Shown: positions 1-36,498 of the stretch, in pieces
Position numbering within the stretch: the first letter of the stretch is position 1
Layout of the letters: the number at the start of each line of letters is the position of its first letter
Assembly (NCBI GenBank): GCA_003233075.1
Contig: QIKQ01000056.1
Coordinates: 1-36,498 of the forward strand
DNA from: Gammaproteobacteria bacterium
GTDB taxonomy: Bacteria; Pseudomonadota; Gammaproteobacteria; SZUA-21
Direction: 5' to 3'
Length of the DNA stretch: 36,498 nt
Made by a program: the position numbers and the translations under genes
Notes under the pieces: generated by a model
What the model was told of the DNA's origin: nothing
Seen by the model: only the letters and a program-made list of their open reading frames with translations
The model's database searches: none

Positions 1-108
1 ATGGGTTTGTCAATGGTGCATGGTATTGTGCACGAGAATAATGGTCATATTCATGTCGAATCTGATCGACAATCTGGTACTATTTTTAAAAGTAACCGGT
101 CAAACTAG
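1..108 (+). pseudogene. C-terminal end of a sensor histidine kinase ATP-binding (HATPase_c) domain, truncated by IS insertion (gene begins upstream of window)
   Basis: Frame 1 reads GLSMVHGIVHENNGHIHVESDRQSGTIFK, the G2-box-to-end segment typical of HATPase_c. After codon AAA (88-90) the frame runs into the IS left end and stops at TAG 106-108. The ATG at 1-3 is an internal Met, not a start. Confidence 0.8.
84..91. repeat. Target-site duplication, left copy (TTTTAAAA)
   Basis: The identical 8-mer TTTTAAAA abuts the outer end of both IS inverted repeats (84-91 and 2472-2479). 8 bp is the TSD length expected for IS66-family elements. Confidence 0.9.
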
Positions 109-112
109 GCCG
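92..112. repeat. IS66 left terminal inverted repeat (IRL)
   Basis: GTAACCGGTCAAACTAGGCCG at 92-112 is the exact reverse complement of 2451-2471. Confidence 0.93.
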
Positions 113-172
113 TCATTTCCATTTTAAGCAATCCGTGTAACTGTTCTTCTCTCACTACAAGAGGAGATTACC

Positions 173-472
173 ATGCAATCCAATTCACTGAATAAACAAG
201 TCAAAGTTCGTCGAACAGAGGCGCAGTGGCAAGACATTATGTTGTCTTACAAAAAGAGTGGCCTGAGCCAGGAAGCCTTTTGTGCTCAACAAGCAATAGC
301 CACCAGTACTTTTCACAAATGGCGTCAACGTTTAGCGGCTGATAAATCACACGATAAAGCAATTTCTGAGTTTATTGAACTGACACCAGCCCAACCCAGC
401 AATTCGGGTGATTGGGATATCGAATTATCCTTGAGTTCGACGATCGTCCTGCGAATAAGGAAAATGAATTGA
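173..472 (+). CDS. tnpA: IS66 accessory protein TnpA (Orf1, HTH)
   Basis: 99-aa ORF, first gene of the IS. The R/W/Q-rich helix-turn-helix-like segment (LSQEAFCAQQAIATSTFHKWRQR) is typical of IS66 Orf1. Its stop overlaps the next start (ATTGA). Confidence 0.88.
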   Translation: MQSNSLNKQVKVRRTEAQWQDIMLSYKKSGLSQEAFCAQQAIATSTFHKWRQRLAADKSHDKAISEFIELTPAQPSNSGDWDIELSLSSTIVLRIRKMN

Positions 473-822
473 TCGCGCTTCGAGGTGATCTGCCGATTTG
501 GTTGTGTACTCAGGCCACCGACATGAGGCGTTCTTTTGATGGTTTGAGCGCACAAGTCAAACAGCTGTTGAATGAGAATCCACAAAGCGGTGCGCTGTTT
601 GTGTTTATTAATCGTCGTCGAACCCAATTGAAATGCTTATACTTTGAATCGGGTGGTTATTGCTTGTGGTCAAAACGCTTGGAACAAGATCAGTATGCGC
701 TGCCTCATCAGGCCAGTGAATTAAAAAAATCAATCCATCAAACCGAGTTAATGAGTTTGATTGAAGGCTTAGACTTGGAGATCAAAAACAAACGCAAACG
801 TTATAAAAAAGCGGTGTTATGA
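469..822 (+). CDS. tnpB: IS66 accessory protein TnpB (Orf2)
   Basis: Contains the IS66 Orf2 hallmark ...PIWLCTQATDMRRSFDGLSAQV.... The ORF track starts at ATG 412 inside tnpA. I prefer the in-frame TTG at 469-471, which overlaps the tnpA TGA and gives the usual MIAL... N-terminus. The start is uncertain. Confidence 0.85.
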   Translation: MIALRGDLPIWLCTQATDMRRSFDGLSAQVKQLLNENPQSGALFVFINRRRTQLKCLYFESGGYCLWSKRLEQDQYALPHQASELKKSIHQTELMSLIEGLDLEIKNKRKRYKKAVL

Positions 823-872
823 GTTGAATTCTGTTAGAATAATCGCGTTATCATTAGAAGGTTTTTATCGTT

Positions 873-2450
873 TTGACGCGCATTGTCACCCCGAAAGATC
901 AATCCACTACACTCTCGGTACACGAAGAGAATGCGGCCTTACGAGAACAGTTAAAAATCCAAACCGAACAAATCAAAGAGTTAAAACAACAACTCGATTG
1001 GTTTAAACGGCAACTGTTTGGAAACAAATCAGAGAAACGTTTAGAGATTGATACGTCACACCAAGCTGATCTATTGGCTGGCTTGGGCGTGGCCCCTCCC
1101 AGCCTTGATGACATTCCAACCGAACAAATAAGCTATGAGCGTCGCAAAAAACAACGCGATGCCAAGACCGTTAACGATACGGGACTGCGTTTCGATGACA
1201 GTGTGCCGATGGAAACGATTGAAGTTCCCAATGTGGAGTTAAACGATCTGTCCGCGGAAGATCTTGAGCAGATTGGTGAAAAAATCACTTACCGTTTAGC
1301 GCAACGCCCAGGCAGTTATGTGATTCTCAAATACGTGCGTCAAGTCGTTAAAGATAAATCCACCCAACTCTTGCACACCCCTGCGATGCCAGCCAATGTA
1401 CTGGAAAAGAGTGTGGCTGATGTGAGCTTTTTAGCGGGCATGTTGGTGGATAAGTTTTTATATCATCTGCCGTTGTATCGGCAACATCAACGCCTAGAAA
1501 ACTCAGGCATTACCTTGAGTCGCAGCACCTTGACGAACTTAAGCGGTCGTGCGATTGACTTATTATTACCGATTGTGGATGCGCAATTAGCGAACGTCTT
1601 GCTGAGTCGGGTTTTGGCGATGGATGAAACACCCATTAAGGCGGGACGTCGAGAAAAAGGCAAGCTGCATCAAGGCTATTTTTGGCCAGTTTACGGTGAG
1701 CAAAACGAAATTGTCTTTACCTATAATGCCAGTCGGAATCATTCTTGTGTGCCTGATATCCTGGGTGATTTTAGCGGCACCTTATTATCGGACGGCTATG
1801 CGGCTTATGAACGTTATGCGCAAAAACGAGAGGATGTGACTCACGCGCAATGTTGGTCGCATGCGCGGCGTTATTTTGAAGCCGCCTTAAAAGCAGAACC
1901 GCAAGCGAGCGAGGAAGCCCTGGCGTTGATCGGGACTCTCTACGTGCATGAAAAGAAAATACAGACGCGCAAGCTTAACAGCACTAAGAAGCTAGCCTAC
2001 CGGACGAAGCACAGTGAAGCGATTGTGAAATCCTTTTGGCATTGGTGTGAGCAACAATGCCATCGATCGGATTTATTACCAAAAGATCCCTTATCTAAAG
2101 CACTCAAATATGTGATGAATCGACGATTAAGTTTACAAGTATTTTTATCCGATCCGGATGTGCCGCTGGATACCAATCATTTAGAACGCGCGCTACGCGC
2201 AATTCCGATGGGAAGGCGCAACTGGCTTTTTTGTTGGACAGAGATTGGTGCCCAGCGGGTAGGCATTATTCAAAGTTTATTAGTAACCTGCAAACTACAG
2301 GGAGTTGATCCTTATACTTATCTGGTTGATGTCTTACAGCGTGTGGCTCAGCACCCCGCGAACCGAGTAATTGAACTCACCCCGAGAGTTTGGAAAAATA
2401 AGTTTGCTGACAATCCACTGCGTAGCGATTTGAAAGTGTTAGGTCAATAG
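873..2450 (+). CDS. tnpC: IS66-family transposase TnpC (DDE)
   Basis: 525 aa with an N-terminal coiled-coil/leucine-zipper-like segment (LREQLKIQTEQIKELKQQLDWFKRQLFG). Central LPLYRQ and DETPI motifs plus a CWSHARRYF segment are typical of IS66 transposases. TTG start. The stop at 2448-2450 abuts IRR. Confidence 0.95.
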   Translation: MTRIVTPKDQSTTLSVHEENAALREQLKIQTEQIKELKQQLDWFKRQLFGNKSEKRLEIDTSHQADLLAGLGVAPPSLDDIPTEQISYERRKKQRDAKTVNDTGLRFDDSVPMETIEVPNVELNDLSAEDLEQIGEKITYRLAQRPGSYVILKYVRQVVKDKSTQLLHTPAMPANVLEKSVADVSFLAGMLVDKFLYHLPLYRQHQRLENSGITLSRSTLTNLSGRAIDLLLPIVDAQLANVLLSRVLAMDETPIKAGRREKGKLHQGYFWPVYGEQNEIVFTYNASRNHSCVPDILGDFSGTLLSDGYAAYERYAQKREDVTHAQCWSHARRYFEAALKAEPQASEEALALIGTLYVHEKKIQTRKLNSTKKLAYRTKHSEAIVKSFWHWCEQQCHRSDLLPKDPLSKALKYVMNRRLSLQVFLSDPDVPLDTNHLERALRAIPMGRRNWLFCWTEIGAQRVGIIQSLLVTCKLQGVDPYTYLVDVLQRVAQHPANRVIELTPRVWKNKFADNPLRSDLKVLGQ

Positions 2451-2471
2451 CGGCCTAGTTTGACCGGTTAC
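2451..2471. repeat. IS66 right terminal inverted repeat (IRR)
   Basis: CGGCCTAGTTTGACCGGTTAC is the exact reverse complement of 92-112. Confidence 0.93.
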
Positions 2472-2479
2472 TTTTAAAA
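2472..2479. repeat. Target-site duplication, right copy (TTTTAAAA)
   Basis: Same 8-mer as 84-91, directly outside IRR. Confidence 0.9.
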
Positions 2480-2580
2480 TTCTTATTCCACCTATTAAAT
2501 TGGCTGAAGATCAGAATGAAAAATCTAACGATAAATTAAAAATAAGTACTTTCTCCGAGCTACGAGCTAGACAATTGTAA
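2472..2580 (+). pseudogene. Displaced 3' tail of the IS-interrupted histidine kinase
   Basis: Joining 91 to 2480 restores ...GGT ACT ATT TTT AAA ATT CTT ATT CCA CCT... = GTIFKILIPP (the GTxFxxxLP ending of HATPase_c). That frame continues to TAA 2578-2580. Confidence 0.8.
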
Positions 2581-2620
2581 CGTATTAGTAGTAGATGACG
2601 AAAAATCACTAGTCCATTTA

Positions 2621-2938
2621 ATGAAGGAATTACTAGAAACAATGGGGTGTAAGGTAAGCACCTATACTAACAGCAAAGAGGCTTGTGAATTTTTCCGGAG
2701 CAATCCAGATAAATTTGATGTTGTTATTACTGATCAAACTATGCCAATGATGACTGGTCTTGAAATGGCAAATATTATGGCTTCGTTGCGTCCAAAAATG
2801 CCAGTTATTCTTTGTTCAGGTTATAGTAATGGTTTAGAAGTTAAGTCAGGCAACAGCGAAAATATTAAAAGGGTTTTAATGAAGCCAATCGATCCAGACG
2901 AATTACGTAAACATATAAATGATTTAATGTTAAATTAG
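2621..2938 (+). CDS. Response-regulator receiver (REC) domain ORF, probably the C-terminal receiver of the disrupted hybrid kinase rather than an independent gene
   Basis: Contains FDVVITDQTMPMMTG (phospho-acceptor Asp region), ILCSGY and LMKP, which are REC signatures. The conserved beta1 segment NVLVVDDE lies upstream of the first ATG (open frame from 2546) with no ATG/GTG/TTG to start it. Confidence 0.7.
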   Translation: MKELLETMGCKVSTYTNSKEACEFFRSNPDKFDVVITDQTMPMMTGLEMANIMASLRPKMPVILCSGYSNGLEVKSGNSENIKRVLMKPIDPDELRKHINDLMLN

Positions 2939-3160
2939 AAATTCGGATCGAATTCTGATACCTTTGATAATCTAGACTAGATTAGCCTATTAAGCGTTGC
3001 TTATATAATTGACCGCAGATATATGATATAGATATACTGATAATGAGGTAATTCACTTGGTTTAATTGCGGTAGTGCTCGGACGTTGTAATCAGTTCTCA
3101 TGTATTACTTATAAGAAGTCACTTATATGCGGATATGAAGTTCCAGGAAAGGAAAAACGT

Positions 3161-3529
3161 ATGATAAAACTATTTAAGCAGTCCAGTTCAGAAAGAAAAA
3201 ACAGGGAGTTTATAAAAAAAAGTGAACAAGCACTTAACGAGAACTATGTTTTGAAAGCAACTTTAATTGATATTGAGCACGATAGTGATGAAGAGTCTAT
3301 ACGTTACGATGCGAGTCTCGTAAAGGTAGGCAAATTTTATAAATTAATGATTACCCAAAAGGACGATTCAGAAACAATTCGTTTTGACCAAAAAGATTTC
3401 GATTCTTGGGATAAAATTGATCATTATTTGCTAGCTGAAACGGGTTTTTTGATTACCGATTTCAAAAGAAAAAAAGTTGAAATAGTTAGCGCTGATAACG
3501 AGTTATTTGACCGAACTGAGTCTGAGTAA
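3161..3529 (+). CDS. Hypothetical protein (122 aa from ATG 3161; ORF track start 3074)
   Basis: Open frame with a purine-rich AGGAAAGGAAAAA just upstream of ATG 3161. I recognise no family. Confidence 0.5.
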   Translation: MIKLFKQSSSERKNREFIKKSEQALNENYVLKATLIDIEHDSDEESIRYDASLVKVGKFYKLMITQKDDSETIRFDQKDFDSWDKIDHYLLAETGFLITDFKRKKVEIVSADNELFDRTESE

Positions 3530-3561
3530 GTGTAAATCAACACGCTAAGAAATAAACTATT

Positions 3562-4125
3562 TTAATTATTTTTTAGTAAAATTTCTTGCGGGGATAAACT
3601 TTTTTTAATATTTTCAGCAATATCAAACATATTATCGAATCCCTTTAATCCTATGAGTTGACTATCTGTTTTAGTAATTATGAGTTCAATGCAAACATTA
3701 TTTTGTGATCTAATTTCCATGCACTTAATCTGATCTTTTTTTATTTCACTAAAACCATCCGGCCAATGATAGGTTAAGCTTTGGTTTTCTAGTACTACCT
3801 TATATTGTTTTACCTGATTTTCTTGCTTTCGATATTTTACTTTTAACCATACGGAGAAACTCGCTAATATTATTATTGGGGCAATCCAATATTGATTTCC
3901 CATAATATAGGATATTAGGAATAGGACTAACAGCGAGAGCACTATAATCATGAGCTTTGATTTGTTTTTGTCTCGCAAGTAATTAGGATCTAGTTGGTAT
4001 TCCATATTGAATTTAGGCCTTACTTCAATTTTTAAATACATTAATTTAGCAAGTAATGAGCATAACATAAGCAGAATTAGATTAGAAGTAGTGAAGACAA
4101 GTAGCCAAGATAAGTAGTCAGGCAC
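3562..4125 (-). CDS. Hypothetical membrane protein (3 predicted TM segments plus a small C-terminal soluble domain)
   Basis: 187 aa with hydrophobic stretches LSWLLVFTTSNLILLMLCSLLAKL, LMIIVLSLLVLFLISYI and WIAPIIILASFSVWL. It starts 38 bp downstream of the cheA stop on the same strand, so it is likely co-transcribed. Confidence 0.6.
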   Translation of the reverse strand: MPDYLSWLLVFTTSNLILLMLCSLLAKLMYLKIEVRPKFNMEYQLDPNYLRDKNKSKLMIIVLSLLVLFLISYIMGNQYWIAPIIILASFSVWLKVKYRKQENQVKQYKVVLENQSLTYHWPDGFSEIKKDQIKCMEIRSQNNVCIELIITKTDSQLIGLKGFDNMFDIAENIKKSLSPQEILLKNN

Positions 4126-4163
4126 ATGGTCATTCTATGTAGAGGTATCCTAAAAGTAAAAAA

Positions 4164-6362
4164 TCATAATGCTCGAAGTAAATTATTTGATTTGTTTTTT
4201 GAATCGTCTTCAGTGAAATCAAGGACTATTTGTTTAAGATTATTAAGGTTAAGAACGTACGCTATTGAGCCTGTATCTAGGACTGTAATACTATCGAATA
4301 AAAGATATTCTAATTCTAAGCTACTGGTGTGGGCTAAGCAAATATCAATCAGATTAATTATTTTATTAACGATAATAGCAAAGTTAATCCCGCCTTTAGA
4401 AATAATAATTATGTACTCTGTTTCTTTGCTTGTTGAGTTTGAAAACTGTGCAGGTGGTAATAAATTGGATAATCGGAGATAAGGATAAATTTCTTTATTA
4501 TGATTTATATAGCCCTGGGCATCAGTTATAGAGTTTTTGTAAGCAGTTCCAGGGAATGAATCCAGAATTGATTCTTGTTGGGTTAACAACAATGATTCAC
4601 CGACATTCACCAGTAAGTAAGGTGCTTCTGGTTTTTCGAGGGGAATACTTATTTGAAAAATCGTACCTCGATTCTCTTCCGAAAAAACCTTAATACTGCC
4701 GTGAAGTTCTCGAATGTTATTACGTACTACGTCTAGACCCACTCCGCGACCTGATAAATTAGTTGCCTCCTGGCAAGTAGTAAAGCCAGGTTCAAATATC
4801 AAGTTGAGTATTTCACTCGATGTTAAATTAACACTTTTATCAATAATTCCTATTTTTATGGCTCTACTCATGATTTCACTTTCACTAATTCCTTTGCCAT
4901 CATCTTGTATTTCGATTTGAATTTCACCTTTAACCCGTCTCGCTTTTAAGATAATGATTGCTTGGCTATTTTTTCCTTTCTTTAATCTTTCTTCACTCGA
5001 TTCTATGCCATGAGCAATTGCATTTCTAATTAGATGCAATAGTGGATCACAAATTTTGTCTAAGATAGACTTACTAATCCTGATTTCTTCGCCCTCAGTT
5101 TTAAGAACTATATTTTTATTATGCTTATGATTGGATTCGTATATAAGCCTTTTAAAGCGGCTAAACACTTCTTTAACATAGGTTGTATTTAACTGCTTCG
5201 CTTGATTTCGTATCTGAATAATTTGTTTAGTCACCGATTCGGAAAAGTTATCAAACTGATCAAGCTCAATTTGACCTGATCTTTGATTAACGGACCAGTA
5301 AACCATAAGCTCTTCAATTTGAAGTACGAGTGAGTCAAGTTTAGCCGGAGCAATGCGTAAACTTACAGAGTCAATTATTTCAATTTCTTTTATTTTGGCT
5401 TGTTTATCGAGTGCAGCTGAAATAATTTCAGGATGTACTAATTTTTGTTCTACCAATAGCTGACCTAGCGGCTGAATATTTGAATTATCAGTAATTGGAG
5501 TGCTTTGCTTTTCTGACTGGAACCTCAGGGTATCTTCCAATTCTTTTCGAGTTAAGGCTCCACTTGAGACTAATAGCTCTCCAATTCGAGTGTCATCTTC
5601 AGGTAGGGATTTTATAATTTGTGAATAATGTGAAATACTTGCACGAGGTGGTAACATGGCAATATATGAAATTTGGTTGATTGCTTCAAATACGTGCTCT
5701 AATTCTTGTCGAGCTAACTTAGTTTCAAAGTCAATCTCAAATCCTAAATAACATTGCAGAGGGTCAAATTGATTAAGATCAGGAAGTAAATCGTATATTG
5801 ATGTTATGTGTACTATAGTTCCGATTGAATTTAAATAATCAAAAAATTCCAATGGGTCTACATTCTGTTTAAATGTGTTAGTTTCAAATCGAATTGAAAA
5901 ATGCCAGTAATGTGAACTTACTGAGCTAGGATGCGCATCGGTTGCAGATTGTTTATCTACTTGTTGAATGTTGCTTGCATCGCATATGAAGTGATCTAAA
6001 GAGTTTTTAAGAAGGGAATTAAGTTGCTTAACATCTTGCTCTAATTCTTCTTCATCTATTGCTCGTTTAACTAGGAGACGGAGATGATCAGTACTGGATA
6101 AAAGTATTGAAACTAGGTTTTCGTCTAGTCGCAATGAATTATTTCGAATACATTCCAATAAGTTCTCTATGTGATTTGCGAAAGAGACTACTTGCTTGTA
6201 AGAAAATAGATTTGATGCACCTTTTAGTGTGTGTACGGCTCGAAATAGATCATTGATTAGTTTTTTCTTGTTTGGTTCCGATTGTACGGTTAACAAAGCA
6301 TCTTCCATGATCAATAGTAAATCATTACATTCTTGTTTATATGTTTCTTTTGGATGATTCAC
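4164..6362 (-). CDS. cheA: Chemotaxis-type histidine kinase CheA (Hpt, linker with MshEN-like motifs, dimerisation, HATPase_c, CheW-like)
   Basis: Hpt motif AVHTLKGAS, N-box HLIRNAIAHGIE, G1 DDGKGI, G2 GRGVGLDVV and a C-terminal CheW-like region. GTG start at 6360-6362. Confidence 0.9.
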   Translation of the reverse strand: MNHPKETYKQECNDLLLIMEDALLTVQSEPNKKKLINDLFRAVHTLKGASNLFSYKQVVSFANHIENLLECIRNNSLRLDENLVSILLSSTDHLRLLVKRAIDEEELEQDVKQLNSLLKNSLDHFICDASNIQQVDKQSATDAHPSSVSSHYWHFSIRFETNTFKQNVDPLEFFDYLNSIGTIVHITSIYDLLPDLNQFDPLQCYLGFEIDFETKLARQELEHVFEAINQISYIAMLPPRASISHYSQIIKSLPEDDTRIGELLVSSGALTRKELEDTLRFQSEKQSTPITDNSNIQPLGQLLVEQKLVHPEIISAALDKQAKIKEIEIIDSVSLRIAPAKLDSLVLQIEELMVYWSVNQRSGQIELDQFDNFSESVTKQIIQIRNQAKQLNTTYVKEVFSRFKRLIYESNHKHNKNIVLKTEGEEIRISKSILDKICDPLLHLIRNAIAHGIESSEERLKKGKNSQAIIILKARRVKGEIQIEIQDDGKGISESEIMSRAIKIGIIDKSVNLTSSEILNLIFEPGFTTCQEATNLSGRGVGLDVVRNNIRELHGSIKVFSEENRGTIFQISIPLEKPEAPYLLVNVGESLLLTQQESILDSFPGTAYKNSITDAQGYINHNKEIYPYLRLSNLLPPAQFSNSTSKETEYIIIISKGGINFAIIVNKIINLIDICLAHTSSLELEYLLFDSITVLDTGSIAYVLNLNNLKQIVLDFTEDDSKNKSNNLLRAL

Positions 6363-6720
6363 TACTATTGCCGTAAATAGCCGTCTGATAATATGTATGT
6401 CGTTTGTAAATATTTATATTCTATTGGAGTAATTTTTTCATTCATATTTGTAAGCTTATTCGTTTGCCAAAAGGCAGATCTGCTGTATAAAGTGATCTTT
6501 CCTAGTATGTATTTGCGGCTATACCCAAGAGATTCTTTAGAAAATAGAGTATTTTTGCGACTTATATTGGAGTAAGTATAGTCGTGAAGAATATTCTGCA
6601 TAATTGTCAGGTTATTGACCTAAGCTGTTTGCTTGGATTAAGTTATTGCGACTAAGCTAGCAATGGTCATTATTCTATATTATTATTACTTTGAATGTGG
6701 ACTTTTACATTTTCAGTAAG

Positions 6721-7347
6721 ATGATTGATGAGAAATTAAATATCGAAAATTTAACTCAAAAGTTAGCTTATTATTCAAAACAATATCTTGGCTCTGGGGA
6801 AGCGCCGAAAAATAATGCAGTTTTATGGCTAACGGGTTTATCTGGGTCGGGTAAAACGACAACAGCACTAAAATTACAAGAAGCAATTAGAAAATTGTCC
6901 TATAAAGTTTGTGTGCTCGACGGCGATGAAGTCAGAAAAAACTATACATCAGATCTTAGTTTCACAGATGAGGACAGAATTGAAAATATCAGGCGAGTTG
7001 CGCAGTTGAGCAATGCAATCGCGAGTCAAAATGCGATCGTTATAGTTGCCTTAATCAGTCCGTTTAAAGAAAATAGACTACTGGCTAGAGAAACAAATCA
7101 GGATAATGTATTTCTGGAAGTATATTGTAAGGCTCAATTAGAGCAGTGCGAGAAACGTGACCCGAAAGGCCTTTACAAAAAGGCGCGCTTAGGTGAAATT
7201 GCGTATTTTACTGGAATAGATTCTCGTTATGATGTTCCGCAAAACCCCAGTATTTCGCTTGATACGGTTAGAAGCAGCCCAAGTATAAATGCAGCTCGAT
7301 TAATAAACTTAATGGTCGAATGCAATATTATTAAAGCATTTAGTTAA
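6721..7347 (+). CDS. cysC: Adenylylsulfate (APS) kinase
   Basis: P-loop LTGLSGSGKTT, then LDGDEVRKN, DLSFTDEDRIENIRRVAQ and RDPKGLYKKARLGEIAYFTGIDSRYDVP, the canonical CysC pattern. The ORF track begins at TTG 6691. ATG 6721 gives a more typical length. Confidence 0.88.
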   Translation: MIDEKLNIENLTQKLAYYSKQYLGSGEAPKNNAVLWLTGLSGSGKTTTALKLQEAIRKLSYKVCVLDGDEVRKNYTSDLSFTDEDRIENIRRVAQLSNAIASQNAIVIVALISPFKENRLLARETNQDNVFLEVYCKAQLEQCEKRDPKGLYKKARLGEIAYFTGIDSRYDVPQNPSISLDTVRSSPSINAARLINLMVECNIIKAFS

Positions 7348-7696
7348 TTATTTTTGGAATTCTTTTTCTTTTTAAAATAGCAATCAGATATTTATTATTT
7401 TGATAAACTGTAATAACCTCCCAACCATTTTTTCCATGCCTGTTTAATTTTCTAATAAATTTTTTATTAAAACCACGCTTTATTTTTTGTGAGACCCATT
7501 TGTATTTCCATTTTGGCCTAACATATTTCGTTTTTTTGCTTGTTACAGCTTCTTGATGTTTATTTTCAGAATGTTTTTCTTCAGATTTTATATTTTCAGA
7601 TTGTTGATTTTCTGACTTTGGTTTTGACCAAACATGTGACGAGGCAAGTATTGCAACTATTGCTAGATTTATAAGTAGTGTTTTAGTAGAGGTCAT
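7340..7696 (-). CDS. Hypothetical secreted Lys-rich protein with a DUF4177-like C-terminus
   Basis: Has a signal-peptide-like N-terminus (LLINLAIVAILASSHVWS). The C-terminal GKNGWEVITVYQNNKYLIAILKRK resembles DUF4177 (assignment from memory). Its 3' end overlaps the cysC 3' end by 8 bp (convergent). Confidence 0.55.
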   Translation of the reverse strand: MTSTKTLLINLAIVAILASSHVWSKPKSENQQSENIKSEEKHSENKHQEAVTSKKTKYVRPKWKYKWVSQKIKRGFNKKFIRKLNRHGKNGWEVITVYQNNKYLIAILKRKRIPKIIN

Positions 7697-7882
7697 TGTT
7701 GCTCCCGGTTTGTCTAGCAGTAAAATATCAATGGTGATAAGCTTTAGGTGCTTCTAACTAATTAGATGTCATAGTCATTTAGCTAAAAAATAGTCGTAGA
7801 TTTGACTCTTGTCAATATGGCGGGGCTTAATATAATTAAAGAGAATAATTGCTATACGCTATTTTGTACTATTTTAATCTGT

Positions 7883-8524
7883 TTAATCTCGGTTTAATGT
7901 AATGCAGTGCGATTTTAAGTCTTCATAGGCGTTAGATAGCTGATTGATTAGCTCATCTGCAGTTGTAGACTTAGGCAGTGCATCGCCTACAACCACGTCA
8001 CAATTGAAAGGAACAAAAAGCGCTTCCCCTCTGGGTAGTGATCTTCCTAAGCCGTGAATCATGACCGGTGTTATTTTTGTGTCATTACGGTCCTTTATTA
8101 AATGATAGATGCCTTTTTTTAATTCGCTTGTTTTTTCAGGTTCGCCACGCGTACCCTCGGGAAACAAGATTAATATATCCCCTTGATCAAGTGCATCATG
8201 GCAAGCATTAAGCATCTCGTCGCGATTATTTGAATTCTTTCGGTCTATCGGAATTATGCCAATAATATTAAGAGAAAACCAAGCTAGAAAGTTTTTAGAT
8301 AGAAAATAGTCCGCAGCGGCAACCGGACGCAGTCGGTGAATTTTTGCCAGTGGGTAGAGGCTAATTAGTACCAAGGTGTCCAAATGACTATTATGATTAG
8401 CAGCTATAACCGCTGGTCCAGAGGTAGGTAGTTTGTGACGAAAACGACTGTTTAATCCAATGATAACTAAGACTAGCGGCTTGACTAGTAACGCAAAAAA
8501 TAATATTTTGAGGACTCGACTCAT
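7883..8524 (-). CDS. Lysophospholipid (1-acyl-sn-glycerol-3-phosphate) acyltransferase, PlsC family
   Basis: Has the HX4D motif (NHNSHLDT) and FPEGTRG motif. 213 aa with an N-terminal TM segment. Confidence 0.88.
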   Translation of the reverse strand: MSRVLKILFFALLVKPLVLVIIGLNSRFRHKLPTSGPAVIAANHNSHLDTLVLISLYPLAKIHRLRPVAAADYFLSKNFLAWFSLNIIGIIPIDRKNSNNRDEMLNACHDALDQGDILILFPEGTRGEPEKTSELKKGIYHLIKDRNDTKITPVMIHGLGRSLPRGEALFVPFNCDVVVGDALPKSTTADELINQLSNAYEDLKSHCITLNRD

Positions 8525-8528
8525 GTAT

Positions 8529-9476
8529 TTAGTAGTGTAAATAGTAGAGATAATGAAAAAACAAGGGTGCGGTATAAAGTAAGCTATCCATCCTGTCCAG
8601 TATGCCTCCGTGGCCTGGAATTAAACTGCCACTGTCTTTTATGCTCAGGTCTCGCTTAACAGAGGATATGACCACATCGCCTATAAATCCGGCGAGTGAG
8701 ATGATCATGCCAGCGCCAAAACTTTCTAATGTATTGAGTGGCGTAAGAGTAGGGCCTATAAAGCCTGAGAGTAAGGTAATGCTTGCGACGCCTCCAAAAA
8801 AACCAGCCCAGGTTTTATTAGGACTTACTTTAGGAATAATTTTATCCTTACCGAGTAATTTACCCCAAAGGTATTGGCACACATCATTAAACTCAGTCAT
8901 TAGAATCAAAAATAAAACTAAACCCATGGGTCCAGCATTTAAGTTTTTTTCTGGAAGTACAATTAAATAAGCAATATGACTGATCGAAAATACGGTAAGC
9001 ATAGCGACCCAGTGCAATACACCGGCTGCTTTTATAAATCCATCTGTAGCACCATTGATTACCATCCGCATGGGCATGAACAAAAATAGATAGACTGGAA
9101 TAAATATTATGAACATACCATACCAGCTGTCGGCAACCCAATAATATTGAAAGGGAATAGAAATATATACCCAAAATAATACATTTCTATCGATATGCCG
9201 AGTGGGTATTATAGAAATAAATTCTTTTAGGGCGAGAAAGCTTAGAAAGCCGAAGAAGATAATCGCGGTGTTTTTACTTATGGATAGGAACACAAATAAT
9301 AAACCGATAATCCACCACCATGAAATGATACGCTGTTTTAATTCGGTATGATTTTTTTCCGGATTTTTGTATTTAAAAATAATCGTTACAATAGTCGCGA
9401 TTGACAACAGGCCAATAACAATTATCATGGCATAGAGTGAATGGGAAGGAATTTTAGCTAGAAATTGCATATTCAA
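8529..9476 (-). CDS. cdsA: Phosphatidate cytidylyltransferase (CDP-diacylglycerol synthase), CdsA family
   Basis: Carries the CdsA signature SSVKRDLSIKDSGSLIPGHGGILDRMDS and is a polytopic membrane protein. It lies 4 bp from the downstream plsC-type gene. Confidence 0.9.
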   Translation of the reverse strand: MNMQFLAKIPSHSLYAMIIVIGLLSIATIVTIIFKYKNPEKNHTELKQRIISWWWIIGLLFVFLSISKNTAIIFFGFLSFLALKEFISIIPTRHIDRNVLFWVYISIPFQYYWVADSWYGMFIIFIPVYLFLFMPMRMVINGATDGFIKAAGVLHWVAMLTVFSISHIAYLIVLPEKNLNAGPMGLVLFLILMTEFNDVCQYLWGKLLGKDKIIPKVSPNKTWAGFFGGVASITLLSGFIGPTLTPLNTLESFGAGMIISLAGFIGDVVISSVKRDLSIKDSGSLIPGHGGILDRMDSLLYTAPLFFHYLYYLHY

Positions 9477-9519
9477 AAAGTGAGCTCAAAGCTAAAAAAA
9501 AAATAGTGATGCGAATTAT

Positions 9520-9984
9520 TTAGACTAGACTCGCTGTTATTAATATCGCAAGCTGTATTACTAAGCTTAAGGCCTGTTTTTTGAATAATTTCATGCATGC
9601 TTGTAAACGTGTTTTTATATCTCGAGTATTTTGTTTGCCATCAACTCGCTCTGGGATTAACTCCCGGATTAAATTAAGATCAACAAGTGTTTTATCCAGT
9701 GAGATTAATTCTTCATCGCTTACATGTTCCTGGCAAGCAAGATGATTAATAATCGCGGCATCGAAGCCTACTCGAATTGCTAATATTGTCTCATAGATCC
9801 CCAGTAAAATCACAATTATAAGTGTCACTAGAAGTGTAGTGGAAAGCTTGTTTATTGTAGTAAAATAAATTAATAAAAATATTGCGATAAGTGTCAAAAA
9901 TAATGAGAAATTATTAACTTTAGTGTGTTGCTCTAAAAAACTAGCGAAAATTTTAAGCTGTATTTTTTCTTGGCTATTACTCAT
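9520..9984 (-). CDS. Hypothetical small membrane protein within the lipid operon
   Basis: 154 aa with 3 hydrophobic segments. It overlaps the upstream gene by 8 bp (9977-9984), suggesting translational coupling. Confidence 0.6.
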   Translation of the reverse strand: MSNSQEKIQLKIFASFLEQHTKVNNFSLFLTLIAIFLLIYFTTINKLSTTLLVTLIIVILLGIYETILAIRVGFDAAIINHLACQEHVSDEELISLDKTLVDLNLIRELIPERVDGKQNTRDIKTRLQACMKLFKKQALSLVIQLAILITASLV

Positions 9985-11320
9985 TGCTTTCTATACTAGT
10001 AAAATTTACGACTTTTTCTAAGACCATGTGATCAGATTCCTTTATTAAGATCCCTGGTCGTGCCTTTTTTACAATATTTATTGCTCTATTAATACTTTCA
10101 GCTCGCTTGCTGATTAATAACCAGGCTATTAACGCTAAAGTGCTACGTGAATAACCCAATGCACAGCATACTAGTAGGGGATGGCTGCGGTCTGATTGCT
10201 CAATTAATCCTGCTGCGGAAATTAGGGTCTGAACATTTGGAGTGATTAAATCAAGTGTTGGAATGGCATGCCAAATAGCGTTTGTTTTTGGTGCGCTAAA
10301 TTCGGCAGTCATATCAATTACAGTCGAATAATTAGCTAGGTTTATTTCGCGTATTGTTGGAAAACGACCTAAAAAAACATTATCAATAATATGATTGGCT
10401 GGTTTAATTTTTAGTGCCCATAAGCGAGAATTAATCCTTGCAGCGATTAAGTAAGGGTATAGCAACCATTGAGCGGCCAAGCTAATTAGACCAGACCTAT
10501 TTTTTTGGAATCCGGAGGCACCGATAAACAAATAGAAAAAACTTAACAATAGTAACGAGCTAGCGGGCCAGAACAGCCAAAGAGCAGTACCGCCAAGCAG
10601 TGTTGCAATTAAAGCAAATAAACTAGCAGCAATCGCATAAAATAAGAAAAAGCGTTTTCGGCGGCTCTCCTTAGTTATATGAATGTGCCGAATAGGCACT
10701 TCGCCAATATTCGGCCAAAGCCAGATACAAAGAAAACCAAGTAACATGCCGGTTGGTATATCAATAAAATGATGCTGATAAGTTGTCAGTACCGATATGC
10801 CGATTAAAATGGCGAGTGCATGACATGGCCAAAGTAAATATTTAGGCAAATGCCGCACATACAAAACCCAAAGTAGTATGAGTAAGGCGATGTGTAACGA
10901 AGGTGCTTGATTAAATGGTTTATCAAAGCTGTTTAGTGTCGCAAACATAAATCCAGTTGTGCCAGTTGACTCAGGACGATCAAAACTGAATGCGAGAGGG
11001 AATAAAATAAAGCAAATCACCGCGATTATTTGTGTGCAAAGCAAGCGTTTCGCATGGCGATCGAGTTCTAACTTAGATTTGCAGATAAAGACTGATATGA
11101 CATAGAAAAGATCGATTAACCAATAGGGGATAATGGTCCAGGCAATAAAGGGTATTTGCTTTTCCCAAGCAAAAACCATTGTTGGCACATCGTTTTGCTG
11201 AGCTGCAAGCCAGTTCGCAAAACCATAACTAAGGAAAAAAAAAGGTCCTAAAAATAATAGCCACAGACTTGCTCGACGCCAGAGACGTAAATTTTCTTGC
11301 TCGGATGATTCAACACTCAT
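9977..11320 (-). CDS. Fusion protein: N-terminal PAP2-like (sphingomyelin/IPC-synthase-like) membrane domain plus C-terminal dual-specificity (CX5R) phosphatase domain
   Basis: PAP2-superfamily motifs APSLH and YQHHFIDIPTG lie in a multi-TM N-terminal half. The C-terminal PTP loop is LLVCCALGYSRST (C-x5-R-S/T). Confidence 0.82.
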   Translation of the reverse strand: MSVESSEQENLRLWRRASLWLLFLGPFFFLSYGFANWLAAQQNDVPTMVFAWEKQIPFIAWTIIPYWLIDLFYVISVFICKSKLELDRHAKRLLCTQIIAVICFILFPLAFSFDRPESTGTTGFMFATLNSFDKPFNQAPSLHIALLILLWVLYVRHLPKYLLWPCHALAILIGISVLTTYQHHFIDIPTGMLLGFLCIWLWPNIGEVPIRHIHITKESRRKRFFLFYAIAASLFALIATLLGGTALWLFWPASSLLLLSFFYLFIGASGFQKNRSGLISLAAQWLLYPYLIAARINSRLWALKIKPANHIIDNVFLGRFPTIREINLANYSTVIDMTAEFSAPKTNAIWHAIPTLDLITPNVQTLISAAGLIEQSDRSHPLLVCCALGYSRSTLALIAWLLISKRAESINRAINIVKKARPGILIKESDHMVLEKVVNFTSIESNE

Positions 11321-11329
11321 AGTCAGGTG

Positions 11330-13135
11330 TTAGTTTTTTCTAGCAAGGCACACAGTGAATATGCCAAATTCGTCGATTCGTTGCTCGATTTTGCTAAAAC
11401 CTTTACTTTCTACCAGCTGATCCATTTCCTGCTGAGTGCGTCTACGCATAACCCAAGCCTGCGCTTGACGATGGCTGGTAAGTGCACGGGCGATCATTTC
11501 AAGTTGAGGATGCCATGGCTGGCCAGTATAAATAAGATAAGAACCAGACTCTAGTGTTTGAGAAAAGCCCTCTAAAGATTGTAAAATCAAATCATTTTCT
11601 GGGAACAATTCGAATAATCCGGAGACAATTCCCAGTGTTGGCGTCGTCTCCAAATTGTCAAAGCTAGAAACATCAAATGCATCGGCTTTTACAAATTTTG
11701 CAGTGGAGCTTAAGCTTTTTTCGACTATGAGTTCACTACCCTGAGTTATATTCAAATTACTGTAATCACGCAATAATATTGAATCTGCTTTTATCTCACT
11801 GTGTTGAATTGCCTCAAGTATGTAGCGTCCATGACCGGCAGCGATGTCCATAATATGAATTGGTTTATTTTCATTTTTAAGCAGTTTCATCGAATGTCGG
11901 ATTAATTCTTCCAAATTAATTTTTCGTTGTCGTATACCGCGCCAACCTATTGAGTTGAGATAGTTATTGTCGATAAATCGTCCGATAGGACCTAAGCCGG
12001 AGGCATTATTTTTATAAACATAATCGAGAGCACTGCCTGAATCGAAGCCAGTTTTTTGGCCGAGTTTAATGCCATCAGATAACAAGGCGCTGAATTTTAA
12101 GCTCATTCGTACGCTTGCCCAGGCAAAACCACGCAGCGAAAAAGAGGAAAGTGGTGTCGCTAAGGTGTCAGACTCGTATCGCGTAAAGCCTGATTTATCC
12201 GCTTCCATGAGTGAGGTTCTATTGAAGGGCTCAGCAAAACGTTGCTGAATAAAATCCCGCATTTTATCGATTACGATAACGCGATCTTTTTCGCCTAAGG
12301 TGTCGTGGTAAAAACCTTTGAGGACATGTCTTTCTTTAATACTTGATCCAAGATTTTCGTAAAATACATGTTGTGGTTTATGATGTACCACCCAATCCGA
12401 ACCTGAAATTAATAACTGTGTTGGCACCGTAATGGCAGCTGCATCACAAACAATTCTATCGGCTGTTTTGTATAACTCGAGTAGAATGTTATTCGAAATT
12501 GCTCGAGTTATCAGTGGGTCGGCTTCAAAGGATTTAATTCGTTCTGGGTCGTGACTTAAAAATTTTGCTTTAACATAGCTGTTAACAAAAAAATTACCTT
12601 TAAACTTTTGTTTAATTGCCAAGGCAGTACGTGCAAAGGGCACGTATAGTTTTACTTTAAAAGCAGGCGATGCTAGCACCATGCAACGTATTTTTGGTGC
12701 ATAGTCATGCACCCAGGTTGAGATTAAGACTGCACCGACGCTTTGTGCGATTATCGCCATATCTTCGACTGAAAAATCATAGCTTACTGAAATATGATCG
12801 ATCAATGTTTGAACATCTCGAACTGAACAGCTGAAGCTTGGACTGTAACCACGATCTCCTGGGGATTTGCCGTGGCCTCGAGCATCCCAGGCAAAAAATT
12901 CGTAGTCTGGAAGCTTTAGTTCATCGACGACATGAGCCATGCGGCCTGAATGCTCATGGCCGCGATGGAAAAGGATAATTGCGCCTTTCGCTACTCCTGA
13001 CTCCGTGGGCCAGTAACGATAAAATAAATCGACGTCATCGTGAGTCCTAAAACTCTTCTCTTCAACCTTTCTTAGTGGTGGACTGACTTTATCTGTCATA
13101 TTTCCCATATTAATTCCTTGTGTTATCGAAAGCAT
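11330..13135 (-). CDS. Bifunctional alpha/beta hydrolase (lysophospholipase/monoglyceride-lipase-like) / class I SAM-dependent methyltransferase
   Basis: The N-terminal half has ILFHRGHEHSGR (HG..EH..R box) and nucleophile elbow IAQSVGA. The C-terminal half has methyltransferase motif I, IMDIAAGHGRY. The start may be one of several Met codons near 13105-13135. Confidence 0.82.
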   Translation of the reverse strand: MLSITQGINMGNMTDKVSPPLRKVEEKSFRTHDDVDLFYRYWPTESGVAKGAIILFHRGHEHSGRMAHVVDELKLPDYEFFAWDARGHGKSPGDRGYSPSFSCSVRDVQTLIDHISVSYDFSVEDMAIIAQSVGAVLISTWVHDYAPKIRCMVLASPAFKVKLYVPFARTALAIKQKFKGNFFVNSYVKAKFLSHDPERIKSFEADPLITRAISNNILLELYKTADRIVCDAAAITVPTQLLISGSDWVVHHKPQHVFYENLGSSIKERHVLKGFYHDTLGEKDRVIVIDKMRDFIQQRFAEPFNRTSLMEADKSGFTRYESDTLATPLSSFSLRGFAWASVRMSLKFSALLSDGIKLGQKTGFDSGSALDYVYKNNASGLGPIGRFIDNNYLNSIGWRGIRQRKINLEELIRHSMKLLKNENKPIHIMDIAAGHGRYILEAIQHSEIKADSILLRDYSNLNITQGSELIVEKSLSSTAKFVKADAFDVSSFDNLETTPTLGIVSGLFELFPENDLILQSLEGFSQTLESGSYLIYTGQPWHPQLEMIARALTSHRQAQAWVMRRRTQQEMDQLVESKGFSKIEQRIDEFGIFTVCLARKN

Positions 13136-13165
13136 TTCGAAGATTGGGTTATCCTCTGTGTTAGC

Positions 13166-13783
13166 CTAATTAGACTCTAATTCTTTTAGTGCATTTCTTA
13201 TTCGATTAACTATAGTTAATCCTATTAAAAGTGCTGTTAGCGGCATGAGCCAATATAACCAGTTTGGTAAATTGGTTGAAAAAGCGAGCCATATCGCAAG
13301 CACGGAAAACAGTAACGCTCGGTCGCTTTTGCCCATGGGTCCATCGTATCGCCTAGTTGCACCAATACTTGTACCAATGACACCTGCAAATTCACTTAGT
13401 ATTGCTAGAAAAATTACTAATAATACAGGAATCAAAGTGAATGGAGCTATTGCGACAAATGGAAAATAAAGCGCTGCATCTGAAACAGCGTCGCATAATT
13501 CATTTAGATACTCGCCCAGTTTACTTTGTTGATTAAACTCTCTAGCGAGCATACCGTCTATCGCATTTAGCGCCATGCGAATCAACATCCATATGGGAAA
13601 CAAGATAAACAAGAAATGATAATTTGAAAAAGCATAAAGCAGACTGCCCAGTAAGATCGATCCTATAGCAGCAGCGAGGGTGACTTGATTAGCGCTAATG
13701 CCTCTCTCTGCTAGTTTTTTGACTGTAGGTCGTAGTAAGGCTTGAAATTTTGGCTTAATGTCGTATAGAGTCATTTTGTCCAC
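13166..13783 (-). CDS. CDP-alcohol phosphatidyltransferase family protein (variant motif)
   Basis: 205-aa multi-TM protein with NAIDGMLAREFNQQSKLGEYLNELCDAVSD, matching D-x2-DG-x2-AR-x8-G-x3-D-x3-D except that the first and third Asp are Asn. Confidence 0.85.
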   Translation of the reverse strand: MDKMTLYDIKPKFQALLRPTVKKLAERGISANQVTLAAAIGSILLGSLLYAFSNYHFLFILFPIWMLIRMALNAIDGMLAREFNQQSKLGEYLNELCDAVSDAALYFPFVAIAPFTLIPVLLVIFLAILSEFAGVIGTSIGATRRYDGPMGKSDRALLFSVLAIWLAFSTNLPNWLYWLMPLTALLIGLTIVNRIRNALKELESN

Positions 13784-13912
13784 TTAAGATGTATTTGAAT
13801 AAACATCAACTAACAGACTGTTAACTCTAATCAAGTCTAGTTAATTAGTTAAATTATTTGATGTCGTTATATTACCCTAAATTTCACCGAAATACAGTTT
13901 ACTATGCGGCTT

Positions 13913-15529
13913 CTATAATAGACCTTCAATTGGCAACAAGCTTATAAGGGTAATACTAAGATGTTTTAGTAAGCTTACCTCTGGCTCTTGATTGCTATTC
14001 TTGGTTCGATCGTTTGTTTTCCAGGTGATTTCATATTCTTCATTGCCGTCATCAACTTCGTCTATAGAATTAGTTTTTCTATAACTAAGTGCGTAGGCGT
14101 TTTCTTTGCTGCTTAATCGTCTAAATGTTTGATTCATTTCCGTCGATAATTTTTCGCTGTCGATCATAATGCTTATTTCAGTATTTAAGTATCGAGATCG
14201 AGGTGTTAAATTAACTGAGCCGACATAAAGATAACGATTATCAATAATAATTGACTTGGCGTGTAAACGTGATACTGGTTTTTTTTCAAACCAAGTGATT
14301 TTAGATCGTTTCTTTTTAAGTGAATTACGTTTAAATTCGTATAAACTAACTCCATTCTTCAGTAAATTTAAACGGTATCGCTGATAACCTCCGTGTGATA
14401 AAGAAAAATCGTTTGCTGCAAATGAGTTAGTTAAGACAGATACCCTAACGCCTTTTTTCTTTAATTGTTTAGTCCATTTAAGACCAAATCGTTGAGGAAC
14501 AAAATACGGTGTAATAATATTTACATTTGTTTTTGCTTTCGCCATATGTTTTGTCATAATGTGTTCTAGAAACTTTTCATTGCTTTTTTTAATGCCACGA
14601 ATCTTATTCGGCGGATCATAAAGGACTTGATAATTTGCCCAAGTAAAATAGCGATTACTATTTTTAATTTTGTTAGCAATATTTAGTTTTTCAAGCGCAC
14701 GCCAATATTTAGTATGTTTAAGTTTTAAATAATGTGACTTGAGCTCTTTACGTGTGTCTTTGTATGTGATCCGAAGAAATAGACGTCTATTTAGTTTTTT
14801 AATATTGACTGCCCATTTCGCATTCCAATAGTCATCAAAGCTTTTTGACACTGTCTTTACGACAGAGCCTATAGCCAAAACACCTAAATCTCGATACAAA
14901 TAACTAGGCTTAGCACTATAATAAGCGTCGCCGATATTGCGACCACCAACAATAGCGATGCTGTTATCAGCAACAAATACTTTGTTGTGCATGCGTCGAT
15001 TCGCACGTTGAAAACTACTTAATAAGGCGATCGTACGTAACCACTTACGTTGACTTATCGGATTATATAATTTGACGTCAATATTTGGATGCTGGGCGAG
15101 GGTCGCTAAATTAGCGTTACCACCGCGAGCGACAAAATCATCGAGTAATAATCTTACTTTAACACCTCTATCTGCAGCTTTTAATAGATGGTAAATGACA
15201 GCTTTGCCGGTGTTATCTTGATGCAAGCTCCAATACTGTAAGTCTAATGATTTTTCAGCCTTGTTAGTTAAATAAATAATGGCAGCTAAGGCATCCATGC
15301 CATCGTGTAATAAATGAAAACCACCTTTATTAGAATTTGAGGCAGAATGCGAGCGTTCGATTAGTTTCGCCAGACTTGTTTCAGTAACTTGTGTCGTGGC
15401 ATAGCTCAATTTTGTTGGCTTTTTAAATTGACTAGAGCAACCAGTCAAGGCAAGTGAGCAGGCAATTATAAATAAGCCGGGCTTTCGCATAAGCGATCTT
15501 AAATTAATCAGTGTTTTATTAGTGTCCAT
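13913..15529 (-). CDS. Phospholipase D / cardiolipin-synthase-like lipoprotein (two HKD motifs)
   Basis: Has a lipobox LALTGCSS and two HKD motifs, HNKVFVADNSIAIVGGRNIGD and HAKSIIIDNRYLYVGSVNL. Confidence 0.88.
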   Translation of the reverse strand: MDTNKTLINLRSLMRKPGLFIIACSLALTGCSSQFKKPTKLSYATTQVTETSLAKLIERSHSASNSNKGGFHLLHDGMDALAAIIYLTNKAEKSLDLQYWSLHQDNTGKAVIYHLLKAADRGVKVRLLLDDFVARGGNANLATLAQHPNIDVKLYNPISQRKWLRTIALLSSFQRANRRMHNKVFVADNSIAIVGGRNIGDAYYSAKPSYLYRDLGVLAIGSVVKTVSKSFDDYWNAKWAVNIKKLNRRLFLRITYKDTRKELKSHYLKLKHTKYWRALEKLNIANKIKNSNRYFTWANYQVLYDPPNKIRGIKKSNEKFLEHIMTKHMAKAKTNVNIITPYFVPQRFGLKWTKQLKKKGVRVSVLTNSFAANDFSLSHGGYQRYRLNLLKNGVSLYEFKRNSLKKKRSKITWFEKKPVSRLHAKSIIIDNRYLYVGSVNLTPRSRYLNTEISIMIDSEKLSTEMNQTFRRLSSKENAYALSYRKTNSIDEVDDGNEEYEITWKTNDRTKNSNQEPEVSLLKHLSITLISLLPIEGLL

Positions 15530-15812
15530 AAAAATCCACCTCTTCCCGGCGTTTATCTCGTTATAATTTAGGTATAAATACTTACCTATGTTTGTATGTT
15601 TGTTACAACAGATAATGAACGAAATTAGCTGAACCTAACATGAGCCAAATGGACTAATATGCTAAATAAATGTAAGTAATTGTAATAATTATGTTATTTT
15701 TCTCATAAATAGCTTATTTGTTGACTGTTCCAATGATTCTCCGCTACGGTGCGAGTGAAGTTGGAATTTATAATAAAAGTTAAGTAATTGTAGATAATTA
15801 AACAGGTATAAA

Positions 15813-16271
15813 ATGAAGAAGAAACTTGAAATATATCGAACACTCATATTAATTACACTGCCAATCCAGTTTTATGTTCAATATTTATTTTTGACGGCTG
15901 CGCCTTTATCTGTTGATATCGCGGAGTAGCGTAAGTGGATATCCTATGATGCGGTTACGTCCGCAGGTATAAATTATATTACTTACATTGCATGGCTAGT
16001 GACTTATGTCATTGGTTTTATCGAATTGTATTTCTATTTGTGGCTTTCAAGATCATTTATAATCATTAGTATGTGCTTAATGGTTTTCATGTCAGCGACT
16101 AACGGTATTTTAATAACGACGGCAGTTGAAAATACAATTTTCGCAATTTCCAATATCTTTTATGTTTTTGCCGTAGGCATGGCATTTTTTTCACCGCCAG
16201 TTCTTGTTAGGTTTAGAAAGAATCATTGGCTTAAACCAAGTAAAATAAACAAAAGAAGTTCACAAGTTTAA
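15813..16271 (+). pseudogene. Small membrane-protein reading frame interrupted by one in-frame TAG (alternatively a 90-aa GTG-initiated CDS at 15999-16271)
   Basis: ATG 15813 opens a frame (MKKKLEIYRTLILITLPIQFYVQYLFLTAAPLSVDIAE) that hits TAG at 15927-15929. The same frame continues through the ORF-track entry 15999-16271. Confidence 0.35.
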
Positions 16272-16476
16272 TAATAAATAATTAGTACTGGGTTGTATAT
16301 TTTGTTTATTAATAGTTTGTGGAATGACGGATACAGCGTCTAATTTCGGTTTACGTTAACAATTAGGGTTTTTGCAAGGGATTTGCACATAATCATCTTA
16401 GATTTGTCATAGCTTTGCCATTTTCTAGCCTTAGTTATTGCTTAGAATTCGCTTAACTAATGTTAAGGAGAATGCA

Positions 16477-18009
16477 ATGAACACAGTTGATGAAGAATCA
16501 GCAGAGACAATCGTTGAATCTACAGATGAAGCAGTAAAAGAGGCAGGATTAATTGACACAAAGGGTGGGCTGGCCTTTTTACTTTGTGTTTCAATTGGAC
16601 TAGTGGGTGGATATTTTTTTAATATTGATGGCTACGGTTTAAATCTTAGCGTGTTTGCCGCATTGATTAGCTTATGCTATGTCTTTATCTATAAGCCAAA
16701 CCTTTTAAGTAAAAAAAATCTAATTCTCGCGCCATTCGGCGTTTTTTTTGTGTTTGCTTTTAGTTGGCATAGCTCAATGACGCTGTTCAGCTTAAACTTG
16801 ATTGGATTATTTCTGGTATTCCTAATTGGTTTCAACGTTGACGTCTTTAATAAAGGTTTTAATATTGAGTTTCGAAAATCATTGAGGATTTTTACTAGTA
16901 TGTTTGGCTATGCTTTGGTGAGCCCGGTCAAATTAGTTGCCTCTGATTTTAAACAGCTTAAAAAAGTAGGATCGTCATTATCAATCGTACCAAAGATTTT
17001 GCGTGGTTTGCTGTTTTCAATTCCCTTTGTGGTCATATTTGTCATTTTATTGGGGTCGGCTGATTTACGTTATTTTAAGTTTATTGAAACTAGTTTAAGT
17101 TTTGATCGAAATACTTTTAAATACCTACTGATATCTCTTTTGTCATTTATTGTTGCTGTTTGGTTTTTACGTGGAAAATTTAAGTCAAACTTTTCGAATA
17201 GAGGAGAAAGCTTAAGCGAGGGAATACGAGCGGGCGCGATCGAGGTTTGCACAGTCTTATCGCTTGTTAATATTGTATTTCTGTCATTTATTGTGATTCA
17301 ACTCGGTTATCACTTTGGTGATAACTCACTGGTAATACAAGGTAAGGGCATTACGTACGCAACTTATGCGAAGCAAGGATTTTTCGAGCTAGTGATAATC
17401 GCTTTAATCGCTTTGCCATCACTTTGGTTGCTTGAATGGACTGTACGTGATGCTAGAAAGGGTGAAAAAACTGCATTTAGAATAATTACTTTAATAACTA
17501 TCGTTTTGGTTGGACTGATAGCAGCCTCGGCAATTCATAGGTTAAGCCTTTATACAGAAGCTTATGGATTAACTGAAATTCGATTTTATTCGAGTGCCTT
17601 TTTATACTGGATAATTGGTTTATTTTTGATTTTCATGACAACTGTATTACGTGGCAAACGCAATTATTTTTTGTCCAGTGTATTAGTCAGTTTCATGGTC
17701 ACAGTAGTACTCTTAAATACGATTAATCCAGATGCAAAGATTGCAAAAACGAATATTAATAGATCAGATAAAACTAGCCTCGATTTAGAATATATTTATT
17801 CGTTAAGCCCTGACGCAATTCCGGCTATATTAGATGAAATGAGCCCAGCCAAAAGCCTGACCGTATTGGAAGCTAATCGTGTTAAATGCAAGATTCGTAG
17901 TTATATACAAAATAATTATTCTTTTCAGGATTGGCGAATTTGGAATATTTCCACCTACAAAGCTAAACAAGCTGGCGAAAAAGCTAGCTTAGATAAGCTG
18001 GGCTGTTAA
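16477..18009 (+). CDS. Polytopic membrane protein (DUF4153/DUF4173-like; family from memory, unverified)
   Basis: About 510 aa with more than 10 hydrophobic segments. AAGGAG at 16465-16470 lies 6 nt before ATG 16477. The ORF-track TTG at 16438 lacks an SD. Confidence 0.7.
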   Translation: MNTVDEESAETIVESTDEAVKEAGLIDTKGGLAFLLCVSIGLVGGYFFNIDGYGLNLSVFAALISLCYVFIYKPNLLSKKNLILAPFGVFFVFAFSWHSSMTLFSLNLIGLFLVFLIGFNVDVFNKGFNIEFRKSLRIFTSMFGYALVSPVKLVASDFKQLKKVGSSLSIVPKILRGLLFSIPFVVIFVILLGSADLRYFKFIETSLSFDRNTFKYLLISLLSFIVAVWFLRGKFKSNFSNRGESLSEGIRAGAIEVCTVLSLVNIVFLSFIVIQLGYHFGDNSLVIQGKGITYATYAKQGFFELVIIALIALPSLWLLEWTVRDARKGEKTAFRIITLITIVLVGLIAASAIHRLSLYTEAYGLTEIRFYSSAFLYWIIGLFLIFMTTVLRGKRNYFLSSVLVSFMVTVVLLNTINPDAKIAKTNINRSDKTSLDLEYIYSLSPDAIPAILDEMSPAKSLTVLEANRVKCKIRSYIQNNYSFQDWRIWNISTYKAKQAGEKASLDKLGC

Positions 18010-18020
18010 CTTTACATTTT

Positions 18021-18053
18021 TATGAGGCTTGTCTATAACAGTCAAGCTTCATA
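18021..18053 (+). terminator. Hairpin downstream of the membrane-protein gene (weak terminator candidate)
   Basis: TATGAGGCTTG (18021-18031) pairs with CAAGCTTCATA (18043-18053) with one G-U pair and an 11-nt loop. No T-tract follows, so it is not a canonical intrinsic terminator. Confidence 0.3.
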
Positions 18054-18143
18054 AGCTTACTAGCACTAAACATTAATAGGTGGTTGATATGTAAAAAATA
18101 GATTAAACTAATATGCAATGATTTCAATACTAATTAAAAAAAA

Positions 18144-19061
18144 ATGAAACTAGACAAAATTACAGTGATTTGTGCACTTATATTGATTTGTTTTTCGAGC
18201 TTTGCAAATCCAAAGTTTCCTGGTTTAACTGGCCAGGTCGTTGATCAAGCAAAACTCCTTAGCCCATCTACTAAAAAATCACTTACTCTTCAGCTAGCCA
18301 AACACAGGTTACTAACGACCAATCATATAGTCGTTGTAACGGTGAATAGTTTAGGTTCGGATACAATTGAACAGTACGGATTAAAGTTAGGTAACTATTG
18401 GGGGATAGGTCGTCAAAGTTCCAACCGTGGCTTGTTACTTCTAGTGGCACCCAAGGAACGAAAAGTTAGAATTGAAGTGGGTTTAGGCTTGGAAGCTTAT
18501 TTAAGTAACTCTAAAGCTCAATCCATAATTGATCGAGTTATACTTCCGAAGTTTAAGGCCAATAATTATGAGCAGGGAATAATCCATGCAGTGAATTCGA
18601 TCATTTTGCATCTAGAAAGCAAAGTAAATGTAGATAAAACTATCGCTGAATTAGATACTAAAAAAGTGAGTGATGATGGTTTTAATATAAATCCTGACTC
18701 ATTTAATGTCAAAGTAGCCTTGATCATGATCTCATTTATAATTATTTTAATTGTTGGTGGCTTTTATGTTTATCAAGTTCGAAGTCATTTTTACGCTTAC
18801 CTAACCGTTTTTTTAACCTCACTTGCTGCCTATTACTTAATTTCATTATACTTTTTCTTATCAATTTTAGGCGCGATGCTAACAGTTGTGCTTGTTATGT
18901 TTGTTGCAGGTGCTGGAGGCAAAGGTGGCGGTATGGGAGGCGGTTATAGACACTATCATGGTCACATGGCAATTGGTGCGGGAGCAGGTTATTCCAGTGG
19001 TGGAGGTTCCTTTGGTGGAGGAGGTTCCTTTGGTGGTGGCGGAGCATCGGGAGGATGGTAA
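18144..19061 (+). CDS. TPM-domain protein, YgcG-like (signal peptide, TPM domain, TM segments, Gly-rich tail)
   Basis: Has the TPM pattern LTGQVVDQAKLLS...IVVVTVNSLG...WGIGRQSSNRGLLLLVAPKERKVRIEVGLGLE. The C-terminal GGGSFGGGGSFGGGGASGGW is encoded by an 18-nt tandem repeat (19002-19036). Confidence 0.85.
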   Translation: MKLDKITVICALILICFSSFANPKFPGLTGQVVDQAKLLSPSTKKSLTLQLAKHRLLTTNHIVVVTVNSLGSDTIEQYGLKLGNYWGIGRQSSNRGLLLLVAPKERKVRIEVGLGLEAYLSNSKAQSIIDRVILPKFKANNYEQGIIHAVNSIILHLESKVNVDKTIAELDTKKVSDDGFNINPDSFNVKVALIMISFIIILIVGGFYVYQVRSHFYAYLTVFLTSLAAYYLISLYFFLSILGAMLTVVLVMFVAGAGGKGGGMGGGYRHYHGHMAIGAGAGYSSGGGSFGGGGSFGGGGASGGW

Positions 19062-19062
19062 T

Positions 19063-19683
19063 ATGAAGCAATTTATTAGCGAACAAGATAGAATCAATAT
19101 TGAAAAAGCGATTGGAAAATTTGAGAATAAAACCAGTGGCGAAATAGTCGCGGTGGTCGCCCCAATGAGTGATAATTATTACTATATTCCAACACTCTAT
19201 GCTGCTTTATTTTCAATGCTTTCTCCTAGTTTACTATTGTTACTGGGTTTTCAACTGAGTGTTGGTACGGTTAGTTTGATTCAGGTTCCGGTGTTTGTTG
19301 CTCTCGTTTTTTTATTTCGCTGGCGTCCCATTATGTTCAAATTGGTCCCGCCGAACGTGCGAGCACAAAGAGTGAGACGGCTTGCTCTTGAACAATTTTA
19401 CCAGCAAAAACTTTATCAAACAGAAGAGCGTTGCGGTATTTTATTTTTCGTTTCAATCGCAGAGCGGCAAGTTGAAATTATTGCCGACAAAGGGATAAAC
19501 GAACGTGTCCAAGCTGACACCTGGTCAAATATTATCGAGCTATTTGTGAGTAAAGTTCGCACCGGGCAGGTCGCCGATGGTTTTATTAAAGCGATTGATG
19601 AATGCGGCAAGCAGCTAGAACAATATTTTCCTGCTACTGCTAAGGCAAAAAATCAAATTCCGAATCATTTAGTTATTTTATAA
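19063..19683 (+). CDS. TPM-domain (DUF477-type) membrane protein
   Basis: MKQFISEQDRINIEKAIGKFENKTSGEIVAVV...GILFFVSIAERQVEIIADKGI matches the second TPM protein usually paired with YgcG. ATG 19063 lies 1 nt after the upstream stop. The longer ORF-track start (18886) reads the Gly-rich repeat in another frame. Confidence 0.82.
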   Translation: MKQFISEQDRINIEKAIGKFENKTSGEIVAVVAPMSDNYYYIPTLYAALFSMLSPSLLLLLGFQLSVGTVSLIQVPVFVALVFLFRWRPIMFKLVPPNVRAQRVRRLALEQFYQQKLYQTEERCGILFFVSIAERQVEIIADKGINERVQADTWSNIIELFVSKVRTGQVADGFIKAIDECGKQLEQYFPATAKAKNQIPNHLVIL

Positions 19684-19744
19684 ATTATTTTCAATGCTTA
19701 AAGAATAAAAAATTACGGCAGGTTATTTTTAGCGTGTTTTGTAG

Positions 19745-19780
19745 CCCGTCAGGAGGCGATAAACTATCGCCGAGTGCGGG
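19745..19780. repeat. GC-rich REP-like hairpin
   Basis: The inner stem is GGCGATA (19755-19761) with TATCGCC (19765-19771) and loop AAC. The outer stem is CCCG (19745-19748) with CGGG (19777-19780). It is far GC-richer than its surroundings. Confidence 0.5.
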
Positions 19781-19855
19781 GATGTTAAGCTACTACCTGT
19801 CCGATAAATATTATAAATTTAAGTTAATAATAGTCTATAAATAGAAGAGGTTTAA

Positions 19856-20263
19856 TTGATAGCACGAATAATAAGACTGACGTTGGGTTTTTTAGTGCCA
19901 ATACTCGGTTTTGCGCTTGTCGCAAGTTTAGTTCATGTCGTCATGGGCAGCAGTCGTATTTTAGATATATTTATATTTGTTTTATACGGCGGGATTATGC
20001 TTGCGGGTATTCAAACTCTAGCTTATACGATTGTCATGGAATTTGTAGTCATGAAATATGTTAAAACGAGTCATGGCGTCGCATTTGTAAGTGGAATGCT
20101 GGGCATACTGGTATCTTTGTCAGCTGGTTTAGCTCTTTATGGGATTAACTTAAGAGTTTTTGTTCAAGACCCGTATGTACCCGTCGTTGGATTTATCTTA
20201 GGAGTTGCACTGGGCTATGGACTTAAGTATTACTACAATAAATCACAGCTAATTAATATTTAA
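19856..20263 (+). CDS. Hypothetical membrane protein (4 TM segments)
   Basis: 135 aa and strongly hydrophobic. TTG start, preceded by GAAGAGG (19844-19850). Confidence 0.55.
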   Translation: MIARIIRLTLGFLVPILGFALVASLVHVVMGSSRILDIFIFVLYGGIMLAGIQTLAYTIVMEFVVMKYVKTSHGVAFVSGMLGILVSLSAGLALYGINLRVFVQDPYVPVVGFILGVALGYGLKYYYNKSQLINI

Positions 20264-20372
20264 TATAAAATACCATTGTTGTCCTGTTAACTTTTATCAA
20301 ATTTACTAATATAGATAAATAGTGAGCTATATTGAGTTTGTTTTAGTATGAGACATGAAACTAAGAAGTTAT

Positions 20373-20592
20373 CGTCTTTGCGAAGCGACTCTAGTCGCTG
20401 AAGCAATCTCGACAATTTAGTGGTGTTTTTAAAACGAAAATGATGATAATGAATAGGAGATTGCTTCGTTTTGACCATGGATGGCTATTAACGCGTGACC
20501 GAGATAGCAGGTCTTTCGAGCGAAGCGGGATTGCGAAAGCGAAGAAAGGCCGTGAGCGACCGCCCTGTAAAACAGGGCTCCTCGCAAAGACG
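20373..20592. repeat. Composite GC-rich palindromic (REP/MITE-like) element or structured RNA
   Basis: Nested inverted repeats: CGTCTTTGCGA (20373-20383) with TCGCAAAGACG (20582-20592), and GAAGCAATCTC (20400-20410) with GAGATTGCTTC (20457-20467). Local hairpins are GCGACT-ct-AGTCGC (20385-20398) and GCCCTG-taaaa-CAGGGC (20562-20578). Confidence 0.5.
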
Positions 20593-21069
20593 GGTAGTGG
20601 CGGCTTGTGTCATTTTCTAATAATACGATTAGAGATAGCTAATTTATTTTAAAATATTACATTGTTAGCGAGACAGCAGTGATAAAATACGGGTATTTTA
20701 AAATGTTTTTTAAAGTGTAGGCTAATGAGTTAAATATTATTTTGATATTACTTCCACGACCCGAATTTGAATTATTCAATAATTAAATCAAAAATGCAGA
20801 ATGTTTTTAGTTTATCAATTTGTAGATTTATGTCCTACCTTATTGTTTTAATTACTAAAAATAATTATTTATTGCGAACATGAGCTGCAAAATAAAGCTA
20901 GTTTTATAGACTAATGTGTTAACTAATCTTGTTTTTTGACTAGTAATTATGTTATTTTACGTTAGGTCTATATATCAGAGAGTCTATAGAGAAAAATAAT
21001 TGAAGAAATATGCAGTAATTCAGAATTACTAAAATAAATTATATAACTATAAAAATATTAGGATTGATT

Positions 21070-21501
21070 ATGTGTCATCAACTTTTGAGACTTATCTTGC
21101 TAGCATTTATTGCCATACTTTCTGCCTGCTCGGGCGGGGGTGATCCTGGCACAACGCCAGCTGCTGTACCCACTATACCGGCAGCTCCACCGGTAGTACC
21201 AATTGGTCCAAATCAAATTCTTTTAACTTGGGCCGCTAATCGAGAAGCGCGCGTTAACCAGGCCGGTGGCGGTTACTTGGTATATTTAAGTAAAAACAAC
21301 GGTTTTAATATTGGAGATGGTGGTGTGACTATACTCGATGTGAAATTTGATCCCGCAAAATCATCAACGCCATTATATACTTTATACGATATAGTTAAAG
21401 GTACGACTTACTATTCTAAAGTAAGGGCTTATATGACTTTATCAGCGGGCAGTACTGTTGTTACTAGCGATCCAACAGCGCAAATTACAATTACGCCTTA
21501 A
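21070..21501 (+). CDS. Lipoprotein with a fibronectin-type-III-like fold
   Basis: Has a lipobox ILSACSGGG and a Pro-rich linker. PNQILLTWAANREARVNQAGGGYLVYLS resembles the first strands of an FN3 domain. AGGA lies 6 nt before ATG 21070 (ORF-track TTG is at 21064). Confidence 0.65.
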   Translation: MCHQLLRLILLAFIAILSACSGGGDPGTTPAAVPTIPAAPPVVPIGPNQILLTWAANREARVNQAGGGYLVYLSKNNGFNIGDGGVTILDVKFDPAKSSTPLYTLYDIVKGTTYYSKVRAYMTLSAGSTVVTSDPTAQITITP

Positions 21502-21539
21502 ATAATAAATAGTAAAATCAAAAATTATAGGTTTTCATT

Positions 21540-23489
21540 ATGAGTAAAATTAAATTCCGATTGGCGCTGATATTAATTATTTCTTTATTTTGTTCTTCAG
21601 CGATAGCAGCGAAGCTTTCAAAGAAACAATTACATGCCGCCCACAAGCATTTCATGAAACATATTCATTTTGTCAATAATCGTCCGCTTTATCGAACCGA
21701 TAAAATTATAGTAAAATTTAAATCAGGTGTGACTAGTGTCAGAATGAATTCCACCGTGACACAATTAGCGGATAAATCGCGATCAATTAGTCGAAAAAGA
21801 AAAATACGCGCGGTAATATTGCGATCCGACCAGACAGTCACCGATGCTATGCAGACGTTTAAAAATGATCCGACCGTTCAATACGTCCAGCCCGCTTATG
21901 TTTATCGAAAGTTCGCAATACCAAACGATGTAGAATACAGCAAGCTTTGGGGTTTAAAAAATGATGGCTCTAGCGGAGGAGTGCAAGGCGCAGATATTAA
22001 GGCAGAAGAAGCTTGGAATCATTTGACTGACTGCAGTGCGGCAATAGTTGCGGTAATTGATACAGGTCTTAATTATCGCCACAGTGATATCAGTGCGAAT
22101 TTATGGGTCAATCCAGGCGAAATTGCGAATGACGGAATAGACAACGATGGTAATAATATAATTGATGATGTCCACGGTGCAGATTTTGTTGTGCAAAGAA
22201 ATGGCCCGGTAATCTTAAAACCAGTAGACGGTGATCCAATACTAGATTTTCCTACAGAATCACACGGTACGCATGTCGCAGGGATTATTGGTGCAAGCGG
22301 TAATAATAACATTGGCATCACAGGTGTTTGCTGGAAAGCAAAAATAATGGCGCTCAAAGTGTTTTTGGGGGAGTATACTGACACTGAGTTTTTGGTTAAT
22401 GCGATTGACTATGCAGTTGCCAATGGCGCTAAAGTAATTAATATGAGTCTTGGAGTCATTGGTTTTGATCAGAGTTTATACGACAGCATGGAGGCAGCTC
22501 GCGATAGCGGAACTGGAGTAGTCTTCGCCATCGCAGCAGGCAATGATAGTTTTAATGTAGACACTGGTGGAATACCGATTTACCCCTGTGCTTTTGATCT
22601 AGCAAATATTATTTGCGTAGCCTCTATAACTAAAAATGATCAACGTGCTAATAGCTCAAATTTTGGTGTGACCTCAGTTGATATTGCCGCTCCAGGAGAT
22701 CTAGTCTTAAGTACGATTGCCGGGTCCATTATTACAGTTGATACTACGACGGGCTGGAATTTAGCAGGTGATTGGGGATTTGATAGAAATTGTTTTTCTG
22801 CCGGGATAAGCGCTATTGGCTTAGTAAATCCACAAATCCGTAATAGGTGGTGTGTCGGCACGGGAACTGGTACTTATGCCTCGAACATCAGTGATGTTGC
22901 TTATAAAACTTTTGATATTGCAGCTATGTCACCAAACGCTCGCGATGTTAATTTAACCGCACGTCTGATTTACGACACAGAGTCCGGACAAGATTTTGTT
23001 GAAGTCCGGCACGACATCACTGCTGGCAATCCTTTTCTGACGACAACTCAGTTTGATTTTATCGGGTCCGGTTTTCACGATCTTCTAGCTGAGTTCAATG
23101 CTGGATATTCTCGATATTTAATGGATAGCTGCCTCGGCACTTCAACTTGTTCAATTGGGATTCGATTGCAATCAAACGCAACTGTCAACCTAGGTGGCGT
23201 GATGATTGCGGATATGAAATTAGTTTTTTTAGAAGACAATGCTGATCTGAAAGCCTATCAATTGTACTCGGGAACCTCAATGGCCGCCCCGCATGTTGCT
23301 GGTGTTTTGGCAATGGTTCGCTCGTTAAATCCTGACTATACTTATTCCGATGCAGTCTCCGCGGTATTAAATGGTGGCAGAGCGCTTTCTAATATTAGTA
23401 GTGACGTTAAAACAGGAAGTGTCGTTAGTGCCATTGGTGCAATATCTCAAATACTCGTACCAAGCGGATTCGATGTTACTTATCCGTAG
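21540..23489 (+). CDS. Secreted subtilisin-like serine protease (peptidase S8) with a large internal insert
   Basis: Has a signal peptide. Catalytic residues are Asp in AVIDTGLN (D174), His in SHGTHVAG (H242), Asn in AAGND (N335) and Ser in SGTSMAAPHVAG (S579). A Ca-site-like DGIDNDGNNIIDD is also present. Confidence 0.9.
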   Translation: MSKIKFRLALILIISLFCSSAIAAKLSKKQLHAAHKHFMKHIHFVNNRPLYRTDKIIVKFKSGVTSVRMNSTVTQLADKSRSISRKRKIRAVILRSDQTVTDAMQTFKNDPTVQYVQPAYVYRKFAIPNDVEYSKLWGLKNDGSSGGVQGADIKAEEAWNHLTDCSAAIVAVIDTGLNYRHSDISANLWVNPGEIANDGIDNDGNNIIDDVHGADFVVQRNGPVILKPVDGDPILDFPTESHGTHVAGIIGASGNNNIGITGVCWKAKIMALKVFLGEYTDTEFLVNAIDYAVANGAKVINMSLGVIGFDQSLYDSMEAARDSGTGVVFAIAAGNDSFNVDTGGIPIYPCAFDLANIICVASITKNDQRANSSNFGVTSVDIAAPGDLVLSTIAGSIITVDTTTGWNLAGDWGFDRNCFSAGISAIGLVNPQIRNRWCVGTGTGTYASNISDVAYKTFDIAAMSPNARDVNLTARLIYDTESGQDFVEVRHDITAGNPFLTTTQFDFIGSGFHDLLAEFNAGYSRYLMDSCLGTSTCSIGIRLQSNATVNLGGVMIADMKLVFLEDNADLKAYQLYSGTSMAAPHVAGVLAMVRSLNPDYTYSDAVSAVLNGGRALSNISSDVKTGSVVSAIGAISQILVPSGFDVTYP

Positions 23490-23825
23490 ACTAGAGTAAG
23501 TCTGGGTTGCCCAAACATTTAAACTAGTTTTATAGTATTTCGACGAATATATTGGCTGGTATATGTGCTTAGAGGTGTCTTTTTGATAGCAAAAAGGGAC
23601 TTCTAAGATTTCCGATTTGCTAACCGTGTCTTGATGATGAATTTAAAAAAAGAGATGCCCACCTATTAGTTATCACAAAACTCTGTGATAGTGTTGCATT
23701 ATTACTAAGACAAGCGAGACTTCAGGTCTTGTGATGCATTTTGGGGCATCTAAGTCCTCGGATCTTATCACGAGATCTGACGACTCACTTGTTAATTAGA
23801 TCACGTCATAGTATAAATTAAATTG

Positions 23826-26800
23826 CTAATTTATAATGCTGTATATTAATATCAATATTAAAATAACAAGTAAATACGTTATTGTCTTACAGCATTTTTT
23901 AGAGCCTCTACTTGGTTTTTGCGGATCAGGAATTAGAGGTTGTCGACCTTCAACGTATTTACCTCGTACCGCTTCTCGTTTGACAGGTTTATTATCGCGC
24001 GTATAGCCGGTCGCACGAAATGTAAACTCATAACTTCCCGACTCGGCGGTATTGGTAAAAAAGCGAGCGTATTCACCATCGTTAATGTCTGCATCATTAT
24101 GCACACCGTCATCATATAAATTTAAGTCCCAGCTTGCCCCACTAGGAGAGACAGCATGTACAGTGACATTGCAGCCAGTTACTCTAAGGTCGGCTTCGGT
24201 TATAACTGAAGATAAAAGAATAGGTTCGCCCGTCTTTACTACACCAGGCGTTACATAGGCTTGCATTCTAAAATTAGAATTCGCGCCAATCGCGATACCG
24301 TATTTTACTGGCTTATCCCAGTCTTTGCATTTTTGATACTCGTAAAAACTTTGCTTAGAGTAACCTTGTGTTGAAGCGTTTGTAACTATGTCAAAACAGA
24401 CTGTACCTGGGTGTTCAATAACGACTTTCCATCGATCTTCATATCGTTCAGGCTCTCCTTGTGGAACACGAAACTCGATAAATCGTGCAGTGTCGGTAAA
24501 TCCTGGACGGATTTGAAAACCAGGGGGCACAGTATTCATATCGATGAGTTCACCTTTGGGAGAACGCAGGTAGAATGGCAAACGAATACCTTTATGATCG
24601 AAAATAACGACAAGTGAACCTACATCACCACGCAGTAAATCGAATTCAATCTCGTGTTTATCACCTGGCATAATGTTATAGACAGGATCTTCTATAACAG
24701 CCATGTCGATGGCATCCATGTATATTTGCGTAAAATATTTTTCTAAACTAAAATATTGTTCGCCGCTGAGATCACCCACTATTCCATAATACGCACCTGT
24801 TGCTTGTGATAAGAGATCAAGCTGACCTTTATCGATATTCTCTTCATTTCCCAAGCCAACACTGTATATTCTAACATCCGATGGTACTGGTAGAGCCTCT
24901 GTTTCATCTATATTCGAGTTATCAGGCTTTTTAGAGGGGCCACCCATAAGCGTATACCATGTATTATCCGCTGGATTTAAATAAGCGCGATTATCTTGTC
25001 CATCAGTAAGGACTATCATGACTTTATTTAATAAGGGTGGTGTAGTAGGTCGCGGTATTGCTAATTCGTTTAAGCCAAGTATTACGCCACCTGCTATATT
25101 AGTCGCACCATCTGGATCTAATTCAACGCTGTTGATGGATGCAGTTATGCCTGGTTGATTTCCACTTGTTATATCAATAATTGGCTGAAATGTATTTGGA
25201 TCTTTATTGAACTTCACCAGAGTAATACGATCTAGAATATCTGGGCGAGCCAATTCAGAGAATAATTTGCCAGCAGCTATTTCTGCCTCAAACTTAAATC
25301 GATCACCAGATGGATCAGCCATGCTTCCGGAGCGATCAAATACTTGAGCTGCATCAACGGCTATTGGTGGTACTATTTCTGCGCTTAAAGGAAAAATCCA
25401 ATTAGAAATTGGGTTGTTGGGATCGTTATGATTAAAAATAAATAATTCCGCAGATTTAAGTGCAGGACTGTCGTCTGCAAAAAAACTCACTGCAATAATA
25501 GTTTCATTATCGCCAGTTGGAATCGAGCCACAGGCAGTTGCTGGATCAACATTATAGTTTCTCTGAATTTCTAAATCATATAAAGAACCAGAAGGTGGCT
25601 GAAGCCCGAAAAAAGTCTGATCAACGCCCTGAATTCTAGCTGTGAATGAGAGAGGACCATCGCCAATATTTAGAATTTTAATAATACGAACGGTGCGAAA
25701 ACCTTGTTGTATTTCCCCAAAATTAATAGGAGCGATAGGGGGTACGCTAATAGTTGAGTTTGCGATACAACCTTCACCAGTTAAATTAATGTTATCTGGA
25801 CTTCCTGGATCATCGCTGATTATTGAAATAGCATCTGAATAGGGTATTTCGGCAATAGGGCTAAAACTAATATTATGTGGATGATTTCCACCGACTGGGA
25901 TGGTAATAGAAACTGCCGGCCAGCTAAAAAAACCGGCGTTTGCAGCGATGTTTACATCAATTGGTATTTCACCGTTATTACTTATAGTTAATGTCTTCGA
26001 TGGACTAGAACCAATTGAAGTTTTTCCCCAGGCAAGAGAAGCTGAGCTAAAACCGATAGCGATAACAGGTTCACGAGCTTCGCCTTCGCAAACCAGGTTA
26101 GAGTCGCCATTTGCGGGAGTTCGGCTAACGGGTAAGTTTGTTGGACCAAAATTGCCAATAGCGCCTGGTGCGAAGGTAACATCAACCGTCATGGAGTCGC
26201 CTGGAGATAAATTCGCAGGAAGTGATTCACTGGTTGAGGTAACGGCAAATGGCGAGGCATTAGCAATCGAATTAATATTTAAACAATCATCACCATCATT
26301 TTCAATAGTAAATGTTTCAGACGTAGTTGTTAGGGCTGCGGGAACACCTGGGCCGATGACTGCATCGGGAAACGTATGGGATGACGGGGAAATGGCGCAT
26401 TCACCTAGGGGTTTAGGGCAAACGCTCGTGTAACTCATGCCGCCGCTGGAATAATTAATTATGAGTTCAGTTGCACTTGCTTCTGCATGCGTTATACCTG
26501 TAGCGATAAAAGGCGGCGGGCCTGCACAAATAACGTCGCCATTATCACTGCGACGAATTGATAGATTCTGAATTTGCGTGCCGGATGAGCTCCAAATTAG
26601 AAATGCTTTACCATTTCCGGGACTTTTATGAACGACAGGTTCATTGACTCCTGTGCTTGACGAGCTACTTAAAAAAATCGATTGTTCTGAAGGGCTACCA
26701 CCCGTAAAGTCGACTATTGTAACATTACGGTTAACAGGACCAGCACCTGAACCTGATTCGAGAATCAATACATGATTACTCGTGCCAAACATTAAATATT

Positions 26801-26987
26801 TGGAAAGGTTGGTTCCAAGGGTTTGATGAAATATTGATCCACCGGGTCCTGTAACTGTAATACCTGGGCTAGGGCCGGCAGTATCGCGCTCGACGGTAAT
26901 ACCGCCTTGACTTTGATTTAATGCAGTAGACCAAGGTGTGATCGGGTCAAATGGACCATTAGTAATATTTAGCGACACGCAAGCCAT
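23826..26987 (-). CDS. Large VWA-domain protein with three ASH/choice-of-anchor-D-like beta-sandwich repeats and a C-terminal TM anchor
   Basis: 1053 aa with MIDAS motif VFDRSGSM and downstream VLTDGQDN (VWA at about residues 544-735). Repeats of the pattern ...F.I.N.G...L.I.....F......L.PG.S..V.V.F.P occur at about residues 195-540. The final 19 residues TITYLLVILILILIYSIIN are hydrophobic. There is no N-terminal signal peptide. Confidence 0.8.
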   Translation of the reverse strand: MACVSLNITNGPFDPITPWSTALNQSQGGITVERDTAGPSPGITVTGPGGSIFHQTLGTNLSKYLMFGTSNHVLILESGSGAGPVNRNVTIVDFTGGSPSEQSIFLSSSSSTGVNEPVVHKSPGNGKAFLIWSSSGTQIQNLSIRRSDNGDVICAGPPPFIATGITHAEASATELIINYSSGGMSYTSVCPKPLGECAISPSSHTFPDAVIGPGVPAALTTTSETFTIENDGDDCLNINSIANASPFAVTSTSESLPANLSPGDSMTVDVTFAPGAIGNFGPTNLPVSRTPANGDSNLVCEGEAREPVIAIGFSSASLAWGKTSIGSSPSKTLTISNNGEIPIDVNIAANAGFFSWPAVSITIPVGGNHPHNISFSPIAEIPYSDAISIISDDPGSPDNINLTGEGCIANSTISVPPIAPINFGEIQQGFRTVRIIKILNIGDGPLSFTARIQGVDQTFFGLQPPSGSLYDLEIQRNYNVDPATACGSIPTGDNETIIAVSFFADDSPALKSAELFIFNHNDPNNPISNWIFPLSAEIVPPIAVDAAQVFDRSGSMADPSGDRFKFEAEIAAGKLFSELARPDILDRITLVKFNKDPNTFQPIIDITSGNQPGITASINSVELDPDGATNIAGGVILGLNELAIPRPTTPPLLNKVMIVLTDGQDNRAYLNPADNTWYTLMGGPSKKPDNSNIDETEALPVPSDVRIYSVGLGNEENIDKGQLDLLSQATGAYYGIVGDLSGEQYFSLEKYFTQIYMDAIDMAVIEDPVYNIMPGDKHEIEFDLLRGDVGSLVVIFDHKGIRLPFYLRSPKGELIDMNTVPPGFQIRPGFTDTARFIEFRVPQGEPERYEDRWKVVIEHPGTVCFDIVTNASTQGYSKQSFYEYQKCKDWDKPVKYGIAIGANSNFRMQAYVTPGVVKTGEPILLSSVITEADLRVTGCNVTVHAVSPSGASWDLNLYDDGVHNDADINDGEYARFFTNTAESGSYEFTFRATGYTRDNKPVKREAVRGKYVEGRQPLIPDPQKPSRGSKKCCKTITYLLVILILILIYSIIN

Positions 26988-27291
26988 ATTAAGCTCCTAA
27001 TTATGTTCGTAAACAACCTTCATTAATTCCTGATTATAATTTAGTATGATGCCGTAACTTAGTACTAAACTACAACTAGCCTATCGGCCATTGAATCTAA
27101 ACGGTCGCTAAACTTTGAGAACTGATATGAAAGATCTCCTAATTAAATCGACTAATTGATACTTTATGGTCAATTATCTAAAAATAAATGGTTTTAAAGT
27201 TATACCACCCTTTTCCTATTGAGATACAAAGCAAGCTTGATTATTCTTCCTTTAGCTTAAATGAAATATTAAAACTAATATTGGAGGACTC

Positions 27292-28194
27292 ATGCGTAAA
27301 CTTGTTCTAATTCTTGTTCTAATTTTTGTCTTTAATATTTCACTTCTTTTTGCGCAAACAAATAATAAGTCTAAGCGAACTTATGTTAGCGGACTACGAT
27401 ATGTTACTAATGGACCAAGCCGTGAGCAAGCGGACCCACTGTATGTAACTGTGAACGTCAAATTTTCGAGAAATATAAAAACTGTTGGTGGCGCAATTAA
27501 ATATGTAATAGCTAGATCCGGTTATCATATTAGTTCCGGTAATTTGTCTAGTAAAGGGACAAGGCTTTTAATGAATTTACCTTTACCTCATGTGCAACGT
27601 AGATTAGAACCAATGACTCTTAGGCAAGCATTACGGGTACTCATTGGCGAAGCGTATAGGATTAAGGTTAATCCAATTAGCCGTTCAATAAGTTTTGGGG
27701 TTAAACCAAAATATGAAAAAATGTTAAGCGCTGCCATTTCAGATTTTTATTCGAGAAATAAAAAATTAGTAGTTTTAGATAAAAGAATTAGAAAAACTAA
27801 AAGTAAATCGAGTAAAGTCGAATCGAAAAAACAATCTAAGAAAAAAGCTAAGGAGAGGAAAAAAAGTAAGGCCAAAATAGCAAACAATATGGATAAGCGT
27901 TATAAAATTATAAATCCGATAAAATCATACGCTGTCAGAATAAAGTCGCCTAAAGTTTCGATTAACCAGGCTCTCGTCGCCATTTTTGAAAACAATCAAA
28001 ACATGTTCCACAATAATAATATGTATCTATTACGAACGGGTGCAAAAATAAAGATGCCGCCTAATAATTTACTTAATAAATATAAGACTGACGAAGCAGA
28101 TTACATGGTACTAAATCACTTCCATAAACTTAGGAAATCTTACCATAAGTCAATGCCAGTTAAAACTCGACTTGCGAAACAATATTCGGAGTAA
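27292..28194 (+). CDS. pilL: ICE protein PilL (PFGI-1 class) with a Lys-rich linker and C-terminal FimV/LysM-like motif
   Basis: The N-terminal region YVSGLRYVTNGPSREQADPLYVTVNVKF...TVGGAIKYVIARSGYHI...LPLPHVQRRLEPMTLRQALRVLIGEAYRIKVNPISRSISF fits the conj_PilL pattern. The C-terminus is described in the findings. Confidence 0.75.
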   Translation: MRKLVLILVLIFVFNISLLFAQTNNKSKRTYVSGLRYVTNGPSREQADPLYVTVNVKFSRNIKTVGGAIKYVIARSGYHISSGNLSSKGTRLLMNLPLPHVQRRLEPMTLRQALRVLIGEAYRIKVNPISRSISFGVKPKYEKMLSAAISDFYSRNKKLVVLDKRIRKTKSKSSKVESKKQSKKKAKERKKSKAKIANNMDKRYKIINPIKSYAVRIKSPKVSINQALVAIFENNQNMFHNNNMYLLRTGAKIKMPPNNLLNKYKTDEADYMVLNHFHKLRKSYHKSMPVKTRLAKQYSE

Positions 28195-29439
28195 ATGATG
28201 GCAACAAAGATTCATATTGATAACATTGATTCTGAATACTTTTGCAATAATAATTATGACAGCAAAAAGAAGAGTAACCTAGATTTGAAATCCAGCGAGT
28301 TAGAGCGATTAAAAGAGTCACAAAAAAGAGTAAAAAACGCGATTAAGAAGGACAAGAAAAAAACTCAATGGAACGGCTTGCTAGCATTTTCATTGCTTTC
28401 GTTAGTTGTCATTCTAATATATGCGCTGATTGATTTTGGCCAATGGAATGAAAAGAAGTTACTTGAAAGATTTCAAAAAAATAATCCTATGGCTGTAGGT
28501 GACCAGAATAATGTCAAAGCAATAATTAGCATGAACAATATACCGAGAAGAGAAGTCAACGACGAAATCTTAAATGATGAAGATAAAGCTAATAAAAATA
28601 GTGACAGTCAAAAACCCTCGCCAAATCAAAGTGTAACTAAAGAGAAAAGTGACCCGAGTGTCACAAAATTTAAGGAATTAGATCGTGATTCAAAAGTAAA
28701 TGTTAGGAATATTCCTGTAGCATTGAATTCTAAAAACGCAGTGGGTTATCAAGAATTACTGGGTCAGAAAAATCAAGATCGAAAAAACGTAACTGATAAA
28801 AAATTGGCTAAATCGGTTTTATCATTTCAAAATATTTATAAAAAAGCCAACACTACTTTAATACCTAAAGTTGATAAGCGGAGTACATTGATTAAAGTGA
28901 ATAAAACAGCAACGTCTGATTTAAAAAACGGTGATTCCTCAAAAGAAGGTTTACTGGGGTACTTAACGCAGTACGATACTGTATCTGTTGATAATAAGAA
29001 TACTAAGAGAGATAAAAAATATTTGACAAAAATAGCTAACATGAAAGTAAAAATGCAAAGAATGGAAAAAACTATGAAAACCATGGGTGAAGTAGCAAAT
29101 ATTCCAACAAAAGTCTTGCAAGATAAAATCACCAGTCAAAATAAGAAGCTTGAAAAACTACGACTCCAATTGGCTTTAAATAATAAAAAAATCTTCTTTA
29201 AAATAGATAAAGTTAAGGCGCCAGAAAAGAAAATACGGAAAAGACGACCTGGCTTACCGTTCAAGGTTATCGCGGTAGACTGGACTAATAAAGAACCAGT
29301 ATTAGGAATTTTAGAAAAAGGTAACTATGAGCATATTAGAAAAGGTGAATCACTTAAGGGCTGGAAATTGATGACTGTAAGTGAGTCTGAAGCAGTATTC
29401 CGTCAAGGAGATCGAGTGATTAAAAAATCGATTTATTAG
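28195..29439 (+). CDS. Hypothetical Lys/Asn-rich bitopic membrane protein with coiled-coil and small C-terminal beta domain
   Basis: 414 aa with a single TM (LLAFSLLSLVVILIYALI) and a long low-complexity periplasmic region. The C-terminal FKVIAVDWTNKEPVLGILEKGNYEHIRKGESLKGWKLMTVSESEAVFRQGDRVI is reminiscent of PilP/GspC-type domains (tentative). The start directly follows the pilL stop. Confidence 0.65.
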   Translation: MMATKIHIDNIDSEYFCNNNYDSKKKSNLDLKSSELERLKESQKRVKNAIKKDKKKTQWNGLLAFSLLSLVVILIYALIDFGQWNEKKLLERFQKNNPMAVGDQNNVKAIISMNNIPRREVNDEILNDEDKANKNSDSQKPSPNQSVTKEKSDPSVTKFKELDRDSKVNVRNIPVALNSKNAVGYQELLGQKNQDRKNVTDKKLAKSVLSFQNIYKKANTTLIPKVDKRSTLIKVNKTATSDLKNGDSSKEGLLGYLTQYDTVSVDNKNTKRDKKYLTKIANMKVKMQRMEKTMKTMGEVANIPTKVLQDKITSQNKKLEKLRLQLALNNKKIFFKIDKVKAPEKKIRKRRPGLPFKVIAVDWTNKEPVLGILEKGNYEHIRKGESLKGWKLMTVSESEAVFRQGDRVIKKSIY

Positions 29440-29457
29440 TAATAACTAAAGTCGCTA

Positions 29458-30300
29458 ATGATAGGGATCGAAAGAAATATAAATATGGCCGTTAAGAATC
29501 TTATAAATCTAGTTCTTCTTGTTTCGGTAATTTTATTGTCGGTTTTTAGTTCATTTATTTACGCAAAAGAAAATAATACAAGTTTCAAGAAAACTAAATA
29601 CAAAGATTCACTACTTAAGCAAAGTGAAACTAAAAAAAGCATATATCGAAATGCAAAAATGTGGGGTATTACGATTGAAGACTGGGCGCGATATAAAGAA
29701 ATAATGAAAGGCCCTCAGGGTATTTGGACACCAAATTTAGACCCACTAATGGCTTTAGGTTTAAACGCAAAAACAGAAAATGAACGACGGCGTATTGCAT
29801 TAATACAGCTTAAACTTGAAGAAAAAAGACTTGTTCGTATGTTGGCCTATGATCGAACTTATAAGAAAATAGAAAAAGAATATTTTGGTAATCAAACATT
29901 AGTGGACATTAAAAAACTAAAACGAAGAATAACATTAGCTAAGAAAGCGAGAAAGATTCGAGCACAAGACAAACAAATGCAAATAGGTGACCGACTTCTT
30001 CTATTTGTTTCCTTGAAGGGTTGTGAGCAATGTCGACAAACTGCTTATCGTGCAATAGATTATGTTCGAGGTAAAAAAGGAGTTGGCGTTGACATCTTTT
30101 TTGTGGGGACAACGAATAAAGAAAAAAATGAAATACAAGCATGGGCTAAATCTATGTCAATAAGTTCGCTTTCGATTAAACATGGCAATGTATCACTTAA
30201 TTATGATCGGGGTACGTTTAAACGCTTAACCAAGGACCAAGGTGTACTTCCTTTAGTTATTCGTAAGCGTGGTAGTAAATTAACACATGAGGTCTTATGA
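29458..30300 (+). CDS. ICE protein, PFL_4693-like (TIGR03759-type), thioredoxin-like CxxC
   Basis: Has WGITIEDWARYKEIMKGPQGIWTPNLDPLMALGLNAKTENERRR followed by a GCEQC (CxxC) motif. The family is assigned from memory of this ICE lineage. The start could be ATG 29484 (MAVKNL..., signal peptide). Confidence 0.7.
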   Translation: MIGIERNINMAVKNLINLVLLVSVILLSVFSSFIYAKENNTSFKKTKYKDSLLKQSETKKSIYRNAKMWGITIEDWARYKEIMKGPQGIWTPNLDPLMALGLNAKTENERRRIALIQLKLEEKRLVRMLAYDRTYKKIEKEYFGNQTLVDIKKLKRRITLAKKARKIRAQDKQMQIGDRLLLFVSLKGCEQCRQTAYRAIDYVRGKKGVGVDIFFVGTTNKEKNEIQAWAKSMSISSLSIKHGNVSLNYDRGTFKRLTKDQGVLPLVIRKRGSKLTHEVL

Positions 30301-30309
30301 CAGGAAAGG

Positions 30310-30903
30310 ATGACAATGGAAATAAGAGAACTCACAATTTATAACTCCAGTACGAAAGCATTAATTGATCCGAATCGATCAGGTGATAGTTTTGAGTTTT
30401 GTTGTTATATATTAAACCAAATGAACTTGAATTTAAATGATAAATCACGATTTGAGTGGACATTGAAAGTTAACAGTTTGCTTGATTTTATTGAATTGCA
30501 GACTCCCTTAGAGATTCGCCGCCTTGCGCACAAATACATAGAAGCCCCAGATCCTTGGTTACTCTCACTGACAATGGAAAAAACAAATTCAGTGGGGCAT
30601 AAAATGATTAATTTGATCGAGGCAATTGATGGCTTGTGTAATATTATCAATCGCCCATCGTCTGAAAAAATCGTTTTTGAAAAACGTGAGATGATACGAA
30701 GATATGTGTTTAAAAATATATCTAGTATTTTGCGTATGCCAAAAGAGGGCGTTGATTCTAGCATACTGTTTCGTCAAGTAGCCATTTTTAGTGGATCGGC
30801 TTATTTATTTGAGTTGCCTTCTTTGGAAAAAAAAATACATGCTCGTTTACTATCATCACGTTATAAACAAACATCTGCGAGTAGGCATGATCATGCGTCC
30901 TAA
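30310..30903 (+). CDS. Hypothetical ICE-module protein
   Basis: 197-aa ORF in the syntenic slot between the PFL_4693-like and PFL_4695-like genes. I recognise no motif. Confidence 0.55.
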   Translation: MTMEIRELTIYNSSTKALIDPNRSGDSFEFCCYILNQMNLNLNDKSRFEWTLKVNSLLDFIELQTPLEIRRLAHKYIEAPDPWLLSLTMEKTNSVGHKMINLIEAIDGLCNIINRPSSEKIVFEKREMIRRYVFKNISSILRMPKEGVDSSILFRQVAIFSGSAYLFELPSLEKKIHARLLSSRYKQTSASRHDHAS

Positions 30904-31417
30904 TATCATGGCTTTTGCAATGTTTTTATTGATTGGGTTCGCATTGCCGGGATATTCAGCCGTAAAGGTCATCTATGATACGGGCAAGACTCATTCAATT
31001 TCACCTTTTTACATTGCGCTTCAAGGTCAGGGCGTAAAGCGTAAATCAGTTGTATATAAAGGTCCGATGACAATTGGTATAGACCAACAAATTCCGTATA
31101 AAACACCGAATATGAAACCGGGTGTTTTTAAAACCTATCGCAAAGATATAAAACATAAGCGAGGTTACTTAAGGCCAATGTTTTTAATCGGTACAGATAC
31201 ATTGTCTAAAAAGTGGTTGACCAAAAATCGTACGACCCTCATTAAACGAGGTGCACAAGGGATATTGGTTGAAGCCAGCACTAAAGCGCAGGTGGAGGAG
31301 ATGAATCGAATCGCTAGAGGTTTAAAACTCAATTATTTCTCGGCCTATGAGATAGCCCGGAATTTACAGTTAACACGTTATCCAGTTCTCATTTCAAAAG
31401 AGTATATTGAACAGTGA
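30887..31417 (+). CDS. ICE protein, PFL_4695-like (TIGR03765/DUF2859-type), secreted
   Basis: ATG 30887 gives MIMRPNIMAFAMFLLIGFALPGYSA (signal peptide). It sits immediately upstream of traD, as in this ICE lineage. The ORF-track start 30791 would overlap the previous gene by 113 bp. Confidence 0.65.
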   Translation: MIMRPNIMAFAMFLLIGFALPGYSAVKVIYDTGKTHSISPFYIALQGQGVKRKSVVYKGPMTIGIDQQIPYKTPNMKPGVFKTYRKDIKHKRGYLRPMFLIGTDTLSKKWLTKNRTTLIKRGAQGILVEASTKAQVEEMNRIARGLKLNYFSAYEIARNLQLTRYPVLISKEYIEQ

Positions 31418-33519
31418 AAAATCACTATCCAATCGAATCGTTACTGCGACCGCCTGTTGAATTATGGCCGGCATTAGTGAGTTTTATCGTGGCAATTATA
31501 TTGTATTTATATCCGGCGACCTTTGTTTACAGTCCTATCATCGCCTATAGCATCTTATTAATCATTCTGTATTTTATCTTTCGAAATGTTAATGATGCGA
31601 TTAATATTTTGCGCTATCAGCGTAATTTACGTGCTCAAAAAATGTATCTATTGGAATCGAAAGATATTCCTTTTAGCCGCGAGCGCATAATGTTAGGGCG
31701 TGGTTTTATTTGGACGCAAAAACATACTCAGCGCCTACGCGATACATTGCGACCAGACGTCGCTAAATATACCCAACCCTCTTATCTCTACCAATGGGCG
31801 CGTCGCATGGAAGTTAAATACGAGCATTCACTACTTTTGAGTCGGTGGGTGAAAATACTATCTAAGGATGTTTGGTGGAATCCGGTCAAGAAATATCCGC
31901 CACTAGGCGGCGATGCATCCATGCACGGGGTGGAAATTAATGAGCAAGATATTTGGATTGACTTGGAGGCACGAAAAGGACATACCTTTATTGCGGGTAC
32001 CACTGGGGTTGGTAAAACACGATTGTGTGAATTGCTTGTGGCCCAAGATATTCGTCGAGGCGATACCACCATTGTAATCTGTCCAAAGGGCGATGCGGAT
32101 CTGTTTAAACGAGTGTATGCCGAGGCGAAAAGAGCAAATCGAAAATTTTATTGCTTTCATCTTGGTTACCCTGAAATATCCTGTCGATATAATGGGGTTG
32201 GCTCTTTTACCCGAGTAACTGAAGTGGCTACTCGAATTGCGAACCAATTACCAGGTGAGGGTAATGCGGCGGCATTCAAAGAATTCAGTTGGCGCTTTAT
32301 AAATATTGTCGCACAAGCGCTAACCCTAATGGGCGAGAAATGCAGTTATTCAAGTATTCTCAATTACATTAATGACAGTGAATCTCTTTTTCAAAATTAT
32401 GCGCATGTTTATTTTCGAAAAGAAGGTATTGAGGATTGGCAAGTCGCTGTTCGAGCCATTGAAGAGAAAATAAAAAAACAAAAGTACAATAAAAGTGATC
32501 GATCCCTTAGAACCCAAGCCTTGGTTCAGTATATTACTGAATCGAAAATTAATGATACTGTTCTAGTGAGTCTTAAAGGGGTGGCAGAATACACACGAGA
32601 TTATTATAGCAAGCTGGTTGCGTCAGTAGGCCCCTTATTAGAAAAATTGACCACCGGAAAAATAGGTGAACTAATTTCACCCGATTATTCTGATTCGTCT
32701 GATACTCGACCAATCTTAGATTGGATGACGGCCATTCGTCAAAATGCTGTAGTGTATATCGGCTTAGATGGCTTAACGGACATGACAGTGGCATCTGCCG
32801 TAGGAAATTCGATATTTGCAGATATTGTTAGCGTCACAGGTCGAATCTACAAATACGGTATTGCGGAACAACAAAATTTAAATAAGCAGATAAAGTACCC
32901 TACTGTGCGTATACATGCGGATGAATTCTCAGCTCTTGTTGGTGACGAATTTGTGCCTTTGCTTAATCAGTCTCGAGGAGCTGGGGTAGATGTGGTTGCC
33001 TACACACAAACCATGGGGGATGTAGAAGTGGGCATGGGATCGATTTCAAAAGCAAAACAAATTACGGGTAATTTTAATACTTTTGGCTTAATGCGTGTGC
33101 CCGATATAGAAACAGCATCAATTATCACTGATAAATTACCGTCTGTTGAAATTATGTCGAAATGGCAAGTCTCGTCCTCTGACGATTCATCTGATCCAAC
33201 TGATGGGATATTGTTTCGGGCAAAAAACGAAGATCGAATCACTGGCGCTGAAGTACCTATGTTGGAGCCAGCTAACTTTGTCAATCTTCCCAAAGGACAG
33301 GCGTTCTTTATTACTGAAGGCGGTAAACTCTATAAAGTTCGAATTCCGCTACTTTCCACAATCAGTGATAAGTATATTCCTAAACACATTGGGCAAATCG
33401 CAAGTGATATGAAGCGTCGCTACAATTCTTATTTGCCTGCAGAGCAAGATTGGTGGGAACCAGGAGAGCCTCAAATAGAAGCGACGAACGCGGAAACGCC
33501 TAACGAGGTGGCAGTCTAA
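31414..33519 (+). CDS. traD: Conjugative coupling protein TraD (T4CP, PFGI-1/ICE class)
   Basis: 701 aa with two N-terminal TM segments, Walker A GTTGVGKT and a Walker-B-like VVYIGLDGL/IHADEF region. The GTG start overlaps the upstream stop. Confidence 0.88.
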   Translation: MKNHYPIESLLRPPVELWPALVSFIVAIILYLYPATFVYSPIIAYSILLIILYFIFRNVNDAINILRYQRNLRAQKMYLLESKDIPFSRERIMLGRGFIWTQKHTQRLRDTLRPDVAKYTQPSYLYQWARRMEVKYEHSLLLSRWVKILSKDVWWNPVKKYPPLGGDASMHGVEINEQDIWIDLEARKGHTFIAGTTGVGKTRLCELLVAQDIRRGDTTIVICPKGDADLFKRVYAEAKRANRKFYCFHLGYPEISCRYNGVGSFTRVTEVATRIANQLPGEGNAAAFKEFSWRFINIVAQALTLMGEKCSYSSILNYINDSESLFQNYAHVYFRKEGIEDWQVAVRAIEEKIKKQKYNKSDRSLRTQALVQYITESKINDTVLVSLKGVAEYTRDYYSKLVASVGPLLEKLTTGKIGELISPDYSDSSDTRPILDWMTAIRQNAVVYIGLDGLTDMTVASAVGNSIFADIVSVTGRIYKYGIAEQQNLNKQIKYPTVRIHADEFSALVGDEFVPLLNQSRGAGVDVVAYTQTMGDVEVGMGSISKAKQITGNFNTFGLMRVPDIETASIITDKLPSVEIMSKWQVSSSDDSSDPTDGILFRAKNEDRITGAEVPMLEPANFVNLPKGQAFFITEGGKLYKVRIPLLSTISDKYIPKHIGQIASDMKRRYNSYLPAEQDWWEPGEPQIEATNAETPNEVAV

Positions 33520-34256
33520 TGAAGGGTCATGTTTCAGTCGTCAAACCTAAAGCACCCTCTGCCTTTGGACGAATTCTTAAGAATTCTATTCTTGTTTGTA
33601 TTACGTTGGTATTGACTTGGATTTTATCAATTTTAATTGAATGGGGTGGTATGTGGACACTTTGGAAAGACCAAGGGGTAACGCATTCACGTCAGGTGTT
33701 AGAGCAGGAGCGAAAGTATCTTAATTTTGTAATGAGGTATAAAAAGCCAAGTCTGATCAAACCCGCACACCGCAAACAGATAAATAGTTGGCTTCAATTT
33801 GGTTTCGAGGTAACGTTTATTAAAACGGGGCTGCTAGCATACGTAGGTAAAATGGCTGCGGCTTCTCCGACGGCGGGTCGTTATACAAGCAATTTTATTG
33901 ATCGGTCTCGGCCTAAATTGGTTAAGCACATTGAAGCTGCTGGCAATGTAACGCAAACTTTTGGCAATCGCCTAACGATACTAGTGTTGTCGCTGCCGTT
34001 ATTTTTGATCGTCGGGATAGTGGCAGTTTCTAATGGTTTGGTCGAACGTTACAAACGAATTGTTGGCGTAGGGCGAGAATACGCTACGCGTTTTCATTAT
34101 CTCATTCCTGAGATGAAAGCGGGAATATGTTTACCGTGGATCTTGTACTTAAGTTTACCAATCTCGATTAACCCAAATTACATTATCTTGCCCTTCGTGG
34201 CTTATTTTGGATTTATGCTTTTTGTAGTTAGCTTTACAATCAAAAAACATATTTAG
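33519..34256 (+). CDS. ICE membrane protein, PFL_4697-like (TIGR03747-type)
   Basis: 245 aa with 4 TM segments. Its ATG overlaps the traD stop (TAATG). Position and size fit the conserved gene after traD. Confidence 0.7.
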   Translation: MKGHVSVVKPKAPSAFGRILKNSILVCITLVLTWILSILIEWGGMWTLWKDQGVTHSRQVLEQERKYLNFVMRYKKPSLIKPAHRKQINSWLQFGFEVTFIKTGLLAYVGKMAAASPTAGRYTSNFIDRSRPKLVKHIEAAGNVTQTFGNRLTILVLSLPLFLIVGIVAVSNGLVERYKRIVGVGREYATRFHYLIPEMKAGICLPWILYLSLPISINPNYIILPFVAYFGFMLFVVSFTIKKHI

Positions 34257-34287
34257 CTGAATTACTAATTATTAAGGAAACACTAAC

Positions 34288-34698
34288 ATGATGAGATCAG
34301 GATACACCTTGAGCGTACTTACTTTAGTCTTGATGCTCATTGCTATTGTCGCCTATGCAGATCAAGACCAGGAAAAACGTTATTTAGCAAAAGTACATCA
34401 TGAACTAAAAGCGCTAAAACCCTTTTTGGATCGAGCGAAAGAGAATGCGCCTACTAATGCACGATATCGGTTTGATCACGAGCGTTTGTCTCTTATTTTG
34501 AAGCGCTTGATGTTAGATATCGAATTGCACATGAACAGTGAAAAGCGTGCTCCGTATAAATCGATTGCCCCTAGTAGTAGTGATCAGGAACCTGAAAAAA
34601 TAACTAAGATTGAACCTAAGAATCAAAGAAAATCAAAATCACCGTCACAATTAGCTGACCAAACCGATTCAAATCAATCAAGTCCAGGTGTTGAATAA
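34288..34698 (+). CDS. RAQPRD-family-like ICE protein (degenerate motif)
   Basis: Has a signal peptide, then RYRFDHERLSLILKRLMLDIELHM followed by EKRAPYKS where the family carries RAQPRD. It occupies the syntenic position. Confidence 0.6.
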   Translation: MMRSGYTLSVLTLVLMLIAIVAYADQDQEKRYLAKVHHELKALKPFLDRAKENAPTNARYRFDHERLSLILKRLMLDIELHMNSEKRAPYKSIAPSSSDQEPEKITKIEPKNQRKSKSPSQLADQTDSNQSSPGVE

Positions 34699-34976
34699 TG
34701 TTTGCCACACTGATTATGAGCGCATTATCGCAAGAGCAAGTAAAAGCCTTTACGGAAGCCAGTGGCGCGGGCATAACGCCGAATGAGGCACAAGATACCT
34801 TCGCATTAATCTTTGCAGTTTTGTTATTGGTTTGGTGGGCTTGGGTGATTTCATCCCAATATCGACTGTTTGTATCTGAAAAAGAAAACTTGGCAGCCGT
34901 TGGCTATAACGTATTGCGTTCGTCATTGATTGTAATGTTTTCGTTTTTTGTACTCTACATGATGAAGCCCTCATAA
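34698..34976 (+). CDS. Small ICE membrane protein (TIGR03758/DUF3262-like)
   Basis: 92 aa with 2 TM segments. ATG overlaps the upstream stop (TAATG). Size and position match. Confidence 0.6.
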   Translation: MFATLIMSALSQEQVKAFTEASGAGITPNEAQDTFALIFAVLLLVWWAWVISSQYRLFVSEKENLAAVGYNVLRSSLIVMFSFFVLYMMKPS

Positions 34977-34999
34977 ATTTAGCACTAAGGAGTAAGAAA

Positions 35000-35416
35000 A
35001 TGAGTCGACAAACACACAGAAGTATTTTAGGTATTCGTAGTTTATTAGCTGCGTTATGTCTAATTAGCGGTTTAATGGTAATAAATATTCCACCTGCCAA
35101 TGCGGCATCCAATTGGTTACCTACCTCTGAGCTGAGTACTGCGCAAGGCGGTAAATTTACAGCAGCGTTTAAGGAACTTGTGGGAACGGGGGCGGGGATT
35201 GCCATGATCGCAGTCATGGTGATTGCCTTTTTAGTGTTCGCAGTAGCGATCGTGAATGCTTTTTGGAAAATGCGTAAGGGCGATTTCGAACTGACTGATT
35301 TAGGTACCATCGTAATTACCGGTGCGTTGTGTGCGGTGTTAGTGGTGTATGCCTTAAATGAAGTGGACAGCGTTGTCACTAAGGGAACGGGCGTTCAAAT
35401 TTCAGCAAATAATTAG
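35000..35416 (+). CDS. ICE membrane protein (TIGR03745/DUF2976-like)
   Basis: 138 aa with a signal peptide ending PPANA and two TM segments. AAGGAG lies upstream. Size and position match. Confidence 0.62.
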   Translation: MSRQTHRSILGIRSLLAALCLISGLMVINIPPANAASNWLPTSELSTAQGGKFTAAFKELVGTGAGIAMIAVMVIAFLVFAVAIVNAFWKMRKGDFELTDLGTIVITGALCAVLVVYALNEVDSVVTKGTGVQISANN

Positions 35417-35428
35417 TGGAATGAAACA

Positions 35429-35806
35429 ATGAATCAACCAAGTGAAATTATAGATGAAGTTAATGAAGGCCACACAGCAGAATTGGTTTGCAATGAGCCC
35501 TTACTTTATAAAGGACTGACCACAACCGAGCTTACCAGTATCGCGGTAGTTGCTTTTTTCGCCTGGGCCATTGGCAGTTTTATACTTATATTTTCTATCA
35601 GTGGTTCGTTAATTAATGCGATTATGGCTTTGCCGGTCGGATTGATAATGTCAATTGTAACAGTTGTTGTGCTAGCGGGTGTTATTCAGCGACTTAAGCG
35701 AAATAAACCCGATGGACACTATGAGCAATTAATAGTGATTTATTTGAAACGCAATAAATTAGCAAAAAATCATTTAATTATTGAAGATCAAAAATGGGGG
35801 CTATAA
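35429..35806 (+). CDS. ICE conjugal-transfer membrane protein (TIGR03750/DUF3487-like)
   Basis: 125 aa with two adjacent TM segments in the middle. Size and position match. Confidence 0.6.
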   Translation: MNQPSEIIDEVNEGHTAELVCNEPLLYKGLTTTELTSIAVVAFFAWAIGSFILIFSISGSLINAIMALPVGLIMSIVTVVVLAGVIQRLKRNKPDGHYEQLIVIYLKRNKLAKNHLIIEDQKWGL

Positions 35807-35812
35807 AAGACC

Positions 35813-36481
35813 ATGTCTAACCTTGATCGAGTACTAGACAGTAAAAATCAAACTATTAAGGCCTTGACCTTATCAATTCTAATTATTGGTTTAGGATTGT
35901 TAACCTCAATTTATTTTCAATACAGATCCAAAGACGGGATCACAGTTCACTATCCGCCGGATCTGACCAAAGTCACGCGCTACCGGGCTAATGAAATACC
36001 CAATCACACGGTGTTTGCCTTTACTTATGCAATTTTCCAAAAGCTCAATACTTGGGAGGAAAACGGTGAGATTGATTTTCCAAAGAAGGTAAAGTTATTC
36101 GAAAATTACATGACTTATGAATTCCGGCAATATATGGACAACTATATTCGACTCAAGCGTAATAAAGGTGAACTTAATAAAGTGAGACATTTTACCTTAT
36201 ATCCTGGTCGAAACTACACTCAAGATCGCGTTAAAAAGATAGGTGCACATACTTGGGTTGTTTACATCGATGCATTGATTAAAGAGTACGTTAATGGCAT
36301 GCACACCAAAGTCATAGCAGTGCGTTATCCGGTTCGAGTGACCTATTATGATATTGATTTTACAAAAAACCCTTGGAAGTTGGCGATTGCTGGATATGAA
36401 GGCAAGGGACCAAAACCTATCAAGTACAATCGAAAAAAATACAGTGTTCCGAATGCAAAAATCTCGGCTAGTTATCAATAA
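35813..36481 (+). CDS. ICE protein, PFL_4703-like (TIGR03746/DUF2895-type)
   Basis: 222 aa with one N-terminal TM (LTLSILIIGLGLLTSIYF) and a soluble domain. Size and position match. The next gene appears to start at ATG 36494 after GGAGAG. Confidence 0.65.
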   Translation: MSNLDRVLDSKNQTIKALTLSILIIGLGLLTSIYFQYRSKDGITVHYPPDLTKVTRYRANEIPNHTVFAFTYAIFQKLNTWEENGEIDFPKKVKLFENYMTYEFRQYMDNYIRLKRNKGELNKVRHFTLYPGRNYTQDRVKKIGAHTWVVYIDALIKEYVNGMHTKVIAVRYPVRVTYYDIDFTKNPWKLAIAGYEGKGPKPIKYNRKKYSVPNAKISASYQ

Positions 36482-36498
36482 ATGGAGAGTGACATGCA

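Follow-up and report, generated by a model that had tools for sequence, protein, structure and literature searches.

An MshEN_N-type four-helix module, probably a c-di-GMP receptor, between the P2-like and P3 domains of a divergent orphan CheA

The DNA analysed here (the window, that is, the whole stretch of 36.5 kb) belongs to a contig from a hydrothermal-vent metagenome. The locus under study contains a gene for a CheA-type histidine kinase, the domains encoded by it, and one further open reading frame (ORF) downstream, with the following features:

4164..6362, minus strand: intact ORF for a CheA-type histidine kinase of 732 aa, beginning with GTG and free of frameshifts
6078..6347, minus strand: P1 (Hpt) domain, residues 6–95, Pfam PF01627 with E 3.1e-12
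5628..5912, minus strand: P2-like domain, residues ~151–245, of the order beta-alpha-beta-beta-alpha-beta, with WHxSxRF and CYLGFEI signatures
5517..5588, minus strand: MshEN_N motif 1, residues 259–282, RIGELLVSSGALTRKELEDTLRFQ, helices alpha1–alpha2
5472..5516, minus strand: spacer of 15 residues, 283–297, SEKQSTPITDNSNIQ, not conserved, pLDDT about 58
5400..5471, minus strand: MshEN_N motif 2, residues 298–321, PLGQLLVEQKLVHPEIISAALDKQ, helices alpha3–alpha4
5358..5399, minus strand: helix of fixed length joining motif 2 with P3, residues 322–335
5163..5357, minus strand: P3 dimerisation region, residues ~336–400, aligned with the family P3 and the E. coli P3
4635..5045, minus strand: P4 ATP-binding kinase domain, residues 440–576, Pfam HATPase_c with E 4.7e-18
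4236..4619, minus strand: P5 CheW-like domain, residues 582–709, Pfam CheW with 23.4 bits against a cutoff of 23.5
3562..4125, minus strand: ORF of 187 aa for a predicted membrane protein, 38 nt past the CheA stop

First of all, the product is a CheA: the NCBIfam CheA models match it, Pfam finds the Hpt, HATPase_c and CheW domains, and the family profile aligns with E. coli CheA over 627 columns (hhalign, E 1e-104). The P1-P3-P4-P5 order expected of CheA is present, with invariant catalytic residues and strong divergence of P3 and P5; Pfam H-kinase_dim was not detected in the protein. The phospho-accepting residue of P1 is His44, located in FRAVHTLKGAS, and no variation occurs at H44, T45, K47 and G48 among 52 sequences. 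In P4, the N, G1, F and G2 boxes are all present, with N447, D487, G489, G491, G538, R539, G540 and G542 invariant. The database entry is a protein of 714 aa that starts at Met19 of the 732-aa ORF; the longer GTG start is supported, because the homologs share a conserved N-terminus to which residues 6–18 align. In the numbering of the 732-aa ORF, which is used throughout, the positions given for the two motifs in the preliminary description (residues 259–282 and 298–321) are correct; that description named no strand, and translation of the minus strand yields its two motif sequences exactly.

In the genomic neighbourhood, a Pfam scan of the 30 ORFs of the 36.5-kb window found no MCP, CheW, CheR, CheB or STAS gene, and the CheA is an orphan in the sense that no MCP, CheW, CheY or adaptation gene lies within these 36.5 kb. 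A receiver is encoded close to the gene, at 2564–2938. The operons of the relatives have the order MCP-CheY-STAS-CheA-MCP-CheW-CheR-(CheD)-CheB, with a STAS (CheS-like) gene directly upstream of CheA in the canonical operons, and in Nitrotoga arctica the operon adjoins flagellar genes. An IS66 transposase is situated 1.7 kb from CheA, and only IS66 and TraD fragments were matched when the flanks were compared with plasmids by BLAST. For a lipid gene close by, relatives of 80% identity occur in vent metagenomes, none of them with this CheA alongside, and a scan of genome contigs returned only unrelated kinases with 28–54% identity over short stretches. The run's contigs over positions 1–9000 are short, with a depth of about 5x, and contain nothing that casts doubt on the assembly; one weak 'joint' among them has 21 letters on its shorter side. 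As for the 187-aa ORF, it has no Pfam match and only a weak NCBIfam match to 'AFWIR motif membrane protein' (E 1.8e-4, below the cutoff), and it may be co-transcribed with CheA.

The region 5400–5588 is full of stop codons on the plus strand; the minus strand is coding and translates to motif 1, spacer and motif 2 in direct succession (residues 259–321). Against the published motif, RLGxxhhxxGhhxxxxLxxxLxxQ, motif 1 matches 9 of 11 positions, the two deviations being conservative (I for L, A for a hydrophobic residue), and motif 2 agrees at 8 of 11 and departs at three, Pro replacing the Arg, Lys the central Gly and Ile a Leu; these counts and the 15-residue spacer are as the preliminary description had reported them. 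With the relaxed motif from Wang et al. ([RKPN]hGxxhhxx[GAS]hhxxxxhxxxhxx[Q...]), motif 1 fits everywhere and motif 2 fits except at position 10, where K307 stands in place of G, A or S; this deviation is common to most family members, in which the position varies among Q, K and G. The relaxed motif is expected 0.0004 times per shuffled CheA (0.0033 times without position 10), and a six-frame scan of the window (72,992 codons) gave two matches only, namely motifs 1 and 2. A chance or low-complexity origin of the motifs was considered and is excluded by the shuffled-CheA expectation.

Moreover, the profile searches place the segment among MshE-related domains. The NCBIfam model NF053729.1 ('c-di-GMP_motif, MshE-related') matches the 91-aa segment with 42.4 bits (cutoff 38, E 4.5e-11) and the full-length CheA with 31.8 bits, which is below the same cutoff; it matches 48/48 family members, with motif 1 aligning to profile positions 1–27, and the NCBIfam NfrB models match the CheA segment in 45–46 of the 48. 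Up to E 10, Pfam PF05157 matched neither the CheA nor the segment. HMM support, the lack of which the preliminary description had named as a refutation, comes from NF053729 and not from PF05157. The miss by the latter was not taken to refute the reading: judging by the Pfam05157 row of Wang's alignment, which starts within motif 2, its model covers mostly MshEN_C, and this would account for the miss. A weak DUF4388 match (E 0.002) was also recorded. In the PDB, the single sequence retrieves PilF (E 1.4e-6), and the family profile retrieves MshEN-type domains only: PilF (3.8e-15), Geobacter PilB (2e-7), MshE (1e-4) and PilF GSPII-B (4.5e-4).

The AlphaFold model of the module has four helices (pLDDT 78), and the predicted four-helix bundle is superposable on solved MshEN_N. 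The top Foldseek match is PilF GSPII-B with c-di-GMP (8pdk; rmsd 1.4 Å over 64 columns, prob 1.00), followed by MshE with c-di-GMP (5htl), the X. citri PilB N-terminus (7lkm) and PilF GSPII-A (9g1w); the E-values of these four are weak (0.3–1.8) because the query is short. Judged from these comparisons of sequence, the module, two helix-turn-helix repeats with 24 residues in each, is homologous to MshEN_N, the c-di-GMP-binding N-terminal subdomain (53 residues) of MshE, PilB and PilF, ATPases of pili and secretion, and a tandem MshEN-type motif in CheA, as originally noticed, is supported by NF053729, the profile matches, the fold and the conservation described below. However, a full MshEN/T2SSE_N domain in the sense of PF05157 is not contained in this CheA. 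Since motif 2 runs via a 14-residue helix into P3, there is no room for MshEN_C, and the protein belongs to the MshEN_N-only subclass instead of carrying a full MshEN domain. The distance Q321–R336 is 14 residues in 104/120 sequences, and residues 311–334 form a single continuous helix in the predicted model.

The window CheA belongs to a widespread proteobacterial CheA family of the same architecture, which is known from Wang et al. (2016); in their work, residues 261–390 of Aeromonas veronii CheA bound c-di-GMP with a KD of 2.6 µM (PMC5013675, Suppl. Table 6). At 50% identity the family falls into dozens of clusters, spread over Gamma- and Betaproteobacteria, and the closest homolog of the window CheA is only 37% identical. 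Conservation was counted in 120 sequences, that is, the window CheA and 119 homologous CheAs. G261, Q282, G300 and Q321 are present in 120/120, G268 in 118/120 and R259 in 88/120, and the free variation of motif residues that the preliminary description had set against its own reading is not observed. L264, E274 and A317 are also invariant, K320 of motif 2 occurs in 116/120 and P298 in 85/120, and each member of the hydrophobic cluster L264, L275, L279, L303, V304 and L318 is kept in at least 87% (104/120 or more). In motif 2, P at position 1 and a non-Gly residue at position 10 are the family norm. The connector from the P2-like domain to the module is 19 residues in 118/120 sequences; the spacer between the motifs is variable, ranging from 5 to 23 residues with a median of 12.

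For the columns that are at least 90% conserved in the family, the window CheA retains 18/18 in the module, 10/28 in P3 and 11/49 in P5, and no other member of the family comes close to it in the divergence of P3 and P5. That the module is the best-preserved part of a divergent orphan CheA speaks for selection on the module itself. It could be supposed instead that the gene is what is left of a chemotaxis operon and is itself decaying, stranded by rearrangement near an IS66 element and keeping the motif through recent ancestry instead of present function, as the lack of MCP, CheW, CheR, CheB and STAS genes among the window's ORFs, the eroded P3 and P5 and the failure of Pfam on P3 would suggest. 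However, the 2.2-kb ORF is intact in a region of 34% GC, where stops arise easily, the catalytic boxes of P1 and P4 are all kept, ancestry is not recent given the 37% identity of the closest homolog, and the divergence is highly uneven, whereas neutral decay would strike the MshEN_N module as well; a remnant is thus quite improbable.

The position of the module relative to P2 has to be revised. The preliminary description had put it where P2 normally sits, whereas a P2-like domain at ~151–245 precedes it, so that the module lies between that domain and P3. The P2-like domain is confidently folded (AlphaFold pLDDT about 80–95), and Pfam P2 (PF07194) matches it in 16/28 relatives with a best E of 6e-5, the window protein itself having no match. 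No significant match to E. coli P2 was obtained (hhalign probability 1.3%), a profile search of the PDB found nothing, and Foldseek returned no CheA P2 structures, only generic ferredoxin-like folds (HPPK, PII, S6). The same region is labelled 'CheY-binding' by Wang et al. (PMC5013675). Replacement of P2 by the module was accordingly rejected on the strength of the conserved, confidently folded domain and of the PF07194 matches in the relatives.

In our opinion, residues ~259–321 are probably an MshEN_N-type four-helix module, inserted between the P2-like domain and P3, that binds one c-di-GMP. The guanines would lie between the position-1 residues (R259 and P298) and the Leu/Ile/Val cluster; the backbone at G261 and G300 would read their Hoogsteen edges, and Q282 and Q321 would recognise the phosphates and riboses. 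In published work, phosphate and ribose are contacted by the terminal Gln (PMC12207366), and the Arg of position 1 is dispensable, K or L giving higher affinity (PMC11731258). The module is joined to the P2-like domain and P3 by connectors of fixed length, with alpha4 running towards P3; the ligand would therefore alter the presentation of P1-P2 to the P3-P4 core and in this way tune autophosphorylation or phosphotransfer. A search of the literature outside subscription journals found no paper on an effect of c-di-GMP on CheA kinase activity. As a caveat, motif 2 has Pro298 in place of the Arg and Lys307 in place of the turn Gly, and the predicted structure of the 15-residue spacer is of low confidence; according to Wang et al., the Gly at position 10 of motif 2 is needed for the alpha3–alpha4 turn (PMC5013675).

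These deviations, with a spacer three times the canonical length, could also mean that the module is a degenerate MshEN_N which has lost c-di-GMP binding in the orphan and now works as a rigid spacer or as a surface on which another protein docks, as in Xanthomonas PilB-PilZ. The third-best structural match, the X. citri PilB N-terminus, is in fact a complex with PilZ; MshEN-like domains that do not bind c-di-GMP exist in XpsE and PilF GSPII-A (PMC11731258; PMC5013675); and in canonical operons the CheS-like gene lies directly before CheA, CheS of S. meliloti being reported to bind CheA there (PMC12654446). However, all 18 family-fixed, ligand-contacting positions are kept, the Pro and the non-Gly of motif 2 follow the family norm and are not local decay, the Arg is dispensable in PilF GSPII-B, and the A. 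veronii ortholog still binds with a spacer of 9 residues; spacer length therefore seems not to be essential, and loss of binding is considered unlikely. That another cyclic dinucleotide such as 3′3′-cGAMP, and not c-di-GMP, is bound could be argued from the departure of motif 2 from the consensus and from the weak binding of cGAMP by V. cholerae MshEN_N (KD 330 µM, PMC5013675); but the Gly and Gln by which a guanine and its phosphate are read are retained in each half-site, and with the micromolar c-di-GMP affinity of the ortholog this is highly improbable.

With c-di-GMP as the probable ligand of the module, it may be speculated, though we think it rather doubtful, that the orphan CheA is no longer an array kinase but a soluble one, which takes c-di-GMP as its main or only input and signals to a non-chemotaxis receiver. 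This reading of array independence is drawn because P5 and P3, its array-coupling parts, are eroded while MshEN_N, P1 and the catalytic core are kept. If it were true, the CheA scaffold would have been repurposed as a second-messenger-gated two-component kinase. The protein could also be a minimal system for c-di-GMP control of CheA without receptor arrays.

Other c-di-GMP inputs to chemotaxis and kinases include MapZ-CheR1, YcgR, PilZ-bearing chemoreceptors and CckA. They reach the same physiological end, the modulation of chemosensory or kinase output by c-di-GMP, through PilZ adaptors or, for CckA, through the catalytic domain; to our knowledge, none of them uses an MshEN_N inside CheA. With a c-di-GMP receptor in CheA, the sessile/motile messenger would act on the kinase itself, in contrast to PilZ adaptors acting at the motor or the methyltransferase. 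The preliminary description implied that such a coupling was novel; however, the architecture and the c-di-GMP binding of a relative were already published, both the idea and the binding measurement dating from 2016 (PMC5013675). What is new here is a divergent orphan CheA in which the module is the best-preserved part.

Compared with the known systems, V. cholerae MshEN (5HTL) likewise consists of two 24-residue RLGxxhhxxGhhxxxxLxxxLxxQ motifs that form a four-helix bundle around one c-di-GMP, but it has Arg in both motifs and a spacer of 5 residues instead of 15, and it continues into MshEN_C, which is an alpha/beta subdomain, and then into a secretion ATPase, whereas CheA has the MshEN_N part only. 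PilF gives the best matches in both sequence and structure, and its GSPII-C carries PLGEILVE...ALQKQ, like motif 2 of CheA. GSPII-B binds c-di-GMP without any Arg (KD 6 nM), and GSPII-C binds it with a KD of about 460 nM (PMC11731258). The best-aligning PilF stretch, 301–360, corresponds to motifs I and II of GSPII-C, which may not be the pair that makes up the ligand site there; the PilF domains also differ in being N-terminal in a pilus ATPase and in having MshEN_C subdomains. NfrB, a c-di-GMP-activated glycosyltransferase with a C-terminal MshEN_N, is similar in carrying the module on a non-ATPase enzyme and different in the partner enzyme and in the position of the module in the protein. 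In A. veronii CheA, the segment is 34% identical to that of the window CheA (E 5e-14). The domain order is the same (module at 260–342 against 253–336), and both proteins have an LPED lead-in, two motifs and a KQ...R[VI] exit into P3. Position 1 of the A. veronii motifs is M and K, position 10 of its motif 2 is still Gly, and its spacer counts 9 residues, whereas the window CheA has R and P at position 1, Lys307 and a 15-residue spacer, and is an orphan with diverged P3 and P5.

The stretch 5400–5588 lies within a 732-codon minus-strand ORF of the ORF list (4164..6362, GTG start), and its minus-strand translation is RIGELLVSSGALTRKELEDTLRFQ followed by a 15-residue spacer and PLGQLLVEQKLVHPEIISAALDKQ, identical to both motif sequences of the preliminary description; the plus strand here is non-coding. 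From the domains listed below, and from a family profile whose alignment to E. coli CheA spans 627 columns (E 1e-104), the product is a CheA, which retains the phospho-His and the N, G1, F and G2 boxes.

Residues 6–95: Hpt domain (Pfam)
Residues 440–576: HATPase_c domain (Pfam)
Residues 582–709: CheW-like domain (Pfam, 23.4 bits; cutoff 23.5)

The database gene call begins at Met19 and gives 714 aa, but the alignment of residues 6–18 with the conserved N-terminus of the homologs justifies the 732-aa numbering.

The motif was scanned in its relaxed 24-residue form, the database-search version of Wang et al. The two adjacent CheA motifs (residues 259–282 and 298–321) are the only matches in a six-frame scan of the 36.5-kb window, and the count expected per shuffled CheA is 0.0004, or 0.0033 with position 10 freed, so that the tandem motifs exceed chance. 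A search of 5.8 billion proteins yielded 1336 relatives, the best 119 of which are CheAs of 716–776 aa with 32–38% identity over ~97% of the length, from Methylomonas, Thiobacillus, Nitrotoga, Azoarcus/Aromatoleum, Uliginosibacterium, Sideroxydans, Gallionellaceae and many metagenomes. In the alignment of all 120 sequences, the residues by which the preliminary description proposed to judge conservation do not vary freely: G261 and Q282 are invariant, together with L264, E274, G300, A317 and Q321; G268 (118/120), L279 (119/120) and K320 (116/120) are nearly so; and R259 is kept in 88, being replaced by F, A, K, Y or M in the others. It has been reported that the backbone of Gly3 and the following residue reads the guanine Hoogsteen edge (PMC5013675), that the terminal Gln contacts phosphate and ribose (PMC12207366), and that changing the position-1 Arg to Lys or Leu raises affinity (PMC11731258). 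As for the second motif, Pro stands first in 85/120 sequences and position 10 is occupied by Q, K or G; since these deviations recur across the family, they are family traits rather than local decay.

The HMM search proposed in the preliminary description supports the module through NCBIfam NF053729.1 and gives no match for Pfam PF05157, even at E up to 10. The former, a dedicated 53-position model ("cyclic di-GMP-binding domain, MshE-related", cutoff 38), scores 42.4 bits (E 4.5e-11) on the isolated 91-residue segment and 31.8 bits, below the cutoff, on the whole protein, and it matches 48/48 family members tested. The Pfam05157 row in the alignment of Wang et al. starts within the second motif and continues into a C-terminal alpha/beta subdomain (PMC5013675); this subdomain is absent from CheA, which would explain the PF05157 miss. 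Against all PDB sequences, the single CheA segment finds residues 300–360 of T. thermophilus PilF (E 1.4e-6), and a profile built from 48 such segments matches MshEN-type domains only: PilF (E 3.8e-15), Geobacter PilB (E 2e-7 and 9e-7), V. cholerae MshE (E 1e-4) and the PilF GSPII-B c-di-GMP-binding domain (E 4.5e-4). The AlphaFold model of residues 246–336 (pLDDT 78) has helices at 260–267, 272–286, 299–305 and 311–334; its best Foldseek match in the PDB is c-di-GMP-bound PilF GSPII-B (rmsd 1.4 Å, 64 columns), and the next three are c-di-GMP-bound MshE, the N-terminus of X. citri PilB and PilF GSPII-A, with weak E-values owing to the short query.

When 1.84 billion cluster representatives were searched with a profile of the CheA segment, 6314 proteins matched at E up to 1e-3, and 790 matched at E up to 1e-10. 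Of the 150 best matches, about 44 have the CheA pattern, that is, a single full-length match near residues 250–350 in proteins of 700–750 aa or their fragments, and the remainder are multi-repeat MshEN_N proteins; the window CheA is its own cluster representative at 50% identity. The strongest matches (P0241–P0262) are ~400–1250 aa long with 5–16 tandem MshEN_N-like stretches, and they look like poly-MshEN_N proteins.

The module had been placed where P2 normally sits, but a separate conserved P2-like domain (residues ~151–245) precedes it, and the module is located between this domain and P3. The P2-like domain carries the signatures WHxSxRF and CYLGFEI, is predicted as beta-alpha-beta-beta-alpha-beta (pLDDT 80–95), and is labelled "CheY-binding" by Wang et al. 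(PMC5013675). Pfam P2 (PF07194) matches this stretch in 16/28 relatives (best E 6e-5) and does not match the window CheA itself; Foldseek returns generic ferredoxin-like folds only, and hhalign against E. coli P2 is not significant. The distance from P2 to motif 1 is 19 residues in 118/120 sequences and that from motif 2 to P3 is 14 residues in 104/120, in contrast to the spacer between the motifs, which ranges from 5 to 23 residues; the final module helix is predicted in the AlphaFold model to run nearly to the P3 start. E. coli CheA has merely a short unaligned linker at this site.

The relatives' CheA genes stand in a conserved operon (MCP - CheY - STAS - CheA - MCP - CheW - CheR - (CheD) - CheB), in which the small STAS gene is always directly upstream of the MshEN_N-bearing CheA (loci L001, L003 and L014), with CheY and a short soluble MCP ahead of it; the Nitrotoga arctica operon comes immediately after flgH-flgL. 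A small STAS protein of S. meliloti, CheS, has been reported to bind CheA (PMC12654446). The window CheA, whose contig derives from a hydrothermal vent metagenome, has in contrast none of these MCP, CheY, STAS, CheW, CheR, CheD or CheB partner genes within 36.5 kb. An APS kinase gene in divergent orientation lies upstream of it, and a 187-aa membrane ORF, an opposite-strand receiver-domain ORF and an IS66 transposase lie downstream. Other features of the window are:

873–2450, plus strand: IS66-family transposase (Pfam E 1.9e-84)
2564–2938, plus strand: stand-alone receiver (REC) domain ORF, just downstream of the transposase
7883–15529, minus strand: phospholipid-related gene cluster
21540–23489, plus strand: subtilase with fervidolysin-like prodomain
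23826–26987, minus strand: 1053-aa protein with HYDIN/ASH-type Ig-like domains and a VWA domain
30791–36481, plus strand: integrative-conjugative-element or T4SS-type genes

The IS66 stretch has a GC content of 0.45 against about 0.34, and reads of the source run cover it several-fold more deeply than its neighbours, which fits a multi-copy element. In the REC ORF, the conserved N-terminus with its acidic pair (NVLVVDDE) immediately follows a stop codon and lies in frame before the first ATG, GTG or TTG (2621), so either its start codon is unusual or the gene is truncated. The phospholipid-related cluster encodes an acyltransferase, a CDP-diglyceride synthase, an unknown ORF, a PAP2 + dual-specificity phosphatase fusion, an alpha/beta-hydrolase + Methyltransf_20 fusion, a CDP-alcohol phosphatidyltransferase and a PLD-like protein. 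The gene order of its core (7883–13783, acyltransferase to CDP-alcohol phosphatidyltransferase) is kept in two vent-metagenome relatives with differing flanks, and their hydrolase-methyltransferase fusions share about 80% identity with that of the window. Relatives with this 80%-identical cluster carry other genes at the CheA flank; in one of them (L010, 15060–17234) this is a GAF-PAS-GGDEF-EAL protein, and therefore the lineage has c-di-GMP turnover enzymes. The subtilase and the HYDIN/ASH-VWA protein are probably surface or secreted proteins. The genes at 30791–36481 encode DUF2859, a TraD/TrwB-like coupling protein (701 aa), DUF4400, a RAQPRD-family protein, DUF3487 and DUF2895, and the four ORFs ahead of them (27292–30903) have no Pfam match.

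The window CheA was also compared domain by domain with its 119 homologs.

Divergence of the window CheA by domain (kept columns among those ≥90% conserved; identity of window to family; identity within family)
MshEN_N: 18/18; 0.47; 0.49
P1: 22/28; 0.35; 0.49
P2-like: 22/31; 0.39; 0.60
P4: 61/87; 0.44; 0.72
P3: 10/28; 0.23; 0.67
P5: 11/49; 0.19; 0.62

By these alignment figures, drift is greatest in the receptor-array-coupling parts and smallest in the c-di-GMP module, which speaks for selection on the module in this protein. The pattern would also fit an orphan that acts as a receptor-independent, c-di-GMP-controlled kinase, a reading that stays a minority hypothesis because the genome is seen through the 36.5-kb window alone.

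The c-di-GMP interpretation of the motifs in the preliminary description is well founded, given the dedicated HMM, the PDB profile matches, the conservation and the binding constant of a relative. The architecture itself is not new: MshEN fused to "chemotaxis protein kinase CheA" was stated by Wang et al. (2016, Nat Commun 7:12481; PMC5013675). A literature search, with most subscription journals outside its coverage, found no study of a c-di-GMP effect on CheA activity; the finding is of modest value, chiefly for a possible regulatory effect of c-di-GMP on CheA and for the lopsided conservation of the orphan. In the published work, residues 260–342 of A. veronii CheA are aligned in Supplementary Fig. 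3c, and EKB11881(261-390) of this protein binds c-di-GMP with a KD of 2.6 µM (Supplementary Table 6; PMC5013675). The A. veronii segment and that of the window share 34% identity (E 5e-14), and since both proteins have an LPED lead-in and a KQ...RV exit, they belong to the same family, the window CheA being a divergent new member of the published CheA-MshEN architecture.

Follow-up and report, generated by a model that had tools for sequence, protein, structure and literature searches.

Which lipid pathway is encoded by six tightly packed genes for phospholipid-type enzymes in a gammaproteobacterial contig, and is it a new one? The window, that is, the whole 36,498-nucleotide stretch of DNA that was analysed, had been read in an earlier note as holding a self-contained operon for an undescribed phospholipid head-group pathway. 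We find that this locus is almost certainly the accessory 'ynb' lipid cluster in its full six-gene form, made up of ynbA, ynbC, ynbD and ynbB together with genes for a small membrane protein and a PlsC-like acyltransferase. E. coli K-12 has the four-gene core, ynbABCD. The ynbABCD-type cluster is already catalogued as a widespread accessory lipid pathway, with its YnbC hydrolase carrying the SEED name 'lipase in cluster with phosphatidate cytidylyltransferase', so the system cannot be called undescribed. Earlier studies of the cluster are nevertheless partial, and published work on function is limited to two genes, ynbB and ynbD (PMC6362211, PMC7018664, PMC7413402). New here are an invariant pair of Asn residues in YnbA, a probable two-sided arrangement of YnbD and natural fusions of YnbA to YnbC.

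Gene layout and conservation of the cluster

The six genes run co-directionally on the minus strand from 13783 down to 7883 (Table 1), and all seven open reading frames, including that of the adjacent phospholipase D (PLD)-family gene, coincide exactly with the positions given beforehand. The domains named in the earlier note agree with the Pfam assignments, the 154-aa protein having no family. Read upward from the 7883 end, the intergenic distances are 4, 43, -8 (an overlap), 9 and 30 bp, and the PLD gene lies 129 bp from ynbA. The true start of ynbA is most likely the ATG at 13774, judging from the predicted N-terminus MTLYDIKP against MTLYQIKP in E. coli YnbA. The protein-database entry for YnbC (P0001) has 592 aa and would thus begin at Met10, near position 13108.

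Table 1. Positions in the window of the six cluster genes and the neighbouring PLD-family gene.
Feature	Position	Strand	Basis
PlsC-family lysophospholipid acyltransferase	7883..8524	-	Pfam PF01553 7.5e-22
ynbB ortholog, CdsA-paralog CDP-diacylglycerol synthase	8529..9476	-	Pfam PF01148 (CTP_transf_1) 1.1e-65
Small membrane protein, 154 aa	9520..9984	-	three hydrophobic segments
ynbD ortholog, PAP2-type membrane domain + Cys-phosphatase	9977..11320	-	Pfam PAP2_3, PAP2, DSPc
ynbC ortholog, alpha/beta hydrolase-methyltransferase fusion	11330..13135	-	Pfam Hydrolase_4 1.7e-68, Methyltransf_20 7.8e-139
ynbA ortholog, CDP-alcohol phosphatidyltransferase-family membrane protein	13166..13783	-	Pfam PF01066 (CDP-OH_P_transf) 3e-9
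Two-HKD PLD-family lipoprotein	13913..15529	-	Pfam PLDc_2 twice

Over their full length, the four Ynb proteins are 47% (YnbA), 43% (YnbB), 54% (YnbC) and 37% (YnbD) identical to those of E. coli K-12. Among 80 fetched genome loci, from alpha-, beta-, gamma- and zeta-proteobacteria, the six-gene cassette was present in every locus that was long enough, with its order permuted between loci and unrelated genes on its flanks. Since the six genes are adjacent in these loci and likewise in the two nearest relatives, their arrangement in the window is not due to chance. A Thermoanaerobaculia contig, too short for the remainder, has ynbA, ynbC and the first part of ynbD. Variant clusters have a patatin-like phospholipase and a short-chain dehydrogenase in place of the acyltransferase. 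Independent natural fusions of YnbA to YnbC also occur (P0084/P0247 and P0325), and P0325 retains the YnbA Asn motif described below.

The upstream PLD-family lipoprotein, which the earlier note had listed beside the six genes, shows two HKD motifs (HNKVFVAD and HAKSIIID) and a lipobox (LALTGC) in its translation, and scores 124.5 bits against the cardiolipin-synthase equivalog, for which the cut-off is 290. None of the 80 loci has a homolog of it next to the cluster, and neither do the nearest relatives; it is a neighbour only, outside the conserved unit.

Proteins encoded by the cluster

The CdsA-, PlsC- and CDP-alcohol-transferase-like enzymes of the cluster are dedicated paralogs and not housekeeping copies, as had been suspected from the sequence for the first two. 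YnbB aligns with E. coli YnbB over its full length (243 bits), whereas only its C-terminal half aligns with CdsA (100 bits), and it scores 98 bits on the CdsA equivalog NF008635, far below the cut-off of 385. It has the full cytidylyltransferase signature, with residues conserved in 72 of 72 sequences. E. coli YnbB is a weak CDP-diacylglycerol synthase in vitro and is unable to take over bulk phospholipid synthesis from CdsA (PMC7018664, PMC6362211), and its gene is non-essential (PMC6362211). The PlsC-like protein, with a single N-terminal anchor helix, matches E. coli PlsC with just 28 bits and reaches 69.9 bits on TIGR00530 (cut-off 102.95); it also matches the acyltransferase domain of Aas in NCBIfam. 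Its H44-x4-D49 and FPEGxR motifs are invariant in all 54 sequences compared, and its gene is co-located in 64 of the 80 loci, namely those with a long enough flank, which makes it a conserved component of the cluster outside E. coli.

YnbA belongs to the CDP-alcohol transferase family, but with a variant motif, N-x2-DG-x2-AR-x8-G-x3-N-x3-D-x3-D, which all 81 family members share without exception. When aligned to the phosphatidylinositol-phosphate (PIP) synthase structure 6h53, every YnbA has Asn at the first and third of the canonical metal-binding Asp positions. Its match to PgsA is 33 bits, its score on the PgsA equivalog in NCBIfam is 21.8 bits (cut-off 109), and among the NCBIfam families it matches archaetidylinositol-phosphate synthase best (80 bits, cut-off 180). 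By family and structure matches, archaetidylinositol-phosphate and PIP synthases are the nearest families. With two of the four canonical Asp residues replaced, YnbA may not catalyse standard CDP-alcohol transfer.

YnbD combines an eight-helix membrane domain of PAP2 type (PSLH143, H183-H184, D187, R115-P116) with a C-terminal dual-specificity Cys-phosphatase domain (D357, C386-x5-R392). Both the PAP2 His/His/Asp set and the CX5R motif with its Asp are intact and invariant among homologs. From hydropathy and charge, we infer that the PAP2 site faces the periplasm and the Cys-phosphatase the cytoplasm. In the AlphaFold2 model (pLDDT 91), the phosphatase domain has the fold of Tk-PTP, DUSPs and PTPMT1, the last of which is the mitochondrial phosphatidylglycerophosphate (PGP) phosphatase. 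Overexpressed E. coli YnbD, however, rescued neither a pgpA pgpB pgpC mutant nor undecaprenyl-pyrophosphate (C55-PP) phosphatase mutants (PMC7413402), which weakens the analogy with PGP phosphatases that had been proposed for this gene.

The small membrane protein has two N-terminal hydrophobic segments and one C-terminal, and no family match in Pfam or NCBIfam. An HMM built from 15 homologs found it in 71 of the 80 loci, always immediately after ynbD and on the same strand, and in Shinella, as in the nearest relatives, gene callers predict a protein there that is 148-159 aa long. It is thus a conserved sixth component that E. coli lacks.

In YnbC, a soluble protein, an alpha/beta hydrolase resembling monoacylglycerol lipase is fused to a class I SAM methyltransferase of the Methyltransf_20 family. 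More than 100 homologs, at 60-81% identity, occur across proteobacterial classes, with an invariant Ser132-Asp247-His277 triad and invariant SAM motifs. The N-terminal domain of the AlphaFold2 model of YnbC (pLDDT 84) matches the monoglyceride lipases of humans and M. tuberculosis, at target-normalised TM-scores of 0.83-0.87. For the methyltransferase domain, a sequence search for solved structures returned no relative, and no characterised relative was found.

Candidate pathways

The likeliest reading, which we hold tentatively, is that the cluster forms a dedicated, self-contained route via CDP-diacylglycerol to a lipid with a modified head group, parallel to housekeeping glycerophospholipid synthesis. 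The PlsC-like enzyme would acylate a lyso-lipid to phosphatidic acid, which YnbB would convert to CDP-diacylglycerol, the activity shown in vitro for its E. coli ortholog. YnbA may then pass the phosphatidyl group on to an acceptor that is ubiquitous and probably carries a phosphate, as its inositol-phosphate-using relatives suggest, and the cytoplasmic Cys-phosphatase domain of YnbD could take off the terminal phosphate. YnbC, at times fused to YnbA, would methylate the head group with SAM, while its lipase-like domain might edit or remove an ester bond. Finally, the product, or else a lipid phosphate formed alongside it, may be the substrate of the PAP2 half of YnbD at the periplasmic face. 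Except for the activity of YnbB, these steps are predicted from family membership. In favour of this reading we count the orthology to YnbA-D, the paralog status of the enzymes, the conservation of the six-gene unit, the YnbA-YnbC fusions, catalytic motifs that are intact and invariant in all the enzymes, and the family and fold relatives of YnbA, YnbC and YnbD described above; against it stands the lack of a characterised relative for the methyltransferase domain. Such a complete route to 'phosphatidyl-X', as the earlier note put it, is plausible, yet it is complicated by the invariant replacement of two catalytic Asp residues of the transferase by Asn. With no gene for a head-group precursor seen linked to the cluster, a common metabolite is the expected acceptor; since YnbD does not rescue the PGP-phosphatase mutant, the simplest acceptor is disfavoured, and the ordinary chemistry from glycerol-3-phosphate to PGP is probably not what is carried out. 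We agree with the earlier view that neither the acceptor nor the final lipid can be deduced from sequence. E. coli does without the PlsC-like and small proteins, a point against this mechanism.

Could these simply be housekeeping plsC, cdsA, pgsA and PGP phosphatase genes clustered by accident? The domain families are indeed the same, but this reading is effectively refuted and we give it almost no weight: the equivalog scores for CdsA, PgsA and PlsC all fall far below their cut-offs, the proteins are much nearer to the Ynb proteins of E. coli, and E. coli carries both sets, with cdsA, pgsA and plsC located elsewhere. There, ynbB is no substitute for cdsA (PMC6362211) and YnbD does not replace PgpA/B/C (PMC7413402).

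Two further readings seem to us unlikely, and equally so. One is a lipid or carrier cycle linked through diacylglycerol (DAG) pyrophosphate, in which YnbB would supply CDP-DAG and YnbA would couple its phosphatidyl group to a sugar-1-phosphate or Pi as the phosphate acceptor, giving X-PP-DAG; after use in the periplasm, the PAP2 half of YnbD would return DAG-pyrophosphate to phosphatidic acid for re-activation. X-PP-DAG resembles GlcNAc-PP-DAG, the proposed first intermediate of MPIase, a pyrophosphate-linked glycolipid of E. coli, and YnbB overproduction both raises MPIase and restores it on CdsA depletion. The Asn residues of YnbA would also make the presumed binding site of an anionic nucleophile less negative, and PAP2 enzymes, whose motifs here probably face the periplasm, typically use lipid pyrophosphates (PMC7413402). 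However, deletion of ynbB leaves MPIase levels unchanged and synthesis of compound I has been assigned to CdsA/YnbB themselves (PMC6362211), YnbD does not replace C55-PP phosphatases (PMC7413402), and the widespread occurrence of the cluster contrasts with MPIase, which is described in E. coli only. In none of the lineages examined is the cluster accompanied by a gene for a glycosyltransferase, a flippase or sugar activation, and the Cys-phosphatase, methyltransferase, hydrolase and acyltransferase would be left without a role. The other reading is a stress-induced (cold, envelope damage) module that makes and re-tailors an existing anionic lipid, with no new head-group class, for example by making cardiolipin or PG along a eukaryote-type route and then deacylating and reacylating it. 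Its parts match, class for class, mitochondrial Tam41, Pgs1, PTPMT1, Crd1, Cld1 and tafazzin, the set for cardiolipin synthesis and remodelling. The exchange of the acyltransferase in variant clusters suggests an interchangeable acyl-editing part, E. coli ynbB is cold-induced, and the envelope-stress regulator BglJ-RcsB activates the E. coli ynbA promoter. Against this, the strictly conserved methyltransferase domain and the periplasmic PAP2 site would have no role, the unit has a single CDP-alcohol transferase, and YnbD fails as a PGP phosphatase (PMC7413402).

Comparison with known systems

The closest known system is ynbABCD of E. coli K-12 (b1408-b1411), whose four genes are full-length orthologs, co-directional and tightly packed, and whose YnbA has the identical Asn-substituted motif. 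It differs in its order, A-B-C-D against A-C-D-s-B-P in the window, and in the two components that it lacks. The route of PIP synthase and PIP phosphatase (mycobacterial PgsA1, archaeal AIP synthase) provides the best family and structure matches to YnbA, and its synthase-then-phosphatase logic suits the cytoplasmic domain of YnbD. Yet YnbA scores below every equivalog cut-off with its first and third Asp replaced, the phosphatase is a Cys-based dual-specificity domain fused to PAP2, and no inositol-phosphate synthase gene was linked to the cluster in the fetched loci or nearest relatives.

The CdsA/YnbB-dependent synthesis of MPIase (GlcNAc-PP-DAG) proposed for E. coli uses an ortholog of the CdsA-like gene in the window and is likewise a CDP-DAG-dependent side branch apart from bulk phospholipid synthesis, but its published model does not involve ynbA, ynbC or ynbD, ynbB deletion has no effect on MPIase (PMC6362211), and the ynb cluster is found far beyond enterobacteria. 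E. coli YnbD has been aligned with PgpB, YbjG and LpxT as the fourth E. coli PAP2 protein (PMC7413402). The membrane domain of YnbD shares with them the catalytic His/His/Asp of motifs C2 and C3; it lacks the C1 Lys and the C3 Arg, scores best in Pfam on PAP2_3, carries the fused Cys-phosphatase domain and, in E. coli, complements neither C55-PP nor PGP phosphatase mutants (PMC7413402). The mitochondrial cardiolipin pathway corresponds one to one in enzyme classes, including a PTPMT1-like fold, a lipase-type alpha/beta hydrolase and a PlsC-family acyltransferase. There is no sequence orthology, however; E. coli YnbD has no PGP phosphatase function in vivo (PMC7413402), and the cluster has one CDP-alcohol transferase together with an extra SAM methyltransferase and an extra periplasmic PAP2 site.

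A ynbABCD-type cluster and its housekeeping relatives

We compared the cluster with the reference operon ynbA-ynbB-ynbC-ynbD of E. coli K-12 (from NC_000913) and found that its four largest genes, all encoded on a single strand in a 5.9-kb stretch of the window, are orthologs of these four genes. The CDP-alcohol transferase is 47% identical to YnbA (150 bits in BLASTP), the CdsA-like protein 43% identical to YnbB (243 bits), the hydrolase-methyltransferase 54% identical to YnbC (634 bits) and the PAP2/phosphatase fusion 37% identical to YnbD (258 bits), in alignments that are essentially full-length. All seven minus-strand ORFs were found where the earlier note had placed them, successive cluster ORFs being spaced by 4, 43, -8 (an overlap), 9 and 30 bp, with a further 129 bp up to the PLD lipoprotein gene. 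Pfam bore out each of the domains named there: a PlsC-type acyltransferase, CTP_transf_1, PAP2_3/PAP2 with DSPc, Hydrolase_4 with Methyltransf_20, CDP-OH_P_transf and a two-domain PLD. The 154-aa small protein has three hydrophobic segments and a Pfam search gave it no family. Two start codons probably lie inside their ORFs: that of ynbA at the ATG at 13774, by its match to the E. coli start MTLYQIKP, and that of ynbC at Met10, since the database gene call for the identical sequence is 592 aa long. Rfam placed no RNA families anywhere in the window, and promoter and terminator scans stayed at or near shuffled expectation and were uninformative.

The genes had been suggested to be dedicated paralogs rather than housekeeping copies, and this holds, because matches to the E. 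coli housekeeping enzymes are far weaker and the NCBIfam housekeeping cut-offs are not approached. YnbB scores 98 bits on the housekeeping CdsA model NF008635 (cut-off 385), and E. coli CdsA aligns with only its C-terminal 135 residues, half of the protein, at 100 bits against the 243 for E. coli YnbB. The PlsC-like product reaches 69.9 bits on TIGR00530 (cut-off 102.95) and 28 bits against E. coli PlsC, and YnbA gives 33 bits against E. coli PgsA. Judged without the rest of the source genome, these do not appear to be sole copies serving housekeeping synthesis. Housekeeping PG or phospholipid synthesis was therefore rejected on the equivalog scores and on reciprocal matching against CdsA, PgsA and PlsC of E. 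coli, and both it and chance adjacency are effectively excluded. The description of the cluster as an undescribed system did not stand, as it is already catalogued as a ynbABCD type, though functionally unsolved; indeed, YnbC homologs are already named 'putative lipase in cluster with phosphatidate cytidylyltransferase' in one source. In the literature that we searched, no product is attributed to the ynbABCD operon or cluster. Overall, the original observation is confirmed and its interpretation partly supported.

Conservation and surroundings of the six-gene unit

The neighbourhood check proposed in the earlier note was run by searching 80 genome loci, each with 10-kb flanks, for all window proteins with tblastn, and the cluster is kept as a unit. 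ynbA adjoins ynbC in 80/80 loci; every contig that reaches far enough also carries ynbD, ynbB and the PlsC-like gene, and an HMM for the small membrane protein matched in 71 of the 80, always immediately after ynbD. The search was seeded with query peptides and is biased to close relatives, with Variovorax and Shinella over-represented, and independent support is better counted as about 10 distinct lineages than as the raw number of loci. YnbC has thousands of close homologs, 60-81% identical, in gamma-, beta-, alpha- and zeta-proteobacteria, and one in a Thermoanaerobaculia genome bin. The gene order ynbA-ynbC-ynbD-small protein-ynbB-PlsC-like is shared by the window and several gamma lineages, Mariprofundaceae and Sedimenticolaceae have ynbA-ynbB-PlsC-like-ynbC-ynbD-small protein, and alpha and beta lineages have ynbA-ynbC-ynbD-small protein-PlsC-like-ynbB; in Shinella and Agrobacterium, ynbA is inverted. 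The two nearest relatives (YnbC about 80% identical) carry the identical six genes in identical order between wholly different flanks, and on a Shinella plasmid the PGAP annotation lists all six under generic names.

Natural fusions also occur. One joins YnbA to the hydrolase-methyltransferase in 807 aa (database homologs P0084/P0247), and a second, independent fusion of 927 aa has an N-terminal YnbA domain with the identical Asn motif. The latter belongs to one of the variant clusters, which keep YnbA-, YnbB-, YnbC- and YnbD-like genes and have a patatin-like phospholipase and a short-chain dehydrogenase in place of the PlsC-like gene. YnbD and the small protein may likewise be fused in the species of four betaproteobacterial loci, to judge from their reading frames (Table).

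The flanking genes do not travel with the cluster. Neither the PLD lipoprotein nor the downstream DUF4177 gene has a homolog beside the cluster in the 80 loci or the nearest relatives, and both were rejected as members and are regarded as neighbours only; the APS kinase and DUF4177 genes were not linked to the cluster in the other genomes of this survey. The translated PLD neighbour shows a lipobox and two HKD motifs, and scores 124.5 bits on the cardiolipin synthase model TIGR04265 (cut-off 290). No clue to the head group (sugar- or inositol-phosphate synthesis, glycosyltransferases, flippases) recurs beside the cluster across lineages, in a survey whose crude ORF calls are unreliable in high-GC loci. 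PADLOC gave no defence-system match for YnbA, YnbC, YnbD or the small protein and only generic PLD-domain matches for the PLD neighbour, and membership of an anti-phage system was rejected on this result. Elsewhere in the window, the TPM ORF pair may represent one gene broken by a frameshift or two neighbouring TPM genes with a start wrongly placed, and the window may border or include a mobile element, since its far end carries conjugation-type genes.

Table. Positions of features in the window and in fetched genome loci (L-numbers) with variant or possibly fused cluster genes.
Sequence	Position	Strand	Feature	Remarks
Window	412-2450		IS66-family insertion sequence	GC rises locally to 0.48 here
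Window	412-822		TnpB_IS66 Orf2
Window	873-2450		DDE transposase
Window	2621-6362		Chemotaxis-type signalling pair	Two family-less ORFs between receiver and kinase
Window	2621-2938	+	Stand-alone response-regulator receiver
Window	4164-6362	-	CheA-like kinase	732 aa; Hpt, HATPase_c and CheW domains
Window	6691-7347	+	Adenylylsulfate (APS) kinase	N-terminal extension of ~40 aa; convergent with DUF4177 gene, 8-bp overlap
Window	7340-7696	-	DUF4177 protein	Small, Lys-rich, N-terminal hydrophobic segment
Window	7883-13783	-	ynb cluster	Six genes
Window	13913-15529	-	PLD lipoprotein
Window	16438-18009		DUF4153 membrane protein	Just upstream of TPM ORFs
Window	18144-19061		TPM-domain ORF
Window	18886-19683		TPM-domain ORF	Overlaps the preceding by 176 bp in a different frame
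Window	27292-30903	+	Four consecutive ORFs without Pfam family	300, 414, 280 and 197 aa; low GC (0.32), AT skew unusually strong (+0.23 to +0.26); conjugation genes follow immediately downstream
Window	30791-36481		Gene set characteristic of integrative conjugative elements or plasmid transfer regions	DUF2859, DUF4400, RAQPRD, DUF3487, DUF2895
Window	31414-33519		TraD/TraG-like coupling protein
L096	6970-14629		Variant cluster	927-aa YnbA-hydrolase-methyltransferase fusion, CdsA-like gene, 592-aa PAP2_3/Cys-phosphatase, patatin-like phospholipase, short-chain dehydrogenase
L089	1-4428		Variant cluster	Set similar to that of L096, genes separate
L035, L025, L042, L070	~11600-13570		ynbD and small-protein frame	High-GC betaproteobacterial; frame continues from ynbD with no stop between

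Catalytic sites of the cluster proteins

YnbA passes the Pfam gathering score for PF01066 (37.9 bits, cut-off 22) and comes closest, among families and solved structures alike, to archaetidylinositol-phosphate and phosphatidylinositol-phosphate (PIP) synthases. It falls below the NCBIfam equivalog cut-offs for PgsA (TIGR00560, 21.8 against 109.1), PIP synthase (NF045883, 47.5 against 170) and archaetidylinositol-phosphate synthase (NF040950, 80.3 bits against 180). In the CDP-alcohol transferase family, the catalytic metal(s) are coordinated by four Asp, of which the last is proposed to act as base. YnbA departs from the canonical signature D-x2-DG-x2-AR-x8-G-x3-D-x3-D in that Asn takes the place of the first and third Asp (N70, N91), whereas the mycobacterial PIP synthase (fDmlDGamAR...G..lDatcDrisD) has Asp at both aligned positions; the second and fourth Asp are retained, with a further Asp four residues on. 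The resulting motif N-x2-DG-x2-AR-x8-G-x3-N-x3-D-x3-D occurs in 81/81 family members, and the invariance of its Asn residues points to a selected change, not decay.

The CTP_transf_1 signature S-x2-KRD-x3-KD-x-G-x4-GHGG-x-LDR-x-DS is complete in the window YnbB and in all 72 YnbB-family sequences. The E. coli protein is a non-essential CdsA paralog that does not support bulk phospholipid synthesis, and its overproduction raises MPIase, a pyrophosphate-linked glycolipid, although ynbB deletion does not lower it (PMC6362211, PMC7018664, PMC11413397). CDP-diacylglycerol synthesis in vitro has been reported for the E. coli ortholog only (PMC7018664), the gene is cold-induced (PMC11413397), and the ynbA promoter is activated by BglJ-RcsB, as are other H-NS-silenced loci (PMC3950696). 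The acyltransferase motifs H-x4-D and FPEGxR are found in 54/54 sequences, and on sequence grounds the PlsC-like protein is an acyltransferase of this superfamily, its identity as PlsC being putative.

The structure model of YnbC is confident (pLDDT 84). Its N-terminal domain matches Hydrolase_4 at 230.9 bits, can be superposed on monoacylglycerol lipases of human, mycobacterial and archaeal origin (target-normalised TM-scores 0.83-0.88) and has an invariant triad, Ser132-Asp247-His277; by family, predicted fold and triad it qualifies as a monoacylglycerol lipase-type alpha/beta hydrolase with a putative substrate. In the C-terminal domain the SAM-binding motifs are preserved. Searching PDB sequences with a profile of this domain gave nothing significant, Pfam matched it only to generic SAM-methyltransferases, without a characterised relative, and hydrolase matches filled the Foldseek list for the whole model. 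Methyltransf_20 is a narrow family, matched by 785 clusters (50% identity) among 1.84 billion representatives, mostly with this same hydrolase-methyltransferase fusion; stand-alone genes lie on short contigs or in unrelated contexts. A likeness to PGP methyl ester (PGP-Me) formation in haloarchaea may be entertained as an idea only, as no methyltransferase turned up for comparison; according to one review, the haloarchaeal polar-lipid head-group pathway, PGP-Me included, is itself only partly resolved.

YnbD, also confidently modelled (pLDDT 91), has two predicted sites. In the membrane domain PSLH143, H183-H184, D187 and R115-P116 are invariant, and by comparison with the PAP2 motifs C1 (K-x6-RP), C2 (PSGH) and C3 (SR-x5-H-x3-D), the sequence keeps the C2 His, the C3 His and Asp and RP116, and lacks the C1 Lys and the C3 Arg. 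The C-terminal domain has an invariant general-acid D357 and P-loop C386-x5-R392 in a dual-specificity phosphatase fold, with Foldseek matches to Tk-PTP, DUSPs and PTPMT1 (target-normalised TM-scores 0.75-0.80) and a Pfam DSPc score of 30.7 bits, slightly under the 33.5 cut-off. PTPMT1, among the top of these matches, is the mitochondrial PGP phosphatase. Helix boundaries, hydropathy and the Lys/Arg distribution suggest an N-in topology, which would place the Cys-phosphatase on the cytoplasmic side and the PAP2 motifs in loops facing the periplasm. E. coli YnbD is the fourth PAP2 protein of that organism and has no function assigned; its overexpression rescued neither a C55-PP phosphatase mutant nor a pgpA pgpB pgpC mutant (PMC7413402).

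A possible pathway and its place among known lipid systems

We take the cluster as one pathway acting on one lipid, because its catalytic motifs are all preserved, its genes stay together from lineage to lineage, and two of its proteins occasionally form a fusion. The best-supported sequence, to which we give a little less than an even chance, would run in six steps from acylation to the periplasmic face. The PlsC-like enzyme would make phosphatidic acid, which YnbB would activate to CDP-diacylglycerol, as shown for its E. coli ortholog, and YnbA, to judge from its nearest relatives, would carry out the transfer to a common, probably phosphorylated acceptor. The cytoplasmic Cys-phosphatase domain of YnbD would then dephosphorylate the product, YnbC may act at the membrane surface by SAM-dependent methylation and ester editing, a role that the fusions support, and the PAP2 site would perform a further step on the periplasmic side. 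The failure of E. coli YnbD to complement speaks against ordinary PGP as the intermediate.

It is rather unlikely that the cluster instead makes a pyrophosphate-linked diacylglycerol lipid or runs a carrier cycle, which would account for the Asn-substituted YnbA site, the PAP2 domain and the link to MPIase but would leave four activities without a role. We are similarly doubtful of a module that remodels an existing anionic lipid, a reading favoured by a parts list that mirrors the mitochondrial cardiolipin pathway. There is a small chance, too, that the cassette makes a glycerolipid class undescribed in bacteria, by a chemistry uncommon in this enzyme family. Here the Asn-variant transferase, with two metal-binding Asp swapped, would join phosphatidyl to an acceptor that carries phosphate, perhaps giving a pyrophosphate-linked or methyl-capped head group, and the two-headed YnbD would then process the product on both faces of the inner membrane.

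Few multi-gene lipid pathways of E. coli K-12 still lack a known product; the ynb cluster is one of them, there and in hundreds of further species of proteobacteria. The window locus is one more copy of the cassette, and the cluster still merits experiments, since the product of the ynbABCD type is not yet established. New handles are a natural unit of six genes rather than four, an invariant non-canonical transferase site, a YnbD predicted to be two-sided and a transferase and hydrolase-methyltransferase that are sometimes one polypeptide. Should the product be a new lipid, the bacterial membrane-lipid repertoire would be extended and the contested part that YnbB plays in making MPIase could become clearer; if it belongs to an undescribed glycerolipid class, the cassette would amount to a counterpart, based on diacylglycerol, of a lipid-carrier or head-group-donor cycle. 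Compared with the window, the E. coli operon has neither the small membrane protein nor the acyltransferase, and it is therefore best seen as a reduced core of the six-gene system.
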